Shown here: one piece after another, positions 1 through 36,144 of the stretch
How the letters are laid out: the number at the start of each line of letters is the position of its first letter
Numbering within the stretch: position 1 is the first letter of the stretch
DNA from: a virus
Taxonomy: Duplodnaviria; Heunggongvirae; Uroviricota; Caudoviricetes
Reading direction: 5' to 3' (one strand)
IMG/VR virus record: IMGVR_UViG_2728369608_000005
Length of the DNA: 36,144 nucleotides
Translations under genes and position numbers: made by a program
Notes under the pieces: model-generated
The model's database searches: none
What the model saw: the letters and a program-made list of their open reading frames with translations, nothing else
What the model was told of the DNA's origin: nothing

Positions 1-502
1 ATGGCAAACCTACCTGAAACCCCGCAGTGGGAAGAAGGCATCTACCAGATTGAGGTCTCTGACCCCGTTCTGGGCGGGCCTGACGGAATTTCTAACCGTC
101 AGGGTAAACAACTGGCCAGCCGCACGCTGTACCTGAAGCAACAGGTTGAAAAAGGCGGTTCTGACCTTGCGAAACATATCGCGGCAGCAGACCCGCATAC
201 CCAGTACGCACCGAAAGCCAGCCCGACATTCACCGGCACACCAACAGCGCCTACGCCTGCAAATAGCGATAACAGCAAGAAGCTGGCGACGACGGAGTTT
301 GTGGCCAAAGCACTTGCGGCGCTTGCAGGCAGCGCCCCTGAGACGCTGGATACGCTCAAAGAGCTGGCTGATGCCCTCGGCAACGATCCGAATTTTGCGA
401 CCACTGTGTTGAACAAGCTGGCGGAGAAGCTGGCCAAAGACCAGAACGGCGCTGATATTCCTGACCCGGCGCTCTTTGTCAAAAACCTTGGTTTGGGAGA
501 AG
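1..502. repeat. Left copy of a perfect >=502-bp inverted repeat (fibre constant region); outer limit cut by window edge
   Basis: Reverse complement of 1..502 equals 2423..2924; first mismatch at 503/2422. Confidence 0.9.
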
Positions 503-942
503 CGGCAAAACGGAATGTGGGCAACGGGGAAAACCAAATCCCTGATATGTCTTTCTGGACGGTTACTGGTGGCAATGGAAATTTTGTGATTCGTCAACCT
601 GACGGGCTAATCATTCAGATGGTTACTGTAAGTATAAGCGGTCCAGTGGCGATGAATGGAATGACTGATAATGCTTATGCCATTACAGGTTCTAATAAGT
701 CTTATATTGCCACAGCCACATTGCCCTTTGTATTTCCTAATAAGGTGCTGGGCGTTATCCCTCTGGTATCAACAACAGCTTATGGTGGTGTATCCAGTAA
801 TATTACAGGTTCATACGCGACGGCGGTTTGTTCTTTTGCCGCTGTCATGGGGAATAATACGATTGTGTTCAAAGTCGACAAACCACTGAATGCAGCCTTT
901 CCTTCAGATACCAGCGTCTCAGCGTTAATCATTGGACGGTAA
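1..942 (+). CDS. Tail fibre protein, variant A (alternative receptor-binding C-terminus)
   Basis: First 167 aa identical to the fibre at 1962..2924, then a different C-terminus encoded by visibly AT-rich DNA. Confidence 0.75.
   Translation: MANLPETPQWEEGIYQIEVSDPVLGGPDGISNRQGKQLASRTLYLKQQVEKGGSDLAKHIAAADPHTQYAPKASPTFTGTPTAPTPANSDNSKKLATTEFVAKALAALAGSAPETLDTLKELADALGNDPNFATTVLNKLAEKLAKDQNGADIPDPALFVKNLGLGEAAKRNVGNGENQIPDMSFWTVTGGNGNFVIRQPDGLIIQMVTVSISGPVAMNGMTDNAYAITGSNKSYIATATLPFVFPNKVLGVIPLVSTTAYGGVSSNITGSYATAVCSFAAVMGNNTIVFKVDKPLNAAFPSDTSVSALIIGR
476..501. promoter_or_regulatory. Candidate hix/gix-like invertase crossover site (left)
   Basis: TTGTCAAAAACC-TT-GGTTTGGGAGAA: two 12-bp half-sites around a 2-bp core, at the inner edge of the repeat. 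Confidence 0.6.
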
Positions 943-944
943 GA

Positions 945-1388
945 ATGAACTCAGTATTCTTTTCACCCGGAAGTAAAAGTTTTTATCTGCAAGAATTGTT
1001 TCCAGAATATGAGGATGCGGGAACGCTTCCTGATGATGTTATTGAAATTACCAGAGAAACATATGAGCAATTTCTTGGGCTGCATCCAGAAGGGAAAGAA
1101 ATTGGCGCTGACAGTTCAGGACGGCCAATATGGATTAATTCCCCGCCGCCTTCAAAAGAGGATGAGATGCTGGCGGCTGAAATGAAAAAGATATCTTTGG
1201 TTTCAGAAGTCAATACCTACATCAATACCAATCAGTGGCCTGGCAAAGCTGCTATTGGTCGTCTGAAAGGTTACGAGCTGGAACAATATAATTTATGGCT
1301 GGATTATCTGGACGCACTGGAACTGGTTGATACCTCCAGTGCTCCAGATATTGAATGGCCTACGCCTCCGGTAGTTCAGGCCAGATGA
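945..1388 (+). CDS. Tail fibre assembly chaperone (Tfa), cognate to variant A
   Basis: C-terminal Tfa signature LWLDYLDALELVDTSSAPDIEWPTPP; directly follows fibre A. Confidence 0.75.
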   Translation: MNSVFFSPGSKSFYLQELFPEYEDAGTLPDDVIEITRETYEQFLGLHPEGKEIGADSSGRPIWINSPPPSKEDEMLAAEMKKISLVSEVNTYINTNQWPGKAAIGRLKGYELEQYNLWLDYLDALELVDTSSAPDIEWPTPPVVQAR

Positions 1389-1965
1389 CATCCGGCGCGG
1401 TGCTGGTATCTGTTGCAGTCACCGCGTCAATGTAATCCAGCACAGCGTTAAGCCGGGTTGTTTCTGCCTGCGTCAGCTTCCGCCCGGCCTGCAATTTCAG
1501 CTGAATCAGACTAATGGAAGCCATAGCAGCATCAATCAGTGACTGGCGCCGTACTTCTGCCGCGTCTACTGCGGCGTTATGCTGTGCCTCAGTATCGGTC
1601 ACCCATTTCTCACCATCCCATTTATCGTATGACGTTAACGGGGCGATAGTGGTTGTATTTTCAGGGTAATCACCCGGAACTGTGATTTCTTTTGATTCTC
1701 CTGTTTCGGTGCTATAGACGATTTCACCGCGATGGTCTGGCACATATTCCCATGAGTTAAAATCTGCAGAACGGCAAATTGCATAACCAGCTTTATATGA
1801 GCCAGGAGCATCTAAACAGGAACATGCCGGGATACCGACACCCACAGCAAGATATTCAGTTGATGTGGAAATATATTCCCGTGTTTCACCATCATAATTA
1901 TAAACGGTAATGTCTCCGGCCTTTGTGGCGATGAGTTCATTATTTAATACAGCTTTACTTATCAT
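1360..1965 (-). CDS. Tail fibre assembly chaperone (Tfa), cognate to variant B
   Basis: C-terminal Tfa signature LDYIDAVTATDTSTAPDVIWPELP; overlaps the start of fibre B by 4 bp. Confidence 0.8.
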   Translation of the reverse strand: MISKAVLNNELIATKAGDITVYNYDGETREYISTSTEYLAVGVGIPACSCLDAPGSYKAGYAICRSADFNSWEYVPDHRGEIVYSTETGESKEITVPGDYPENTTTIAPLTSYDKWDGEKWVTDTEAQHNAAVDAAEVRRQSLIDAAMASISLIQLKLQAGRKLTQAETTRLNAVLDYIDAVTATDTSTAPDVIWPELPEA

Positions 1966-2924
1966 GCAGCCCTCACAATATAATTAAAGGCGATGTTACG
2001 GGAGCGGGTTTCAGATGCTGTGCGAACTGAGCGAGATGCGTCGAATGTCCAGTTATAAGCGCCATAACCCTCAATAATTTCGGCTTCCTTTAGACCTGTA
2101 GATAATACTTCTTGCCCATGTTGACTAAATGGCCCTGAACTAAGTACGCCTTTAAAAAGCTGGGTACGCCCAAAAGAACCAACAATATTCTGAATTGCAT
2201 CATTCTGTGCAGATAATAAGTTACGACCAGAGTCAATCCCGCGCCCATCATCCCAGCCACGAATAAATTCACCGCGTAAATCAGGCAATTTATTTGTCGG
2301 ATAAGCCTTTGCCAGTTCCGGGTATTCTTCAGCAGAAAAAGCCGCACCGTTGCATTTCAGCCAGCCTGTTGGCGGTGTGGCTGAAGGCCATGGAACAGGC
2401 ACACCAACAGGTAATGCAGAGCCTTCTCCCAAACCAAGGTTTTTGACAAAGAGCGCCGGGTCAGGAATATCAGCGCCGTTCTGGTCTTTGGCCAGCTTCT
2501 CCGCCAGCTTGTTCAACACAGTGGTCGCAAAATTCGGATCGTTGCCGAGGGCATCAGCCAGCTCTTTGAGCGTATCCAGCGTCTCAGGGGCGCTGCCTGC
2601 AAGCGCCGCAAGTGCTTTGGCCACAAACTCCGTCGTCGCCAGCTTCTTGCTGTTATCGCTATTTGCAGGCGTAGGCGCTGTTGGTGTGCCGGTGAATGTC
2701 GGGCTGGCTTTCGGTGCGTACTGGGTATGCGGGTCTGCTGCCGCGATATGTTTCGCAAGGTCAGAACCGCCTTTTTCAACCTGTTGCTTCAGGTACAGCG
2801 TGCGGCTGGCCAGTTGTTTACCCTGACGGTTAGAAATTCCGTCAGGCCCGCCCAGAACGGGGTCAGAGACCTCAATCTGGTAGATGCCTTCTTCCCACTG
2901 CGGGGTTTCAGGTAGGTTTGCCAT
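1962..2924 (-). CDS. Tail fibre protein, variant B (tail-collar-type C-terminus), currently joined to the late operon
   Basis: Lies directly downstream of the gpI-like gene; C-terminus has Mu S / P2 H-like collar motifs (WLKCNGAAFSAEEYPELAKAYP, LPDLRGEFIRGWDDGRG). Confidence 0.85.
   Translation of the reverse strand: MANLPETPQWEEGIYQIEVSDPVLGGPDGISNRQGKQLASRTLYLKQQVEKGGSDLAKHIAAADPHTQYAPKASPTFTGTPTAPTPANSDNSKKLATTEFVAKALAALAGSAPETLDTLKELADALGNDPNFATTVLNKLAEKLAKDQNGADIPDPALFVKNLGLGEGSALPVGVPVPWPSATPPTGWLKCNGAAFSAEEYPELAKAYPTNKLPDLRGEFIRGWDDGRGIDSGRNLLSAQNDAIQNIVGSFGRTQLFKGVLSSGPFSQHGQEVLSTGLKEAEIIEGYGAYNWTFDASRSVRTASETRSRNIAFNYIVRAA
2423..2924. repeat. Right copy of the inverted repeat
   Basis: Same comparison as the left copy; the N-terminal 167 aa of both fibres are identical. 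Confidence 0.9.
2424..2449. promoter_or_regulatory. Candidate hix/gix-like invertase crossover site (right)
   Basis: TTCTCCCAAACC-AA-GGTTTTTGACAA; closely resembles Salmonella hixL as I recall it (TTCTTGAAAACCAAGGTTTTTGATAA). Confidence 0.6.
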
Positions 2925-2926
2925 AA

Positions 2927-3505
2927 TTAACTGCTCCCGTGGTTATAGCTACCGTCATAGTTGACGGTGTTGTTGTAGCGAATGGCGACAGACTGATACT
3001 CAAGGCTCGCCAGATGGCAGCGGGCCGGAGCAAAGGCAGCGAGCGTCTGGCGTAACAGCGCCGCCTGATCGTTAGTAATGGGCTGCTGAAGGATGACGCG
3101 ATAGACCGCCCAGGCTTCTGCATCGCCATGGACGAAAAGCCCGTTGTACGTGTGTTTGCCGTCGTAGCCAATCTGGCCAGTGCCTTCAATCAGATCCACT
3201 TCGCCGAAGCCGAAACGGCGGATAATTTCCCGGATTGACCACGGCGTCCCTTTATAGCGGTGCAGCTCGATAGCAGATTTGATAAGCATGCGGCGTACAT
3301 CGTCCGATTCCGCCAGCTCCCAGCCATCGCCAAACAGCGAGAACTGCTCGCCCAGCCATGGCAGCGCGGAACTGTCGACGATATCGACGAGATAGACCAT
3401 CAGTACGCTCAGGTCGATGTTATCCAGCTGCCCGGCCAGTTTTCCCAGCGTTCTGAGGCTGATATCACCCTCAAGCGGCGGCGGGAGTTGTAGCGGCTCA
3501 GCCAT
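2927..3505 (-). CDS. Tail/baseplate protein (P2 gpI-like, Mu gp48-like)
   Basis: 192 aa; sits between baseplate J and the tail fibre; stop at 2927 abuts the fibre start. Confidence 0.6.
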   Translation of the reverse strand: MAEPLQLPPPLEGDISLRTLGKLAGQLDNIDLSVLMVYLVDIVDSSALPWLGEQFSLFGDGWELAESDDVRRMLIKSAIELHRYKGTPWSIREIIRRFGFGEVDLIEGTGQIGYDGKHTYNGLFVHGDAEAWAVYRVILQQPITNDQAALLRQTLAAFAPARCHLASLEYQSVAIRYNNTVNYDGSYNHGSS

Positions 3506-4601
3506 CGGACACCCCGGTCATGTTAAGAGTGATCGCCGTGCAGTTTGCCCATTCGTTTTCTGCCACCACCCGCAGTGGCGGTGTCACCAGTTCAACCTGG
3601 TACACCCCGGAGACGGACAACACACTGATAATCTGGCTGGGAACAATATCGCGCCCCAGCGTGGCGGTACGTGATGCCACCCAGTTCTGTATGGCGCTGT
3701 TGGCGTTGTCCTTTACCGAGTTGGCATCCTGGTCGCGGTAGATCGTGATATTGGCTTCAATGGTGTAATCCACCTGCAGAGGTGTTTTAGCCCGCACGGT
3801 ATCAGTAAGTGGCCTGACTTTTTCGTCAGAACAGAAACTCTCTACCAGCGTGAGGATGCTGTCGTCCGGCAGGCCGGTACTGAGCAGCGGATACAGCTCT
3901 ACGGTACCGGGGACCGGGGAAAGCACGGCAACATCGACAATGTTGGGATGGGCCTGCATGGCATGAAAGCGGTATGCCATACGGCTTCCGGCGTTGGTGA
4001 ATGACTCCGGGGCCAGTTTGATACGCTCGCGGAGCCTGTCATTGTCTTCCTGCTCAGAACCGCCAGAACTGGCCGCCATATTGGTCACCTGCAGGTCGAC
4101 GTTATCAATCTCATCGAGCAACTGACTGACCTGCGCAGGCTGCCAGCCGTTGCCTGCGGCTCCCGGCTCGGTACAGGTGGCCGTGGCATTGACAAGCAGC
4201 AATCCGGCTTTCAGCACTACGTCCGTATCGGTTGCAAAAATAATGCTGTCGGAAGCGCTGACGCGGGTACCTGCCGGAATCAGCACATCAATGGCCAGTT
4301 CCTCATCCACGGAGAACTGGAGCGTGGTGGTGGCAGGCTGCGCGGCCAGTCGGTATACACCAACCAGTTCACCGAGGTAATCAATCATCGGCTCACGGGC
4401 AAAGGCGACCAGATTCTGTTTGGCCGCTTCCTGCGCCGCCACCCTGACCAGCATTTCGCGGTATGCCCACAGGTCAATCAACAGGCGCTCAGCCTGAGCG
4501 GGGTATAGCGTCTTGCCAGTTGCGGCTTCGTACTGTGCAATCATTTCAGCCGTGATTTTGTCAGCATCACGTTCAATAAAATCGGGTTCTGTCAGCGCCA
4601 T
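3498..4601 (-). CDS. Baseplate protein J-like (Mu gp47-like)
   Basis: 367 aa in the conserved V-W-J-I order; overlaps neighbours by a few bases. Confidence 0.7.
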   Translation of the reverse strand: MALTEPDFIERDADKITAEMIAQYEAATGKTLYPAQAERLLIDLWAYREMLVRVAAQEAAKQNLVAFAREPMIDYLGELVGVYRLAAQPATTTLQFSVDEELAIDVLIPAGTRVSASDSIIFATDTDVVLKAGLLLVNATATCTEPGAAGNGWQPAQVSQLLDEIDNVDLQVTNMAASSGGSEQEDNDRLRERIKLAPESFTNAGSRMAYRFHAMQAHPNIVDVAVLSPVPGTVELYPLLSTGLPDDSILTLVESFCSDEKVRPLTDTVRAKTPLQVDYTIEANITIYRDQDANSVKDNANSAIQNWVASRTATLGRDIVPSQIISVLSVSGVYQVELVTPPLRVVAENEWANCTAITLNMTGVSDG

Positions 4602-4939
4602 AGCAACTCCTGAGTCCGGGGTTGTCCGTCAGAGCCTTTCCAGCTCACCCGGAGCGTAAGATGTTCGCCGTCGACGGCGGGTTTAACCGACATAAGCTGG
4701 CAGCGAGGCTCCCAGCGGCGAATGGCATCGACGGATTCGCGCACCACATGCGGAATAGCCCGGTCAATAGGCCAGTCGATATAAAGGTGCAGATTGCTGC
4801 CGAACTCCGGGCGATGCGGGTCGCTGCCGCGAGGAGTACGCAGGATGATTTGAATGGCCTGCCAGATATCATCCAGCCCCCGGACGATTTCGCCAGGGGC
4901 CTGCAGAGCCGGTTGCCAGAATACTGAGGTTGTTTTCAT
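4592..4939 (-). CDS. Baseplate protein GPW/gp25-like (Mu gp46-like)
   Basis: 115 aa, size and position typical of GPW. Confidence 0.7.
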   Translation of the reverse strand: MKTTSVFWQPALQAPGEIVRGLDDIWQAIQIILRTPRGSDPHRPEFGSNLHLYIDWPIDRAIPHVVRESVDAIRRWEPRCQLMSVKPAVDGEHLTLRVSWKGSDGQPRTQELLWR

Positions 4940-4993
4940 GGGGGCAGTATTGCCCCTGTGCGGGAACGCCGATATTAAAGGCGTTTAAGAAGG

Positions 4994-5506
4994 TCAGTGG
5001 GAATGGTGATTAGAGTTCGGGCCGTCAGAGAGCATGCTGCCTGTCGAGTGGGCATTGCCGTTGATTTCAAGGTTGCCGTTCACCGTGGTGGTGTCAGCGG
5101 TCAAATCAATGGTTTTCCCCTTCAGGCTGATACCCACTGCAACCTCGATCACCACATGCTCGATACCACCTTTGACTGTCAGCGTATGGGTCGCACGGTT
5201 ATAGCTGAACTCTGCGCCATCCGCGTATTTCGTGCCCCGGACATTTTTGTCGCTGAACGGCGGTTTATCGACTTCTGAGTACACCGCGCCCAGAATGACA
5301 CCATCCTCGCCGTTGGCATCGAGCAGCACCTCAACCTGCTCCCCCACGTCAGGGAGCCAGTAATCCTTGTTATCCTGGGTATTGCGCTGCAGCACGTTAA
5401 GCCAGTTAGTGCGCAGGTTATCGCATTCCGGCAGACGAACGCGGGCCTGAACCTTGTCGGCATCGACGGCGCTGACCGTACCGACCTGACGAGTGACGCC
5501 TGTCAT
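4994..5506 (-). CDS. Baseplate assembly protein V / spike (Mu gp45-like)
   Basis: 170 aa, gpV-like N-terminus; follows the gpD-like gene. Confidence 0.7.
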   Translation of the reverse strand: MTGVTRQVGTVSAVDADKVQARVRLPECDNLRTNWLNVLQRNTQDNKDYWLPDVGEQVEVLLDANGEDGVILGAVYSEVDKPPFSDKNVRGTKYADGAEFSYNRATHTLTVKGGIEHVVIEVAVGISLKGKTIDLTADTTTVNGNLEINGNAHSTGSMLSDGPNSNHHSH

Positions 5507-6675
5507 TATTTTTTCTCCTTTATTACCGTGGACGTGCTGCCGTCCGGTTTATAGACGGTCAGCGTCTGGGTTTTTCCGGTCTTTTTACCTTTCTTCGCTT
5601 TGCCCTGCGTAACCGGCCCTCGTGCCACTTCCAGTTCGGTGATGTAGCCGCTGTTACGGTCAAACGCATGGCGGGCAGTAGTTATCAGCCATGGCCCGGA
5701 TAACTGACCAAAACCCACCAGTTCAATTTTGTTGCCTGCAGTCAACTGAGGCGTCCCCATCAGCGTCAGCGAGCCGTTCTGCTGGTATTCGTTATGCCTG
5801 GCCAGCGCCGAATCTGCTTTAATCCGGGCGCTGTCCGGATCACTGACGCGGCTGTTGACCTTCAGTGAGTCGGCACTGGTGACCTTACCGCCTTTGGTTT
5901 GTTTGTCGCTTTCGCTGGTACCGCCATCAGCTTCATAAACGATCAGCTTTTTATCACTGCTCTTCTGGTGTTTTACCTTCGCGGATTTGTAGACGCGGTT
6001 GATGGTGTCACGCAGGGAAAAGCTGGCCACATCCTGCGGCTTTAACTGCCTGATCGGCTCCTGACCGCGTAACGTGGCAAGATGAGAAAAAACCAGCTGG
6101 TCGCTGACCACTTTCACGGCATAACCATACTCGCTGGCCAGTCGGCGCAGGAAGCCCACGTCCGTTTCAGCATACTGGGTCACCCGGTCAATTTTGATGG
6201 ACTCAATACTGCCAACCAGCTTCAGCTGATGCTTTTTGGCAATCCGTCCGGCGATGGCCGCCAGCGTGGTGCTCTCGAAACCACGACTGGATTTTGTCCG
6301 CAGGGCGTTGTTGACCGACGTGGCCACGCCCCGGATAGCGACAACGGACGCGGGCGAACTCACCTCGATCTCGTCTATAGAGAACGTACCGCAGGACAGC
6401 AGCTTCTCGCCCTGATAACCCATTTTCAGCGTCAGCGTGTCACCCTTGCCCGGATACCACTTATCCAGCCAGCGGCCATCGGTGTCGTCCAGTTCCACCT
6501 CAATGGTATCGGACTCGCTTTTGATGTTATCGCTGTAGGTGACGCGGGTGACATAGGGGGCGATATCGGTGGTGATGTTCTTCTGCAGATACCATAGCGT
6601 GAACACCGGACTCAGAACATCGCTGACGCCGGTTAACGCTGATGCGGCTTGTGCAGGGCTGTTTATCTCAGCCAT
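5506..6675 (-). CDS. Tail protein, P2 gpD-like / Mu P-like
   Basis: 389 aa, located after tape measure and N-like genes. Confidence 0.6.
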   Translation of the reverse strand: MAEINSPAQAASALTGVSDVLSPVFTLWYLQKNITTDIAPYVTRVTYSDNIKSESDTIEVELDDTDGRWLDKWYPGKGDTLTLKMGYQGEKLLSCGTFSIDEIEVSSPASVVAIRGVATSVNNALRTKSSRGFESTTLAAIAGRIAKKHQLKLVGSIESIKIDRVTQYAETDVGFLRRLASEYGYAVKVVSDQLVFSHLATLRGQEPIRQLKPQDVASFSLRDTINRVYKSAKVKHQKSSDKKLIVYEADGGTSESDKQTKGGKVTSADSLKVNSRVSDPDSARIKADSALARHNEYQQNGSLTLMGTPQLTAGNKIELVGFGQLSGPWLITTARHAFDRNSGYITELEVARGPVTQGKAKKGKKTGKTQTLTVYKPDGSTSTVIKEKK

Positions 6676-6878
6676 GGGGCAATATCCTCTTCTGTACTGG
6701 CTTCTTCAGCCTCGATAACCGGAATCAGTAACAACAGCCCGGAGGGCAGCACCGGCGTGATGGCCACGTGTGGATTGGCGGCAATTATCCGGGGATAGCC
6801 CAGCGGGTCGCCGTAGTACTGCCATGCGAGAGAGTCCCAGCGCTCTCCGTCACGGGTGACATGTTCAAGAAACATCAC
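6663..6878 (-). CDS. Tail protein X-like small protein
   Basis: 71 aa with gpX-like motif (GERWDSLAWQYYGD ... IAANPHV). Confidence 0.55.
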   Translation of the reverse strand: MMFLEHVTRDGERWDSLAWQYYGDPLGYPRIIAANPHVAITPVLPSGLLLLIPVIEAEEASTEEDIAPWLR

Positions 6879-7759
6879 ACACTCCTCGCCAGAATTTTGG
6901 CTGCCATGGTGCTTAACCCCGGCGACATACGGGTGAAGGTGGTGCTGGCGGAGTTAAGCTGCCCGGAAACGGCATCCAGCGCCGCTGCGATATTGCTGCC
7001 GTCCACGCCGCTCAGTGAAGACTGTGCCTGTTGTACATACGTGGCCGCATCACTGGTGGCTCTGGCCAGACTGATGGCATCAGGCATGGATTCAGAAAGC
7101 GCATTAAATGCCGGAACGCTTTGACCCAACGCCCCGGACACGTTGCCCAGCCCGCTCATCAACCCCGGTACGCGGGTCAGTGCAACGGCGGGGTTATCCT
7201 TCATTTTCTGCGCCACCCGAACGGCACTGATGGTGGTCTGGAGAACAGACTGCGCCTGTTTGGCGTAGTTGACGCCGTCGCGGACGTACTGCGCTACCCC
7301 GGAAGGTGAAGGAACGGCACCGGAGACCGCCCTGACGCCGGGAACCTGCGTGCGTATTGCGGGTGGCTGTAGCGGGTTTTTCGGGTCGCCGATGTACTCC
7401 CGGAGAGACGCGGTGGCATTGACGGCCAGCACGTTGCCGGTGCTGTCGGTCTGCTCGCTGGTCGCAGTAACATCGGTAATCACGAACCAGCCGCGATAGT
7501 CACCGTTGCCGAAGACCAGCGCCAGCGCTTGATGGGCCTTCATGGCCGTTCGCAGTCTCGCCAGCTCCACGTCGGGCACACAATAGTGCTGATGGAAGAC
7601 CAGGCTTATCTGGATTTCGTCCAGCTTATCGCCAACGAACTGCAGGCCGGGCTTACCCTCGATACGGGGATGCTCCGCATAATCGACGCCGAACGTGACC
7701 TCGAAGCCGTCCCAGTAGGTAATCAGTTCAAACTCAATATCACCCAATACTGCAAACAT
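6875..7759 (-). CDS. Mu N-like (DNA circularisation) tail protein
   Basis: 294 aa immediately downstream of the tape measure gene; assignment by position and N-terminal similarity. Confidence 0.5.
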   Translation of the reverse strand: MFAVLGDIEFELITYWDGFEVTFGVDYAEHPRIEGKPGLQFVGDKLDEIQISLVFHQHYCVPDVELARLRTAMKAHQALALVFGNGDYRGWFVITDVTATSEQTDSTGNVLAVNATASLREYIGDPKNPLQPPAIRTQVPGVRAVSGAVPSPSGVAQYVRDGVNYAKQAQSVLQTTISAVRVAQKMKDNPAVALTRVPGLMSGLGNVSGALGQSVPAFNALSESMPDAISLARATSDAATYVQQAQSSLSGVDGSNIAAALDAVSGQLNSASTTFTRMSPGLSTMAAKILARSV

Positions 7760-10224
7760 CAGCTGTACCTCCTGCGTTGTTGCTGAGCCAGCAGACGCTC
7801 CAGCATTTTCTCCAGCTCATGCAGGCTCATATTCAGTGCGCCGGTCAACCCGTCAGGCGCTGCGGTTTCTTTGCCATTGAGGAAAAACTGAGGATTAAAG
7901 CTGACCTGGATACCGCCAGATGTTCCGCTGCCAGTTGCAGCTGCGCCACGACCTGAATATCCCGCCGCCATGATTTCCGGCGACGGGATACGGGGAACAT
8001 CCGGTGTCATTTCAGTGGCCAGACGCTGCCCGGCCAGTGCAGCAAGTGGTGTGGTGCGCTGCAGGCCGATAGCGGCCCCCTGCGCAATGTTGTCACCAAA
8101 GCCTATAAACACACGGCTCGGCGAATGAATGCCCAGCTTTTCCTTAAACCAGCCGCCAACACTGTCGCCCATGTCTGTGACGGTAGTTTTGAGCGACTCC
8201 CATTTGTTTTTGATGCCGTTTATTAACCCGTCGATAAGATGGCCACCGAAGTCGGTGAACTTCGCTGGCAGATCAACACCGAGGTATTTCAGCGCAGCCG
8301 CAAAGGCTTTATAGAGCAGACCAACCGGCGACCAGTTAATCAGCAGCTTACCAATCCCCACGACACCGCCATTAAACGCCTCTTTAATGTCAGCCCAGCG
8401 CTGTTTAAACCAGCTACTGACTGCGCCCCAGTTGCGATAAATAAGGTAAGCTGCTGCCGCGACGGCGGTGATGGCGAGACCAATGGGATTCATCAGCAGC
8501 GCCCGGCCAATCCAGAGAACGGCCCGCCCGGCGATCATAATGCCGCGAACCAGCCCACCTGACAGCACACCACCCAGTGTTCTGGCTCCTCTGGCGACGG
8601 CGCTGAAGCCGGTCACCAGCCAGCGGAGCTTACCGCCTTCACCGAGTGCAAGCGACAGTCGAAGCCAGTTGGCCCGCAGTAAAACGGCATTTTTCCAGAC
8701 GTTAACAAAGGGGGAAATAAGGAGATTCAGCCCCAGCTTGAGACCGATAGTGGCCATCTTGAAAGCGAGTAATGCTCCTACAACCTTTATGGAGCCGCTG
8801 ACGATTTGCGGGTTTGCCGCTATCCATTTGCCGACACTGTCCATTAAAGGAATAAAAGTCTCACCCAGTTGGATCAAGGCCGGGCGTAGTGACTCACCAA
8901 TGCTGATGGCTGCCTCGTTAAAACCAATCTGAGTTCTGCGCCAACGACCTTCGAGCGTATTATTTTGTTTTGCAGCATCCTTATCCAGCGTAGACATTGC
9001 TGACGGGGTATTCATTTCCTGCTTGCTGGAAAGGTATTTATCCCAGCCCTGACGCATTGACAGTAAATGGTTAACGGTCTGAATATCAGTGAAGACTTCT
9101 GCCAGACCAAATGACTCCATTAGCTTCTGCTGGCCTTCCTGATCGCCTCTTGAGCCTGCTGCTTTCCATTGCTGTAAAAACGCCTTACCTTTACCGTCGA
9201 TAAAACGGTTGGCAATCATCAGTGAGGCTTCATACTGTGAGAAGCCCTGAGCGACGTAATTCTGCATTGACCCCTGGTAATCCACCCCGGCTTTAGCATA
9301 TTTCTGGATGGTATCTCCGCGCCCCATCGCCGCCAGCCAGTTTGACATATTGGTGACGGCCTCTTCCGCTGAGCCGCTGCCTTTACCAACTTCCAGACTG
9401 GCGACGATCTGGGTTATGGCATCTTTGCCGTAAATACCACGTGCAGCGAAGGCTTTGGCCATACCAGGTAACGCTTTCGCCATATCCTTCAGTTCAAACG
9501 AGCCTAGCTTAGCCCCGGTTGCCGCAATCCCAAACGCCTGCTCCAGCTCTTTCGCATCGGTAATTTTCAGCGCATCGCTAAAGGCGTAGGTCATTTTTGC
9601 GAGGTCAGTCATATCCGCTTTGGTGGCCGTGGCCGCTTTACCGAGCATCCCGGCAAATTTAGCTGCCTGCTCCGGGTTCATACCATCGGCAACTAACTGA
9701 CCAACACCCCCTAGCAGCGACTCCTGGAGCTGATTGACCTGAAGGGATGCCCGACGAATGGCAGTACCGATGGCCTGTTCCTGCCTTGAATCCAGATCAC
9801 CAGTGACACTGATATCCCGCAACTGCGATTCAAACGAGGCATATTGTTTGACTGAGGCCATGACCGGTGCACCCAGTGTTCTGACGATGGCATAGGTTTC
9901 TGCTCCCTGGCCATAGAGCGCCATGCGGTTAGCTTTCAGCGCGTCACTGGTGGTTGATACTGCTGACAAACGGCGCTGCTGGCGCTCAATTTGCTCCATT
10001 GTGCGGCTTACCCGCAGCAGGTCGCTGTTGAGGCGCTGCATCCGGGAAGAGCCTAACTGGCCATAACGTTCAGTTGCACGAGTTAAGGCATTCTGGCGTT
10101 CCTGCAGGCGGCGCGATGTATCGCCCAGGGAATCTAGGGCGCGTCGGGTGCCACTGACGGCTGAGCGGAAGCTGCTCCCGACAATGCCGCCAATAATGAC
10201 GCCGACTGAAAATTCACTGGCCAC
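7759..10224 (-). CDS. Tail tape measure protein
   Basis: 821 aa, Ala/Gly-rich with hydrophobic segments, after the chaperone genes. Confidence 0.85.
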   Translation of the reverse strand: MASEFSVGVIIGGIVGSSFRSAVSGTRRALDSLGDTSRRLQERQNALTRATERYGQLGSSRMQRLNSDLLRVSRTMEQIERQQRRLSAVSTTSDALKANRMALYGQGAETYAIVRTLGAPVMASVKQYASFESQLRDISVTGDLDSRQEQAIGTAIRRASLQVNQLQESLLGGVGQLVADGMNPEQAAKFAGMLGKAATATKADMTDLAKMTYAFSDALKITDAKELEQAFGIAATGAKLGSFELKDMAKALPGMAKAFAARGIYGKDAITQIVASLEVGKGSGSAEEAVTNMSNWLAAMGRGDTIQKYAKAGVDYQGSMQNYVAQGFSQYEASLMIANRFIDGKGKAFLQQWKAAGSRGDQEGQQKLMESFGLAEVFTDIQTVNHLLSMRQGWDKYLSSKQEMNTPSAMSTLDKDAAKQNNTLEGRWRRTQIGFNEAAISIGESLRPALIQLGETFIPLMDSVGKWIAANPQIVSGSIKVVGALLAFKMATIGLKLGLNLLISPFVNVWKNAVLLRANWLRLSLALGEGGKLRWLVTGFSAVARGARTLGGVLSGGLVRGIMIAGRAVLWIGRALLMNPIGLAITAVAAAAYLIYRNWGAVSSWFKQRWADIKEAFNGGVVGIGKLLINWSPVGLLYKAFAAALKYLGVDLPAKFTDFGGHLIDGLINGIKNKWESLKTTVTDMGDSVGGWFKEKLGIHSPSRVFIGFGDNIAQGAAIGLQRTTPLAALAGQRLATEMTPDVPRIPSPEIMAAGYSGRGAAATGSGTSGGIQVSFNPQFFLNGKETAAPDGLTGALNMSLHELEKMLERLLAQQQRRRYS

Positions 10225-10316
10225 GGTTGTTATCCTCTGAAAGCGGAAAAACGGAAGGAAAATGTCTGAGAGCCATGCAGAACAGCCGCGAGGGGCGGCT
10301 GTTAAGTGATGAGTCG

Positions 10317-10574
10317 TTACTGATTGTCGCCGAACTCGCTTTTGATTTGCTCTTCAGCCTGCTCCAGCCACATCTCCAGATCGTCAGTATCGAGGGCATC
10401 AATCTCCCCCGGCTGAAATCTAAACCACCTCGCCAGCAGCCCCTGCGCCTGCATCAGCGTTTTCGTCGCTCTTGCCCAGCCCAGTGACTTGCTGAAATCG
10501 TTTCTGCAGCTCCATGTAATCGGCAAGATCCATGTTATCGAGGTCTTCGGGGAGAATACCGGTGCTACGGGCAA
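10317..10574 (-). CDS. Possible frameshift extension (E-prime-like) of the tail chaperone
   Basis: Overlapping ORF in the +1 frame relative to the chaperone, filling the gap to the tape measure gene; its nominal start codon is TTG. Confidence 0.3.
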   Translation of the reverse strand: MPVAPVFSPKTSITWILPITWSCRNDFSKSLGWARATKTLMQAQGLLARWFRFQPGEIDALDTDDLEMWLEQAEEQIKSEFGDNQ

Positions 10575-10734
10575 TGAGCGGCTCGTCCCAGTCAGCCGGG
10601 TCTTTACTGATTTTGCGCACCTGCTTCAGGTCTTTGACCGTCAGGCGTTTCAGTTCAACCTGCTCAACTCTGGTGCCTGCTGCGGTGGTGAAGGGATAAG
10701 ACAGCTTAAAAGTATCGGATTGGGTCTGTGACAT
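10420..10734 (-). CDS. Tail assembly chaperone (P2 gpE-like)
   Basis: 104 aa, acidic C-terminus, directly upstream of the tape measure gene. Confidence 0.6.
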   Translation of the reverse strand: MSQTQSDTFKLSYPFTTAAGTRVEQVELKRLTVKDLKQVRKISKDPADWDEPLIARSTGILPEDLDNMDLADYMELQKRFQQVTGLGKSDENADAGAGAAGEVV

Positions 10735-10797
10735 GATCGTGCTCCTGTGTAAGTTCAGAGCAGTATGTCTGGAGGTGGACGTGACGGATATTAAAGG

Positions 10798-10825
10798 GGA
10801 TTAAGAAGAAAGGGGCCGAAGCCCC
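10798..10825 (-). terminator. Rho-independent terminator inside the late tail operon
   Basis: Minus strand reads GGGGC-UUCG-GCCCC then UUUCUUCUU; 8 bp after the stop of the 10833..11114 ORF. Confidence 0.55.
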
Positions 10826-10832
10826 TGTGATA

Positions 10833-11114
10833 TCAGTGAGTGCGAAAGCCTTTGCAGTTACGCAGGAAGGCGATAAGAAGCGCCTTTCCTTCAGATTTGC
10901 CGATGCCGGTGAACCAGTGGTCAGGTGGCTCCCATGCCTCAATCAGGTCAGCGAGCTTCCGTGCTTTAGAGCGGGTGCAGTCAATCGGGTCATTGGTTTT
11001 CTGGGTATTAAAAAGGTTTTCCACCCCCGGAATATCAAGGATGGTAAACCACGTACCATTTCCCATGCCAATCGAACCACAGTTCCCGCCTTTATCTTCA
11101 ATCTCGACGGTCAC
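10833..11114 (-). CDS. Hypothetical protein between tube and chaperone genes
   Basis: 93-aa ORF on the operon strand with a GTG start abutting the tube stop; no family recognised. Confidence 0.4.
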   Translation of the reverse strand: MTVEIEDKGGNCGSIGMGNGTWFTILDIPGVENLFNTQKTNDPIDCTRSKARKLADLIEAWEPPDHWFTGIGKSEGKALLIAFLRNCKGFRTH

Positions 11115-11116
11115 CG

Positions 11117-11638
11117 TCAGCCCCCGATATTGATGCGGTAGTCAGTCAACTGGTCAACGCCGCCGACTCGGAAGATGTTGGCCAGATAGTCCAGCTCCAG
11201 CAGCTCTTCACCATCCAGTACCTGCTTGATGTACGTGCAGGTGAAGCTGCTAGAGAACTCGGCGTTCTCGTGCTGTTTGAACGTCCCCAGCGGGTTCTTC
11301 TTGAACATGATCGTCAGGAATGTGACCAGCGGGATTTCGTCAATCAGCCCCTGCGAACTGTAGCGCTGGACGCTGGAACGGCACTGCAGCGCCAGCGACT
11401 TATACGGGTTCGCAGCAGACAGCATCGCGTCGCGGTAAAAGCTGTTCCACTTGATCTCACCCTCCAGCTTGTCGAAGCCTGCCGGGAGTTCCACTTTGCC
11501 CACCATCCCCAGCGCCTTATGCTCCTGCATGGTCATGGAGACGTCCGGGAGTTTGACCTCCTCGGCCCGGCCCAGCAGGTTAGCGCCATCCAGGTAGATG
11601 TTGGCATTCGTGATGCGGTTGATCTCAATCTTTGCCAT
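11117..11638 (-). CDS. Tail tube protein (Mu M / P2 FII-like)
   Basis: 173 aa directly downstream of the sheath gene. Confidence 0.75.
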   Translation of the reverse strand: MAKIEINRITNANIYLDGANLLGRAEEVKLPDVSMTMQEHKALGMVGKVELPAGFDKLEGEIKWNSFYRDAMLSAANPYKSLALQCRSSVQRYSSQGLIDEIPLVTFLTIMFKKNPLGTFKQHENAEFSSSFTCTYIKQVLDGEELLELDYLANIFRVGGVDQLTDYRINIGG

Positions 11639-13065
11639 CAGCTATTCCCCTTCAGGGTTAACAGATATTCCGAGGTGATCTCGGTCTCAAACGTCAGTCG
11701 CTCCAGCGGTGGTGGTGGCGTGTATTTGTAGCTCAGCAACAGGTGACCGGCGGCAAGCTCCGTCTCTTCGTTGCGGGCCGGATCAAACCAGCAGCTGAAG
11801 CCCAGCAGCGCACCGTCGCCAATCAGCTTGCGACCGTAGGCGTTGACCGACTCCGTCAGCGCATCAATCAGCGCCTGGGTAATCGGCATGTCGATGTACT
11901 GCTGGCTGAAGTAACGCAGGGACTCGTTGATCACATCACCGGTACGGCGAACGTTCTCAAAGTTGCGCATATGGGTGACCGTTGGCCATGCCGCCATACG
12001 GTTGCCCCACAGACGCAGGCCGCTGCCGTAGCTGCTGAAGACCGTGGTGATGCCCTGTTCGTTGAGCAGGTTCACCTCGCTCTGCGGGTCGTCAATCATT
12101 GCCGACAGCTGGCGCTCCACGCCGGTGATACCCAGAATTTCCTGGTTGGAGGACGACCACCAGTAGCCCTTGTCCAGGTCGACTTTGGCACGCAGACCTG
12201 CAGCACGCTGGCTCAGCGGCTCCAGCCGTTCGCTGTTGGTGGCCGCGTCGTACACCTTGACGTGCGGGTAGCACAGACGGACGCGGTCGGAGCTGGTGTT
12301 GAAGTTAATGGTGCCTTCCGGGCCACGCCCCGCCAGAGCCTGCGCAAAAGTGGTACCAATCGGCGCGTCGATGTAGGTCACCGCGCCCAGCTTCTCAGCC
12401 ATGGCGATAAGCTCAACCGAGACGCTGTTCTGGGTGCAGAAGACCGGGGCAATCAGTATTTTTGCGAAGTAGCCAAACAGGTTGAAGCTGTCGTTAAGCA
12501 GCTTCATGCCGGTACGGTTGCCCGCAGCGTTAACGGCACCGATGATATCAGCCGGGGTGACTTTAGTTGGATCAGCATAGTTATAGCTGGCCTTCACCGT
12601 TGCATCTGCGGCAATGCTCTTACCAAGGTTGGTAATCACTCCGGTCTGTGCATCAAGCGAGTAGTCCTGACCTTCCACATAAGGCTGGCCATCGCTGTCC
12701 GGTTTTAGTACCAGCTGCGCGACCACCGGATTAGCCAGCTGTGCCTTGCCCGTCGCCTTGTCGAACGTTACATCTTCATCGGCCACAGCGGTTTTATGCA
12801 CAGCCGGATCAAGCACGTTAATGACCAGAACGGTGCCTGCCCCATGGTCGTAGATCGCATCCAGCGCCTGCGGAATGGTAAAACCGGTGAGCTGGCTGCC
12901 AAACGCCGCTGCATCTTTCTCAGACAGGCACTGCACCAGCGTATTGACGTCCCCCATCGGGGCGGTACCAATCAGGCCAATGACGGCAGACTTCACCGTT
13001 TTTACCGGGCGGGCACCGTTTTCCACCTCAATGGTTTCGACGCCATGCAGATAGTTAGCTGCCAT
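11638..13065 (-). CDS. Tail sheath protein (Mu L / P2 FI-like)
   Basis: 475 aa, contractile-sheath size, followed by tube. Confidence 0.8.
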   Translation of the reverse strand: MAANYLHGVETIEVENGARPVKTVKSAVIGLIGTAPMGDVNTLVQCLSEKDAAAFGSQLTGFTIPQALDAIYDHGAGTVLVINVLDPAVHKTAVADEDVTFDKATGKAQLANPVVAQLVLKPDSDGQPYVEGQDYSLDAQTGVITNLGKSIAADATVKASYNYADPTKVTPADIIGAVNAAGNRTGMKLLNDSFNLFGYFAKILIAPVFCTQNSVSVELIAMAEKLGAVTYIDAPIGTTFAQALAGRGPEGTINFNTSSDRVRLCYPHVKVYDAATNSERLEPLSQRAAGLRAKVDLDKGYWWSSSNQEILGITGVERQLSAMIDDPQSEVNLLNEQGITTVFSSYGSGLRLWGNRMAAWPTVTHMRNFENVRRTGDVINESLRYFSQQYIDMPITQALIDALTESVNAYGRKLIGDGALLGFSCWFDPARNEETELAAGHLLLSYKYTPPPPLERLTFETEITSEYLLTLKGNS

Positions 13066-13309
13066 GGGAGTCCTCCGTTTTCACATCGTTGTCGCCGGCG
13101 TTCCTGCGCTTTGGTGACTGCACAACCGGTGTGCTGGCGGGTTTAGTCTCTTCAGATACCGGTGTCAGATGCTTCAGCGCCACCAGTACCTTCACATAGT
13201 CATGCTCCTCCGGCAGGGAAACATTCTTCCCCGGCCAGAGCAGGATTTCGGTTCCGTCCGACAGCGTGACGCCGCTGGCCGGGCCGGAATAGCGGTATTC
13301 TTTCATCAC
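13055..13309 (-). CDS. Hypothetical small late protein
   Basis: 84 aa, overlaps the sheath start by 11 bp. Confidence 0.5.
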   Translation of the reverse strand: MMKEYRYSGPASGVTLSDGTEILLWPGKNVSLPEEHDYVKVLVALKHLTPVSEETKPASTPVVQSPKRRNAGDNDVKTEDSHGS

Positions 13310-13770
13310 TCGCTTTCCTCATAGTTCACTTCGGTTAACAGCGGGCCGGACGGTAAATCGCTGTCTTCGATAAAGACGCTTTCAGTGGCAAAGTCGAGGG
13401 CGTACTGCCACAGCCCCTTGACCTCACCGATAAACACCTCGCGGGTCAGCCAGATGCGACGGCGGCAGTTCGGCGGGGTGTAGCCACCGAGGATGCGACG
13501 GACTGCATCCAGAACGTCAATCGCGCCTCTTTTACCGTTGAGCTGGCGGAAAACTACCGTGACGCAGAGCTGGATAGTCTGAGTCTGGAGCACCGCACCG
13601 ATATCATTCGGCTTATCGAAGCGCGACCCGGCATAGCTCACCAGCAGCGCCCCAACCGGATGATTCAGGCGATACTCAGCCGGTTTCTCCGGGAAGTACT
13701 CCACCTGCAGCTGCGGCAGCTTCTCCCGTAACCGGGTCAGTACTGCATCGAGGACGGGCAGAACGTTCAT
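13306..13770 (-). CDS. Mu gp37-like protein
   Basis: 154 aa in the conserved position between head and sheath genes. Confidence 0.55.
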   Translation of the reverse strand: MNVLPVLDAVLTRLREKLPQLQVEYFPEKPAEYRLNHPVGALLVSYAGSRFDKPNDIGAVLQTQTIQLCVTVVFRQLNGKRGAIDVLDAVRRILGGYTPPNCRRRIWLTREVFIGEVKGLWQYALDFATESVFIEDSDLPSGPLLTEVNYEESE

Positions 13771-14216
13771 CAGTATTTCTCCAGTAAGCCATCGCGCCCG
13801 CCAAAGGTGGGGCGACGTGCCCGCGCCCGGATTTCACCGGACTCAGGCACGTCTTTTTGAGTGGACTGCAGCCCCAGCGTCAGCTTGTTGTCACGCAACC
13901 CCTCCAGCTGTCGCCGGGCCTCTTTGTGGTCATCCTTCACGGTATCCGGGACAGCCCCTTCCGGGCGGCGGGTGTAGAGCCGGTAACGCACCAGCGTGAT
14001 GGCAATGTCCCGCAGAACGGTCGGTATCTCCGCCAGCGGCAGGGTATAGCGTCCGCGCAGATGGGCATCAATCAGTTCATCGGCATAGCGAATACAGCTG
14101 TCCACCACCTCAGTTTTCACCGTCGCGGGCGAGTCGAAGTCCAGCTCCTCATTGGTGAGCTGGATTAGCGTCCGCTCAGGAACCTGTTCAAGCAAATCCG
14201 CGAGGGTGCAGTACAT
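13770..14216 (-). CDS. Mu gp36-like protein
   Basis: ATG at 14216 gives 148 aa abutting the upstream stop; the longer 13770..14399 form would overlap that gene. Confidence 0.55.
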   Translation of the reverse strand: MYCTLADLLEQVPERTLIQLTNEELDFDSPATVKTEVVDSCIRYADELIDAHLRGRYTLPLAEIPTVLRDIAITLVRYRLYTRRPEGAVPDTVKDDHKEARRQLEGLRDNKLTLGLQSTQKDVPESGEIRARARRPTFGGRDGLLEKY

Positions 14217-14217
14217 A

Positions 14218-14574
14218 TCACACCCCGCGCAGGATACGGATAACGTCACCTTCGGCCAGCGCCTCATCCAGCGCAATCCCGGCAGAAATGCCCGCCGGGG
14301 TCTCGCCCGATGCGGCTGTCTGGGGAACGGCGCAGGCATTCTCATCCGACTGGACGTTCTGCCCTTTAGCAATCGCAGCACCAGCCTCGACGGCAACAAT
14401 ACCCAGTACGTTGACCGGCGTTACATCACCGGCAGCAGCATCCACCTCTGCCACACCGAGCGCCACGGCACCGGCCTGACAGGGGCCATTATCGGCACCG
14501 ACAAAGCGCTGTTGCGTCAGCGCCGCGCTGGCCGTCACGGTGGTGGTCAGAATGACCTGTTGAGTTGTACCCAT
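14218..14574 (-). CDS. Hypothetical Ala/Gly-rich head-associated protein
   Basis: 118 aa directly downstream of the major head gene. Confidence 0.5.
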   Translation of the reverse strand: MGTTQQVILTTTVTASAALTQQRFVGADNGPCQAGAVALGVAEVDAAAGDVTPVNVLGIVAVEAGAAIAKGQNVQSDENACAVPQTAASGETPAGISAGIALDEALAEGDVIRILRGV

Positions 14575-14584
14575 GACCGTCTCC

Positions 14585-15538
14585 TTATTTCACGATGTTG
14601 GTGACGAGATACCCGGCATCGCCACCGACCACGGCGACTTTGTAGATATCGGTATAACGGCAGTACTTCACTTTGCCGCCGACACCGTCGTATTTATCCG
14701 CCACCGGCATCCCTTTACGGCGCAGGGTGTAACCGAATGACGGCTCGTTTTCGTCGGCGCTGTCGGTGCCTGGTTGCGGTTTGCCAACGTAATGCAGCAT
14801 CAGGTTGTCACCCCAGATATCGGTCGGGACTTTGTCCTTGTTCTGCGCGTCTTTCATGGAGGCCATGGAGACCGGCTCGCCGATCGCCACATCTTCCAGT
14901 TGGAAAAGGTCTTTCAGAATTTCGATGGTGATACGCTTGCGCTCGTTGGCACCAATCGCGGCCTGAATCGCCGGGTGGAACTTCAGCAGCGACATCACGC
15001 TGGCCCCCATGGTCATCAGGTTCGGACGCAGGCCGGTGGCGTTACGCACCGCTTCGATCCCGCCTTCAATGATGCCAATCGGGTCACCCTTGCCACCGCC
15101 CCAGCGGTCAGCCGCAGCCAGCGCTTTGACGTTAGCTGCGCGATAGACGTTTTTGTCCTGGGCCAGACGGGCCGCATACAGTTCGCGCTTCAGGTTGACG
15201 CCGCTCGTCACACGGCGAATGGCTTTGGCCTCTTCGTTGAACATCGACTCCGCCTGCTCGCGATAGTCCACCGGCGCAGCCAGATCGTGCTCGTTGAGAA
15301 CCAGGTCCAGCTTGCCGGTTTTCTCGCGCACCAGAACGTTACTGTCAGCCCCCACGGCACGCTCGGTGTCGTACTCCACAAAAGCGGATTTACCGAAGGT
15401 CGGCACGGTCACACCTTCCTTATCGGTAAGGACAATGGGGAAGATGCGTTCGCCGATGAACGCGGCATTTTTATAACCGCGTGCGATGCTGGTCAGCACC
15501 GGGTCAACGACGCGCTTACCCTTTAAATAGTCAGACAT
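14585..15538 (-). CDS. Major head subunit (Mu T-like)
   Basis: 317 aa following the I protease/scaffold gene. Confidence 0.8.
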   Translation of the reverse strand: MSDYLKGKRVVDPVLTSIARGYKNAAFIGERIFPIVLTDKEGVTVPTFGKSAFVEYDTERAVGADSNVLVREKTGKLDLVLNEHDLAAPVDYREQAESMFNEEAKAIRRVTSGVNLKRELYAARLAQDKNVYRAANVKALAAADRWGGGKGDPIGIIEGGIEAVRNATGLRPNLMTMGASVMSLLKFHPAIQAAIGANERKRITIEILKDLFQLEDVAIGEPVSMASMKDAQNKDKVPTDIWGDNLMLHYVGKPQPGTDSADENEPSFGYTLRRKGMPVADKYDGVGGKVKYCRYTDIYKVAVVGGDAGYLVTNIVK

Positions 15539-15551
15539 GTTCTCTCCTTAA

Positions 15552-16649
15552 TTACAGGCAGCGGGAGACAGCAGCGTCGTAGCTGATGCCTTCTTTTTTC
15601 GACAGTTCCAGCGCTTTCTGATGCAGCGCCAGACGTTCCGGGTCGGCTTCAGCAAACTCCGCTGACGTCGTTTTGATATCCGTGTTCACGCGGTCTTTGG
15701 TCGCGTGCTCACTGAAATTCAGTACCGGATCAGTGCTGTCCAGCAGCGTCTTAAACGCCGTGGCCAGCGGGGTGCGGGTATCGCCTTCAGCAAACTCAAC
15801 CGGCTTGTCACCTGCAGAAACCGCGTCCAGGATGGCCACGACTACCGACTTCGCTTTGGGGGCCAGGCGGCCATCGCCAACCAGCTTCTCGGCAAAGGAG
15901 ACGTTCTCCGCGTGCAGTTTGTCCTGCTTGCTCTTCGCTTCCTGTTCTGCCCGCTGGGTGGCTTCCGCTTTCAGACGTGTGTTTTCCGCCTGAAGCGCTT
16001 TGATTTCTTCTTCAGTCATGGTGCTGTTCTCTTGTTGAGGGTTGGGATTGTGCTCACTGAAGTCCGGTTCAGACTTCCCGGTGTCGCGGTAAGCCTCTTC
16101 ACGCAGGGAGTCCACCTGCCATGAAGGAAGCACCTTATCGGTCTCGTCCAGCCCGAACTGAGCAATCAGAAAATCGCGCAGACGGCCCCATAAAGAGGCA
16201 TTGGTGATATCACTCCAGTCGGCAAACTCCACGACGCCTTCTTCTTTCTCACCAAACGAAACCTGCTTCAGCCCCTTAATGGAAGGTGGCTGCGCCCCCA
16301 GAAAGCCGACATGACGCAGGTAAAGCGTGCCGGGCTTCGGGTTGTTCGGTGAGTCAGGGAGATAGAACGAGGCGGAGACCTTCTTGAAGCGTCCGTTGCC
16401 CACCAGTTCGGCAAACTGCGGGTCGAGCTGGTCAGGCTCTGCCAGCAGATCGCCGCCGTTAAGCGACAGGGACTTCACCCAGCCCCACGCCGGGTCTTCC
16501 GTTTTTGGGTGGCCAATAACGAGTGGTGCTTCATGGACGGACGGGTCATAGGCTTTCACGCAGGCGGCAAGATCGCTTTGCGTGAACGGCAGTTTCGTGC
16601 CGTGCATATCGGTATGAGTACCGGCTTTAAAAATGTGAATGGCTGGCAT
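15552..16649 (-). CDS. Head maturation protease/scaffold (Mu I-like)
   Basis: 365 aa with a charged coiled-coil C-terminal half; upstream of the major head gene. Confidence 0.75.
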   Translation of the reverse strand: MPAIHIFKAGTHTDMHGTKLPFTQSDLAACVKAYDPSVHEAPLVIGHPKTEDPAWGWVKSLSLNGGDLLAEPDQLDPQFAELVGNGRFKKVSASFYLPDSPNNPKPGTLYLRHVGFLGAQPPSIKGLKQVSFGEKEEGVVEFADWSDITNASLWGRLRDFLIAQFGLDETDKVLPSWQVDSLREEAYRDTGKSEPDFSEHNPNPQQENSTMTEEEIKALQAENTRLKAEATQRAEQEAKSKQDKLHAENVSFAEKLVGDGRLAPKAKSVVVAILDAVSAGDKPVEFAEGDTRTPLATAFKTLLDSTDPVLNFSEHATKDRVNTDIKTTSAEFAEADPERLALHQKALELSKKEGISYDAAVSRCL

Positions 16650-16863
16650 TTTGCTGTCCCGCGTTACGTTGTCGGGGACAGTCTGTGGAAAAAGCGTCAG
16701 CGGCGCTTTTAATCTGCTTTAGAAAAAATCGGGGGTATCAGTACGGGGAATGTCACGCTGCAGGCGAATAGTGGTGCAAAGCGGGGGCTGTAAAGCCTTT
16801 ATAAAGGTAATACAGCCCCTCAGCGGCTGGCAATGATAAATCACCCGCCTGTAGAGACAAAAC

Positions 16864-17322
16864 TCAGCGACGGGCCGCTGCTTCAAGATGGCGGACAATC
16901 GTATCGAGGATGGGGACAACCACTTCAGGCTGCAGTTCACCGTCCCCCGTCAGCGGCAGGAAAGGACGGGCCGGAAGTTCGACGGACTCATTACGCCCCG
17001 TTTTACCCCCACACTGGTGAATAGCGCCGTAAACAACGTTAGTGCCGACAGCAGCCTGCCGGTCATCATGATCGGTTGATACTGACCCCATCAGACGCCC
17101 GGTATCCTGCAGTGTTTGCCCGTCGCGCTCCTGCGCTGCCAGCGAGGGAGTCCACCCCGGACGCCCCTCATCGAGAAAGTTAAACTGCGTTTCCGCCAGC
17201 AGGGTTCCGGCGATTTTGCGCATCGCGGGTTCCAGGTCTGTGGCAGCCAGATCCAGCGCACGGAGGCTCCGGCGCAGGGATTCATCGTTAATGGTGACAT
17301 TGACCAGGTTATCGGAAGCCAT
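16864..17322 (-). CDS. Virion morphogenesis protein (Mu G-like)
   Basis: Internal ATG at 17322 (MASDNLVNVTIN..., 152 aa) with GAGAGGA Shine-Dalgarno; the 241-aa track ORF overlaps F. Confidence 0.7.
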   Translation of the reverse strand: MASDNLVNVTINDESLRRSLRALDLAATDLEPAMRKIAGTLLAETQFNFLDEGRPGWTPSLAAQERDGQTLQDTGRLMGSVSTDHDDRQAAVGTNVVYGAIHQCGGKTGRNESVELPARPFLPLTGDGELQPEVVVPILDTIVRHLEAAARR

Positions 17323-17324
17323 CG

Positions 17325-18173
17325 TTATCCTCTCAGTTCCTGCTGTGCCAGCGGTTGAAGCGTACCCTGATAGCGGGCAAGGTCGGGACGGTATGCAGCC
17401 CCCGGCGCATAAGACCAGCCGACGTCGGTGGCCACCTTCGTGGTGCCGGTATTGAAGGTAGCGACATTCTGCATCTCGCCTGTTTTCTCTGAGACCAGCT
17501 TCAGCTCCCATCCCATGGCTGAGCCAGAACCTGACACCTTCAGGCCACGGGCACGCACATCCGCCGCGCTCAGGGCAATCACGCCACAACGGCAGCGCCA
17601 GCCGTTCGGCGGGTAGAACGCCTGCCAGAACGGGTCATCATAGCGCAGCACCAGACCATGCAGCGCCAGATGGCTCTTGCGGGTATGGCTGTCGTTGATG
17701 CCGGTATACATCCAGTACGGCCTGTCGTCGACGTTCTCCATCTGCTCGGCCCAGCGACCGGCGCTGTAGAGTACGGACATATTGGTGCGAAAGATGGTGT
17801 CGAGCCGCCACGGGCTGCCCTGCTGGATGGTGACCGGCTCGCCCGTTACCGGGTCGGTGGTATCACGTGGCCCCCACCATCCCTTGCGCTGCAGCTCCGG
17901 CTCCAGCTCCTGCCGGAACCAGCGGCCTGTTTTTCCTTCATCGACAGCCTGCTGCAGTGCCCCGCGAATATCTTCCAGGATATCAAGGCGGGTCACTTTG
18001 GCGACGGTAAAGGCGCGGGCATGGGCATCCTGCCACATCTCCTCCCAGTCCCACGTGAAGCTATACCCTTTGGACTTCAGGTAACTGATAGCCCGTTTGG
18101 GGGGCAGCGTCATGCAGTACGCCAGTTCAGCCGTTGTCACGCTCATGCAGACGCCCCCAGACAGTTGCAACAA
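17325..18173 (-). CDS. Head morphogenesis protein (Mu F / gp30-like)
   Basis: 282 aa following the portal gene. Confidence 0.75.
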   Translation of the reverse strand: MLQLSGGVCMSVTTAELAYCMTLPPKRAISYLKSKGYSFTWDWEEMWQDAHARAFTVAKVTRLDILEDIRGALQQAVDEGKTGRWFRQELEPELQRKGWWGPRDTTDPVTGEPVTIQQGSPWRLDTIFRTNMSVLYSAGRWAEQMENVDDRPYWMYTGINDSHTRKSHLALHGLVLRYDDPFWQAFYPPNGWRCRCGVIALSAADVRARGLKVSGSGSAMGWELKLVSEKTGEMQNVATFNTGTTKVATDVGWSYAPGAAYRPDLARYQGTLQPLAQQELRG

Positions 18174-19623
18174 ACATAATCCGTGCCAGCCGTTCCTGCA
18201 GGTCTTCAGCGTTCATCTGCGGGTACAGCTCGGCCAGTTCGCCCAGCAGCTCAGACGGATTGACGCCATCTTCAACCCGCTTAAACAGAGGAGCCAGTAC
18301 GGGTTCCAGCGTGCCATTTAACGCGCCTCCGTTCATCAGAATATCCAGCGCGTCGTCCAGGGCCTGCTGTGCCTGAATATCGGCATCAATCGCCTCGGCA
18401 AATGACAGCGGCAGCATGTTCTTCTGGCGTTCTGACGGTGGTGTCTCGTCAATATCACCGTCCTGCAGCTGGTACTCACGCTTGAAGTATTGCGGGGTGA
18501 AGACCACACCGGCACGGCTGAGTTTCTCGTCGCGGGTTGCCTGGGTATCGTCGACCGTTCCCTGTTCCCACATCTTCCAGACGGGGCTGGCCACATCGCC
18601 AAAGTTCATTGATACCGCCATCCTGATGGCCTGATTCACCGCGCTTTCCACGATATCAGCGTCAGCGTCACGGATATCATCGGTGACTTCCAGTCCGGCC
18701 TGCGCGGAGGCGCGGTTACTGTTGGCCTCGGTGGTCTGGTTCTGCCCCAGCAGGGCGATGGAGATTTCACTGCGGGCAAGCGTGATCAGGTTCTGATAAA
18801 TATCGCTGCTGTCGGCCTTGCCTGCGGCCTCCTTAATTTCAATGGAGGAATCGTCGGGGATAGCGGCCACCGCGTCTTCCACCATTGCCTCCATGGAATC
18901 CAGCAGCAGGTCAATCTCACCCTGAGCGGTACCGCGCGGATGCTTGCCGATAACCCACGGTGAGCCATATTTCTCGGCAAAGCGCACCCAGAACTTCATG
19001 CCGCCTTTTTTGAAGGTCACGGGCCAGAAGCACATCGACAGGTCAGGGAAGCCATACGGGTTATCGTAGGTCGCGTCCTGACGCGGTACCACAAACTTGT
19101 TCAGCGGTACCGGCTCGCCTTCCAGCCCGGCGTCCTTGGCGCGAAAGCGCAGCAGGTTGTCGTTGTCGAACTGGAACCACTCAGGGGGTTTACCTACGAT
19201 ATCGGCAATGGCCCAGGATTTAACAGAGCGTCCCCACATGATCTCACAGGGCTGATACCCGTAGAGAACGGCGTCGGTCATCTCGCCGATGATGCGGGAC
19301 AGATCCAGATCGTCGAGCATATCCCGGATGAAGCTGAATACCCGCGCCGGGGCATGACCACGTTCAAGACCGCGCTCCAGCGATTTGACCGCCGCCTTAC
19401 GCCTGCGGATGCAGCCACCGACCAGCGGGTCGGTACGCAGCTCGCGATAGATGCGGATATCCCGGCCCTGAGATTTCAGAATGGGGTCAGGGTTAGGCAG
19501 GTACATCCCCAGCCCGAAGAAGTCGATGGAACGGCTGCGCGAGGCGATCTGCTCCGTCAGTGTTTTATTAGGTTCGGCAAATTTGACGAACTCACTGGGT
19601 GAAACCCAGAGTCCACGGGCCAT
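18127..19623 (-). CDS. Portal protein (Mu gp29-like)
   Basis: 498 aa directly after large terminase. Confidence 0.8.
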   Translation of the reverse strand: MARGLWVSPSEFVKFAEPNKTLTEQIASRSRSIDFFGLGMYLPNPDPILKSQGRDIRIYRELRTDPLVGGCIRRRKAAVKSLERGLERGHAPARVFSFIRDMLDDLDLSRIIGEMTDAVLYGYQPCEIMWGRSVKSWAIADIVGKPPEWFQFDNDNLLRFRAKDAGLEGEPVPLNKFVVPRQDATYDNPYGFPDLSMCFWPVTFKKGGMKFWVRFAEKYGSPWVIGKHPRGTAQGEIDLLLDSMEAMVEDAVAAIPDDSSIEIKEAAGKADSSDIYQNLITLARSEISIALLGQNQTTEANSNRASAQAGLEVTDDIRDADADIVESAVNQAIRMAVSMNFGDVASPVWKMWEQGTVDDTQATRDEKLSRAGVVFTPQYFKREYQLQDGDIDETPPSERQKNMLPLSFAEAIDADIQAQQALDDALDILMNGGALNGTLEPVLAPLFKRVEDGVNPSELLGELAELYPQMNAEDLQERLARIMFVATVWGRLHERDNG

Positions 19624-21146
19624 CAGTAATCCTCCAGCATACGGGCCGCCTGACGACGACGGCGTGAGCTTGCCTTCACCGGCCCTTTGTTAATTTCACG
19701 ACTGGCGAAGTACGCCAGCGCCAGTGCGATGGCTGAATCCCCGTGACGCTTGCCACTGTCAGACTTCGCTTTTGAGCGCTGTTCCGGCACGCGGGGAACG
19801 CCGTTTACCACCTGAACGGCCCGCAGGTCATCCAGCGTATCTTCATCCTTCGGTAAATCCACCAGGTTGCCATCTTCCAGCGCAGCCTTGACCGGCGGCA
19901 TATGCTCGCGATACCAGTTTTCAGTTGGCATCACCTGCTTAACCCGGCTGGAGCCGTAGCGCTGCATGGCGTATTCGGCGAGGTAAGAGCCGTTACCACG
20001 GGCATCAAGCGCCGCGCCCATCAGGTTTGGCAGGCCGTCCATCAGGTACCAGGCGATTTGCTCCTGCTGTTTGAACGGCACGTTGCGCAGCTCCAGCACG
20101 AACGGCACGCGGCGAACCAGGTTCTTCTCCTGCAGCAGGGGATAGTCCACCGACAGGTCACCGCTGCGGCCAAAGTCGCGACCCAGGAAAGAACGTGCGT
20201 CAGCGGGGAGCGCCTCCAGCAACGGTTTCAGATGTGTATCAAGCCACTCCTGCGTCTCGCTCCAGCGGACATCATCGGGCTTCAGCTCGTAACCCTCCGG
20301 GCAGGTCAGACGCAACACCGGCGTGCCAGCCGACATACGGGACTCAATCAGGGCGCGGGACAGCCAGGCTCCGCCACCGTTGGCCGGAACACAGTCAAGC
20401 TCCTCCGATGCACCGGCACCGTAGAATTTGTACACCGATGCCATCCACGCCTGCTCGGATGCTTCCGACCATTCTTTCCCGGTACGCAGGCAGACGCGGT
20501 GGAACAGCCCTTGGGACACAGCCTCCTGAAAAGTAATGCGATGTACGCTGCCCCCCTGACGCCCGGCCCGGATATCACCGATAAGCGTATTGAACGGGTT
20601 ATCGTCACCGTCATGGGTGGAGATAACGCGCACTTTACCGCCCCAGATAAGCATCGCCAGCGCCGCCTTCAGCAGTTCGTCCAGTTGCTCATGGAACGCC
20701 GCTTCGTCGATAACGATGATGCCCTGACGGCCACGCAGGTTAGACGGACGGCTGGAGAGCGCGACAACGCGGAAGCCGGAGTCAGGGAATTTGATGGTGT
20801 AGGTCTTGATATGCTTGTCGTCTTCGTCCTCTTCCCAGAAACCCTCTTCGATTTCACTGGCGGCATAGTTGAATGCCCGCGCCCACATCGCACACGCCTG
20901 GATATATTCGACGGTCATGTCCTGGTTATAGGCGATGTAATACACGTTCATCCCACCCGCAGGGGCTGAAGAGGCTGCGGTCAGCACGTCATCGGACGCC
21001 TCAGCCCAGGTGATACCGGTTCGGCGGCTCTTCTCAATCACCTTGAGCGGAGACGTGTCAGCCACCCAGCGCTGCTGGTAGGGCATCAGAACGGCGGGGA
21101 TATCCAGCGCCGAGGTGTCAGGCAAAACAGGAGCAAGCTGGCTCAT
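19623..21146 (-). CDS. Terminase large subunit (Mu gp28-like)
   Basis: 507 aa with nuclease-like acidic motifs, upstream of portal. Confidence 0.8.
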   Translation of the reverse strand: MSQLAPVLPDTSALDIPAVLMPYQQRWVADTSPLKVIEKSRRTGITWAEASDDVLTAASSAPAGGMNVYYIAYNQDMTVEYIQACAMWARAFNYAASEIEEGFWEEDEDDKHIKTYTIKFPDSGFRVVALSSRPSNLRGRQGIIVIDEAAFHEQLDELLKAALAMLIWGGKVRVISTHDGDDNPFNTLIGDIRAGRQGGSVHRITFQEAVSQGLFHRVCLRTGKEWSEASEQAWMASVYKFYGAGASEELDCVPANGGGAWLSRALIESRMSAGTPVLRLTCPEGYELKPDDVRWSETQEWLDTHLKPLLEALPADARSFLGRDFGRSGDLSVDYPLLQEKNLVRRVPFVLELRNVPFKQQEQIAWYLMDGLPNLMGAALDARGNGSYLAEYAMQRYGSSRVKQVMPTENWYREHMPPVKAALEDGNLVDLPKDEDTLDDLRAVQVVNGVPRVPEQRSKAKSDSGKRHGDSAIALALAYFASREINKGPVKASSRRRRQAARMLEDY

Positions 21147-21691
21147 GAGGCAATCCCCAGAATTTCACGACGCAGCGCCTGTACCGCATCGGTTGACAGT
21201 CCACCCTTACGGGCAATTTTCTCGGCGTTGCTGGCCGCCTGCTGCGCTCTGGCCCGGACTTCAGACTGGAACTTCTTGAGGTTGACGGAAGCGCGGGACA
21301 GCGTGGCCACGTTCTTTGCCACCTTCGACAACAGCGCCACGCGCTCTTTGGGGTCGACTTCGCCTTCTTCCGCTTCCTGCAGCTGGACGATGCTCTCGAA
21401 CAGCTCGGTCTGAATCAGGGCGATCACCGCCTCCGAACGTGCATCCTGATCGTCAGCCGCACCTTCGGTCAGCATCCGGGCCGCTTCAGTGGCTGCACGG
21501 ATAGCGCCATAGCGGCGCTCAATCTTCTGGCCATAGCGATGGATAGCCGATTTGCTGATGACATAACCCTGCTCACGCAGCAGGGACTCCAGCTCGTTAT
21601 ACCCGCTGAAGCCGGATTCAGTCAGCGCCCGCTCAAGCCAGCGACGCACGTCTTCCGGCAGCTTTTCTATCGTGCTGCGTCTGGCCATCAT
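21143..21691 (-). CDS. Mu gp27-like protein (putative small terminase / DNA-binding)
   Basis: 182 aa, N-terminal motif EKLPEDVRRWLE...SKSAIHRY, directly upstream of large terminase. Confidence 0.65.
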   Translation of the reverse strand: MMARRSTIEKLPEDVRRWLERALTESGFSGYNELESLLREQGYVISKSAIHRYGQKIERRYGAIRAATEAARMLTEGAADDQDARSEAVIALIQTELFESIVQLQEAEEGEVDPKERVALLSKVAKNVATLSRASVNLKKFQSEVRARAQQAASNAEKIARKGGLSTDAVQALRREILGIAS

Positions 21692-21999
21692 TCACTCCAG
21701 TACTTTTCCGGGCGGGCGATGCCGGGGCCGCATTCCACGGTGTACTCAACCAGATCGACACCGAGGCGGGTCAGGTCGGCAAACCAGTCGCCGGAGGGTT
21801 TTTTCTCCAGATCAACCATTTTGCGATCAGCCAGATAATCCAGCTCACGGCGCAGTTCCAGCGGTGTGGTGTCCGGGTAGATGGCGCGGGACACGTCCAG
21901 CAGCAGCGTCTCGCTGGCGGTGTACGGGCGGGTTTTGTTCAGAGCAACCAGCAGACTCCAGCGCAGGGACTCCCGGCGCACGCGGGCGATATCAACCAT
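21688..21999 (-). CDS. Hypothetical late protein (gp26 position)
   Basis: 103 aa between the lysis cassette and the gp27-like gene. Confidence 0.5.
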   Translation of the reverse strand: MVDIARVRRESLRWSLLVALNKTRPYTASETLLLDVSRAIYPDTTPLELRRELDYLADRKMVDLEKKPSGDWFADLTRLGVDLVEYTVECGPGIARPEKYWSE

Positions 22000-22324
22000 T
22001 ACGACCTCCTGTATGGCGGTACTGCTGTACCAGTTCCAGTTTGTTGTAGAGCGCGTCCAGCTTGGCTTCGATGACCGTCTGGCCCCGGATATAATCCTCT
22101 CGGCGGACGTAGTTCAGCGGTAAATCCGCCTTAAACCGCATAAATTCTTTTTCCAGCTCGCCCCAGTTTGAGGCGGACTGCTGCAGCGACTGCTCAAGGG
22201 AGGCGAACCGCGCCGCCTGACGCTCTTCCGCTTTACTGAACAGCCATTTGGCTATGCCACCGACAAAGCTCATGAAGGTGATGAGGAAACCCACCACCGT
22301 CCAGAATTCAACCTGCAACGTCAT
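21992..22324 (-). CDS. Small membrane protein of the lysis cassette
   Basis: ATG at 22324 overlaps the upstream stop (ATGA); single N-terminal hydrophobic helix VVGFLITFMSFVGGIA. Confidence 0.5.
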   Translation of the reverse strand: MTLQVEFWTVVGFLITFMSFVGGIAKWLFSKAEERQAARFASLEQSLQQSASNWGELEKEFMRFKADLPLNYVRREDYIRGQTVIEAKLDALYNKLELVQQYRHTGGRNG

Positions 22325-22974
22325 TTCTGTAATCCTTCCCGTTCGTCCAGCAGACTGTTTATCTGGCTGCGCCAGCTGCGGCACTGCTTCGCGTTGTCGA
22401 TGATGTTGGCGAGGACGTCACGCTGAGAGATGCCTGAGTCGCGTAGCCAGGCGTCAGCGGTTTCAGGTCGCCCGGACGCTGCGCCAGTGCCGGTGCCAGC
22501 GGCGGCAGTTGCGTCTGAATGACCGGTGTCGACGGATGCGTTGTCATATCCGAGCGCGGCGTTGTACTGGCGCACGAAACCGCGAGTAAACACGCACTCA
22601 ATGGGATGGCTCTTACCTTTTTCATCAATCCAGCGCTGTGTGACATCGTTAATTTGCCCCTGTAGTTGTTTGTTCTGGCTCTCCAGTTGAGCAATCTGCT
22701 CAAGGTAACTGGCTTCAGCCTGCTGCCCGGCGGCTACCTGCTCCTGATACCGTTTTGCCCATGCTCGCAACGCAGCGTTCTCAAGCGTTGCCTGCTCCGT
22801 TTTGTATGTGTCGAATGCTGACTGCAACTCACTGATCGCCTTATCGCCGTCGCGCGTGGCGTTTTCATGCCCGCTTTTGTAGCCCAGGTAATAAAGTCCA
22901 ATCAGAAAAGCATTTATGAGCACTGCCAGCAGCAGACTGCGCCACGGCAGATTTTTTAGCAGGTTAGTCCACAC
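22321..22974 (-). CDS. i-spanin (Rz-like)
   Basis: 217 aa, N-terminal transmembrane helix then Q/A/E-rich coiled-coil region; downstream of endolysin. Confidence 0.6.
   Translation of the reverse strand: MWTNLLKNLPWRSLLLAVLINAFLIGLYYLGYKSGHENATRDGDKAISELQSAFDTYKTEQATLENAALRAWAKRYQEQVAAGQQAEASYLEQIAQLESQNKQLQGQINDVTQRWIDEKGKSHPIECVFTRGFVRQYNAALGYDNASVDTGHSDATAAAGTGTGAASGRPETADAWLRDSGISQRDVLANIIDNAKQCRSWRSQINSLLDEREGLQK
22359..22625 (-). CDS. Candidate embedded o-spanin (Rz1-like lipoprotein)
   Basis: ORF in a different frame inside the i-spanin gene: MKKVRAIPLSACLLAVSC lipobox-like signal followed by a Pro/Thr/Ser-rich tail. Confidence 0.4.
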   Translation of the reverse strand: MKKVRAIPLSACLLAVSCASTTPRSDMTTHPSTPVIQTQLPPLAPALAQRPGDLKPLTPGYATQASLSVTSSPTSSTTRSSAAAGAAR

Positions 22975-23692
22975 AGCTGCCGCCCCCCCATGTCAGATAA
23001 CGGGGGGCCAGTTCGTGCAGGATGCGCTGCGGATAATGACGGTTCTCCCGCCAGTTGGCAGTGCTGCGTCCGGCATTCACCGTGGCGACATGACCAAACC
23101 AGCGGGTGCTGTCCAGCCCCTGCTGCGAGGCCAGCCTCTTGTCCCGCTGTACCCAGCCCAGACCGCCGTTATAGCCCGACAGCGTCATGGCCATACGCTC
23201 GCAGCCGTTGGCGGCGCTGACGCGCTGCCACAGCCAGCGGTCATAACTGACCAGCGCCCGGATGGCCCATGCCGGATTAAACGGCTCACGGCTGTTAAGC
23301 CCCGGCATCAGCTGGCTTATCCAGTCGGCGGTGGCGGGCATAAACTGGGCCAGCCCCTGAGCGCCAGCCGGCGAGACCGCATCAGGTCGCCAGCCGCTTT
23401 CCTGATGCAGTTGCGCGGCGAAATCGGCCACTGGCGCAGACAGTCCCCATTCAAGCCGGGCATTACGGATCACATCATCGCGATACTGCAGCGCAGCCTG
23501 CGGAGGCTGCGCTGCGCGGGCCTGACTGAAGAAGCCGCCACACCAGAGCAGCCAGACAATCACCAGGTTGCCAGCAAGCTGCCACCAGAAGCTGTATTTA
23601 TCGTTACGTGGTTCTCCGTGTCTGATGGCGGTTACGCCCAGACCAAAGGCAAGCAGGATGATGAGGGTGATTTGAGGCCAGTTCATGGTCAC
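22964..23692 (-). CDS. Endolysin, lytic-transglycosylase (SLT) type with N-terminal hydrophobic segments
   Basis: SLT motif ESGWRPDAVSPAGAQGLAQFMP; two N-terminal hydrophobic stretches. Confidence 0.75.
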   Translation of the reverse strand: MTMNWPQITLIILLAFGLGVTAIRHGEPRNDKYSFWWQLAGNLVIVWLLWCGGFFSQARAAQPPQAALQYRDDVIRNARLEWGLSAPVADFAAQLHQESGWRPDAVSPAGAQGLAQFMPATADWISQLMPGLNSREPFNPAWAIRALVSYDRWLWQRVSAANGCERMAMTLSGYNGGLGWVQRDKRLASQQGLDSTRWFGHVATVNAGRSTANWRENRHYPQRILHELAPRYLTWGGGSCVD

Positions 23693-24039
23693 AGTCCTGT
23701 TGCCACAGCCAGACAGACCGCTGCAACAATCAGTGCACGGCGGATTAACGCAGCAGAAAATACAAGGTGAAGGCCGGTCTGCACAGGGAAGCGACCATCA
23801 GCCATCAGCCTGTCATCATGCTTCAGGTACTGACCGGGACGGGCTTTGGGGAAAAGCGAACGGTCAAGCCAGTAGCCCAATACTGCCGCCAGCGTGATGA
23901 GTGACAGCTTGTAGACAACCACCGGCAGCTGCTGGGGCGATACCAGACCGATGGTGCCGAGCAGCAGCACTGAGGTCAGCAGCCAGCCGCTGAGACGTGG
24001 CTTTTTAACAGGGGGAATGAATTTTTTCAGGTTTTTCAT
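23689..24039 (-). CDS. Holin-like membrane protein
   Basis: 116 aa with 2-3 predicted transmembrane helices, first gene of the late arm; AAGGAG Shine-Dalgarno 5 nt upstream. Confidence 0.6.
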   Translation of the reverse strand: MKNLKKFIPPVKKPRLSGWLLTSVLLLGTIGLVSPQQLPVVVYKLSLITLAAVLGYWLDRSLFPKARPGQYLKHDDRLMADGRFPVQTGLHLVFSAALIRRALIVAAVCLAVATGL

Positions 24040-24170
24040 GGGTGTCTCCTTGTTGTGTGGGAGACAGCATCACAAATGTGGCGGGATACGGATTTTAAAG
24101 CGCGTTATAAGTGTTCGCAGAGGGAAGCGGCCAGAATGGTGGCACACAAAACACAGGGGAGGCAAGCACG

Positions 24171-24494
24171 ATGACTGAACCGAAACAGACCGGTCTTAAA
24201 AAAGGGTTCCTCTTTGGGATCAGAACCGGAGAGCAGAATAAAACTTACACGCTAAGCGTGGATGCCAGTTGCCCAACCGAGGCGATTGCAGAACTGAGAA
24301 ACGCGCTGACGGCGCTTGAAACGCGAAGCAGCCATTTCGCCAGCGGAGAAAACAACGTCATGATGATTGGCAATGTGGCGGCGACATCACGATATAAAGC
24401 CGTACCTAATCCTACTACTCAGTTATCCGGCGACCAACGAAGACTGGAAGCGGAATCAGCAGTTCCCAGAACGGTTCTTCCTCACCAGTCTTAA
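24171..24494 (+). CDS. Hypothetical small protein (108 aa)
   Basis: ATG preceded by GGGGAGG at 8-nt spacing; divergent from the holin; last 80 bp overlap the 188-aa gene. Confidence 0.3.
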   Translation: MTEPKQTGLKKGFLFGIRTGEQNKTYTLSVDASCPTEAIAELRNALTALETRSSHFASGENNVMMIGNVAATSRYKAVPNPTTQLSGDQRRLEAESAVPRTVLPHQS

Positions 24495-24981
24495 CCGGGG
24501 CCGCTTCTCCCGCCCAGTAAAGCCAGGCCCGGTGATATAATTCCAGCACCGGGCAATCACTGTTCAATAACCTCATATCTCCGCGATGCACCGGCTCATC
24601 TGTGATTACTTCATATATCGGTGCCGTTCTGATTTCGTCTTCGCCTCTCTCATCGGCCAGTAATGCCCGGAACTTCCTGACTTCACTCAGATGCTGACAG
24701 GCAAACAGTGACTGATAGCGGGAAGGTTTGTCAGGAAAATGGCTACGGCGAACTAACTCAAACACCAGACCGACCAGCAGACTTCTGCTGACTCCACTGT
24801 CATCTTCCATTTTAGGGCCGGGGTTATAGAGATAGTTATGACCGTGCTTGGAAAGACCATCGGGATACATCTGATGAAGGAAAGCGGCCAGCTCCGGCGC
24901 TTCAGGTTCGTATTTTCCGGTAATTACATGGCAAGGCGAAGGCAGACGATTAGCGGAATCAAGTGTGTAATACGTTCCCAT
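24415..24981 (-). CDS. Hypothetical protein (188 aa), unknown function
   Basis: ATG-initiated ORF immediately upstream of the lysis/late arm; no family recognised. Confidence 0.55.
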   Translation of the reverse strand: MGTYYTLDSANRLPSPCHVITGKYEPEAPELAAFLHQMYPDGLSKHGHNYLYNPGPKMEDDSGVSRSLLVGLVFELVRRSHFPDKPSRYQSLFACQHLSEVRKFRALLADERGEDEIRTAPIYEVITDEPVHRGDMRLLNSDCPVLELYHRAWLYWAGEAAPVKTGEEEPFWELLIPLPVFVGRRITE

Positions 24982-25224
24982 TCAGAAAACAATCCTTATC
25001 GAACAAACACTGCACGTAGGTAACACATCCAGTAAATCGCGTTAATAGAAAACAGTTATCCATAAGCCTCATCCTGACAATGAAAGAACGACCAGCCCGG
25101 TGCGGTAACACCAGGCTGGTCATCAACCCACAGGTATGCACTGTGAGCCGACCAGGGTTCAGTCAGTCTCGCGAGACCAGACTAGCCTGCCATATTTTCA
25201 CTGATTGCAAAAGGCTTACGGATA

Positions 25225-25995
25225 ATGAAAGAACAATCTTTACCCATCGTTCCATGGATTGGCGGCAAACGTCGTCTGGCTAAGCATATTCTGCCGCTGT
25301 TCCCGGCCCATACCTGCTATGTGGAGCCGTTCTGTGGGGCCGCTGCGCTCTATTTTCTTAAGACACCCAGCAAGACCGAAGTCATTAACGATATCAACGG
25401 GGAACTGGTGAACCTCTATCGGGTGGTCAAGCATCATCTGGAAGAATTTGTTCGCCAGTTCAAATGGGCGCTGGTCAGCCGTCAGATTTACAAATGGTTG
25501 CAGGATACGCCGGAAGAAACTCTCACCGACATTCAGCGGGCGGCCCGGTTCTACTACCTGCAGAAACAGGCGTTTGGCGGCAAGGTGGCCGATCACTCGT
25601 TCGGAACCTCCACCACAAGTGCGCCGCGCTTTAACCTCCTGCGCATCGAAGAAGAACTGTCGATGGCACACCTGCGCCTGTCGAGAACGCTGATAGAGCA
25701 TCTGGACTGGCACCAGTGCATAGAGCGATATGATCGCCCGCATACGCTGTTCTACTGTGACCCACCATACTGGGGAACAGAGGGCTATGGTGTGGAGTTC
25801 GGGCTGGAAAACTATGATCACATGGCAGATTTAGCGCGAAGGATCAAAGGGAAGATGATTATATCAGTGAACGATATCCCGGAAATGCGGCAGGTATTCA
25901 ACGGTCTGAACATGCAGTCGGTTGATATCAGCTACAACCTTAAGGTAACAGGTAAACCCAGCCCGAAGAAAGAGCTGGTAATTTGTAATTTTTGA
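25225..25995 (+). CDS. DNA adenine methyltransferase, Dam family, no adjacent restriction gene
   Basis: N-terminal PWIGGKRRL and FCGAAALYF motifs and catalytic DPPY (FYCDPPYWGT). Confidence 0.85.
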   Translation: MKEQSLPIVPWIGGKRRLAKHILPLFPAHTCYVEPFCGAAALYFLKTPSKTEVINDINGELVNLYRVVKHHLEEFVRQFKWALVSRQIYKWLQDTPEETLTDIQRAARFYYLQKQAFGGKVADHSFGTSTTSAPRFNLLRIEEELSMAHLRLSRTLIEHLDWHQCIERYDRPHTLFYCDPPYWGTEGYGVEFGLENYDHMADLARRIKGKMIISVNDIPEMRQVFNGLNMQSVDISYNLKVTGKPSPKKELVICNF

Positions 25996-26008
25996 AAGAG
26001 GTAGTTAA

Positions 26009-26036
26009 AGGTGGTGGTGCATCTGCAGCACCACCT
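26009..26036. terminator. Hairpin between convergent Dam and lipoprotein genes (possible bidirectional terminator)
   Basis: AGGTGGTGGTGCA / TGCAGCACCACCT, 13-bp stem with one mismatch; weak T-tracts on both sides. Confidence 0.4.
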
Positions 26037-26042
26037 AAACAT

Positions 26043-26576
26043 TTAATCCTGCCTTGGACAAGTCCAATAATCATTATCTGGCTCTGGTGAATAAGCTTTC
26101 AAACAACCTGCTCGCGGGGTCTTACCATCATCTGTCATAGGAACTTTTTCCTTATCAAGTTTCACGGTCAGGTCTCCACCAGGAACATCCGTTTTATCGA
26201 AAAAAACAGCCTGACATGCTGATTTAGATATTTTCACTTCGTGGGCATTATTTGATATGAACAAATAACAATTATGACCAGAGGCTATGTAGTCACTTGG
26301 AATATTATTTTCGTCTTTAATATGAAACTGCACCGTTGTCACCGGGCGTTCGCTATCCTCGGATACTTCGACTTTTTCAAAACTGTCCGCGTACTTATCC
26401 AGGCCGGGGAGTTGTTGGCGAATAAACGGTAATTCGCGATTTACAACCGGATTATCTGTTTCAACGCTAAAAACCGCGTGCTCCTTAGCTGTGGTGGACG
26501 TATCAGCAGGATCGGTATTATCTCCACACCCAGATAAAACAAATATCAACGGTAAAAATAATTTGCGCATAGTCAT
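26043..26576 (-). CDS. Lipoprotein moron (candidate lysogenic-conversion / superinfection-exclusion protein)
   Basis: Signal peptide with lipobox LSGC; gene visibly AT-rich versus surrounding phage DNA; 35 bp downstream of the repressor on the same strand. Second ATG at 26570 has better Shine-Dalgarno spacing. Confidence 0.75.
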   Translation of the reverse strand: MTMRKLFLPLIFVLSGCGDNTDPADTSTTAKEHAVFSVETDNPVVNRELPFIRQQLPGLDKYADSFEKVEVSEDSERPVTTVQFHIKDENNIPSDYIASGHNCYLFISNNAHEVKISKSACQAVFFDKTDVPGGDLTVKLDKEKVPMTDDGKTPRAGCLKAYSPEPDNDYWTCPRQD

Positions 26577-26611
26577 GTCCTTATACCTCTAATGTTCTTA
26601 ATAGGAACAGA

Positions 26612-27022
26612 TTAACCCGTATTTTTTAATCTTTCGAACGCTGCGGACAGCTCCTTAAGCTGTTTTTCCATATCAATCATTCGCTGTTTTTCCTCAGCGC
26701 CTCGCAGCAACTCTTTTCGCACCTCTGGCTCCAGTTGGTTGAGCAGCTCCAATAACTTCAGATCAGACTGGTTGAAATGCTGCTCCTGATTAGCTGGCTG
26801 TGCTTTCTCTACCCCAACAGCTTCCCCTTTACCAGTAAGTAGCCAATCTATTGATATGTTCAAATGGGTGCTTAGCGCAACAAGAGCCTCTGCATTAGGT
26901 TCTCTCTCTCCACGCAGATAGTTTTGAAGTGAGCGATATGGAATTTTTGACAAGTCTGACAATGCCTTAATTGTCAGACCCTTAGCATCCATCGCTTCGC
27001 GCAATCTCTCTTTTATACTCAT
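26612..27022 (-). CDS. Phage repressor, XRE-family HTH
   Basis: Internal ATG at 27022 (MSIKERLREAMDAKGLTIKALSDLSKIPYRSLQNYLRGER, 136 aa); divergent from the early operon. Confidence 0.75.
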   Translation of the reverse strand: MSIKERLREAMDAKGLTIKALSDLSKIPYRSLQNYLRGEREPNAEALVALSTHLNISIDWLLTGKGEAVGVEKAQPANQEQHFNQSDLKLLELLNQLEPEVRKELLRGAEEKQRMIDMEKQLKELSAAFERLKNTG

Positions 27023-27038
27023 TTGAACATATCTCAAT

Positions 27039-27066
27039 TTGACATACCCGTTTGGGTGCGTACAAT
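27039..27066 (+). promoter_or_regulatory. Candidate early promoter (sigma-70 type) for the ner-A-B operon
   Basis: TTGACA (27039..27044), 16-bp spacer, TACAAT (27061..27066); AGGAA Shine-Dalgarno 10 nt before the ATG at 27111. Confidence 0.5.
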
Positions 27067-27110
27067 AGACCCAATAGAGTACATCATAACCCAACAGGAA
27101 CACGGTGCAT

Positions 27111-27335
27111 ATGAACAAACAACAAGTTCGGGCACGGCTGGTTGAAAGAGGCAGTAGCTTGCGCCAGTTCGCGCTTAACGCGGGCTATGAGCCACGAACA
27201 GTCACCCAGGCTGTCAGCCGCTGGGCAGGCAAAAGCGAACTTCCACGCGGTCGTTTGACTTATCGGATTTTGCGAGACCTTTCGGTCGCAATAGGCAAAG
27301 AAGTTACCCCCGGCATCCTCAAGGAGGCGTCATGA
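27111..27335 (+). CDS. ner: Ner-like DNA-binding protein
   Basis: 74 aa; LRQFALNAGYEPRTVTQAV pattern resembles Mu Ner; first gene of the early operon. Confidence 0.65.
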   Translation: MNKQQVRARLVERGSSLRQFALNAGYEPRTVTQAVSRWAGKSELPRGRLTYRILRDLSVAIGKEVTPGILKEAS

Positions 27336-27637
27336 GTAAACCAAATACATCAAGCTCAGGTACCCGTATTTTGCGTGTCCTTAAGGCTTTACGCGGTCAC
27401 GCTCTGAACGGTGTTTCTAACGGCGAGCTGGCGTCAGCTCTGGGCGAGTCCCCGGCGAATATCAATCGGGCGCTCAATACCCTTATCGAAGAAGGACTGG
27501 CCCTGAAACTGGATAACGGGCGTTTTGCCCCAGGAGTCCAGCTCTTACAAATCGCCATGGCGCACAGTACCGAAATGGCGCGGGCGCAGGATCGTATCAA
27601 TGAAATTAACCAGCGTGTTATGGCTGGTAGTCGCTAA
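27332..27637 (+). CDS. Winged-HTH DNA-binding protein (IclR-N-like, no effector domain)
   Basis: 101 aa; RILRVLKAL...GVSNGELASALGESPANINRALNTLIEEGLA; ATGA overlap with ner. Confidence 0.55.
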   Translation: MSKPNTSSSGTRILRVLKALRGHALNGVSNGELASALGESPANINRALNTLIEEGLALKLDNGRFAPGVQLLQIAMAHSTEMARAQDRINEINQRVMAGSR

Positions 27638-27646
27638 GGAGTTGAA

Positions 27647-28555
27647 ATGGGACGCACAAAATCACAACCAGTTGAACTAGTGGAAGATGCACCGCTGACC
27701 GATGGTCTCAGTGTCAGTCTTAATGCTATGTCCGAACATCGCCTCGAAATCATGCAGCAGTTTGGTGATGGCCTGCCGTATGAACGTGATCGTATTGTCC
27801 ATGAAACACGTTTTTATATGGCTCAGAGTGCTGAAGCCATGCTGGAGGCGGGTAAACGACTGGTAATTCTCAAAGAAAATGAACCACATGGTGACTTCAT
27901 CGACATCGTTGAGTCTCAGTTGTCCCTATCCAAACGTACCGCGCAGGTGATGATGCAAGCATCCCTCAAATATTTGTCTCCCAAGCTTGAACCAAAAGCG
28001 CAAGCGCTTGCGCTTTTGGGTAAAACAAAGCTGTTTGAGTTGATGACGGAAGATGACGAAGACCTCGTCGAATTAGCCGATGGCGGCACGATTGCTGGTA
28101 TGAGCCTCGATGATATTGATCGCATGACAAGCCGCGAACTGAAAGCGGCCCTACGCGAAGCGCGTGAAACCAACGCAGCACAACAGCGCGTGCTTGCCGA
28201 CAAAAACGAAAAAATCGACTCGCTTTCCACAAAACTGGAGAAGAAATCCCGTATCCAGCCGCCCAAGCCTGACGAAGAGGTGAAGAAGCTGCGTGCGGAA
28301 GTTACAGCGTTAGCGGTTGAGGCGGAATCTGCCATCGCCGTTCGACTGTCCAGCGCCTTTGAGACCCTGTGCGCATACTGTGCTGAAAATATGATTGATA
28401 CCCCCAGAGACTTTATGGCCGGTCTGGTCTGCCAGTTGGAAAGCACCGCGCGTAGCCTGCGCTCCACATTTGACCTGCCGGACGAGCCGACAGGCAACGC
28501 CGCCCCTTCATGGCTGACTGACCCGACGCCAGAGATTAACGGGCAGGAGGCATAA
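27647..28555 (+). CDS. Conserved Mu-like early protein upstream of transposase (possibly DUF3102-like)
   Basis: 302 aa with a charged coiled-coil centre; family name recalled, not verified. Confidence 0.5.
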   Translation: MGRTKSQPVELVEDAPLTDGLSVSLNAMSEHRLEIMQQFGDGLPYERDRIVHETRFYMAQSAEAMLEAGKRLVILKENEPHGDFIDIVESQLSLSKRTAQVMMQASLKYLSPKLEPKAQALALLGKTKLFELMTEDDEDLVELADGGTIAGMSLDDIDRMTSRELKAALREARETNAAQQRVLADKNEKIDSLSTKLEKKSRIQPPKPDEEVKKLRAEVTALAVEAESAIAVRLSSAFETLCAYCAENMIDTPRDFMAGLVCQLESTARSLRSTFDLPDEPTGNAAPSWLTDPTPEINGQEA

Positions 28556-28558
28556 CCC

Positions 28559-30328
28559 ATGAGTGCCGCCCTGACTGAACGACTGGTTTATGTTGCCCGC
28601 GCGGCACGTGACGCGGGGCATGGTAAGCGTGGTGCGATATATGATGCCGCCTGCGCCGAACTGGGCATTTCCCGCGCCACCCTGCTGCGCAAGCTGAAGG
28701 AGGTATCAGTGACTGACAAACGTAAAAAACGCGCCGATGCCGGGCGCAGTGCCCTGAGCCGCGACGAAGCCGCGCTGATATCTGCCACGCTGCGCGAGGC
28801 CACCCGTAAGAACGGTAAGCGCCTGTATTCCATCGCGGATGCGGTGGAGACCCTGCGGTCAAACGGCTTTATCACTGCTGGCAGAACGGACGAGGCCACA
28901 GGCGAGTTTTTCCCGCTGTCCGAGGACACCATCAGCCGCGCCCTGCGGAACTATGGTCTGCACCCGGAACAGCTTGACGCACCGGCCCCGTCGTCCGAGA
29001 TGGCCAGCCTGCATCCCAATCACGTCTGGGAGATTGATGCCTCACTTTGTACGCTTTACTACCTGAGCAACGGCCATAAAGGGTTGCAGGTGATGGACAG
29101 CTCGAAGTTCTACAAGAACAAGCCTGCCAACATCGCCCGCATCGCCAGTGACCGCGTGTGGAGTTACGAGATTACCGACCATACCAGCGGCTGGATTTAC
29201 GTTGAGTACGTGATGGGTGCGGAATCTGGTGAGAACCTCTGTTCTGTGCTTATCAACGCCATGCAGGAGCGCGGCGGCGCGGACGTGCTGCACGGCGTGC
29301 CGAAAATACTCTACCTTGATCCCGGTTCGGCGAACACCGCTGGCATGACGAAAAACATGTGCCGCTCGCTGGGCATCAATCTGATAGCGCACAAGCCGCA
29401 TAACGCCCGCGCCACCGGGCAGGTGGAAAAGGCCCGTGACATTATCGAACGTAAACTGGAGCCGGGTCTCAAATTCCAGCCGGTTCATAGCCTGGACGAA
29501 CTGAACGCGCTGGCGGTGAAATGGCGCAGCCACTTTAACGCCACGGCGGTCCACAGCCGCCACGGTAAAACCCGCACGGATATCTGGCTGAAGATTACTG
29601 CTGGCCAGCTGAAAAAAGCGCCATCCGTTGAGGTTTGCCGCGAACTGGCGGTGGCCGCACCGGAACTCCGTAAGGTCACACCAAAACTGCGCGTCTCGTT
29701 CCGGGGCAATGAGTTTGACGTTTCGACGGTACCGGGCGTACTGGTCGGCGAAAAACTGATGATTACCCGTAACCCGTGGCGCAGCGATGTGGCGCAGGTG
29801 GTGCTGACCGGTGAGGACGGTCACGAGACGTTCTTCCTAGTCGAGGAGGTCAGAAAGAACGAGTTCGGCTTTGCCGAAAGCGCGGCGGTATTTGGCGAAA
29901 ACTACAAAGCCCTGCCGGAGACCCCGGCGCAGACGGCGGCAAAAGAAATCGAAGAGCTGGTTACGGGCACCGATAACGCCACCGATGCAGCTGCTGCACG
30001 CAAGGCGAAGGCGCTGCCGTTCGGCGGGCGACTTGACCCGTACAAACATATCGACGACACCACGCTTCCGGCCTATATGCCGAAGCGCGGTCAGGCTTCA
30101 GACGTGCGCGGGCCGCGTATTGAGCAGCGTCCGCTGACCCATGTGGAGGCGGCGAAAGCCCTGCGCGAGAAGTTTGGCGCTAACGGCCATATCTGGACGC
30201 CGGAACATTACCGCCAGTTAACGGCACAGTACCCGGACGGCGTACCGGAAGCCGCTCTGGATGAGGTCATGGTCACCCTGACCACTCCGGCCCGCAACAG
30301 CGTTATCAGCATCGTTAACGGTAACTGA
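28559..30328 (+). CDS. DDE transposase (Mu A-like function)
   Basis: 589 aa; candidate DDE residues in HVWEIDAS, LYLDPGSANT and a downstream Glu; followed by the B-like ATPase. Confidence 0.8.
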   Translation: MSAALTERLVYVARAARDAGHGKRGAIYDAACAELGISRATLLRKLKEVSVTDKRKKRADAGRSALSRDEAALISATLREATRKNGKRLYSIADAVETLRSNGFITAGRTDEATGEFFPLSEDTISRALRNYGLHPEQLDAPAPSSEMASLHPNHVWEIDASLCTLYYLSNGHKGLQVMDSSKFYKNKPANIARIASDRVWSYEITDHTSGWIYVEYVMGAESGENLCSVLINAMQERGGADVLHGVPKILYLDPGSANTAGMTKNMCRSLGINLIAHKPHNARATGQVEKARDIIERKLEPGLKFQPVHSLDELNALAVKWRSHFNATAVHSRHGKTRTDIWLKITAGQLKKAPSVEVCRELAVAAPELRKVTPKLRVSFRGNEFDVSTVPGVLVGEKLMITRNPWRSDVAQVVLTGEDGHETFFLVEEVRKNEFGFAESAAVFGENYKALPETPAQTAAKEIEELVTGTDNATDAAAARKAKALPFGGRLDPYKHIDDTTLPAYMPKRGQASDVRGPRIEQRPLTHVEAAKALREKFGANGHIWTPEHYRQLTAQYPDGVPEAALDEVMVTLTTPARNSVISIVNGN

Positions 30329-30338
30329 GGAGGAAGGC

Positions 30339-31505
30339 ATGCTGGTACTGAAGCAACAACTGAAAGAGGCCCGCATCCCGCAGGCGGCGGTGGCAAGAGC
30401 CGTCGCCGTTTCCGAGGCCACGCTGGCCCAGATTGTGAACCATAACGAGTGGCCCCGCACCAGCCCCGAAGAGGTACGCCAGCGTCTGGCGTTGTATCTG
30501 GAAAGTAAGGGGATTGATACAGCGAAAAGTTTTGATGCTGCACAGGGCGCTGTCACACCCCGTACAGCGGGTACTACCGATAAAACCAACCTCAGTGAGG
30601 AAGAGAACATGTTACTCAAAAAGCAGGTGTTATTTCCAGCAACCAAAAAAGCGTTTGGTCTTTTCCGTGACCCGTTCGCCGATGAAGCCATGCAGGGCGC
30701 GGACGATGTGTTCACCACGCCGGATATCCGCTACGTGCGTGAGGCGCTGTTCCAGACCGCCCGCCACGGTGGCTTTCTGGCGGTTATCGGCGAGTCCGGT
30801 GCGGGTAAATCCACGCTGCGCCGCGACCTGATTGAACGCGTCAACCGCGAGAACGCGCCGGTGATTGTTATCGAGCCATACATCATCGCCATGGAAGACA
30901 ACGACGTGAAGGGCAAAACCCTGAAGGCGGCAGCTATCGCCGAGGCCATCATCAGCACCATCGCGCCGCTGGAGAGTATCAAACGCAGCCAGGACGCCCG
31001 TTTCCGCCAGTTGCACCGCGTCCTGAAGGACAGCAGTCAGGCGGGTTTTAGCCACGTTCTGGTGATTGAGGAGGCCCACAGTCTGCCCATTCCGACGCTG
31101 AAGCACCTCAAACGCTTCTTTGAGCTGGAATCCGGCTTCAAAAAACTGCTGTCCATCGTGCTGATTGGCCAGCCTGAGCTGGCGGACAAACTGTCCGAAC
31201 GCAACATGGAAGTCCGTGAGGTCGTCCAGCGCTGCGAGGTGGTTGAACTGCTGCCGCTGGACAACAGCCTCGAAGAGTTTCTGACGTTCAAACTGCAACG
31301 CGCCGGTAAGCAGCTGTCTGACATCATGGACGCCAGCGCAGTGGAAGCCGTCCGCGCCCGTCTGAGCAATCTGGGCAGCAACCGTAAAAGCATGGTCAGC
31401 CTGCTGTATCCGCTGGCCGTCAGTAACCTGGTGATAGCCGCCATGAATCTGGCTGCTGAAATCGGGGTTCCGCAGGTCAACGCCGACGTCGTCAAAGGAG
31501 TTTAA
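30339..31505 (+). CDS. Transposition ATPase (Mu B-like, AAA+)
   Basis: 388 aa; N-terminal HTH-like region; Walker A GESGAGKST; Walker B-like VLVIEEAH. Confidence 0.8.
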   Translation: MLVLKQQLKEARIPQAAVARAVAVSEATLAQIVNHNEWPRTSPEEVRQRLALYLESKGIDTAKSFDAAQGAVTPRTAGTTDKTNLSEEENMLLKKQVLFPATKKAFGLFRDPFADEAMQGADDVFTTPDIRYVREALFQTARHGGFLAVIGESGAGKSTLRRDLIERVNRENAPVIVIEPYIIAMEDNDVKGKTLKAAAIAEAIISTIAPLESIKRSQDARFRQLHRVLKDSSQAGFSHVLVIEEAHSLPIPTLKHLKRFFELESGFKKLLSIVLIGQPELADKLSERNMEVREVVQRCEVVELLPLDNSLEEFLTFKLQRAGKQLSDIMDASAVEAVRARLSNLGSNRKSMVSLLYPLAVSNLVIAAMNLAAEIGVPQVNADVVKGV

Positions 31506-31507
31506 TC

Positions 31508-31777
31508 ATGAAATCCATCGCCGATATCAACCAGCAGATGAACAAGGTGCAGTCCGCCATTATGGCGCTCAACGCCATGAACACTACCGTGCAGAGCGTC
31601 ATGATTGCTGGCAGTAAGCCGGTTATCCGTATCGCCCGCAACGGGCACTGTGCCCGCCTGCTGGAGCAGGGCAAAGCGAGTTATACCCATGTTGGCCATG
31701 ACGGCTCAGGGCGCTTCCGTCAGGGCGTCTTTGAGTTGCATGGCTGCCGTATTACCTGGTCAGAGTCGTTACATTAA
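31508..31777 (+). CDS. Hypothetical early protein
   Basis: 89 aa, starts 3 bp after the B-like stop. Confidence 0.5.
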   Translation: MKSIADINQQMNKVQSAIMALNAMNTTVQSVMIAGSKPVIRIARNGHCARLLEQGKASYTHVGHDGSGRFRQGVFELHGCRITWSESLH

Positions 31778-31794
31778 CCATAAGGTGAACAGAG

Positions 31795-32406
31795 ATGAGC
31801 GAAGTAAATAAAGAAAACTACATGAAAGACCGCAAGGGGCGTCTGGTGCCGGTTGACCAGGTGTCTGACTATGACCTTGCGATGGACTCTTTCGTTAAAG
31901 AACAGGTTGCCGCCGCGAAGGTTAAACGCGATGAACTCAGCGACTTCAAGCGTCGTGCCTTTGACGAGTGCTATGCCTGGCTTGACCTTGTGGCCGAGAA
32001 GTACGGCAGAACACGCGGCGGTGCCAAAGGCAACGTGACCTTCAGCAGCTTCGACGGTGCTCAGCAGATCACCATCCGCGTGCAGGAAACCCTGACCTTC
32101 GGGCCAGAGCTGCAGATTGCCAAAGACCTGATAGACGAGTGCGTCACCGAGTGGTCGGAAGGCGCGAACGCCAACCTGCGGGCCATCATCAGCGATGCTT
32201 TTCAGGTGGACAAAGAGGGCCAGCTTAATACCGGACGTATTCTTTCCCTGCGCCGCGTCAAGATTCAGGACGAGCGCTGGAACCGGGCAATGGAGGCTAT
32301 ATCGGAATCACTGCAAGTGGCAATGTCCAAAACCTATATTAATTTCCGGGAGAAAGATAAACACGGGAAGCTAATTAATATCCCGTTAGATATCGCTGCC
32401 ATTTAA
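31795..32406 (+). CDS. Conserved Mu-like early protein (possibly DUF3164-like)
   Basis: 203 aa; family name recalled, not verified. Confidence 0.5.
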   Translation: MSEVNKENYMKDRKGRLVPVDQVSDYDLAMDSFVKEQVAAAKVKRDELSDFKRRAFDECYAWLDLVAEKYGRTRGGAKGNVTFSSFDGAQQITIRVQETLTFGPELQIAKDLIDECVTEWSEGANANLRAIISDAFQVDKEGQLNTGRILSLRRVKIQDERWNRAMEAISESLQVAMSKTYINFREKDKHGKLINIPLDIAAI

Positions 32407-32484
32407 TTTTAATTCAATTTCTTTTTATTTCGGCGTCAGCGCTGTGGGTTTCTGCACGCCGAAAACAGCATTAAGGAATAAAAC

Positions 32485-32673
32485 ATGTCCATCAAATGTA
32501 CCAACTGCCAGAAAGGTATCACCACCCTGAAGTTCAGCGACGCCAGCGTCATTACCTCCGGTAAGTACCGTGTGCCAGCCGTCCTCATCACGCTGGTATG
32601 CCCTCACTGCAGCCAGCATTACTACACCGAAGTTCCGGCCATGGAGTTCATCCCCTGCGAGGCAAAAAAATGA
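32485..32673 (+). CDS. Small zinc-ribbon protein
   Basis: 62 aa with CxxC (CTNC) ... CxxC (CPHC). Confidence 0.55.
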   Translation: MSIKCTNCQKGITTLKFSDASVITSGKYRVPAVLITLVCPHCSQHYYTEVPAMEFIPCEAKK

Positions 32674-32966
32674 AAGGCATGAAATTATATAACCGCTCCA
32701 CTATATACAATCTGGCCCTGAAAACCTTTGGCCCTGAAGCACAGGCGCTGAAGCTGATGGAAGAAGCCGCCGAGCTGGCCGCTGCTGCCGCCCGCAACAT
32801 GAACGGACTGGGCAGTGAAGTTGATCTGGCTGGCGAACTGGCTGACGTTGAAATCATGATTGAACAGTTCCGCCTCAACGGGATGGGCCTGATGATTGAT
32901 TTTCATAAGCAGAAAAAGCTGGAACGCCTTGCCGAACGCCTGGGGGTGACTTATGCCGCAGAATAA
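32670..32966 (+). CDS. MazG-like nucleotide pyrophosphohydrolase (small all-alpha type)
   Basis: 98 aa from the ATG at 32670 (ATGA overlap); EEAAEL and ELADVEIM metal-binding-like motifs. Confidence 0.55.
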   Translation: MKGMKLYNRSTIYNLALKTFGPEAQALKLMEEAAELAAAAARNMNGLGSEVDLAGELADVEIMIEQFRLNGMGLMIDFHKQKKLERLAERLGVTYAAE

Positions 32967-33642
32967 TGAAAAGCTGCTGGAGAAGTTAAAAAAGCTGCTG
33001 GCGCTGGCTAAATCTGACAACCCCCATGAAGCTGCACTGGCCCTACAACGCGCCCAGAAGCTGATGCAGGCCTATAACATCACCCAGGCTGACCTCGCAC
33101 TCAGCGATATTGATGAAAGCGTCAGTCACTACTGGGCAGCAGGTAGCGTTAACCCACCGCGATACATGCTGGGTCTGCTGGATATTATCCAGGTGGCATT
33201 TGGCGTTAAGTCTATTATTCACTCCGGCTTTAAACCCAGCGTTGGTTTTTACGGTAATAAAGACCGGGTTGAACTGGCCTCATATACATGGGAGGTACTG
33301 GCCAGACAATTAATCGTGGCCCGTAAAAACTATATTCGACAGCAGAATAAAAGAATCAAAAACACGACCAAGACCAGTCGTGGTGACAAGTTTGCCGAAG
33401 GCTGGGTTCTGGCCGTGCGCAGCGAGGTTCATTTATTTGCTATGTCCCGCGAAGAACGGGAGCTGGCAAGCCTCTGGCTTGAACAAAAATACCCTGACTC
33501 AGGCACAACTACGGGCCGTGGGGCCGGGAAGTCACGTGACGCAGACATGTCCCGCCACATCGGTTACAGAGAAGGGGAAAACGTCCGCCTGCATCAGCCC
33601 GTTGGCGGGCAGGAGCAGCATAAACTGAGGGCTGAAAGATGA
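32953..33642 (+). CDS. Conserved early protein with DUF2786-like N-terminus
   Basis: 229 aa; N-terminal LLEKLKKLLALAKSDNPHEAALALQRAQKLMQAYNI. Confidence 0.5.
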   Translation: MPQNNEKLLEKLKKLLALAKSDNPHEAALALQRAQKLMQAYNITQADLALSDIDESVSHYWAAGSVNPPRYMLGLLDIIQVAFGVKSIIHSGFKPSVGFYGNKDRVELASYTWEVLARQLIVARKNYIRQQNKRIKNTTKTSRGDKFAEGWVLAVRSEVHLFAMSREERELASLWLEQKYPDSGTTTGRGAGKSRDADMSRHIGYREGENVRLHQPVGGQEQHKLRAER

Positions 33643-33866
33643 TGTTATCGCGTAAGAAGAAAGCACCGAACCCTTGTCGTACAGCTGCTAAATATCTTTT
33701 TGCTCGCGCCTTTTTTAAGAACGTAAGGCCCGGCATTCAAATTGGCATTATTGCTGGACGAGAGCAGGTTAAAAATTACATGTCAGGTGCATGGTGGAAT
33801 AACGATCCGGTTACTACAGCCCGTAACATTCATATTAACTGGGGTGGGATTCATTATGATGGCTGA
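33639..33866 (+). CDS. Hypothetical small basic protein
   Basis: 75 aa, ATGA-coupled to the upstream gene. Confidence 0.4.
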   Translation: MMLSRKKKAPNPCRTAAKYLFARAFFKNVRPGIQIGIIAGREQVKNYMSGAWWNNDPVTTARNIHINWGGIHYDG

Positions 33867-34071
33867 ATCAATTGTATGTGCCCTGTTCTGGTATGGTCTC
33901 GTGGGGTGGTGTACTGCTGAACTGCACCGCCGCTCAGGTTTTTACTCACGTTACAGCGGTGCCGGACACTGGATCAGTTGGGCCGTTATGTTCATGTGCT
34001 GGCCTGTTGCGCTTCCTTTATATGTCGATTATATCGGTGGCGCAGGTAAAAGGAGCGACGATGATGACTAA
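33856..34071 (+). CDS. Small membrane protein
   Basis: ATG at 33856; hydrophobic Trp-rich segments (ALFWYGLVGW, WAVMFMCWPVALPLYV). Confidence 0.45.
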   Translation: MMAESIVCALFWYGLVGWCTAELHRRSGFYSRYSGAGHWISWAVMFMCWPVALPLYVDYIGGAGKRSDDDD

Positions 34072-34489
34072 GCAGCGTCTTATTCAACTCATCCATATTG
34101 CCCGCAATGACCTCCAGATGGATGAGGACACCTACCGCCAGATGCTACAGGGGCTGACCGGCAAAGCCTCAACCAAAGGGATGGATACCCCACAGCTAAA
34201 CCGCGTGCTGGAATCCATGAAAAATAAAGGCTTTCGCATTAAGCCTGCCGGGAAAGCCAAGTCCGGCTTACCGCTGGATAGTCATCCGCAGTCAAAGAAA
34301 ATCCGTGCGCTATGGCTTGAAATGGCTGCCGCAGGCATCGTCCGAGACAGTTCAGAGCAGGCGCTGGCGCTGTGGGTTAAACGGGAAACAGGCATCAGCG
34401 CGTTACGCTGGCTCAGCAATGAGCAGGCAAGTAGCGTGATTGAGAAACTGAAGAAGTGGCAGCGCAGAGCTGCGGGAGTGAAGCAATGA
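34061..34489 (+). CDS. gemA: GemA-like regulatory protein (Mu gp16-like)
   Basis: ATG at 34061 after AGGAG; RLIQLIHIARNDLQMDEDTYRQML ... KKIRALW ... ALRWLSNEQASSVIEKLKKWQ. Confidence 0.75.
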   Translation: MMTKQRLIQLIHIARNDLQMDEDTYRQMLQGLTGKASTKGMDTPQLNRVLESMKNKGFRIKPAGKAKSGLPLDSHPQSKKIRALWLEMAAAGIVRDSSEQALALWVKRETGISALRWLSNEQASSVIEKLKKWQRRAAGVKQ

Positions 34490-34875
34490 GTGACCTGAAT
34501 CAGTTTCGTAGTAAAGGGCCGGAACTGTTGGTAGAACTGGCACAGCATACCTCTGAGACCGTCCGCGAGATTATTGATATCGAACCCGCAGTTGCCGACC
34601 AGATTGGTCAGGCCGTCGCGAACCGCATGATGCAGGTCTGGGGTGGGCAAAACGTCTATTTTCCGATGGGCATGGTCTGGAAGGTCAGTCAGCGCGACCG
34701 GGAAATCTTCCTGGAGTTTGACGGACGCAACCATCACGAACTGGCCCGCAAATTCGGTGTTTCACTACAGTGGGTTTACAGCGTGGTGAAGCGGGTCAGA
34801 AAAGAAGAATTGGATCGGATGCAGGGCAAACTGTTTGATGGTGACTCTGATTCAGAGAAGGTGGAAAATAGCTAA
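34486..34875 (+). CDS. mor: Mor/C-family transcriptional activator
   Basis: 129 aa from the ATG at 34486; GGQNVYFP ... REIFLEFDGRNHHELARKFGVSLQWVYSVVKRVR. Confidence 0.75.
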   Translation: MSDLNQFRSKGPELLVELAQHTSETVREIIDIEPAVADQIGQAVANRMMQVWGGQNVYFPMGMVWKVSQRDREIFLEFDGRNHHELARKFGVSLQWVYSVVKRVRKEELDRMQGKLFDGDSDSEKVENS

Positions 34876-34894
34876 GCTATTTATAGGAGGACAG

Positions 34895-35224
34895 ATGGCC
34901 AGACCAAGCAATATTGATAAACTGCCAGAGGATGTTCGTGCCGAGCTTCATAGCGAATTATCGCGCACAAACTTCACCGGTTATGAATGGCTCTCGCTCT
35001 GGTTAGCCGATAAAGGTTACAGCGTATCGAAGTCAGCCATTCAGCGTTATGCTGTCGCGAATAAAAATGAAATTCTGGGCCTACAGCAAGAGAGTCGATT
35101 CCATCAGGCACAGCTTCGACTTAATGCGCTTGGTGTAGCGGCAACAATTTCACCAGGAAAAGACCTTGGAAGTTTGAAGAATGATGCAGATGCACTACTA
35201 AAATGGGCGTTGTTTGGTTACTGA
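34895..35224 (+). CDS. gp27-N-terminal-like paralog (DNA-binding?), last gene before the prophage end
   Basis: ATG at 34895 after AGGAGG; N-terminus IDKLPEDVRAELHSEL...SKSAIQRY parallels the gp27-like protein at 21143..21691. Confidence 0.55.
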   Translation: MARPSNIDKLPEDVRAELHSELSRTNFTGYEWLSLWLADKGYSVSKSAIQRYAVANKNEILGLQQESRFHQAQLRLNALGVAATISPGKDLGSLKNDADALLKWALFGY

Positions 35225-35230
35225 ATGAGT

Positions 35231-35256
35231 GGGGGGCATCGTCCCCCTTAATTTTC
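35231..35256 (+). terminator. Rho-independent terminator at the end of the early operon
   Basis: GGGGGG-catcgt-CCCCC hairpin followed by TTAATTTT, directly after the stop at 35224. Confidence 0.5.
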
Positions 35257-35320
35257 ATATACTGTAAATGAATTACATAACCTTTTGTTTGTCTCTTCCC
35301 ATCACGTACCATAAAGTCCC

Positions 35321-35356
35321 ATTTATCTTACGGTACCCCCTATATTTATCTCACGT
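35321..35356. repeat. Terminal direct repeats, candidate transposase-binding sites
   Basis: ATTTATCTTACGG (35321..35333) and ATTTATCTCACGT (35344..35356); element ends ...TCTAATCA at 35363. Confidence 0.5.
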
Positions 35357-35363
35357 CTAATCA

Positions 35364-36144
35364 GGCGGCGAAAGTGGGCGGCATTGTTGCCAACAACACC
35401 TATCCGGCAGATTTCATCTACCAGAACATGATGATTGAGAGCAACATCATTCACGCCGCGCATCAGAACGACGTGAACAAACTGCTGTTTCTCGGATCGT
35501 CCTGTATCTACCCGAAACTGGCAAAACAGCCGATGGCAGAAAGCGAGTTATTGCAGGGTACGCTGGAGCCGACTAACGAGCCTTATGCTATTGCCAAAAT
35601 CGCCGGGATCAAACTGTGCGAATCTTACAACCGCCAGTATGGACGCGATTATCGCTCGGTCATGCCGACCAACCTGTATGGCCCGCATGACAACTTCCAC
35701 CCGAGTAATTCGCATGTGATCCCTGCATTGCTGCGTCGCTTCCACGAGGCGACGGCACAGAATGCACCGGACGTGGTGGTGTGGGGCAGCGGTACACCGA
35801 TGCGCGAATTTCTGCACGTCGATGATATGGCGGCGGCGAGCATTCATGTGATGGAGCTGGCGCACGAAGTCTGGCTGGAGAACACCCAACCGATGCTGTC
35901 GCACATTAACGTCGGCACGGGCGTTGACTGCACTATCCGCGAGCTGGCGCAAACCATCGCCAAAGTGGTGGGTTACAAAGGTCGGGTGGTTTTTGATGCC
36001 AGTAAACCGGATGGTACACCGCGCAAACTGCTGGATGTGACACGCCTGCATCAGCTTGGCTGGTATCACGAAATCTCACTGGAAGCGGGGCTCGCCAGCA
36101 CTTACCAGTGGTTCCTTGAGAATCAAGACCGCTTTCGGGGGTAA
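35364..36144 (+). pseudogene. fcl: GDP-L-fucose synthase gene, 5'-truncated by the prophage insertion
   Basis: Reading frame from 35365 encodes [26 protein letters not shown]... to the C-terminus ...[11 protein letters not shown]; the N-terminal ~62 codons are absent from the window. Confidence 0.85.

What the first reader, a model, noticed from the sequence alone, without database searches (positions are those of the whole stretch)
26043..26576. AT-rich lipoprotein moron co-oriented with the repressor
A lipoprotein gene with visibly lower GC than the phage backbone lies 35 bp downstream of the repressor on the same strand, bounded on the far side by a hairpin. This is the layout of lysogen-expressed conversion genes; phage lipoproteins in this position often block a receptor or transporter, but this mature protein (~155 aa) matches no family I recognise.
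Basis: partly seen in the sequence, partly recalled or inferred. Interest (0 to 1): 0.6.

Follow-up and report, generated by a model that had tools for sequence, protein, structure and literature searches.

The report
Repressor-linked periplasmic lipoprotein of Mu-like prophage
A real, AT-rich lipoprotein gene sits just after the repressor of a BcepMu-like transposable prophage; it belongs to an undescribed, apparently new-fold protein family that occupies this slot in many such phages and most likely protects the lysogen against other phages, which is untested.

Summary
Window 26043-26576 (-) encodes a 177-aa protein with a canonical lipobox (LSGC, Cys17). It starts 35 bp after the repressor stop on the same strand and is followed by a stable hairpin. 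Its GC is 41.8% against 55.5% for the window. The gene is under purifying selection (dN/dS 0.11-0.21).

The element is a BcepMu-like transposable prophage, identical here to 'Klebsiella phage KP12'.

The protein has no Pfam, NCBIfam, PADLOC or PDB match. A confident AlphaFold model has no structural neighbour. It is not an orphan: 184 cluster representatives share its core domain. In all 40 loci from one viral-contig scan, and in the few other phage contexts examined, the gene lies in the lysogeny module between the repressor and the lysis cassette.

Relatives are anchored by lipid, by inner-membrane helices, or fused to a gp18-like inner-membrane protein. One lineage fuses the domain to Ltp superinfection-exclusion repeats.

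Best reading (confidence about 0.4): a lysogen-expressed periplasmic factor that blocks genome delivery by incoming phages, following Ltp logic rather than outer-membrane receptor masking. 'Moron' is only partly apt. The gene is dispensable and absent from most related E. coli prophages, but it recurs in this slot across distant phages. Function is untested.

The parts
26043..26576 (-). Lipoprotein gene, 177 aa (175 aa if started at the second ATG, 26570). Signal peptide residues 1-16; lipidated Cys17 (codon 26526-26528); disordered tether residues 18-31; folded domain residues 32-177 with Cys103/Cys121 and Cys158/Cys173.
   Evidence: ORF listing. Lipobox with G16, C17, C103 and C121 invariant. 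AlphaFold2 pLDDT above 90 for residues 32-177 and below 50 for residues 1-31. dN/dS 0.11-0.21. PGAP start.
26577..26611 (-). 35-nt spacer between repressor stop and lipoprotein start. Carries two Shine-Dalgarno-like motifs: AGAGG at 26586-26590 for the first ATG and AAGGA at 26578-26582 for the second ATG. No terminator-like fold.
   Evidence: Sequence. The fold is no better than shuffles, z +0.65. Spacing of 35-42 nt is conserved in relatives.
26593..26609 (.). Perfect palindrome TGTTC-N7-GAACA immediately after the repressor stop. It marks the 3' boundary of this repressor type.
   Evidence: The core TGTTCYYATTAAGAAC is invariant in 7 divergent loci. It is present once in every locus with this repressor type, including L021, which has no lipoprotein gene. 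A single occurrence in the window is not above chance on its own.
26612..27022 (-). Prophage repressor, 136 aa: N-terminal HTH_3/CI-type domain plus a C-terminal coiled-coil-like tail, with no S24 peptidase domain. Presumed first gene of the repressor-lipoprotein transcription unit.
   Evidence: Pfam HTH_3 E 3e-12 and Phage_CI_repr E 2e-6. PHROG repressor families. Divergent from the early operon.
26004..26040 (-). GC-rich hairpin 3 nt after the lipoprotein stop. Probable bidirectional terminator between the lipoprotein gene and convergent dam.
   Evidence: -22 kcal/mol, z -2.95. It travels only with lipoprotein alleles at least 97% identical. The ST131 relative has a different hairpin at the dam 3' end. 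It did not pass the strict T-tract terminator scan.
27039..27066 (+). Sigma-70-like early promoter (TTGACA-16-TACAAT) facing the ner-like, transposase and early operon. It marks the divergent lysogeny control region (context only).
   Evidence: 11 of 12 consensus matches. Gene order ner-like, IclR-HTH, DUF3102, DDE transposase, ExeA/MuB-like.
25225..25995 (+). Dam-type N6-adenine methyltransferase, convergent with the lipoprotein gene. A second cargo gene of the repressor-to-holin accessory slot (context only).
   Evidence: Pfam MethyltransfD12 E 1.5e-27. PADLOC MTase_II. Absent from several relatives.

Best explanation
The ORF is a genuine gene of a BcepMu-like transposable prophage. It is transcribed with the repressor in the lysogen (inferred). 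The product is exported, lipidated at Cys17, and held on a 14-residue flexible tether at a periplasmic membrane face. The canonical +2 rule predicts the outer-membrane inner leaflet, but relatives sit on the inner membrane. It displays a compact disulfide-bonded alpha/beta domain of an undescribed family.

The most likely job of that domain is superinfection exclusion after adsorption. It would bind a periplasmic component of an incoming phage's delivery machinery (tape measure, ejection proteins or tail lysin) or the host site that machinery uses. Genome entry is blocked while the repressor handles homo-immune phages. This is the logic of Ltp of Streptococcus phage TP-J34, not the FhuA-plugging logic of Llp and Cor.

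Shown: gene reality, lipobox, position, conservation of position, domain family and its fusions. Inferred: co-transcription, localisation, the exclusion function and its target.
For: 1. Real gene. Lipobox invariant; dN/dS 0.11-0.21; confident model, pLDDT above 90 for residues 32-177.
2. Lysogeny-module position. It starts 35 nt after the repressor, with no terminator between them and no promoter hit just upstream of the gene. A hairpin follows it. It lies upstream of the Mor-dependent late/lysis operon, which has its own Rz/Rz1 pair, so it is not the spanin.
3. The position is conserved. It holds in Morganella (43% identity), a 26%-identity relative, 40 of 40 viral contigs and high-GC Mu-like phages.
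4. The family is always exported and membrane-tethered, by lipobox, by N-terminal TM helices, or by fusion to an inner-membrane protein.
5. Link to a known exclusion module. P0049 and P0190 have the architecture TM + this domain + two Pfam Lipoprotein_Ltp repeats (E 5.5e-28). They sit in a Prim-Pol island next to an HTH_3 gene. Four representatives use the Zn-ribbon + TM scaffold that many Gram-negative Ltp proteins use.
6. Ltp is a prophage-expressed lysogeny-module lipoprotein with lipid anchor, spacer and active domain, and it blocks DNA injection through the tape measure protein (PMC3952083).
7. The slot is an accessory hotspot with alternative cargo and with alleles exchanged independently of the backbone. 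Lipoprotein identity is 43% where transposase is 94% and repressor 88%.
Against: - There is no experimental datum for any family member, and no name in any source.
- The Ltp link rests on one fusion lineage of two clusters. A fusion shows shared compartment and context, not shared activity.
- There is no gene-wide positive selection of the kind expected in an arms race.
- In many relatives the domain is coupled or fused to a gp18-like protein with a cytoplasmic domain. That suits a signalling or regulatory role as well as exclusion.
- The window protein has Gly at +2, so it may sit on the outer membrane, unlike its TM-anchored relatives.
- Co-transcription with the repressor is inferred from spacing only.
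Confidence: 0.4

Rival explanations
1. Outer-membrane receptor or transporter masking. The lipoprotein is sorted to the outer membrane and inactivates a porin or TonB-dependent receptor from the periplasmic side, as T5 Llp and phi80/N15 Cor do with FhuA. This prevents adsorption or the infection trigger, and possibly colicin uptake.
For: Gly at +2 (CGDN) predicts Lol-dependent outer-membrane sorting under the canonical +2 rule (sequence; 32 of 68 lipobox-bearing relatives have Gly at +2). It sits in the lysogeny module and is a dispensable accessory gene.
Against: There is no sequence or fold similarity to Llp, Cor, Bor or TraT. The mature protein is 161 aa, against about 60-80 aa for Llp and Cor (from memory). 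Many relatives are anchored in the inner membrane by TM helices, by Asp at +2, or by fusion to an inner-membrane protein, and could not reach an outer-membrane receptor.
Confidence: 0.15
2. Periplasmic input or accessory part of a lysogeny switch. The domain senses an envelope or periplasmic cue. In relatives it passes the signal through a gp18-like inner-membrane protein to the repressor, controlling induction or abortive death. The window's copy would be a partner-less version that buffers or reports the same cue.
For: Rosetta-stone evidence. PHROG 10002 is a gp18-like cytoplasmic domain + TM + this domain. The separate 193-aa protein of L014 matches profile positions 39-161 (E 1e-24) and the focal protein matches positions 215-321 (E 5e-14). 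In many loci the gp18-like gene lies between the repressor and the lipoprotein. Repressor C-tails and gp18-like N-termini share a co-varying ~20-aa motif.
Against: The window has no gp18-like gene (best tblastn E 0.2), and its repressor lacks the tail motif. The focal protein must therefore work without that pathway. gp18-like proteins also occur without the domain, as in BcepMu gp18 and L017.
Confidence: 0.12
3. Lysogenic-conversion factor for host fitness rather than phage defence, for example serum or complement resistance, adhesion or envelope robustness, as with lambda Bor.
For: It is a lysogen-oriented AT-rich lipoprotein in prophages of Enterobacterales from animals, food, clinics and plants.
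Against: There is no similarity to Bor or TraT. The family is tied to phage lysogeny modules across very different hosts, including plant pathogens, Morganella and high-GC proteobacteria, rather than to one niche. The Ltp-repeat fusion points to phage-phage conflict.
Confidence: 0.12
4. Periplasmic enzyme inhibitor. The domain neutralises a peptidoglycan hydrolase, such as the tail-associated or SLT-type lysin of incoming phages (T4 Spackle logic) or the prophage's own transglycosylase. This would be a specific sub-mechanism of exclusion or self-protection.
Confidence: 0.1
5. Late or lysis accessory function, or a decaying passenger with no function.
For: The gene lies upstream of the lysis cassette on the same strand.
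Against: It is separated from the holin by a hairpin, an opposite-strand dam gene, a second strong hairpin and a 375-bp intergenic region. A complete holin, SLT, Rz and Rz1 set exists without it. Purifying selection and wide conservation argue against decay.
Confidence: 0.05

Closest known systems
Ltp superinfection-exclusion lipoprotein of Streptococcus thermophilus phage TP-J34 (Pfam PF07553)
   Same: It is a prophage-expressed gene in the lysogeny module. It has the same tripartite build of lipid anchor, flexible spacer and folded active domain facing away from the cytoplasm (PMC3952083). The focal domain is found fused to two Ltp repeats, and it sits on the same Zn-ribbon + TM scaffold that Gram-negative Ltp proteins use.
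   Different: There are no Ltp repeats in the focal protein (Pfam negative) and the predicted fold is different. The host is Gram-negative, and the membrane of residence is unknown. Activity and target (the tape measure protein for Ltp) are untested here.
Llp (phage T5) and Cor (phi80, N15, HK022) FhuA-blocking outer-membrane lipoproteins
   Same: These are phage-encoded lipoproteins that protect the infected or lysogenic cell from superinfection. Sorting to the outer membrane is predicted by the +2 residue.
   Different: There is no sequence or fold similarity. The focal protein is about twice the size, and it sits next to the repressor rather than near receptor-binding or tail genes (the latter from memory). 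Relatives are inner-membrane anchored.
PHROG 10002 / PHROG 5825 (unknown function) and BcepMu gp18 'membrane protein'
   Same: The focal core domain is homologous to the C-terminal periplasmic part of PHROG 10002 (E 5e-14). BcepMu gp18 and PHROG 5825 proteins occupy the same post-repressor slot.
   Different: The focal protein lacks the cytoplasmic domain and TM helix and uses a lipid anchor instead. BcepMu gp18 has a different small periplasmic domain. None of these proteins has a known function.
Morons of lambdoid phages (for example lambda bor and lom, HK97 gp15)
   Same: It has deviant base composition, presence/absence among otherwise collinear genomes, a downstream terminator-like hairpin and a lysogen-oriented position.
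   Different: No private promoter was detected, so it appears appended to the repressor transcript. The family recurs in this slot across deep divergence of BcepMu-like phages instead of being a sporadic insertion.

Membership tests
Bacterial lipoprotein (Lgt/LspA/Lnt substrate) | Signal peptide with a basic n-region, a hydrophobic h-region and a lipobox [LVI][ASTVI][GAS]C | tested here: met
   MTMRK-LFLPLIFV-LSGC. G16 and C17 are invariant in 21 homologs. 68 of the family proteins scanned carry a lipobox.
Bacterial lipoprotein (Lgt/LspA/Lnt substrate) | Actual acylation and globomycin-sensitive processing; membrane of residence | not testable with these tools
   The +2 residue is Gly and the +3 residue is Asp. 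The canonical rule predicts the outer membrane. Relatives with Asp at +2 (7 of 68) or with TM anchors are in the inner membrane.
Ltp-type superinfection-exclusion lipoproteins (PF07553) | One or two Ltp repeat domains | tested here: not met
   No Pfam hit at E up to 0.1. Ltp repeats occur only in the fused relatives P0049 and P0190.
Ltp-type superinfection-exclusion lipoproteins (PF07553) | Gene in the lysogeny module, expressed from the prophage; lipid anchor + spacer + active domain | tested here: inconclusive
   Position and build match (PMC3952083). Expression was not measured.
Ltp-type superinfection-exclusion lipoproteins (PF07553) | Blocks DNA injection by binding the tape measure protein | not testable with these tools
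   Needs phage challenge, injection assays and escape mutants.
Llp/Cor receptor-masking lipoproteins | Sequence or fold homology to Llp or Cor | tested here: not met
Llp/Cor receptor-masking lipoproteins | FhuA-dependent exclusion at the outer membrane | not testable with these tools
   The architecture of relatives (TM anchors, inner-membrane fusions) argues against a family-wide outer-membrane target.
Moron (Hendrix-type accessory gene) | Present in some and absent from other closely related phage genomes | tested here: met
   Found in 20 E. coli genomes, against 639 with the backbone transposase. Absent in L005-L010, L021 and the ST131 prophage.
Moron (Hendrix-type accessory gene) | Base composition different from the neighbours | tested here: met
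   GC 41.8% and GC3 35.4%, against 55.5% for the window.
Moron (Hendrix-type accessory gene) | Own promoter and terminator | tested here: inconclusive
   A hairpin is present. No consensus promoter lies upstream, so expression probably depends on the repressor promoter.
o-spanin (Rz1-type lysis lipoprotein) | Short proline-rich lipoprotein encoded within or next to the i-spanin gene in the lysis cassette | tested here: not met
   A separate Rz1-like ORF (MKKVRAIPLSACLLAVSC..., proline-rich) is embedded in the Rz-like gene 22321-22974. The focal protein is a 146-residue folded domain outside the cassette.
PHROG 10002 (unknown function) | C-terminal periplasmic core domain (PGLDKY ... IPxxY ... 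GHxC ... KxxC) | tested here: met
   E 5.2e-14, residues 27-134 against profile positions 215-321. 184 representatives at E up to 1e-3.
PHROG 10002 (unknown function) | N-terminal gp18-like cytoplasmic domain + TM helix | tested here: not met
   The focal protein starts with a lipoprotein signal peptide. No gp18-like gene is present in the window.

The most novel reading that the evidence does not exclude
The focal domain is the periplasmic input module of an undescribed transmembrane lysogeny or abortive switch of BcepMu-like phages. In relatives it is coupled or fused to a gp18-like inner-membrane protein. The N-terminus of that protein carries the same co-varying G/N/Q-rich ~20-aa motif as the repressor's C-terminal tail. 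This is the gene-pair signature of amyloid-type signalling, as in Bab/Agp of E. coli. A periplasmic event such as superinfection or envelope damage could then be relayed directly to the repressor. The window's lipoprotein would be a stand-alone derivative that binds the same periplasmic ligand.
Probability: 0.1. Interest if true: 0.85.

Novelty: new variant of a known kind. Interest (0 to 1): 0.5.

Why it matters
If the exclusion function is real, this defines a new family of phage-encoded exclusion proteins for Gram-negative hosts. It would have no Pfam model and apparently no known fold.

The family has 184 representatives at the 50%-identity cluster level. It lives in the lysogeny module of BcepMu-like transposable prophages. 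The backbone of these prophages is in about 12% of complete E. coli genomes, and they occur in Salmonella, Klebsiella, Morganella, Pectobacterium, Dickeya, Brenneria and others.

Such proteins shape phage host range. That matters for phage therapy against Enterobacterales and for reading prophage 'dark matter'.

The gene is small and self-contained, so it can be tested directly by expressing it alone and challenging with a phage panel. The family context also exposes a possibly more important lead: a repressor-to-membrane-protein motif pairing in relatives, including the type phage BcepMu.

Tried and rejected
- **Sequence family searches.** Pfam, NCBIfam, PADLOC and PDB sequences gave nothing for the focal protein.
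- **Profile search of the 5.8-billion protein set with a diverse core alignment.** It added no named protein.
- **Scans of viral contigs for more contexts.** Single-protein scans with P0053, P0071 and P0093 found nothing. The broad alignment A2 was too diverse for pattern scanning.
- **Literature.** No paper mentions the protein accessions. Nothing on this gene appears under BcepMu, Mu-like, lipoprotein or KP12 searches.
- **Spanin hypothesis.** Rejected, because Rz1 is found elsewhere.
- **Private promoter.** None was found. The only minus-strand hit lies inside the gene's 3' end and is at chance level.
- **Arms-race positive selection.** Not seen gene-wide.
- **Pfam scans of 20 longer family members for more informative fusions.** Only one Zn-ribbon was found.

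Full report
**What is there.** The window is a prophage. From 25000 to 28000 it is 100% identical to GenBank OM835952, 'Klebsiella phage KP12 clone KP12_2', and 98.8% identical to Escherichia phage Phi06_2974 B.

The gene content and order are as follows:
- On the minus strand: tail, head, terminase, then Rz, SLT lysin and holin.
- Then an accessory stretch.
- Then the repressor, also on the minus strand.
- On the plus strand, diverging from the repressor: a ner-like gene, an IclR-type HTH gene, DUF3102, a DDE transposase, an ExeA/MuB-like ATPase, further early genes, and Mor.

This is the two-arm layout described for BcepMu-like transposable myophages. In those phages the lysogeny control region sits at the strand switch and is followed by the lysis cassette (PMC2771037).

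The right end of the window (35374-36144) is a host epimerase gene. In E. coli the same prophage sits at different chromosomal sites, for example next to napH in CFSAN051542. That is what transposition would give.

**Checking the observation.** ORF 26043-26576 on the minus strand encodes 177 aa beginning MTMRKLFLPLIFVLSGC. This is a textbook lipoprotein signal peptide. Gly16 and Cys17 are invariant in 21 homologs.

The repressor (26612-27022; HTH_3 E 3e-12) ends exactly 35 bp upstream on the same strand. The spacer has Shine-Dalgarno-like motifs for both in-frame ATGs, and it folds no better than shuffled sequence (z +0.65). The consensus scan found no promoter just upstream of the gene.

Three nucleotides after the stop lies a GC-rich hairpin (-22 kcal/mol, z -2.95). 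It faces the convergent dam gene.

The gene has 41.8% GC and 35.4% GC3, against 55.5% for the window. Only 0.7% of windows of equal length are as low.

Pairwise dN/dS among 16 distinct alleles is 0.11-0.21. That is similar to the repressor and higher than dam, holin or the IclR-type gene at 0.03-0.08. So this is a functional gene, not a chance ORF. The mature protein is 161 aa, and PGAP prefers the second ATG.

**What the protein is.** Pfam, NCBIfam, PADLOC and PDB sequence searches give nothing. The only library hit is PHROG 10002, of unknown function, where residues 27-134 match profile positions 215-321 of 328 (E 5e-14).

AlphaFold2 with the family alignment gives a confident model. pLDDT is above 90 for residues 32-177 and below 50 for residues 1-31. 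The model has an N-terminal helix, a beta sheet, a second helix and a C-terminal beta region.

Three fold searches found no credible neighbour:
- Foldseek against the PDB: best E 0.41, TM below 0.3.
- Foldseek against viral structures (BFVD): best E 0.06.

The fold is therefore unclassified with the libraries available; AFDB could not be searched.

Cys103 and Cys121 are invariant. Cys158 and Cys173 lie in a Pro-rich C-terminal tail that some homologs lack. This fits a disulfide-bonded periplasmic protein.

**The family.** Close homologs number 37, all in Enterobacterales and all annotated 'hypothetical'. An exhaustive profile search finds 184 representatives at the 50%-identity cluster level with E up to 1e-3, and 72 with E up to 1e-10. 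They share the core of about residues 43-135, with the motifs PGLDKY, IPxxY, GHxC, KxxC and CLD.

The architectures are as follows:
- About 140-aa lipoproteins.
- Proteins with N-terminal TM anchors.
- Zn-ribbon + TM + core (4 cases).
- 312-372-aa forms with a helical insert before the Cys tail.
- About 320-aa proteins with a cytoplasmic domain + TM + core.

Among lipobox-bearing members the +2 residue is Gly in 32, Ser in 15 and Asp in 7. The domain is thus always exported and membrane-tethered, and often sits on the inner membrane.

**Genomic context across relatives.** A transposase-based scan of one genome per species returned 60 BcepMu-like loci. In the enterobacterial ones the backbone is highly conserved, with transposase, holin and SLT often at 95-100%. 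The stretch between the repressor and the holin is a mosaic:
- The same lipoprotein at 97% in Pantoea stewartii and Apirhabdus.
- 70% in Pseudocitrobacter.
- 43% in Morganella, where the repressor is 88% and the transposase 94%.
- Long 312-318-aa homologs in Brenneria, Dickeya, Pectobacterium and Mixta.
- Elsewhere other cargo: an NA37-family protein with a large membrane protein, a 297-aa protein, other lipoproteins, or a small secreted protein (Pfam check).
- Or nothing, as in L021.

A pattern scan of viral contigs gave 40 loci. In all 40 the family member lies after the repressor, or after repressor plus one membrane-protein gene, and before the lysis genes.

The same holds for a relative of 26% identity in a different Mu-like phage. 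It also holds for high-GC Mu-like phages found with a CPGLDKYA pattern. One member sits elsewhere, beyond GemA on the opposite strand.

In complete E. coli genomes the backbone transposase is present in 639 of 5426, the window-type repressor in 39, and this lipoprotein allele in 20. The common ST131 prophage has the repressor directly convergent with dam.

So the gene is dispensable and exchangeable, yet it recurs in this slot. 'Moron' describes its composition and dispensability. It does not describe its evolutionary persistence in the lysogeny module.

**Clues to mechanism.**
1. *Fusion to a known exclusion module.* P0049 and its 76%-identical relative P0190 have the architecture TM + core domain + two Pfam Lipoprotein_Ltp repeats (E 5.5e-28). 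They are encoded in a Prim-Pol/VapE-type island beside an HTH_3 gene. Ltp is the prototype lysogeny-module lipoprotein. It has a lipid anchor, a spacer and an active repeat domain, and it blocks DNA injection by binding the tape measure protein (PMC3952083). Many Gram-negative Ltp proteins use a Zn-ribbon + TM scaffold, and four members of the focal family use the same scaffold.
2. *Fusion to a gp18-like protein.* PHROG 10002 is a fusion. The separate 193-aa inner-membrane protein that lies between repressor and lipoprotein in Dickeya (L014) matches its positions 39-161 (E 1e-24). The lipoprotein matches positions 215-321. L083 carries both a fusion protein and a separate lipoprotein paralog.
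3. *Lysis is already complete without it.* The lysis cassette has its own embedded Rz1, so the focal protein is not the spanin.

Taken together, the domain works in the periplasm close to a membrane, in a lysogeny and phage-conflict context. Family-wide, it does not appear to work on an outer-membrane receptor.

**Best explanation and rivals.** I commit, at about 0.4, to post-adsorption superinfection exclusion. A repressor-co-transcribed, lipid-tethered periplasmic binder interferes with genome delivery by incoming phages.

The rivals are:
- A sensor or regulatory role linked to gp18-like proteins (0.12).
- A host-fitness conversion factor (0.12).
- A periplasmic hydrolase inhibitor (0.10).
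- A late function or a decaying passenger (0.05).

Several points weigh against the best explanation. There are no experimental data. Only one fusion lineage links the domain to Ltp. There is no gene-wide positive selection. Sorting is uncertain because the +2 residue is Gly. Co-transcription is inferred, not shown.

**Seen in passing, and possibly more interesting than the finding.** In relatives that carry the gp18-like gene, the last ~25 residues of the repressor and the first ~25 residues of the gp18-like protein carry the same G/N/Q-rich motif, and the motif co-varies.
- Type A: repressor tails such as QVFNGDITGQVAGNQIINNG pair with MHQEFNGTASGQFSARDIINIH.
- Type B: repressor tails such as VSGNNNRVAGRDYKGK pair with MEFNINGDSNRVAGRDYHEHQ.
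- Own-pair alignment scores exceed composition shuffles by z 4-15, and cross-type scores are at background.
- The type phage BcepMu shows it too, in gp17 and gp18.

A shared terminal motif in the products of adjacent genes is how amyloid signalling pairs are recognised. One such pair, Bab/Agp, acts in E. coli antiphage defence (bioRxiv 10.1101/2024.11.07.622273).

The window's repressor lacks this tail and the window has no gp18-like gene. This bears on the family, not directly on the focal gene.

**Verdict.** The feature is a new, uncharacterised and structurally unclassified variant of a known kind, the lysogeny-module exclusion-type lipoprotein. It is easy to test. Interest is 0.5.

Noticed in passing
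Related loci, not the window: L014 4408-5436, L013 4175-5298, L016 4452-5218, L094 4216-4973, L101 3979-4992, L119 2635-3645, L128 282-1265; BcepMu L130 4227-5422 (gp17/gp18): The repressor's C-terminal tail and the N-terminus of the next gene's inner-membrane protein (gp18-like, PHROG 5825) share a ~20-aa G/N/Q-rich motif. The motif co-varies between two types. Own-pair scores are z 4-15 above shuffles and cross-type scores are at background. This is the adjacent-gene signature of amyloid-type signalling motifs. The window's repressor lacks it.
   Followed up: partly
Related loci: L083/L084 3870-4844 and 5004-5531; proteins P0055, P0093, P0112; L014 3459-4989: Rosetta-stone relation. PHROG 10002 proteins fuse a gp18-like cytoplasmic domain and a TM helix to the focal periplasmic domain. 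Other phages encode the two parts as adjacent genes. L083 has both a fusion protein and a separate lipoprotein paralog in tandem.
   Followed up: partly
window 26593-26609: The palindrome TGTTC-N7-GAACA lies directly after the repressor stop. Its core is invariant in every locus with this repressor type, even where the flanking coding sequence diverges and where no lipoprotein gene follows (L021). It could be a cassette boundary, a protein-binding site or an RNA element.
   Followed up: partly
window 25087-25124 (minus strand): A very strong terminator-like hairpin (17 pairs, 9 of them GC, T-rich tail) lies in the 243-bp gap between the divergent dam and DUF2441 genes. Its role is unknown; it may insulate the late arm from read-through.
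   Followed up: no
window 24415-24981 (minus strand) and 25225-25995 (plus strand): There are two further cargo genes in the repressor-to-holin slot. One is a DUF2441 protein (PHROG 5663, unknown function). The other is a Dam-type methyltransferase whose DNA is 78% identical over 314 bp to the methylase of Vibrio phage VP882. Both are present or absent independently among relatives.
   Followed up: partly
Related loci L007 2768-4983, L015 1664-3855, L035 1667-3858, L085 5552-7839, L092 6071-8262: An alternative cargo of the same slot recurs. It is a 335-360-aa NA37 (YejK-like nucleoid-associated) protein followed by a ~400-aa protein with C-terminal TM helices. This may be an uncharacterised two-gene defence module.
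   Followed up: partly
window 1-2924: Two tail-fibre C-terminal segments and two tail-fibre-assembly genes (Caudo_TAP) lie in opposite orientations (945-1388 plus strand, 1360-1965 minus strand). This resembles Mu's invertible G segment. BcepMu itself is reported to lack a tail-fibre inversion system (PMC2771037). No invertase lies inside the window.
   Followed up: no
GenBank OM835952 (L001): The record is titled 'Klebsiella phage KP12 clone KP12_2, partial sequence' and is classified under Vequintavirinae. Its content is a BcepMu-like transposable prophage (DDE transposase, Mor, Mu-type portal). It is probably host-prophage DNA co-assembled with a lytic phage and mis-assigned taxonomically.
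   Followed up: no
window residues 150-177 of the focal protein (26043-26128); L013 3332-4165: The C-terminal Pro-rich linker plus Cys-loop (PPR.GCL..Y.P.....W.CP) behaves as a separate mini-module. Some homologs lack it. In the long forms a ~130-aa helical insert separates it from the core. It also occurs in a 277-aa membrane protein of L013 that has no core domain.
   Followed up: no
window 35225-36144: The prophage's right end lies between the Gp27-like gene (ending at 35224) and a host NAD-dependent epimerase gene fragment (35374-36144). The same prophage sits next to napH in E. coli CFSAN051542, consistent with transpositional insertion.
   Followed up: partly

What the first reader, a model, noticed from the sequence alone, without database searches (positions are those of the whole stretch)
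31508..34071. Early accessory block with MazG-like pyrophosphohydrolase and zinc-ribbon protein
Between the B-like ATPase and GemA/Mor lie seven small genes in the position where Mu keeps host-takeover and anti-defence functions. The MazG-like enzyme could hydrolyse host alarmone or signalling nucleotides; the zinc ribbon and the unassigned 89-aa, 75-aa and membrane proteins are candidate anti-defence or superinfection factors.
Basis: partly seen in the sequence, partly recalled or inferred. Interest (0 to 1): 0.5.

Follow-up and report, generated by a model that had tools for sequence, protein, structure and literature searches.

The report
Early accessory genes of a Mu-like prophage
The seven small genes are real early genes of a transposable (Mu-like, B3-type) prophage of E. 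coli, part conserved core and part swappable cargo that includes a small nucleotide-hydrolysing enzyme; this layout is already known for such phages, so the finding is sound but ordinary.

Summary
Seven tightly packed plus-strand genes lie between the B-like ATPase and GemA/Mor. Each has a ribosome-binding site and shows purifying selection (pN/pS 0.10-0.18). No internal promoter or terminator was found, so they belong to the early operon.

The prophage is B3-type, with an inverted early operon, and is inserted in host fcl.

The block has two layers:
- **Conserved layer.** The 89-aa gene directly after B is probably a distant Kil homologue. DUF3164 occurs in 210 transposable-phage records. DUF2786+DUF7168 sits next to DUF3164 even in Pseudomonas phage JBD25.
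- **Swappable cargo.** The zinc ribbon, the MazG-like protein, the 75-aa protein and the membrane protein are present or absent among 54 related loci. The same interval elsewhere holds a dATP/dGTP pyrophosphohydrolase or a Lar restriction-alleviation gene.

The MazG-like call survives testing. The EExxE...ExxD motif is conserved, the model is a confident two-helix hairpin, and its best structural matches are phage NTP pyrophosphohydrolases. It scores just below Pfam's threshold and belongs to a very large family that Pfam barely covers.

An anti-defence role is plausible, with Atd1 as precedent, but it is untested. A role in conditioning the nucleotide pool for replication fits equally well.

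Verdict: new member of a known kind, low to moderate interest.

The parts
31508..31777 (+). g1, 89 aa. It starts 2 nt after the B stop codon. PGAP names it 'HI_1482 family'. It is probably a distant homologue of Mu Kil (gp5).
   Evidence: phrog_2041 matches at 3e-33 and the Kil family phrog_6381 at E=0.0048. Mu Kil itself hits phrog_6381 at 1.3e-9. hhalign of the family alignment A2 against Mu Kil gives P=7e-4 and probability 26%, with shared [KR]P[VI]..I and L.GC.I.W motifs. It occupies the same slot as kil in Mu. It is present in 51 of 54 related loci. pN/pS is 0.13.
31795..32406 (+). g2, 203 aa, DUF3164. A conserved early gene of transposable phages with no known function.
32416..32462 (+). 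A conserved non-coding element between g2 and the variable cargo. It is a T-rich tract, then a small hairpin CGGCG-TCAG-CGYYG, then an invariant TGCACGC. It marks the boundary between the conserved and mosaic parts.
   Evidence: The element is conserved in every related locus except the two most divergent, whatever gene follows it. In the alignment of 19 variants, 98.9% of hairpin cells are paired, and 9 of the 10 changed cells (four C-to-T substitution types) keep a G.U pair, but there are no compensatory double changes. The alternative distal pairing is broken in four variants. There is no Rfam match and it is not terminator-like.
32485..32673 (+). g3, 62 aa, a zinc ribbon with two CxxC knuckles 30 residues apart. 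Function unknown.
   Evidence: C5, C8, C39 and C42 are invariant down to 28% identity. phrog_3401 matches at 1e-31. Only sub-threshold zinc-ribbon Pfam and NCBIfam hits were found. It is present in 44 of 54 loci. Similarity to Mu Com is limited to a single knuckle.
32670..32966 (+). g4, 98 aa, a minimal MazG-like all-alpha nucleoside triphosphate pyrophosphohydrolase.
   Evidence: The EExxE...ExxD motif is conserved. phrog_2245 'NTP pyrophosphohydrolase' matches at 6e-31, with weaker hits to phrog_4856, 1992 and 715. PF01503 scores 18.7 bits against a cut-off of 21.3. PGAP names it 'nucleoside triphosphate pyrophosphohydrolase family protein'. The AF2 model has pLDDT 93 and two helices, 9-44 and 50-90. 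In BFVD, 8 of the top 11 hits are named 'Nucleoside triphosphate pyrophosphohydrolase' and one 'NTP-PPase-like protein', with E from 9e-5 to 0.05 and TM 0.62-0.82. The top of the PDB list is dominated by MazG, DCTPP1, HisE-domain and YpjD chains, but all at E>=0.6. The family has 16,063 clusters. It is present in 36 of 54 loci.
32953..33642 (+). g5, 229 aa, DUF2786 (N-terminal helical hairpin) plus DUF7168. A semi-core early gene with no known function.
   Evidence: PF10979 matches at 2e-13 and PF23771 at 1e-24. phrog_421 matches at 2e-70. It is present in 42 of 54 loci at 35-100% identity. It lies next to DUF3164 in Pseudomonas phage JBD25. No PDB relative was found by sequence or by profile.
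33639..33866 (+). g6, 75 aa, sporadic cargo gene with no known function.
   Evidence: phrog_3681 matches at 1.5e-46. It is present in only 14 of 54 loci. pN/pS is 0.16 from 4 distinct homologues. No Pfam, NCBIfam or PADLOC family matched.
33856..34071 (+). g7, 71 aa, a small protein with two hydrophobic segments (about residues 1-20 and 38-55) and an acidic tail. It is probably a membrane hairpin.
   Evidence: phrog_6436 matches at 3e-14 over residues 1-60. A hydropathy profile shows the two segments. It is present in 38 of 54 loci at 39-100% identity, and relatives lacking g6 have the 71-aa form. pN/pS is 0.18.
30339..31505 (+). Left flank: the B-like (ExeA family) transposition ATPase. It is context, not part of the block.
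   Evidence: PGAP names it 'ExeA family protein'. It has the same 1167-nt length as gp13 of JBD25.
34061..34875 (+). Right flank: GemA (34061-34489) and Mor (34486-34875). They are context, not part of the block.
   Evidence: PF06252 matches at 9e-41 and PF08765 at 1e-42. Identity to Mu GemA is 35% and to Mu Mor 30%.

Best explanation
**What it is.** The block is the middle of the early operon of a B3-type transposable prophage. It is transcribed together with the transposase A and the ATPase B when the repressor is lifted, and it ends at the terminator behind the last early gene.

**Conserved layer.**
- g1 sits in the kil slot directly after B. It most likely acts like Mu Kil, a small protein that harms or arrests the host cell early in lytic growth.
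- DUF3164 is kept in transposable phages of many bacterial classes, and DUF2786+DUF7168 accompanies it as far away as Pseudomonas phage JBD25. They therefore most likely serve a basic step of lytic development (replicative transposition or general host takeover) rather than a host-specific counter-defence.

**Mosaic layer.** This layer starts right after a conserved 45-nt non-coding element. Here small genes are exchanged between relatives. This prophage carries a zinc-ribbon protein, a MazG-like enzyme, a 75-aa protein and a small membrane protein.

**The MazG-like enzyme.** It is a two-helix hairpin that should pair up into the four-helix bundle typical of all-alpha NTP pyrophosphohydrolases. 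It should bind Mg2+ through E31/E32/E35 and E56/D59, and cut a nucleoside triphosphate-type substrate into a monophosphate and pyrophosphate. That would reshape the nucleotide or alarmone pool of the cell early in the lytic cycle.

**Shown versus inferred.** Shown: gene reality, operon structure, family assignments, the core and cargo pattern, the catalytic motif and the fold class. Inferred: dimerisation, enzymatic activity, the substrate, the Kil-like action of g1, and any role of DUF3164 or DUF2786.
For: - **Gene reality and operon.** ORFs, ribosome-binding sites and pN/pS of 0.10-0.18. No plus-strand promoter or terminator lies inside the block, and one terminator lies at 35231-35247.
- **B3-type layout.** Late genes are on the opposite strand, with the repressor in between. 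JBD25 shows the same order Mor<-GemA<-..<-DUF2786<-DUF3164<-..<-B<-A. The literature states that B3-like phages differ from Mu by an inversion of the early operon (PMC5977238).
- **Core versus cargo.** From the tblastn matrix over 54 loci: g1 in 51, g2 in 54, g3 in 44, g4 in 36, g5 in 42, g6 in 14, g7 in 38. 37 ORF families occupy the DUF3164-GemA interval. DUF3164 occurs in 210 phage records. Core and accessory architecture with plasticity regions in the early arm is described for Pseudomonas Mu-like phages (PMC4378225).
- **Kil link.**, plus synteny with Mu.
- **MazG-like.**. There is also a transitive link: two of 66 distant family members hit PF03819 MazG at up to 4e-8.
Against: - No activity was tested, and nothing constrains the substrate of g4.
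- g4 fails Pfam's gathering threshold. It has no PDB match with E<0.1 by sequence profile apart from weak hits (5ie9 at 0.028) and none by Foldseek. A helical hairpin is a low-information fold.
- The Kil relationship rests on weak statistics (E=0.005, hhalign probability 26%), and BLAST sees nothing.
- DUF3164 and DUF2786 have no structural or sequence link to any characterised protein. Their proposed 'basic lytic function' is inferred only from conservation.
- g5 is missing or replaced in 12 of 54 loci, so it is not strictly essential.
Confidence: 0.6

Rival explanations
1. The MazG-like enzyme is a counter-defence factor of the Atd1 type. It would hydrolyse the alarmone (p)ppGpp, or an immune signalling nucleotide, and so prevent abortive-infection responses. 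The neighbouring small proteins would likewise be anti-defence or superinfection-exclusion factors.
For: - Precedent: Atd1 is a phage MazG-like pyrophosphatase that hydrolyses ppGpp and protects against TIR-STING toxicity (bioRxiv 10.1101/2022.06.09.495361).
- g4 is dispensable, being absent from 18 of 54 relatives. It lies in an interval where relatives carry a Lar restriction-alleviation gene (PF14354, 2e-8).
- Some distant family members carry an N-terminal Lar-like cysteine domain fused to the enzyme (P0082 and P0084).
Against: - No sequence comparison with Atd1 was possible. tblastn finds g4 in only four Mu-like phage records.
- PADLOC and the other libraries give no defence or anti-defence link.
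- Distant relatives sit in replication modules.
- The family has at least 16,063 clusters, far larger than expected for a narrow counter-defence specialist.
Confidence: 0.25
2. The MazG-like enzyme is a nucleotide-pool or 'house-cleaning' enzyme that serves phage DNA synthesis. It would remove non-canonical or excess (d)NTPs during replicative transposition and would have no dedicated role in immunity.
For: - Relatives at 40% identity lie next to DNA polymerase A, helicases, primase-like and VRR-NUC genes in non-Mu phages.
- The same interval in sister prophages holds other deoxynucleotide enzymes: a PF04447 dATP/dGTP pyrophosphohydrolase (4e-45) and a YfbR-like 5'-deoxynucleotidase (weak).
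- From established knowledge, the all-alpha NTP-PPase superfamily (MazG, DCTPP1, YpjD, dimeric dUTPases) is largely made up of house-cleaning enzymes.
Against: - It is absent from a third of close relatives that replicate the same way.
- It co-occurs with the PF04447 enzyme in two loci rather than replacing it (L009 and L021).
- Mu itself has no such gene.
Confidence: 0.35
3. Some of the small ORFs (g6 and the long form of g7) are annotation artefacts, meaning chance ORFs in a recombination scar.
For: g6 occurs in only 14 of 54 loci. It overlaps a longer alternative ORF (33742-34071) in another frame.
Against: g6 has pN/pS of 0.16 in its own frame, a GAGGG ribosome-binding site, an ATGA overlap with g5 and a PHROG family match at 1.5e-46. 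The 71-aa form of g7 is the one conserved in relatives that lack g6.
Confidence: 0.07

Closest known systems
Early region of B3-like transposable phages (Pseudomonas phages B3, JBD25, JBD67, PM105)
   Same: The early operon is inverted and runs toward the genome end. The gene order A, B..., DUF3164, DUF2786..., GemA, Mor is the same, and the B gene has the same length.
   Different: The host is enterobacterial. DUF3164 is only about 44% identical. The small genes between DUF3164, DUF2786 and GemA are different, and JBD25 has no MazG-like gene and no g3-type zinc ribbon in that place.
Semi-essential early region of coliphage Mu (kil, gam, gp6-gp15)
   Same: It has the same position between B and gemA/mor and the same style of many small overlapping genes. 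These include cysteine-rich mini-proteins (Mu gp6, gp13) and a kil gene directly after B.
   Different: No BLAST or Pfam family is shared apart from GemA and Mor. There is no Gam here, and DUF3164 is not related to Gam. The Kil link is only remote.
Atd1, the MazG-like anti-TIR-defence pyrophosphatase of Pectobacterium phage PcCB7V
   Same: It is a small phage-encoded MazG-type catalytic domain carried as dispensable cargo.
   Different: The sequence relationship was not tested. The substrate and the protective effect are unknown for g4. g4 belongs to a separate, very large subfamily that Pfam MazG and PRA-PH models barely reach.
All-alpha NTP pyrophosphohydrolases with solved structures (Bacillus MazG 5ie9, YpjD 2gta, human DCTPP1 7mu5, HisE/HISN2, E. 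coli MazG 3cra)
   Same: g4 has the EExxE...ExxD metal-binding motif on two long antiparallel helices. These proteins dominate the top of the Foldseek PDB list (16 of the first 25 chains).
   Different: All matches have E>=0.6 and TM of only 0.40-0.54. The g4 model has only the two core helices, so it is a minimal version of the fold.
Core and accessory ('regions of genomic plasticity') architecture of Pseudomonas Mu-like phages (Cazares et al. 2014, PMC4378225)
   Same: Conserved genes are interrupted at fixed points by short variable ORFs, mostly in the early arm. The pattern over the 54 loci studied here is the same.
   Different: The phage lineage and host are different, and so is the cargo, which here includes NTP-PPases and Lar.

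Membership tests
All-alpha NTP pyrophosphohydrolase superfamily (MazG / HisE / DCTPP1-like), for g4 | Metal-binding motif EExxE followed 12-28 residues later by ExxD | tested here: met
   The motif is E31 E32 A A E35 ... E56 L A D59, with 20 residues between E35 and E56. These residues are invariant or at least 90% conserved in 17 close homologues and in 66 distant homologues.
All-alpha NTP pyrophosphohydrolase superfamily (MazG / HisE / DCTPP1-like), for g4 | Score above the curated threshold of a family HMM (PF03819 MazG or PF01503 PRA-PH) | tested here: not met
   PF01503 scores E=0.0023 and 18.7 bits against a cut-off of 21.3, and PF03819 gives no hit. NCBIfam gives only TIGR03188 at 15.6 bits against a cut-off of 42.7. 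Indirect support exists: phrog_2245 matches at 6e-31, and 2 of 66 distant family members hit PF03819 at up to 4e-8.
All-alpha NTP pyrophosphohydrolase superfamily (MazG / HisE / DCTPP1-like), for g4 | Fold: long antiparallel helices that form a four-helix bundle on dimerisation | tested here: inconclusive
   The monomer model is a two-helix hairpin with pLDDT 93. BFVD matches to phage NTP-PPases have E from 9e-5 to 0.05 and TM 0.62-0.82. PDB matches to MazG-like chains are only at E>=0.6. The oligomer was not modelled.
All-alpha NTP pyrophosphohydrolase superfamily (MazG / HisE / DCTPP1-like), for g4 | Mg-dependent hydrolysis of NTP to NMP plus PPi | not testable with these tools
   This needs an enzyme assay.
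Atd1-type anti-defence MazG | Hydrolysis of (p)ppGpp and protection from TIR-STING or retron-TIR toxicity | not testable with these tools
   Only the precedent was read.
Mu Kil (gp5), for g1 | Gene directly downstream of the B ATPase in the early operon | tested here: met
   g1 starts 2 nt after the B stop codon. kil follows B in Mu.
Mu Kil (gp5), for g1 | Detectable sequence homology to Kil | tested here: inconclusive
   phrog_6381 'Kil' matches at E=0.0048 over nearly the full length. Mu Kil hits the same family at 1.3e-9. hhalign gives P=7e-4 but only 26% probability. BLASTP finds nothing.
Mu Kil (gp5), for g1 | Host killing or a morphology change on expression | not testable with these tools
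   This needs an expression experiment.
DUF3164 (PF11363), for g2 | Full-length HMM match above threshold | tested here: met
   The match is 3e-80 and 268.9 bits against a cut-off of 23.7, covering profile positions 1-193 of 194.
Mu Gam / Ku-like end-binding protein, considered for g2 | Sequence or fold similarity to Gam | tested here: not met
DUF2786 + DUF7168, for g5 | Both domains above threshold, in this order | tested here: met
   PF10979 scores 50.4 bits against a cut-off of 23.9 over residues 7-45. PF23771 scores 86.9 bits against a cut-off of 25.5 over residues 47-187.
Zinc ribbon, for g3 | Two CxxC knuckles that are conserved across homologues | tested here: met
   C5, C8, C39 and C42 are invariant in 25 distinct homologues down to 28% identity.
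Mu Com translational activator, considered for g3 | Homology beyond a single CxxC knuckle | tested here: not met
   hhalign aligns only 17 columns, pairing knuckle 1 of g3 with knuckle 2 of Com. There was no PF10122 hit.
B3-like transposable phage | DDE transposase A, B ATPase, GemA and Mor in an early operon that is inverted relative to the late genes | tested here: met
   Searches show the layout. The order is the same as in JBD25. The definition comes from PMC5977238.

The most novel reading that the evidence does not exclude
The interval between DUF3164 and GemA may be an anti-defence island of enterobacterial B3-like phages. In that reading the minimal two-helix MazG-like enzyme, alone or together with the adjacent zinc-ribbon protein, destroys an alarmone or an immune signalling nucleotide. 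It would represent a very large family (at least 16,000 clusters) that Pfam does not cover and that would consist of phage counter-defence pyrophosphatases. The conserved hairpin element in front of the interval would be the recombination or regulatory boundary that lets such cargo be exchanged.
Probability: 0.15. Interest if true: 0.55.

Novelty: new member of a known kind. Interest (0 to 1): 0.25.

Why it matters
The block shows that B3-type transposable prophages of E. coli, Klebsiella, Salmonella and their relatives have the same core-plus-cargo early arm already described for Pseudomonas Mu-like phages. It also pins down where the cargo slot begins.

It yields a short list of testable genes:
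- a probable Kil-like host-arrest protein;
- two widely conserved early proteins with no known fold relatives (DUF3164 and DUF2786+DUF7168);
- a minimal MazG-like enzyme from a very large, poorly annotated family.

If that enzyme turned out to hydrolyse alarmones or immune signals, it would extend the Atd1 type of counter-defence to temperate transposable phages. If it proves to be a house-cleaning enzyme, the finding is routine.

Tried and rejected
- **g3 as a Com-like RNA-binding zinc finger.** Both are 62 aa and the N-termini look alike. hhalign aligned only one knuckle. Rejected.
- **g3 and g4 as an obligate pair.** They share an ATGA overlap, and fused ORFs exist (P0018, P0024, L008). However, each occurs without the other, and a 90-aa gene is inserted between them in 10 loci. 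Only 5 of the 49 N-terminal extensions (35 residues or longer) found among the 143 family representatives scanned carry two CxxC motifs. Not supported.
- **g4 related to the PF04447 enzyme found in sister loci.** hhalign gave P=0.32. Not shown.
- **PDB searches.** Single-sequence searches for g2, g4 and g5 and profile searches for g4 and g5 gave nothing significant.
- **Libraries.** PADLOC and NCBIfam gave no family above threshold, and Rfam no match. The PGAP name 'HI_1482 family' for g1 was not reproduced by the NCBIfam HMM scan.
- **Mu comparison.** BLASTP and Pfam comparison with all Mu early proteins found only GemA and Mor in common.
- **Literature.** Searches for DUF3164, DUF2786, DUF7168, PF11363 and PF10979 found no functional study.
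- **Unavailable tool.** The afdb50 fold library was not available.


Full report
**What is in the sequence**

Between the B-like ATPase (30339-31505) and GemA/Mor (34061-34875) lie seven plus-strand ORFs:
- g1: 31508-31777, 89 aa
- g2: 31795-32406, 203 aa
- g3: 32485-32673, 62 aa
- g4: 32670-32966, 98 aa
- g5: 32953-33642, 229 aa
- g6: 33639-33866, 75 aa
- g7: 33856-34071, 71 aa

Each has a Shine-Dalgarno-like sequence. Five junctions are 4-14 nt overlaps. pN/pS against distinct homologues is 0.10-0.18 for every gene, the same as for GemA and Mor. No sigma-70-like promoter and no plus-strand terminator lies inside the block. The only strong terminator is at 35231-35247, after the last early ORF. 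Rfam finds nothing.

**What the element is**

The block is 100% identical to prophages in E. coli GON1437 and C31. It is 95-96% identical, over 74-91% of its length, to Klebsiella phage KP12 clone 2 and Escherichia phage Phi06_2974 B.

In GON1437 the same prophage sits in the yahI region. In the window it interrupts fcl. Host sequence starts at 35364, the phage end reads ...TCTAATCA, and no complete E. coli genome in the collection has this junction. That is the behaviour of a transposable phage.

The late genes (holin to tail fibres, including a full-length gp27 at 21143-21691) are on the minus strand. A CI-like repressor lies at 26612-27118 on the minus strand. The early operon runs rightward to the genome end.

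Pseudomonas phage JBD25 has the same layout at its left end: Mor <- x <- GemA <- x <- x <- DUF2786 <- DUF3164 <- ... <- B (1167 nt, the same length) <- A. The literature defines B3-like phages by exactly this inversion of the early operon (PMC5977238). The window therefore holds an enterobacterial B3-type transposable prophage.

**Family assignments**

- **g2** is DUF3164 (3e-80).
- **g5** is DUF2786 plus DUF7168 (2e-13 and 1e-24).
- **g3, g6 and g7** have no Pfam family.
- **g1** has none either.
- All seven fall in PHROG families. PADLOC and NCBIfam add nothing.
- Against Mu itself, only GemA (35% identity) and Mor (30%) match by BLASTP. No Pfam family is shared with Mu gp5-gp15.

**g1 and Kil**

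g1 starts 2 nt after B, which is the slot of kil in Mu. It hits the PHROG 'Kil' family phrog_6381 at E=0.0048 over almost its whole length. Mu Kil hits the same family at 1.3e-9. hhalign of a 14-sequence g1 alignment against Mu Kil gives P=7e-4 and probability 26%, with shared [KR]P[VI]..I and C-terminal L.GC.I.W motifs. I take g1 to be a probable (about 60%) distant Kil homologue. In one relative (L025), B and g1 are fused in frame.

**The MazG-like protein g4**

- *Motif.* The diagnostic motif is present (E31 E32 x x E35, then E56 x x D59). It is invariant or nearly so in close and distant homologues.
- *Sequence families.* Pfam PRA-PH scores 18.7 bits, just under the 21.3 cut-off. PHROG NTP-pyrophosphohydrolase and MazG-like families match at 6e-31, 3.5e-5, 3.8e-4 and 4e-3. 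PGAP names the identical protein 'nucleoside triphosphate pyrophosphohydrolase family protein'.
- *Family size.* An exhaustive profile search finds 16,063 clusters at E<=1e-3 and 7,171 at E<=1e-10. Of 66 sampled members, only two reach Pfam MazG (best 4e-8) and one reaches PRA-PH. This is a very large subfamily that Pfam barely covers.
- *Structure.* The AlphaFold model is confident (pLDDT 93). It consists of two long helices, 9-44 and 50-90, which carry the two halves of the motif.
- *Structural matches.* Against PDB no match is significant. Even so, 16 of the first 25 chains are all-alpha NTP-PPases: DCTPP1, Bacillus MazG, the HISN2 PRA-PH domain, AF1178, DR2231, E. coli MazG and YpjD. Against predicted viral structures, 8 of the top 11 hits are named 'Nucleoside triphosphate pyrophosphohydrolase' and one 'NTP-PPase-like protein', with E from 9e-5 to 0.05 and TM 0.62-0.82.

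**DUF3164 and DUF2786**

**Core versus cargo**

I fetched 52 related viral contigs and scored every gene by tblastn over those, plus one E. coli genome locus and the phage KP12 locus. Presence in the 54 loci:

| Gene | Loci with the gene (of 54) |
|---|---|
| A, B | nearly all |
| GemA | 53 |
| Mor | 50 |
| g1 | 51 |
| g2 | 54 |
| g3 | 44 |
| g4 | 36 |
| g5 | 42 |
| g6 | 14 |
| g7 | 38 |

An ORF census of the DUF3164-GemA interval gives 37 families. Alternative cargo includes a PF04447 dATP/dGTP pyrophosphohydrolase (4e-45), a Lar restriction-alleviation protein (2e-8) and a weak YfbR-like 5'-deoxynucleotidase. This matches the core and accessory architecture published for Pseudomonas Mu-like phages (PMC4378225).

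It does not fit g1 and g2, and it fits g5 only partly.

**Function of g4**

Two readings remain open.
- *Counter-defence.* Atd1, a phage MazG-like enzyme, hydrolyses ppGpp and relieves TIR-STING toxicity. g4 is dispensable cargo in an interval that can also hold Lar. Some distant relatives are fused to Lar-like cysteine domains.
- *Nucleotide-pool conditioning.* Relatives at 40% identity lie in replication modules next to PolA, helicases and VRR-NUC. Sister loci carry other deoxynucleotide enzymes in the same interval.

Nothing computed here constrains the substrate. I rate pool conditioning at 0.35 and Atd1-like counter-defence at 0.25, with the rest undecided.

**g3, g6 and g7**

g3 is a zinc ribbon with four invariant cysteines. 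The resemblance to Mu Com is limited to one knuckle. g3 and g4 are not an obligate pair. g7 has two hydrophobic segments and an acidic tail. g6 is sporadic but is under purifying selection in its own frame.

**A side observation**

A non-coding element of about 45 nt directly after DUF3164 (32416-32462) is conserved in every relative except the two most divergent, whatever gene follows it. It contains a 5-bp GC hairpin that is paired in 98.9% of cells. Nine of the ten changed cells (four C-to-T substitution types) keep a G.U pair on the plus strand, but there are no compensatory double changes, so the support is weak. It marks the boundary between the conserved part and the mosaic part.

**Verdict**

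The finding is accurate and the MazG-like call stands. The block is the ordinary early arm of a known phage type, with a known core-plus-cargo architecture and a known class of phage enzyme. Novelty: new member of a known kind. Interest: 0.25.

Noticed in passing
window 35225-35373: The right end of the prophage lies at 35363 (...TCTAATCA), directly joined to host fcl (GDP-L-fucose synthase) from about codon 60 onward. The prophage therefore disrupts colanic-acid/fucose synthesis. None of 5,426 complete E. coli genomes has this junction, and the identical early block sits in the yahI region in strain GON1437, which fits active transposition.
   Followed up: partly
window 32416-32462: A conserved non-coding element follows the DUF3164 stop codon: a T-rich tract, a CGGCG-TCAG-CGYYG hairpin and an invariant TGCACGC. 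It is kept in every related locus except the two most divergent, regardless of the downstream gene. 9 of the 10 changed stem cells (four C-to-T substitution types) preserve G.U pairing on the plus strand. It could be an RNA stability or processing signal, or the recombination boundary of the cargo slot.
   Followed up: partly
window 34895-35224: The last early ORF (109 aa) matches only the first 53 of 173 positions of the Mu Gp27 family, that is, the N-terminal DNA-binding part. A full-length gp27 homologue lies in the late operon at 21143-21691 on the minus strand. The truncated copy lies next to the genome end and is found in only 9 of 54 related loci.
   Followed up: no
whole window; late genes 1360-24039 (-), early genes 27332-35224 (+): The early operon is inverted relative to the late genes and is transcribed toward the genome end. 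This is the organisation of B3-like phages rather than of Mu, and Pseudomonas phage JBD25 has the same gene order.
   Followed up: yes
window 24111-27118: The region between the late operon and the CI-like repressor (26612-27118, minus strand) holds a D12-class DNA adenine methyltransferase (25225-25995, plus strand), a DUF2441 protein (24415-24981, minus strand) and an unassigned 177-aa ORF (26043-26576, minus strand). This is a likelier place than the early block for anti-restriction genes or genes expressed in the lysogen.
   Followed up: partly
L025:1998-3440: In one related viral contig the B ATPase and the g1 homologue are fused into a single reading frame.
   Followed up: no
L008 (160-aa ORF); proteins P0018 and P0024: In a few relatives the zinc-ribbon and MazG-like genes are read as one fused ORF. 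Distant MazG-like relatives (P0082, P0084) carry an N-terminal Lar-like cysteine domain. Only about 10% of the N-terminal extensions in the family look like zinc ribbons.
   Followed up: partly
window 1-1388: The window starts inside a tail-fibre C-terminal ORF plus a tail-fibre assembly gene on the plus strand, opposite to the other tail genes. This suggests an invertible host-range segment like the Mu G segment. A recombinase lies next to it in GON1437.
   Followed up: no

What the first reader, a model, noticed from the sequence alone, without database searches (positions are those of the whole stretch)
34895..35224. Paralog of the gp27-like N-terminal domain as the last early gene
A 109-aa protein shares the N-terminal motif of the late gp27-like protein (putative small terminase / DNA-binding) but has a different, shorter C-terminus. 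It is the final gene before the terminal repeats, with a strong Shine-Dalgarno and a terminator, so it may bind the element end for packaging or transposition.
Basis: partly seen in the sequence, partly recalled or inferred. Interest (0 to 1): 0.4.

Follow-up and report, generated by a model that had tools for sequence, protein, structure and literature searches.

The report
Short gp27-like DNA-binding gene at phage end
The last gene at one end of this Mu-like (BcepMu-type) prophage encodes a small protein that copies only the DNA-binding head of the phage's presumed small terminase; it belongs to a widespread, uncharacterised accessory family that always sits in this terminal spot, but what it does there is still inference.

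Summary
ORF 34895-35224 (+) encodes 109 aa whose first 52 residues are 54% identical (E 1e-16) to the N-terminus of the 182-aa gp27-like protein (21143-21691, -) that lies just upstream of the large terminase. The rest is not detectably homologous. It has an AGGAGG ribosome-binding site and an intrinsic terminator. It is the last gene before the transposon terminus, which I place at 35363.

It is not a recent truncation. Dozens of 105-120-aa proteins (30-45% identical) align with it end to end. Both halves are under purifying selection.

In all 12 lineages examined (Entero-, Beta- and other Gammaproteobacteria) it is the last outward-reading gene at the mor-side end, usually straight after GemA-Mor. 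BcepMu, phiE255, PhiKM and 18 of 24 related E. coli prophages lack it, so it is accessory.

Predicted topology matches gp27 residues 1-106 (HTH plus helical hairpin). The long C-terminal helices of gp27 are missing.

My best reading (about 0.35, inferred) is a stand-alone gp27-type DNA binder. It would act on the adjacent, reportedly pac-bearing end without being able to recruit terminase.

The main rivals are a Mor-linked transcription factor, a transposition accessory and an inter-phage decoy. RefSeq already labels it 'Gp27 family protein'. Interest is moderate.

The parts
34885..34890 (+). Shine-Dalgarno AGGAGG, 4 nt upstream of the ATG
   Evidence: Read from the sequence.
34895..35224 (+). 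'short gp27' gene of 109 aa. It has an N-terminal gp27-type helix-turn-helix (about residues 7-58) and a family-specific C-terminal helical hairpin.
   Evidence: Purifying selection in both halves.
35231..35247 (+). Intrinsic-terminator-like hairpin GGGGGGCATCGTCCCCC followed by TTAATTTT
   Evidence: Equivalent hairpins follow the orthologs.
35263..35277 (.). 15-bp palindrome TGTAA-ATGAA-TTACA, 86 bp from the terminus. It is a candidate protein-binding site, and its binder is unknown.
   Evidence: Unique exact match in the window. Found at 85-87 bp from the terminus in most of the 16 mor-side ends tabulated, with or without the gene, including BcepMu, and again in L015.
35298..35363 (+). Terminal direct repeats, presumed transposase-binding sites: CCCATCACGTACC at 35298-35310, TTTATCTTACG at 35322-35332 and TTTATCTCACG at 35345-35355. 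The element terminus ...TCTAATCA is at 35363, and host DNA follows from 35364.
   Evidence: The junction was defined by comparing different insertion sites.
34456..34875 (+). mor (Mor/C-family transcription activator), immediately upstream and presumably co-transcribed
   Evidence: Pfam PF08765, 1.3e-42. Mor-short gp27 adjacency was found in most lineages.
33872..34489 (+). gemA-like gene
   Evidence: Pfam PF06252, 8.9e-41.
21143..21691 (-). Full-length gp27-like protein (182 aa), the presumed small terminase and the late paralog
   Evidence: PF11985 full-length match, 3e-56, and PHROG 426. AF2 model pLDDT 88.
19623..21146 (-). Large terminase-like gene that overlaps the gp27 stop codon. The Mu-type portal gene follows at 18127-19623.
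   Evidence: Weak Terminase_6N hit and strong Portal_Mu hit.

Best explanation
What it is (well supported): a conserved accessory gene of BcepMu-type transposable phages. It is made together with Mor as the last gene reading towards the mor-side end. Its product is a stand-alone version of the N-terminal part of gp27, namely the helix-turn-helix plus a two-helix hairpin. It lacks gp27's long C-terminal helix and tail.

How it most likely works (inferred): its recognition helix has the same consensus (S-K-S-A-x-H/Q-R-Y) as that of gp27. It should therefore bind the same kind of DNA site as the presumed small terminase, in or next to the roughly 112-bp cis-acting end that begins about 25 bp after its stop codon. 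That end is reported to carry pac in this phage group. The 15-bp palindrome 86 bp from the terminus is a candidate site.

It lacks the part of gp27 expected to build the terminase ring and dock the large subunit. It would therefore occupy or pre-organise the end during the Mor phase without starting packaging. This would make it a gatekeeper or marker of the packaging end that tunes when or how efficiently that end is used. It is dispensable for phage growth.
For: Homology and family:
- Homology to the gp27 N-terminus.
- The consensus of the recognition helix is the same in 50 short and 45 long forms.
- The gp27-type HTH is an autonomous module that also occurs as 2-3 tandem copies in other proteins.
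- The short form is a deep family. Dozens of 50%-identity representatives align with it end to end.
- pN is 0.09-0.25 against saturated pS of 0.78-0.98, in both halves.

Structure predictions:
- Short form: H12-25, H30-39, H46-55, H57-85, H91-107.
- Long form: H13-25, H31-40, H47-76, H82-106, then H114-162 and H167-181.
- The short form therefore has the topology of gp27 residues 1-106 only.

Position:
- It is the last outward-reading gene at the mor-side end in all 12 lineages, down to 29% identity.
- It stays linked to the end even in a degraded 8.7-kb Pseudomonas element.
- In close E. coli relatives the segment from the 3' end of mor to the terminus is replaced as one block.

Literature: pac is stated to lie at the replication/regulation (mor) end of BcepMu-type phages (PMC2920897, citing Summer et al. 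2004).
Against: - No binding data exist, and no covariation between the protein and any DNA site could be tested.
- The palindrome and terminal repeats are equally conserved in phages that lack the gene. The palindrome also occurs near the tail-side end. Nothing in the end therefore depends on this protein.
- Terminal position is also explained by linkage to mor, which is terminal in all these phages, and by ends being hot spots for accessory genes.
- The assignment of gp27 as small terminase is itself by synteny and naming only. Foldseek and PDB sequence searches gave nothing significant.
- The short-form model has only moderate confidence (pLDDT 68.6).
- The pac location for BcepMu is a literature statement that I could not trace to primary data here.
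Confidence: 0.35

Rival explanations
1. Transcription factor of the Mor module. The gp27-type HTH has been co-opted as a regulator made together with Mor. It would help, temper or time the switch to late gene expression, or regulate something else such as host genes. In this reading its place at the end is merely a by-product of being attached to mor.
For: - It lies immediately downstream of mor in most lineages: 19 bp away in the window and overlapping stop/start in L015.
- This holds in a phage whose transposase operon points the other way, where cI-Mor-short gp27 read together towards the end.
- It occupies the slot that the middle gene C has after mor in phage Mu (own knowledge of Mu).
- Small HTH proteins are commonly regulators.
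Against: - Viable relatives with near-identical mor and late genes lack it: PhiKM and E. coli prophages L007-L009.
- There is no similarity to Mor/C or any regulator family.
- Terminator-like hairpins separate it from mor in Klebsiella and P. pseudonitroreducens.
- The only exact copy of the candidate palindrome in the window is at the end, not at a promoter.
Confidence: 0.2
2. Transposition accessory. It binds near the mor-side end to shape transpososome assembly, to distinguish the two ends, or to protect the end. This would be analogous to architectural factors at Mu ends.
For: - It is expressed with the replication/transposition genes rather than the late genes (gene order).
- It is encoded within 170 bp of the transposase-site repeats in 11 of 12 lineages, which suits action in cis.
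- The palindrome is present at both ends of the element.
- There are weak homeodomain-like or transposase-type HTH hits: HTH_32 and HTH_Tnp_4.
Against: - Its closest relatives are packaging proteins, not transposases.
- Relatives without it clearly transpose, since they have many insertion sites.
- The end sequences do not differ systematically with its presence.
Confidence: 0.15
3. Inter-phage weapon or decoy. A DNA-binding-only copy of the small terminase would block pac recognition or terminase assembly of competing or superinfecting Mu-like phages. It would work like the packaging-interference proteins of phage satellites.
For: - It is accessory and patchily distributed among close relatives, as competition genes often are.
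- It lacks the gp27 C-terminal region.
- The recognition helix and the palindrome are conserved across many related phages, so cross-reaction is conceivable.
- It is retained in a defective Pseudomonas element found at several sites.
Against: - It sits in a lytic-phase operon with no promoter of its own detected, so it is probably silent in lysogens.
- It would hit its own phage equally.
- It has no match to known defence families.
Confidence: 0.1
4. Non-functional leftover of a partial duplication of the gp27 gene.
For: Only the N-terminal third resembles gp27. One ortholog (L023) appears frameshifted.
Against: - Length is conserved at 105-120 aa across a family that reaches 29% identity.
- C-terminal motifs are conserved.
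- Non-synonymous change is strongly depleted in both halves.
- The SD and terminator are intact.
Confidence: 0.02

Closest known systems
Mu Gp27 family (Pfam PF11985 / DUF3486; PHROG 426 'terminase small subunit'), e.g. BcepMu gp27 and the window's own 182-aa protein
   Same: - The N-terminal ~55-residue helix-turn-helix, with the same consensus recognition helix.
- It scores above the Pfam cut-off.
- RefSeq already names it 'phage protein Gp27 family protein'.
- The predicted topology equals gp27 residues 1-106.
   Different: - Only profile positions 1-53 of 173 match.
- Residues 57-109 are not detectably homologous.
- It lacks the long helix 114-162 and the C-terminal helix.
- It is not next to the large terminase but about 13 kb away, on the other strand, in the mor operon at the genome end.
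- It is dispensable.
Small terminase subunits in general (N-terminal DNA-binding domain, central oligomerisation core, C-terminal large-subunit-binding segment)
   Same: A DNA-binding head of the kind found in the phage's presumed small terminase. It is encoded close to the end reported to carry pac, as small terminase genes of many phages lie next to their pac or cos site (own knowledge).
   Different: - It has no C-terminal segment.
- Ring formation is unknown.
- It has no structural match to solved small terminases.
- It is expressed with Mor rather than with the late genes.
Packaging-interference or packaging-redirection proteins of phage satellites (SaPI small-terminase variants and Ppi; Rpp of E. 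coli PICIs). Analogy from own knowledge.
   Same: The idea is shared: a small terminase-related or terminase-binding protein changes which DNA is packaged.
   Different: Here the protein is encoded by the phage itself, not by a satellite. No sequence relationship was found, and no interaction was tested.
Phage Mu middle gene C (the gene that follows mor in Mu)
   Same: It occupies the position directly after mor and would be timed at the early-to-late switch.
   Different: C is a Mor paralog, and this protein has no Mor/C similarity.
End-proximal variable genes ('morons') of BcepMu-like phages (PMC2920897)
   Same: It is present or absent among close relatives, lies at a genome end and has its own terminator.
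   Different: Unlike typical morons it is a phage-type protein. It is a paralog of a packaging gene and keeps the same slot across Beta- and Gammaproteobacteria. No promoter of its own was detected.

Membership tests
Pfam PF11985 Phage_Mu_Gp27 (DUF3486) | Score above the curated gathering threshold | tested here: met
   56.5 bits against a cut-off of 28. All 50 short-form members match.
Pfam PF11985 Phage_Mu_Gp27 (DUF3486) | Match over the whole ~173-position profile, including the C-terminal helices | tested here: not met
   Only positions 1-53 match. hhalign of short against long families stops at column 66.
Terminase small subunit | Gene adjacent to, and co-transcribed with, the large terminase gene | tested here: not met
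   The gene lies at 34895-35224 (+). The large terminase lies at 19623-21146 (-), next to the 182-aa paralog.
Terminase small subunit | N-terminal DNA-binding domain | tested here: inconclusive
   An HTH is predicted (helices 12-25, 30-39, 46-55) and there are weak HTH_32 hits. DNA binding was not assayed.
Terminase small subunit | Oligomerisation core forming a ring | not testable with these tools
   Only monomer models were available. A two-helix hairpin is predicted.
Terminase small subunit | C-terminal segment that engages the large subunit | tested here: not met
   The protein ends at residue 109. The equivalents of gp27 helices 114-162 and 167-181 are absent.
Terminase small subunit | Fold similarity to a solved small terminase | tested here: inconclusive
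   There were no significant Foldseek or PDB sequence hits for either the short or the long form.
Mor/C transcription activators (PF08765) | Sequence match to the family | tested here: not met
   No hit for the 109-aa protein. The upstream gene is the Mor member.
'Short gp27' subfamily defined here (105-120 aa) | End-to-end alignment with conserved L10, P11, W36, L37, G41, S47, A82, A98 and W104 | tested here: met
   The window protein is the first row of alignment A1. The exhaustive search lists dozens of full-length matches.
'Short gp27' subfamily defined here (105-120 aa) | Last outward-reading gene at the mor-side end of a Mu-type transposable element | tested here: met
   Window: the stop codon is 139 bp from the terminus. 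The same holds in all 12 lineages.
Known anti-phage defence proteins (PADLOC) | Match to any defence-system model | tested here: not met
   No hits for four diverse members.

The most novel reading that the evidence does not exclude
The short gp27 family is a phage-encoded 'terminase decoy'. It would be a DNA-binding-only copy of the small terminase, made with Mor, that sits on the pac-bearing end. Its likely site is the palindrome fixed 86 bp from the terminus. It would license, time or give specificity to packaging initiation in transposable phages. It could equally sabotage packaging by co-resident Mu-like phages that share the site. That would be a new layer of packaging control, and the first functional handle on pac recognition in the BcepMu group.
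Probability: 0.2. Interest if true: 0.6.

Novelty: new variant of a known kind. Interest (0 to 1): 0.4.

Why it matters
How Mu-type transposable phages recognise their packaging end is poorly defined outside Mu itself. How they keep packaging from interfering with replicative transposition is also unclear.

This protein carries only the DNA-binding head of the presumed small terminase. It is always encoded right next to the cis-acting end and is co-expressed with the late-gene activator. That makes it a simple, testable entry point, because it is small, non-essential and easy to delete or purify.

If it binds the end, it identifies the gp27-type recognition site, and hence pac, for a large group of prophages in Enterobacterales, Pseudomonas and Betaproteobacteria. 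If it does not, it is one more small accessory regulator.

Either way, current annotation ('Gp27 family' / 'DUF3486') hides the fact that two distinct architectures exist.

Tried and rejected
Searches that gave nothing:
- Foldseek of the short-form model against PDB and BFVD gave nothing significant. The same was true of the long form against PDB.
- PDB sequence searches with both family profiles gave only noise.
- NCBIfam and PADLOC gave no meaningful hits.
- Literature searches (BcepMu/gp27, DUF3486, Mu-like small terminase/pac, transposable phage/left end) found no description of this short form. The only useful item was the statement on pac and variable ends in PMC2920897.

Tool runs that failed:
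- The search for related loci with the family alignments failed because there was no conserved 7-10-column stretch. With a single distant member it found nothing.
- My first degenerate DNA pattern for genome contigs had one N too many and found nothing. The corrected pattern gave 5 loci.

Checks with a clear negative answer:
- tblastn of distant short forms against 50,697 phage records shows that only the KP12 record carries a short form.
- I looked for remnants of the gene in ends that lack it (BcepMu, PhiKM, L007, L008) with the family HMM on six-frame translations. None were found.
- I checked whether Mu's own left end carries the same palindrome. It does not.
- P0015, a 2073-aa hit to the C-terminal half, is a low-complexity repeat protein and is uninformative.
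- The 'decaying fragment' reading is rejected because of purifying selection and family depth.

The two genes are about 13 kb apart and loci are limited to 10-kb flanks.

Full report
**Setting.** The window is most of a BcepMu-type (Mu-like) transposable prophage in an Escherichia-like host.
- Late genes run on the minus strand, including a Mu-type portal, a large terminase-like gene and a full-length gp27-like gene at 21143-21691.
- A CI-type repressor lies at 26612-27118.
- A plus-strand operon carries a DDE transposase (28559-30328), a MuB-like ATPase, DUF3164, DUF2786, GemA (33872-34489) and Mor (34456-34875).
- The closest records are 'Klebsiella phage KP12 clone KP12_2' (97% identical) and BcepMu-like E. 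coli phages.
- The tail-side end of the element is not in the window.

ORF 34895-35224 encodes 109 aa.
- Residues 1-52 are 54% identical, without gaps, to residues 2-53 of the 182-aa gp27-like protein (E 1e-16).
- Pfam PF11985 matches only profile positions 1-53 of 173, whereas the 182-aa protein matches the full length. PHROG 426 ('terminase small subunit') behaves the same way.
- An AGGAGG lies 4 nt before the ATG.
- A G+C-rich hairpin with a T-rich tail follows at 35231-35247.
- Mor ends 19 bp upstream, and no promoter-like site lies between.

**Where the element ends.** An identical prophage in E. coli CFSAN051542 sits at another site (the nap operon). It matches the window up to ...TCTAATCA and then diverges. 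Four Serratia insertions end with the same motif followed by different host DNA.
- The terminus is therefore window 35363.
- The roughly 112 bp between the terminator and the terminus hold three direct repeats of the type (C)CCAT..TTATCTYACG. These are presumed transposase sites.
- Host sequence follows from 35364. I recognise it as the 3' part of fcl from memory and did not test this.

**A real gene in a deep family.**
- An exhaustive HMMER search of 1.84 billion representatives found 280 proteins at E<=1e-3. Dozens of these are 101-120 aa long and align with the query from residue 1 to about 106 at 30-45% identity.
- An alignment of 50 such proteins shows invariant M1, P11 and G41, and near-invariant L10, L18, F27, W36, L37, S47, A82, A98 and W104. 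It also shows a C-terminal motif (R-L-R-C/A-L-E-V-A-A ... A-E/D-x-L-L-x-W).
- Against orthologs from Serratia and Symbiopectobacterium (69-85% identical, all 109 aa), synonymous sites are saturated (pS 0.78-0.98). pN is 0.09-0.25 in both halves.
- A profile-profile comparison with 45 full-length gp27 proteins aligns only the first 66 columns, so the C-terminal half is family-specific.
- N-terminal domains mostly group by class. The nearest neighbour is of the same class for 41 of 50 short forms and 43 of 45 long forms.
- Both classes share the same consensus recognition helix, S-K-S-A-x-H-R-Y.

**Structure predictions.**
- The short form (pLDDT 68.6) is all-helical: 12-25, 30-39, 46-55, 57-85 and 91-107.
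- The long form (pLDDT 88) has 13-25, 31-40, 47-76 and 82-106, and then a long helix 114-162 and a last helix 167-181.
- Topologically the short form equals gp27 residues 1-106. It lacks the two C-terminal helices.
- By analogy with other small terminases (own knowledge), those helices are the likely oligomerisation and large-subunit-binding parts. This last step is inference.
- Neither model matched a solved structure.

**Conserved position.** I examined 12 lineages:
- E. coli/KP12 (the window).
- Serratia marcescens, at four insertion sites.
- Symbiopectobacterium.
- Klebsiella pneumoniae (29% identical).
- A metagenomic phage (L015).
- Two Rhodocyclaceae.
- Dechloromonas.
- Pseudomonas pseudonitroreducens.
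- Iodobacter.
- Nitrosomonadales.
- A group of Pseudomonas remnants.

In all 12 the gene is the last gene reading outward at one end of a Mu-type element.
- In most lineages it directly follows GemA-Mor.
- In L015 the transposase operon points the other way, yet cI-Mor-short gp27 still read towards the end. There, two small reverse-strand ORFs separate the gene from the end.

**The gene is accessory.**
- BcepMu, phiE255 and PhiKM, which are isolated phages, lack the gene. So do 18 of 24 E. coli genomes with a related mor.
- In those phages Mor is followed by a terminator and the same kind of ~112-bp end.
- No remnant of the gene is detectable in them.
- In the E. coli relatives similarity breaks inside the 3' end of mor. 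The terminal ~112 bp are homologous but visibly diverged by eye. The segment from mor's 3' end to the terminus therefore behaves as one exchangeable block.

**A cis element found on the way.** A 15-bp palindrome, TGnAA-N5-TTnCA, lies at window 35263-35277.
- It sits 85-87 bp from the mor-side terminus in most of the 16 mor-side ends tabulated, whether or not the gene is present, and BcepMu is among them. The same spacing was then found in L015.
- A copy also lies 68 bp from the tail-side end of the CFSAN051542 prophage.
- It is the only exact copy in the window, so it is not an operator or a late-promoter element.
- Its binder is unknown. It is a natural candidate site for a dimeric HTH protein, but it does not depend on the short gp27.

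**Mechanism.**
- Shown: the homology, the family depth, purifying selection, the architecture, the conserved terminal and Mor-linked position, and dispensability.
- From the literature: BcepMu-type phages are said to package from a pac site at the replication/regulation end, which is the end next to this gene. Variable genes are said to cluster at the ends (PMC2920897).
- Inferred: the protein binds DNA through the gp27-type HTH at the adjacent end. Because it lacks gp27's C-terminal helices, it cannot recruit terminase. It would therefore gate, mark or organise the packaging end at the time Mor is made.
- I give this about 0.35. The rivals are a Mor-module transcription factor (0.2), a transposition accessory (0.15), an inter-phage decoy (0.1) and a dead remnant (0.02, contradicted).
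- An important caveat applies. Terminal position alone is weak evidence, because mor is terminal in every member of this phage group.

**Comparison and novelty.**
- The N-terminal similarity is already captured by Pfam PF11985/DUF3486, and RefSeq calls the protein 'phage protein Gp27 family protein'.
- I found no description of three things: the distinct short architecture, its depth, and its fixed slot after mor at the element end.
- I therefore rate it a new variant of a known kind, with moderate interest (0.4).
- It would become more interesting if it proved to be a phage-encoded terminase decoy that defines pac usage.

Noticed in passing
window 35263-35277; also L002, L006, L007, L008, L010, L012, L015, L017, L018, L023-L029 ends: A 15-bp palindrome, TGnAA-N5-TTnCA, sits 85-87 bp from the mor-side terminus in most of the BcepMu-type ends examined, with or without the short gp27 gene, and BcepMu and PhiKM are among them. 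A copy lies 68 bp from the tail-side end of the CFSAN051542 prophage (L027). Its binder is unknown. Phage Mu's left end has no equivalent.
   Followed up: partly
L018 about 1795-10465; L019; L010 about 7179-8470; L011: Pseudomonas genomes and metagenomes carry an ~8.7-kb defective Mu-type element. L018 and L019 show end motifs on both sides. The element has no transposase, a truncated head protease, Mor, a tape-measure gene, a tail chaperone and the short gp27 at one end. The flanking DNA differs between L010, L011 and L018. It could be a decayed prophage or a helper-dependent mini-element.
   Followed up: partly
proteins P0010, P0012, P0054, P0141: Some proteins consist of two or three tandem gp27-type HTH modules. 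The module is therefore used in at least three architectures: long gp27, short gp27 and tandem arrays.
   Followed up: partly
L012 7944-8000 (Klebsiella); L025 about 3253-3299 (P. pseudonitroreducens): In these lineages a terminator-like hairpin with a T-run lies between mor and the short gp27 gene. In the window the two genes are only 19 bp apart. Expression of the short gene may be attenuated or separately controlled in some phages.
   Followed up: no
window 1-2924; L027 1-2055: The window starts inside the tail-fibre region. It has convergent pairs of tail-fibre and tail-fibre-assembly ORFs (1-942 and 945-1388 on +; 1360-1965 and 1962-2924 on -). In the CFSAN051542 copy a 'recombinase family protein' is the last gene at the tail-side end. 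This suggests an invertible host-range segment like Mu's G segment with Gin.
   Followed up: no
window 35364-36144: Host DNA beyond the terminus reads as the 3' part of an epimerase/reductase gene. I recognise it from memory as fcl (GDP-fucose synthase, colanic acid cluster). If so, the prophage interrupts it. The 5-bp target duplication cannot be checked because the other end is outside the window.
   Followed up: no
L001 (OM835952.1, 'Klebsiella phage KP12 clone KP12_2'): This 34.9-kb record is filed under Vequintavirinae. It is in fact a BcepMu-type transposable phage genome, 97% identical to the window over its last 1.5 kb, and stops about 40 bp short of the true terminus. It is probably a co-induced prophage or a mis-binned contig. 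It is the only one of 50,697 phage records with a short gp27 gene.
   Followed up: partly
L023 about 3380-3700 (-); L024 1-345: The Rhodocyclaceae MAG copy of the short gp27 gene appears frameshifted near codon 28, which could be a pseudogene or an assembly error. In the Nitrosomonadales contig the sequence upstream of the gene translates to what looks, from memory, like the C-terminus of an IS66-type transposase instead of Mor; this was not tested.
   Followed up: no
window 24415-26576: Between the lysis/late genes and the repressor lie a DUF2441 gene (-), a DNA adenine methylase (+, 25225-25995) and a 177-aa ORF (-). The names are RefSeq annotations of the identical prophage. This is an accessory island in the middle of the element.
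   Followed up: no

Follow-up and report, generated by a model that had tools for sequence, protein, structure and literature searches.

The 139 bp at positions 35225–35363 of the DNA analysed here – a stretch of 36,144 nt, hereafter the window – are very likely one terminus, the mor-proximal one, of a BcepMu-like transposable myovirus prophage of ~35.6 kb that inserted into the E. coli host gene fcl by DDE transposition. Our analysis directly established the exact boundaries of both ends of the element, an inverted pair of sites at each end, a 6-bp target duplication, insertion at many sites, and homology of the transposase and the ends to BcepMu. The terminus is a true transposable-phage end and one that is ordinary for its family. 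Near-identical copies are present in RefSeq, a partial copy is present in GenBank, and the terminal repeats of the family have been published: the finding is thus already known in kind. Features are collected in Table 1.

Table 1. Features of the phage end, its host flank, neighbouring phage genes and related mini-elements.
Feature	Position	Strand	Remarks
DDE (rve-type) transposase	28559–30328	+	68% identity over 581/589 aa to BcepMu gp09
AAA+ ATPase (ExeA-like)	30339–31505	+	Pfam AAA_22, E = 3e-20; PHROG 296 'DNA transposition protein', E = 1e-89
GemA-family protein	34064–34489	+	Pfam GemA, E = 3e-41
Mor-family transcription activator	34486–34875	+	Pfam Mor, E = 1e-42; beside the end, as is BcepMu gp01
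Last phage gene before the end, 109-aa protein	34895–35224	+	Pfam Phage_Mu_Gp27, E = 6e-15, residues 7–58
Terminator-like hairpin GGGGGGCATCGTCCCCC, then TTAATTTTC	35231–35256	+	Follows closely on the last gene of the early operon
Possible degenerate third site CTTCCCATCACG (reverse complement CGTGATGGGAAG)	35295–35306	+	26 bp inward of the inner core
Inner 23-bp terminal repeat unit	35318–35340	+	Core ATTTATCTTACG at 35321–35332; repeats the outer core in direct orientation
Outer 23-bp terminal repeat unit	35341–35363	+	Core 35344–35355; terminal ...ATCA-3′; CA cleavage dinucleotide 35362–35363
6-bp target-site duplication GGCGGC, right copy (fcl nt 186–191)	35364–35369	+	Left junction of the same assembly
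3′ part of host fcl (GDP-L-fucose synthase, nt 186–966; 781 nt)	35364–36144	+	100% identity to fcl of many E. coli
Mini-element, E. coli KCJ3K291	L025 32122–39923
Mini-element, E. coli CX21	L069 3994–11606
Mini-element, E. coli LR536431	L070 3994–11846
Mini-element, E. coli AW1.7	L071 3994–11747
Mini-element, E. coli ZH063 (ST131)	L072 3994–10367
Mini-element, Erwinia tracheiphila	L030 4083 to L034 3906

The terminal repeats

Downstream of the stop codon of the last phage gene the prophage ends in a 139-bp non-coding tail, the 3′ terminus of which reads ...TCTAATCA-3′ (in longer form ...ATTTATCTCACGTCTAATCA). An earlier note on this DNA had described two 13-bp direct repeats, 23 bp apart, just inside the end. 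Both the repeats and their spacing are real, but their length is 12 nt: the cores match at 11 of 12 positions and their starts lie 23 bp apart, the outer core being ATTTATCTCACG (reverse complement CGTGAGATAAAT). The degenerate motif ATTTATCKYRCG occurs only twice on both strands of the 36-kb window, against 0.03 occurrences expected from shuffled sequence. Pure chance as an origin for the repeats is rejected because the cores turn up again, inverted and equally far from the terminus, in BcepMu and at the opposite end of the element.

Counted inward from the terminus, the core CGYGMGATAWWT occupies positions 9–20 and 32–43. The outer unit recurs inverted at the prophage's left end and in BcepMu, in both of which the inner repeat stands at positions 32–43. 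Sixteen units drawn from eight ends give the consensus CG.G.GATAAAT at unit positions 9–20, with the inner site displaced by 1 bp in two of the eight ends compared. The suggestion that these repeats are putative transposase-binding sites gains from this: their position, symmetry and conservation are as expected of such sites.

The junctions with fcl

In order to define the host boundary we queried 5,426 complete E. coli genomes with window 34900–36144 using megablast. Matches to fcl were found in 4,689 genomes, and all among the matches listed begin at query position 465, which is window 35364; the phage–fcl junction itself is absent from all 5,426. Alignment to an intact fcl allele places the first host base, 35364, at fcl nt 186. 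The base before it is A in the window and C in native fcl, and the boundary is therefore exact and unambiguous. That host fcl resumes at 35364, as the earlier note had it, is borne out, and comparison with the uninterrupted allele identifies insertion of the prophage as the cause of the interruption.

The window corresponds to contig ATLY01000025.1 of assembly GCA_001466755.1, from contig position 37. Because this contig breaks inside an invertible tail-fibre segment the left end of the prophage is absent from the window. We located the left junction on contig ATLY01000027.1 of the same assembly, where host sequence ...CTGGC, followed by GGCGGC, gives way to TGATGCGCCGCGCGATAAATGCGCCCATTTCCGTGAGATAAATGG; in fuller form, ...GACCAGGTCTATCTGGCGGCGGC on the host side abuts TGATGCGCCGCGCGATAAATGCGCCCATTTCCGTGAGATAAATGGCATCGC... 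on the phage side, beyond which lies a Gin-type invertase gene. The left flank ends in ...CTGGCGGCGGC, immediately before TGATG, at fcl nt 191, and the right flank begins at nt 186: the duplication is therefore GGCGGC, a total of 6 bp. The pentamer GGCGG, predicted for this junction on the precedent of Mu, is indeed present, but only within the longer GGCGGC, and so the 5-bp duplication of Mu is not what is seen. This second end bears both repeats in inverted orientation (L023 4192–4237), and thus the matching terminal repeats anticipated by the earlier note.

The junction is also apparent at the level of protein. A 6-bp duplication predicts a read-through ORF comprising Fcl residues 1–63 and 36 phage-encoded residues. 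Exact look-up of the Fcl–phage fusions predicted from duplications of 4–8 bp found neither the 5-bp nor the 6-bp prediction, because the left end in this strain carries three amino-acid-changing differences further in; a homology search recovered a 99-aa protein (P0016) on ATLY01000027.1 that is 97% identical to the predicted fusion. Fcl truncations of 63 and 64 aa were rejected as junction proteins, these being contig-end fragments of native fcl unrelated to the phage.

Copies at other sites and the 6-bp duplication

The same phage is present in five other complete E. coli chromosomes (CFSAN051542, GON1437, AF22, C31 and 571) at 98.4–99.9% identity. All sibling matches stop exactly at window 35363, with different host sequence beyond each, and the prophage end proposed there is upheld. 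The five siblings lie in napH/napB, the yahG–yahJ region, a lambdoid tail gene, a pfl-type gene and dedA. Both ends were recovered in all five, and the element reads 5′-TGATGCGCCGCGCGATAAATGCGCCCATTTCCGTGAGATAAATGG...CCATTTATCTTACGGTACCCCCTATATTTATCTCACGTCTAATCA-3′: both ends thus carry the same two cores, inverted, at positions 9–20 and 32–43. The termini are TG...CA (5′-TGAT...ATCA-3′), in keeping with the CA 3′ terminus that had been claimed. Each sibling insertion is flanked by its own exact 6-bp duplication – TCATGA, TTCACC, CGCTGG, CCAGAA and CTCAAC – so that six insertions in total, by copies at least 98% identical, occupy six unrelated sites. More broadly, the gemA–mor region of the prophage is matched in ~640 of the 5,426 complete E. 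coli genomes.

The duplication extends across the family. A diverged relative in xylR of E. coli strain 3-72 is flanked by GCTTCT. A 43-nt degenerate end pattern picked out 43 stretches in species-representative genomes of Beta- and Gammaproteobacteria, and paired ends recovered from it show 6-bp duplications, namely CCACGA in Burkholderia sp. Ac-20344 and GGCTGT in Erwinia tracheiphila. An exact 6-bp duplication accompanies 14 of the 15 paired ends, where the chance per match is 1/4096; the 15 include the window's own, the five siblings, strain 3-72, Ac-20344, six mini-elements (see below) and a BcepMu prophage. This last, in B. cenocepacia NCTC13227, which we take to be the J2315 strain, is the sole exception: exactly 36,748 bp separate its ends (contig NZ_UAQZ01000016.1, 270179–306926; L026 6179, L035 2926), and its flanks, ...GAGCATG and AATTGGA..., carry no target duplication, in contrast to the 6 bp beside the fcl prophage. 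A later rearrangement could account for its absence. The literature that we searched gave no statement of a 6-bp length, nor any usable account of the duplication length of BcepMu or the end structure of Tn552; the primary description of BcepMu may give a length.

Relationship to BcepMu and other elements

The gene content of the prophage points in the same direction. Late genes for lysis, a Mu-like head and a P2-like contractile tail lie on the minus strand, while a divergent early operon on the plus strand, from ~27.3 kb to the end, reads outward towards the 35363 terminus and encodes a DDE transposase, an ExeA-like AAA+ ATPase, GemA, Mor and a small gp27-family protein. The transposase matches PHROG 310 (transposase, E = 3e-144); its Pfam rve score of 31.4 bits falls just below the 32.6-bit gathering threshold, HTH_8 is weak, and Mu-specific Pfam domains are absent. 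A sequence search of the PDB returned no MuA chain at E <= 1, just weak or marginal matches to retroviral integrase cores. The ATPase occupies the same position as BcepMu gp08, and by analogy may be a MuB-like target-capture partner of the transposase.

Given the homology to gp09, the lack of a MuA match and the BcepMu gene order, we place the element among BcepMu-like transposable myoviruses rather than the Mu family. PGAP annotation of the copies shows the order mor–gemA–...–ATPase–transposase–...–repressor / lysis–head–P2-like tail, which is shared with BcepMu. The termini of BcepMu and phiE255 (Bcepmuvirus) and of the fcl prophage conform to TGA(A/T)...(T/A)TCA, and the BcepMu ends, TGAAGAGAGGTGAGATATTTCCAAGGGAGAACGCGCGATATTTCC and TGAAGCGCGGCGCGATATTTCAGCACGTCGACGCGCGATAAATTC, align position for position with both ends of the E. 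coli prophage. The core CG(Y)G(M)GATA(W)(W)T stands at positions 9–20 and 32–43 in BcepMu-type elements as in the fcl prophage, with the repeats inverted between ends. A gp09-homologous transposase, TG...CA termini with two 23-bp repeats per end, the gene order and the many insertion sites were all found, as they would be in a BcepMu-type element. '23-bp imperfect direct repeats' have been described at both ends of phiE255 and BcepMu and proposed as transposase recognition sites (PMC2920897), and TG...CA termini and a Tn552-like rve transposase are on record for BcepMu-type prophages (PMC2628397).

There are differences nonetheless. The enterobacterial phage has TGAT...ATCA where BcepMu has TGAA...TTCA. 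Between mor and the end, the fcl prophage carries an extra gene resembling the N-terminal part of gp27 (gp27-N), which BcepMu lacks. At the other end the enterobacterial phage has a Gin-type invertase and an invertible tail-fibre segment, whereas BcepMu has an acyltransferase. Usage also differs: the BcepMu record names the mor-proximal end 'left', which in the orientation of the window is the right-hand end.

A further comparison concerns Tn552 of Staphylococcus aureus, which is a small resistance transposon and not a phage. Its transposase reportedly binds a pair of adjoining 23-bp direct repeats within each terminal inverted repeat and needs the terminal CA-3′, and its duplications are said to be 6–7 bp; the end architecture of the fcl prophage would closely match these features. 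The label itself, as applied to BcepMu-type transposases, comes from the GenBank annotation of BcepMu gp09 ('Tn552/IS1604 rve transposase') and is repeated in PMC2628397. When the transposase was compared by tblastn with 72,556 plasmids, the nearest non-phage matches among those listed were ~25% identical and annotated as IS481-family/DDE transposases; Staphylococcus is neither in the 30 matches listed nor one of the ten commonest genera, and the Tn552 label gained no confirmation from this comparison.

The Klebsiella phage KP12 clone KP12_2 (OM835952.1; L073) is a close relative, with 97.5% nucleotide identity over the terminal 1.4 kb and the same gene set. The record is a partial one, in which the final 42 bp of the mor-side end are missing, such that both cores are cut off or truncated, together with the whole of the left terminus. 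KP12_2 is classified under Vequintavirinae, an unrelated subfamily.

Proposed mechanism and alternative explanations

Drawing on the established chemistry of DDE transposases (Mu, Tn552 and retroviral integrases), we infer how the transposase binds the repeats, the chemistry of cleavage and the part played by the ATPase, as we do the location of pac (below). The transposase (28559–30328) would bind two adjacent 23-bp units at each end – four units – with the core CGYGMGATAWWT at 9–20 and 32–43 of each. It would then synapse both ends and nick after the terminal 5′-...ATCA-3′, and the two 3′-OH ends would be transferred to target phosphates 6 bp apart with the help of the adjacent AAA+ ATPase (30339–31505). 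Gap repair, during lysogenisation, or replication, during lytic growth, would leave the 6-bp duplication GGCGGC.

One alternative is that the element is a true member of the Mu family, which would entail a 5-bp duplication, three sites at each end and a transposase of MuA type. Mu carries multiple ~22-bp transposase sites per end – three at each, unevenly spaced on the left – makes 5-bp duplications, and has an early operon that reads inward from attL. Much is shared with the fcl prophage: TG...CA termini, multiple transposase sites per end, a DDE transposase paired with an ATPase, short duplications at many insertion sites, genes of the Mor, GemA and gp27 families, Mu-like head genes, and the transposition lifestyle. 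Against this stand a 6-bp duplication in 14 of the 15 paired ends, the fcl prophage included; a transposase with no sequence-level similarity to MuA; two clear adjacent sites per end rather than three; an early operon directed outward to the 35363 end; and a P2-like tail module. Duplication length and transposase family rule out Mu-family membership at the level of sequence, and we consider it very improbable. The description of the element as "Mu-type" in the earlier note therefore holds for its transposition mechanism but not for its family, given the BcepMu-type transposase, outward early operon and 6-bp duplication.

Site-specific integration, with GGCGGC as an att core, is less probable still, to the point of being negligible. 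A short direct repeat does flank the element and a serine recombinase gene does lie near its left end, but the recombinase, an invertase of Gin/Hin type, adjoins the invertible tail-fibre segment, the annotation of the phage copies shows no tyrosine integrase in any of them, and the same phage occupies six unrelated sites with six unrelated flanking repeats: it is this diversity of insertion sites that rules the model out. A different question is whether the repeats are bound by another, or an additional, factor – either a terminase-like gp27 N-domain protein, for which they would constitute a pac signal, or a regulator. The gene immediately inside the 35363 end encodes a paralogue of the small-terminase N-domain, and the same kind of gene occurs in the same place in mini-elements. 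The cores, however, are symmetric at both ends and are found also in BcepMu, whose end has no adjacent gp27-N gene, whereas pac is expected at one end only, for which the asymmetric stretch 35257–35317 is a better candidate. We therefore regard such a binder as unlikely and favour binding of the repeats by the transposase.

The remainder of the interval

Beyond the repeats, the interval 35225–35363 comprises the terminator of the outward-reading early/middle operon and a ~70-bp spacer. The terminator-like hairpin attracted 5 overlapping calls in a terminator scan, against 0.7 expected, and its predicted RNA fold has a free energy of -14.8 kcal/mol (z = -2.2). The spacer may carry a weak third site and possibly a packaging (pac) signal. 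With low confidence we designate 35295–35306 a candidate degenerate third site: the sequence is partly kept in the diverged relative of strain 3-72, at its mor-side end (GGTACAAGATGGGAAGA versus GGTACGTGATGGGAAGA), and is absent from the invertase-side end. More speculatively, the asymmetric stretch 35257–35317 is a candidate pac. In BcepMu and phiE255 the virion DNA is reported to bear variable host DNA at its ends and to be packaged by a headful mechanism, and pac has been placed at the 'left' (mor) end (PMC2920897).

The 109-aa protein encoded next to the interval matches PHROG 426 (terminase small subunit). Its first ~52 aa, which share 54% identity with the N-terminus of the phage's small-terminase-like protein (window 21143–21691; DUF3486 / Mu gp27-type), form a paralogue of that protein's N-terminal domain. 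The 109-aa protein may serve to recognise pac or to interfere with packaging. A gp27-N-like gene beside the end, lacking in BcepMu, is a feature also of the mini-elements.

Transposase-less mini-elements

A side observation concerns a family of 6.4–7.9-kb elements with BcepMu-type ends, each end having two repeats and the termini reading TGAT...ATCA or ...TTCA. In E. coli and Erwinia tracheiphila these elements occupy no fewer than six unrelated sites (Table 1), each flanked by an exact 6-bp duplication of its own, and ~81 complete E. coli genomes contain matches to them. E. coli AW1.7 harbours a full-length phage alongside its mini-element. They lack transposase, ATPase and head genes; those that they do carry encode tape-measure-like, Mor, DUF3102-like and HicB-like proteins, along with a gp27-family gene beside the right end. 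The terminal module – a gp27-N gene next to a two-repeat BcepMu-type end – is common to the mini-elements and the fcl prophage.

One deleted architecture recurs at many sites, with a separate duplication at each, and this argues for movement of the mini-elements as non-autonomous units that use the transposase of a helper. It is possible, and we suggest it tentatively, that they are hitchhikers or satellites, natural 'mini-BcepMu' elements that full-length phages like the fcl prophage mobilise in trans and perhaps also package, by way of the pac/gp27-N module common to both. Our literature search found no description of mini-elements of this kind. If they are mobilised in trans, they could matter more than the terminus itself: the fcl insertion illustrates a BcepMu-type prophage end cleanly and in full resolution, and in itself offers little that is new.

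Consequences for the host and for sequence records

In its native context fcl lies in the order gmd–fcl–gmm. The prophage separates the 3′ part from the first 191 nt, and the gene is thereby split into a 191-nt 5′ piece fused to phage sequence and a promoterless 3′ piece. Fcl is needed for GDP-L-fucose synthesis in the colanic-acid pathway, and with fcl split, synthesis of GDP-L-fucose from this locus, and hence of colanic acid, should be lost; from the known pathway the strain is thus expected to make neither.

There are practical implications for the delimitation of common enterobacterial prophages: a 6-bp, and not a 5-bp, duplication is to be expected, together with a TGAT...ATCA boundary. 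The 43-nt degenerate end pattern provides a cheap and specific probe for such elements in Beta- and Gammaproteobacteria.

Several peculiarities of the sequence records deserve mention. Window 1–502 is a perfect inverted copy of 2423–2924 (502 nt), and its first 480 nt repeat the constant part of the tail-fibre gene, at the 5′ end of that gene. The contig that bears the left junction ends in a 22-bp Hin/Gin-like crossover, AAAAACCTTGGTTTGGGAGAAG, which is window 481–502 and has its counterpart at 2423–2444. Evidently the assembly traced a Gin/Hin-type invertible tail-fibre segment in each of its two orientations; those first 480 nt are therefore not a separate gene copy, and it is for this reason that contig and window lack the invertase and the left end.

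In many unrelated E. coli assemblies contigs end at fcl nt 192–194 (L017–L022), at a GCGGCGGCG repeat. These are native sequence with no phage attached, and probably mark an assembly break where the fcl paralogues of the colanic-acid and O-antigen clusters start to coincide; their nearness to the insertion site is a coincidence. Finally, E. coli JCH8249 has a 40.5-kb circular 'plasmid' (NZ_CP132021.1; L003) that consists of the prophage and ~5 kb of yahG–yahJ chromosomal flank, as in GON1437, the phage match again stopping exactly at window 35363, and the chromosome record of the same strain starts with the same phage end (NZ_CP132020.1, 565–703). The record probably represents not a plasmid but either an artefact of assembly or amplification of the region surrounding an active prophage.

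What the first reader, a model, noticed from the sequence alone, without database searches (positions are those of the whole stretch)
35364..36144. Prophage insertion disrupts fcl, a colanic-acid biosynthesis gene
Only the last ~259 codons of GDP-L-fucose synthase are present downstream of the junction. Insertion after about codon 62 should abolish GDP-fucose synthesis and colanic acid production, with possible effects on capsule, biofilm and phage adsorption.
Basis: partly seen in the sequence, partly recalled or inferred. Interest (0 to 1): 0.5.

Follow-up and report, generated by a model that had tools for sequence, protein, structure and literature searches.

The report
Transposable prophage splits colanic-acid gene fcl
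A 35.6-kb Mu-like (BcepMu-type) transposable prophage has inserted cleanly into fcl, the GDP-fucose synthase gene of the colanic-acid operon of E. coli NCCP15653. Both gene halves are recovered, so this is a real but ordinary case of insertional gene inactivation by a mutator-type phage.

Summary
Window 35364-36144 is fcl nucleotides 186-966 (codons 63-321 plus stop), 100% identical to intact E. coli fcl. It abuts the right terminus (…CTAATCA, 35363) of a prophage.

The window is contig ATLY01000025.1 of E. coli NCCP15653 and does not hold the other junction. I found that junction on contig ATLY01000027.1 of the same assembly: wza…gmd, fcl nt 1-191, then the other phage terminus (TGATGCGCC…) and a Gin-like invertase. 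The two junctions share a 6-bp target duplication (GGCGGC). Removing the phage and one repeat rebuilds an intact fcl, and it matches strain MS 69-1 with 1 mismatch in 12,455 nt.

The phage is BcepMu-like: its transposase is 67.8% identical to BcepMu gp09 and its ends are TG…CA. Five related copies (right end 98.4-99.9% identical; whole-phage identity 94-99.9%) sit in five other genes in complete E. coli genomes, each with a 6-bp duplication.

Loss of Fcl activity and polar loss of gmm–wcaM expression are inferred, not shown. A second fcl copy in this strain could not be tested directly; a close relative has none in its O-antigen cluster. This is a new instance of a textbook mechanism and deserves low interest.

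The parts
35364..36144 (+). 3' fragment of fcl (GDP-L-fucose synthase), nt 186-966. In-frame codons 63-321 plus stop. It lacks the N-terminal Rossmann GxxGxxG part.
35364..35369 (+). Right-hand copy of the 6-bp target-site duplication GGCGGC (fcl nt 186-191). The left-hand copy is on contig ATLY01000027.1 (L017 10186-10191).
   Evidence: 6-bp duplications in five other insertions
503..35363 (.). Body of the BcepMu-like transposable prophage that lies in the window. The full element is 35,610 bp; the first 749 nt, with the Gin-like invertase, are on L017. Right terminus: …ATTTATCTCACGTCTAATCA.
28559..30328 (+). DDE (rve-type) transposase. 67.8% identical to BcepMu gp09, 69% to phiE255, 57% to Pseudomonas phage B3.
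30339..31505 (+). AAA+ ATPase (ExeA/AAA_22), in the position of the transposition target-capture protein MuB.
26612..27022 (-). CI-type HTH repressor candidate, divergent from the early operon.
34486..34875 (+). Mor-family middle-gene transcription activator.
34895..35224 (+). Mu Gp27-family gene, the last phage gene before the right terminus.
35231..35247 (+). Terminator-like GC hairpin plus T-rich tail between the last phage gene and the phage end. It would limit read-out transcription into the fcl 3' fragment.
   Evidence: consensus scan only
1..502 (+). Exact reverse complement of 2423-2924, the constant 5' part of the tail-fibre gene. It is an assembly fold-back that represents the flipped state of the invertible tail-fibre segment, not a physical duplication.
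480..502 (+). Din-type inversion crossover site CAAAAACCTTGGTTTGGGAGAAG. It is also present inverted at 2423-2445 and at the end of contig ATLY01000027.1.

Best explanation
A BcepMu-like (Mu-like) transposable temperate phage of 35,610 bp transposed into fcl, in the colanic-acid (cps/wca) operon of E. coli NCCP15653. Its DDE transposase joined the TG…CA phage ends to staggered cuts 6 bp apart in fcl, which duplicated GGCGGC (fcl nt 186-191). The gene is thereby split. One piece is a 5' piece (codons 1-63, reading on into phage DNA as a 99-aa chimeric ORF) that holds the NADP(H)-binding GxxGxxG motif. The other is a 3' piece (codons 63-321) that holds the catalytic Ser-Tyr-Lys residues. The two are 35.6 kb apart. 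Shown: the structure, both junctions, the duplication and the exact reconstruction. Inferred: neither piece can make GDP-L-fucose. The insertion also uncouples gmm, wcaI, cpsB, cpsG, wcaJ, wzxC, wcaK, wcaL and wcaM from the Rcs-controlled, RfaH-dependent promoter upstream of wza. The strain should therefore be unable to make colanic acid.
For: The window is identical to contig ATLY01000025.1 of GCA_001466755.1. The fcl 3' part has 0 mismatches in 781 nt against intact fcl. The reciprocal junction lies on ATLY01000027.1 of the same assembly, with gmd upstream and the phage invertase downstream. The left host sequence ends at fcl nt 191 and the right one starts at nt 186. Left plus right minus one repeat gives the intact 966-nt fcl, and matches the MS 69-1 wcaF-wcaL region with 1 mismatch in 12,455 nt. 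Five related prophage copies with the same termini lie in napH/napB, yahI, a lambdoid tail gene, pflD and dedA. Each has a perfect 6-bp duplication, and each interrupted gene lies in two halves, one on each side of the prophage. The transposase is 67.8% identical to BcepMu gp09 over 98% of its length. Published work states that BcepMu relatives have TG…CA termini and Tn552-related rve transposases (PMC2628397). Mu-type portal, Mor, Gp27, sheath and invertase domains are present. The prophage is 99.9% identical, without indels, to the copy in strain C31, so it is probably intact and recently mobile. The fragment aligns to residues 63-321 of solved Fcl. cps is an Rcs-controlled operon, and RfaH is needed for genes downstream of wzc (PMC3673037). 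A terminator-like hairpin sits just inside the phage right end.
Against: No phenotype or expression data exist. The genome paper does not mention colanic acid. The assembly is a draft, and the two junctions are on separate contigs that are joined only by inference through the inversion crossover site. The fraction of cells that carry the insertion cannot be measured without the reads. A second fcl elsewhere in NCCP15653 was not excluded. Internal promoters that could drive the downstream cps genes were not examined.
Confidence: 0.9

Rival explanations
1. The phage-fcl junction is an assembly chimera, for example from scaffolding, automatic gap filling or manual contig extension, and fcl is really intact.
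For: The assembly used CLC, SSPACE, IMAGE and manual contig extension. The same contig does carry one assembly artefact, the 502-nt fold-back at its start.
Against: Two independent contigs carry reciprocal junctions at the same fcl position, with the 6-bp duplication that this phage makes at five other sites. A random mis-join would not reproduce that. The authors also report uniform read-mapping coverage.
Confidence: 0.02
2. The insertion is real but present only in part of the sequenced culture, as a new transposition during spontaneous induction. Most cells would then keep an intact fcl.
For: Transposable phages replicate by transposition. The culture was heterogeneous for tail-fibre inversion.
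Against: The assembler produced only the two junctions, not an intact fcl, at 171x coverage. The whole prophage assembled as single-copy sequence attached to fcl, as expected for the lysogenic site. No other junction for this phage was recovered: the chimeric product P0016 is on record on one contig only.
Confidence: 0.04
3. fcl is disrupted, but colanic acid and GDP-fucose synthesis persist. This would need a second fcl (for instance a gmd-fcl pair in the O-antigen cluster) and internal or phage promoters that express the downstream cps genes.
For: Fcl and Gmd are listed among the E. coli O-antigen sugar-synthesis enzymes (PMC7685785), and from general knowledge some E. coli O-antigen clusters carry their own gmd and fcl. 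Rcs-independent cps transcription has been reported in strain K92. The remaining contigs of NCCP15653 could not be searched.
Against: Strain MS 69-1 is a close relative with 1 mismatch in 12.4 kb across this region, and its O-antigen cluster has no gmd or fcl. The megablast search with a 601-nt probe across the junction (337 nt of it fcl) found one place per genome at the median, including in the 100%-identical relative Z0117EC0056. The phage early operon that reads towards fcl is repressed in a lysogen and ends in a terminator-like hairpin.
Confidence: 0.06

Closest known systems
Burkholderia phage BcepMu and its relatives (phiE255; Klebsiella phage KP12; Escherichia phages Phi06_2974 B and PhiKM)
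   Same: The transposase is homologous (67.8% identity to BcepMu gp09, 97.8% to KP12, 99.8% to Phi06_2974 B). The termini are TG…CA. The early operon (transposase, ATPase, GemA, Mor, Gp27) is divergent from the lysis, head and P2-like tail genes. Mu-type portal and head genes are present.
   Different: The host is E. coli. The tail-fibre invertible segment and the accessory genes differ. The 6-bp duplication was measured here for the E. coli copies, not taken from the BcepMu literature.
Phage Mu insertional mutagenesis
   Same: A temperate phage inserts by DDE transposition at essentially arbitrary chromosomal sites, inactivates the target gene and is polar on the operon. It has a Mor activator and a Gin-type invertible tail-fibre segment.
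   Different: The transposase is of the Tn552/BcepMu lineage, not MuA. The target duplication is 6 bp, against 5 bp for Mu (general knowledge). The gene order is divergent rather than co-linear.
Engineered or spontaneous colanic-acid-negative mutants (wca/cps, gmd, fcl knock-outs)
   Same: The expected outcome is the same: no GDP-L-fucose for the repeat unit and a non-mucoid phenotype.
   Different: This is a natural clinical isolate, and the lesion is a complete, probably active prophage rather than a point mutation, deletion or IS element.

Membership tests
GDP-L-fucose synthase (Fcl/WcaG, extended SDR) | Sequence match to the equivalog model and to the solved E. coli enzyme | tested here: met
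   NF047922 E 2e-139 over profile 61-307; residues 63-321 of 1BSV/1BWS/1E6U; 100% nt identity to annotated fcl. The whole-protein score of 464 is below the 500 cut-off only because the N-terminus is missing.
GDP-L-fucose synthase (Fcl/WcaG, extended SDR) | A complete polypeptide that includes the N-terminal Rossmann GxxGxxG NADP(H)-binding motif (GHRGMVG, residues 10-16) | tested here: not met
   The motif lies in codons 1-62, which are on the other contig, 35.6 kb away. The window copy is a gene fragment, not a functional member.
GDP-L-fucose synthase (Fcl/WcaG, extended SDR) | Position between gmd and gmm in the colanic-acid cluster | tested here: met
   gmd lies directly upstream of the 5' piece. 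gmm, wcaI, cpsB, cpsG, wcaJ, wzxC, wcaK and wcaL lie downstream of the 3' piece.
BcepMu-like transposable phage | rve/DDE transposase homologous to BcepMu TnpA | tested here: met
   67.8% identity over 98% of the protein. The Pfam rve match scores 31.4, just under the 32.6 cut-off.
BcepMu-like transposable phage | 5'-TG…CA-3' termini | tested here: met
   TGATGCGCC… and …CTAATCA in all six copies. The criterion is taken from PMC2628397.
BcepMu-like transposable phage | Insertion at many different sites, each with a short target-site duplication | tested here: met
   Six insertions in six different loci, all with perfect 6-bp duplications.
BcepMu-like transposable phage | Replicative transposition and headful packaging with host DNA at the ends | not testable with these tools
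   This needs induction and sequencing of virion DNA.
Din-family (Gin/Cin/Pin) invertible tail-fibre switch | A serine invertase next to a segment bounded by inverted crossover sites that carries alternative tail-fibre C-termini and assembly genes | tested here: met
   Resolvase plus HTH_7 domains. The 23-nt site occurs at window 480-502, inverted at 2423-2445, and at the end of L017. Two tail-fibre ORFs share 169 of their first 174 residues and then diverge.

The most novel reading that the evidence does not exclude
The insertion may be selected rather than a neutral accident. On this reading, loss of fcl and of colanic acid is advantageous in some E. coli niches, for example in strains that already carry a K1 group 2 capsule. 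Independent early-truncating fcl alleles in other assemblies would fit that: Gln58→stop on several different sequence backgrounds, and Lys65→stop. The exact 256-aa downstream product that such alleles yield is on record in 113 collection blocks. If so, fcl would be a recurrent target of inactivation, and mobile phages would be one of the routes.
Probability: 0.08. Interest if true: 0.4.

Novelty: new member of a known kind. Interest (0 to 1): 0.2.

Why it matters
This is a clean natural example of a Mu-type phage acting as a mutator in a clinical E. coli isolate. The isolate is NCCP15653: phylogroup D, H18, with K1 kps genes. The insertion probably makes the strain unable to produce colanic acid, which matters to anyone who uses the strain for work on biofilm, stress tolerance, serum resistance or phage susceptibility.

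The strain's genome paper does not mention the lesion. The analysis also measures a 6-bp target duplication for the E. coli BcepMu-like phages and shows that essentially the same phage is mobile across unrelated E. coli lineages. Beyond that it illustrates a textbook mechanism and opens no new question.

Tried and rejected
- **Same junction in complete genomes.** I searched 5,426 complete E. coli genomes for the junction. None has it, and all matches stop at 35364.
- **Exact look-up of predicted chimeric products.** I predicted 5'-fcl/phage products for duplications of 4-7 bp. The 99-aa prediction failed because the phage end of this strain differs by three residues from the copy I used. A homology search then recovered it as P0016.
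- **The 63- and 64-aa products.** These were found and looked like the left junction. The 64-aa ones (…YLAAA) are explained by Lys65→stop alleles in other strains. The 63-aa product was not followed up.
- **A 7-bp or 5-bp duplication.** I considered both and rejected them. Five other insertions and the real left junction all give 6 bp with TG…CA ends.
- **Reaching the NCCP15653 O-antigen cluster.** I tried this to test for a second fcl, using an O-antigen protein of the relative MS 69-1. The database representative was a 520-aa partial, so no look-up of the source contig was possible.
- **Gln58→stop in complete genomes.** I tested whether this allele occurs there. There was no match for that sequence background. 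This search had no positive control.
- **Stevenson et al. 1996 on cps operon organisation.** The paper is not held. I used PMC3673037 instead.

Full report
**Observation**

The last 781 bases of the window (35364-36144) translate in frame to 259 residues plus a stop. These match the GDP-L-fucose synthase equivalog model over profile positions 61-307 of 308 (E 2e-139). They also match residues 63-321 of the solved E. coli enzyme (1BSV, 1BWS, 1E6U).

Against the intact fcl of strain 2016C-3878, the stretch equals nt 186-966 with no mismatch, and the base before 35364 already differs. A 601-nt probe across the junction matched 4,689 complete E. coli genomes, but only from 35364 onward. None of them carries the junction.

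**What lies upstream**

The sequence up to 35363 is phage DNA. Its genes include:
- a CI-type repressor;
- a DDE (rve) transposase;
- an AAA+ ATPase in the MuB position;
- GemA, Mor and Mu Gp27;
- a Mu-type portal, a contractile-tail sheath and a Dam-type methylase.

The transposase is 67.8% identical over 98% of its length to BcepMu gp09, 69% to phiE255 and 57% to Pseudomonas phage B3. It is 97.8-99.8% identical to Klebsiella phage KP12 and Escherichia phage Phi06_2974 B.

Five related prophages occur in complete E. coli genomes. Their right-end 1.5 kb is 98.4-99.9% identical to the window, and whole-phage identity ranges from about 94% to 99.9%. Each lies in a different place: the napH/napB junction, yahI, a lambdoid tail gene, pflD and dedA. 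In each case the interrupted gene lies in two halves, one on each side of the prophage. All five have the termini TGATGCGCC… and …CTAATCA, and all five have a perfect 6-bp target duplication. TG…CA ends and Tn552-related rve transposases are the published hallmarks of BcepMu relatives (PMC2628397). The element is therefore a BcepMu-like transposable phage that inserts by transposition at arbitrary sites.

**Source and the other junction**

The window is identical to contig ATLY01000025.1 of assembly GCA_001466755.1. This is E. coli NCCP15653, a phylogroup D strain with an untypable O antigen, H18 and K1 kps genes, isolated from a diarrhoea patient in Korea (PMC4765171). The genome paper reports 'six intact phages' but says nothing about colanic acid or fcl.

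The window starts inside the prophage. Positions 1-502 are the exact reverse complement of 2423-2924, which is the constant 5' part of the tail-fibre gene. This is an assembly fold-back caused by an invertible tail-fibre segment that was present in both orientations. The other junction therefore cannot be in the window.

I predicted the chimeric product of the 5' fcl piece reading into the opposite phage end, assuming a 6-bp duplication. A homology search returned one 99-aa protein at 97% identity and full coverage (P0016). It is encoded once, on contig ATLY01000027.1 of the same assembly, directly after wza-wzb-wzc-wcaABCDEF-gmd and overlapping a Gin-like invertase gene.

The junction reads …CTGGCGGCGGC|TGATGCGCCGCGCG…. 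The host sequence is identical to intact fcl for exactly 191 nt. The last 23 nt of that contig are the inversion crossover site CAAAAACCTTGGTTTGGGAGAAG, which also occurs at window 480-502 and, inverted, at 2423-2445. This links the two contigs through the prophage.

The 749 phage bases on that contig are identical to the copy in strain C31. The full prophage is 749 + 34,861 = 35,610 bp.

**Cleanness and age of the event**

The left host sequence ends at fcl nt 191 and the right one begins at nt 186, so GGCGGC is duplicated. Joining the two and removing one repeat gives the intact 966-nt fcl. The reconstructed wcaF-to-wcaL region differs from strain MS 69-1, which has an uninterrupted fcl, by 1 base in 12,455.

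Nine complete genomes are 100% identical (one of them 99.9%) to the 10 kb downstream of fcl. The upstream and downstream cps genes have normal lengths. The prophage is 99.9% identical, with no indels, to the copy in strain C31, and 99.8% to that in CFSAN051542. The insertion is therefore recent, the rest of the cluster is undamaged, and the phage is probably still functional.

**Mechanism and consequences**

Shown: a transposition event with a 6-bp staggered target cut split fcl between codons 62 and 64.

Inferred from the extended-SDR family and the solved Fcl structures:
- The 5' piece holds the GxxGxxG dinucleotide-binding motif (GHRGMVG, visible in the translation).
- The 3' piece holds the catalytic Ser-Tyr-Lys residues (…GSSCIYP…, …YAIAK…, visible).
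- Neither piece can be active on its own.

Also inferred: cps is transcribed as an Rcs-controlled operon, and RfaH antitermination is needed for the genes beyond wzc (PMC3673037). A 35.6-kb insertion should therefore be polar on gmm, wcaI, cpsB, cpsG, wcaJ, wzxC, wcaK, wcaL and wcaM. The phage early operon does read towards fcl, but it is repressed in a lysogen and ends in a terminator-like hairpin at 35231-35247 (a consensus scan only). The expected phenotype is inability to make colanic acid. No experiment bears on this.

**Rivals**

- *Mis-assembly.* This is very unlikely. The two junctions are reciprocal and carry the duplication length that this phage makes elsewhere.
- *A subpopulation insertion.* This cannot be excluded without the reads.
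- *A compensating second fcl.* This was not tested in NCCP15653 itself. The close relative MS 69-1 has no gmd or fcl in its O-antigen cluster. My attempt to reach the O-antigen region of the source contig failed. Because of the expected polarity, a second copy would probably not restore colanic acid anyway.

**Comparison with what is known, and verdict**

Insertional inactivation by transposable phages is the founding observation for phage Mu. BcepMu-like prophages in enterobacteria are also known. This particular insertion is absent from the strain's genome paper and from the one targeted literature search I ran on the topic.

It is a new instance of a known kind of event. It is useful as a strain annotation and as a measured 6-bp target duplication for this phage group, but it would not surprise a specialist. 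Interest 0.2.

Noticed in passing
window 1-502 and 2423-2924; crossover sites 480-502 and 2423-2445; L017 10918-10940: The contig begins with a perfect 502-nt inverted copy of the constant part of the tail-fibre gene. The window's first ORF (1-942) is therefore the 'flipped-state' fibre: constant part plus the alternative C-terminus. The sequenced culture evidently held both orientations, which implies that the prophage's Gin-like invertase is active in the lysogen.
   Followed up: yes
L001, L013, L014, L015, L016 (complete E. coli genomes): Related copies of this phage sit in five unrelated strains at five different loci (napH/napB, yahI, a lambdoid tail gene, pflD, dedA). Whole-phage identity to the window is 99.9% and 99.8% for two of them and about 94-96% over most of the length for the other three. 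Each has a 6-bp duplication, and each splits a host gene or gene junction. The phage family appears to be mobile in the E. coli population at present.
   Followed up: yes
L019 (NZ_CP132021.1, strain JCH8249, 40,540-bp 'plasmid'): A record deposited as a circular plasmid consists of this type of prophage plus about 5 kb of yahG-yahJ chromosomal flank. The insertion site is the same as in the chromosome of strain GON1437 from the same hospital. It is probably an assembly artefact, or an excised or amplified circle, rather than a true plasmid.
   Followed up: partly
L002, L007, L008, L010, L011 (fcl nt 172) and L009 (fcl nt 193): Other assemblies carry fcl with early nonsense mutations: CAG→TAG at codon 58 on several different synonymous backgrounds, and AAA→TAA at codon 65. 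The exact 256-aa downstream product is on record in 113 collection blocks. No complete E. coli genome matched the codon-58 allele in the background tested.
   Followed up: partly
L018 22169-24558 (strain MS 69-1): In the closest complete relative, the O-antigen flippase gene is truncated next to an IS1A copy. If NCCP15653 shares this, it could explain why its O antigen was reported as untypable from wzx/wzy.
   Followed up: no
window 24415-27022: There is a low-GC accessory region (0.43-0.50 GC, against 0.56-0.62 in the structural genes) between the lysis and regulatory modules. It holds a DUF2441 protein, a Dam-type adenine methylase and a 177-aa ORF of unknown function. This region differs between copies of the phage.
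   Followed up: no
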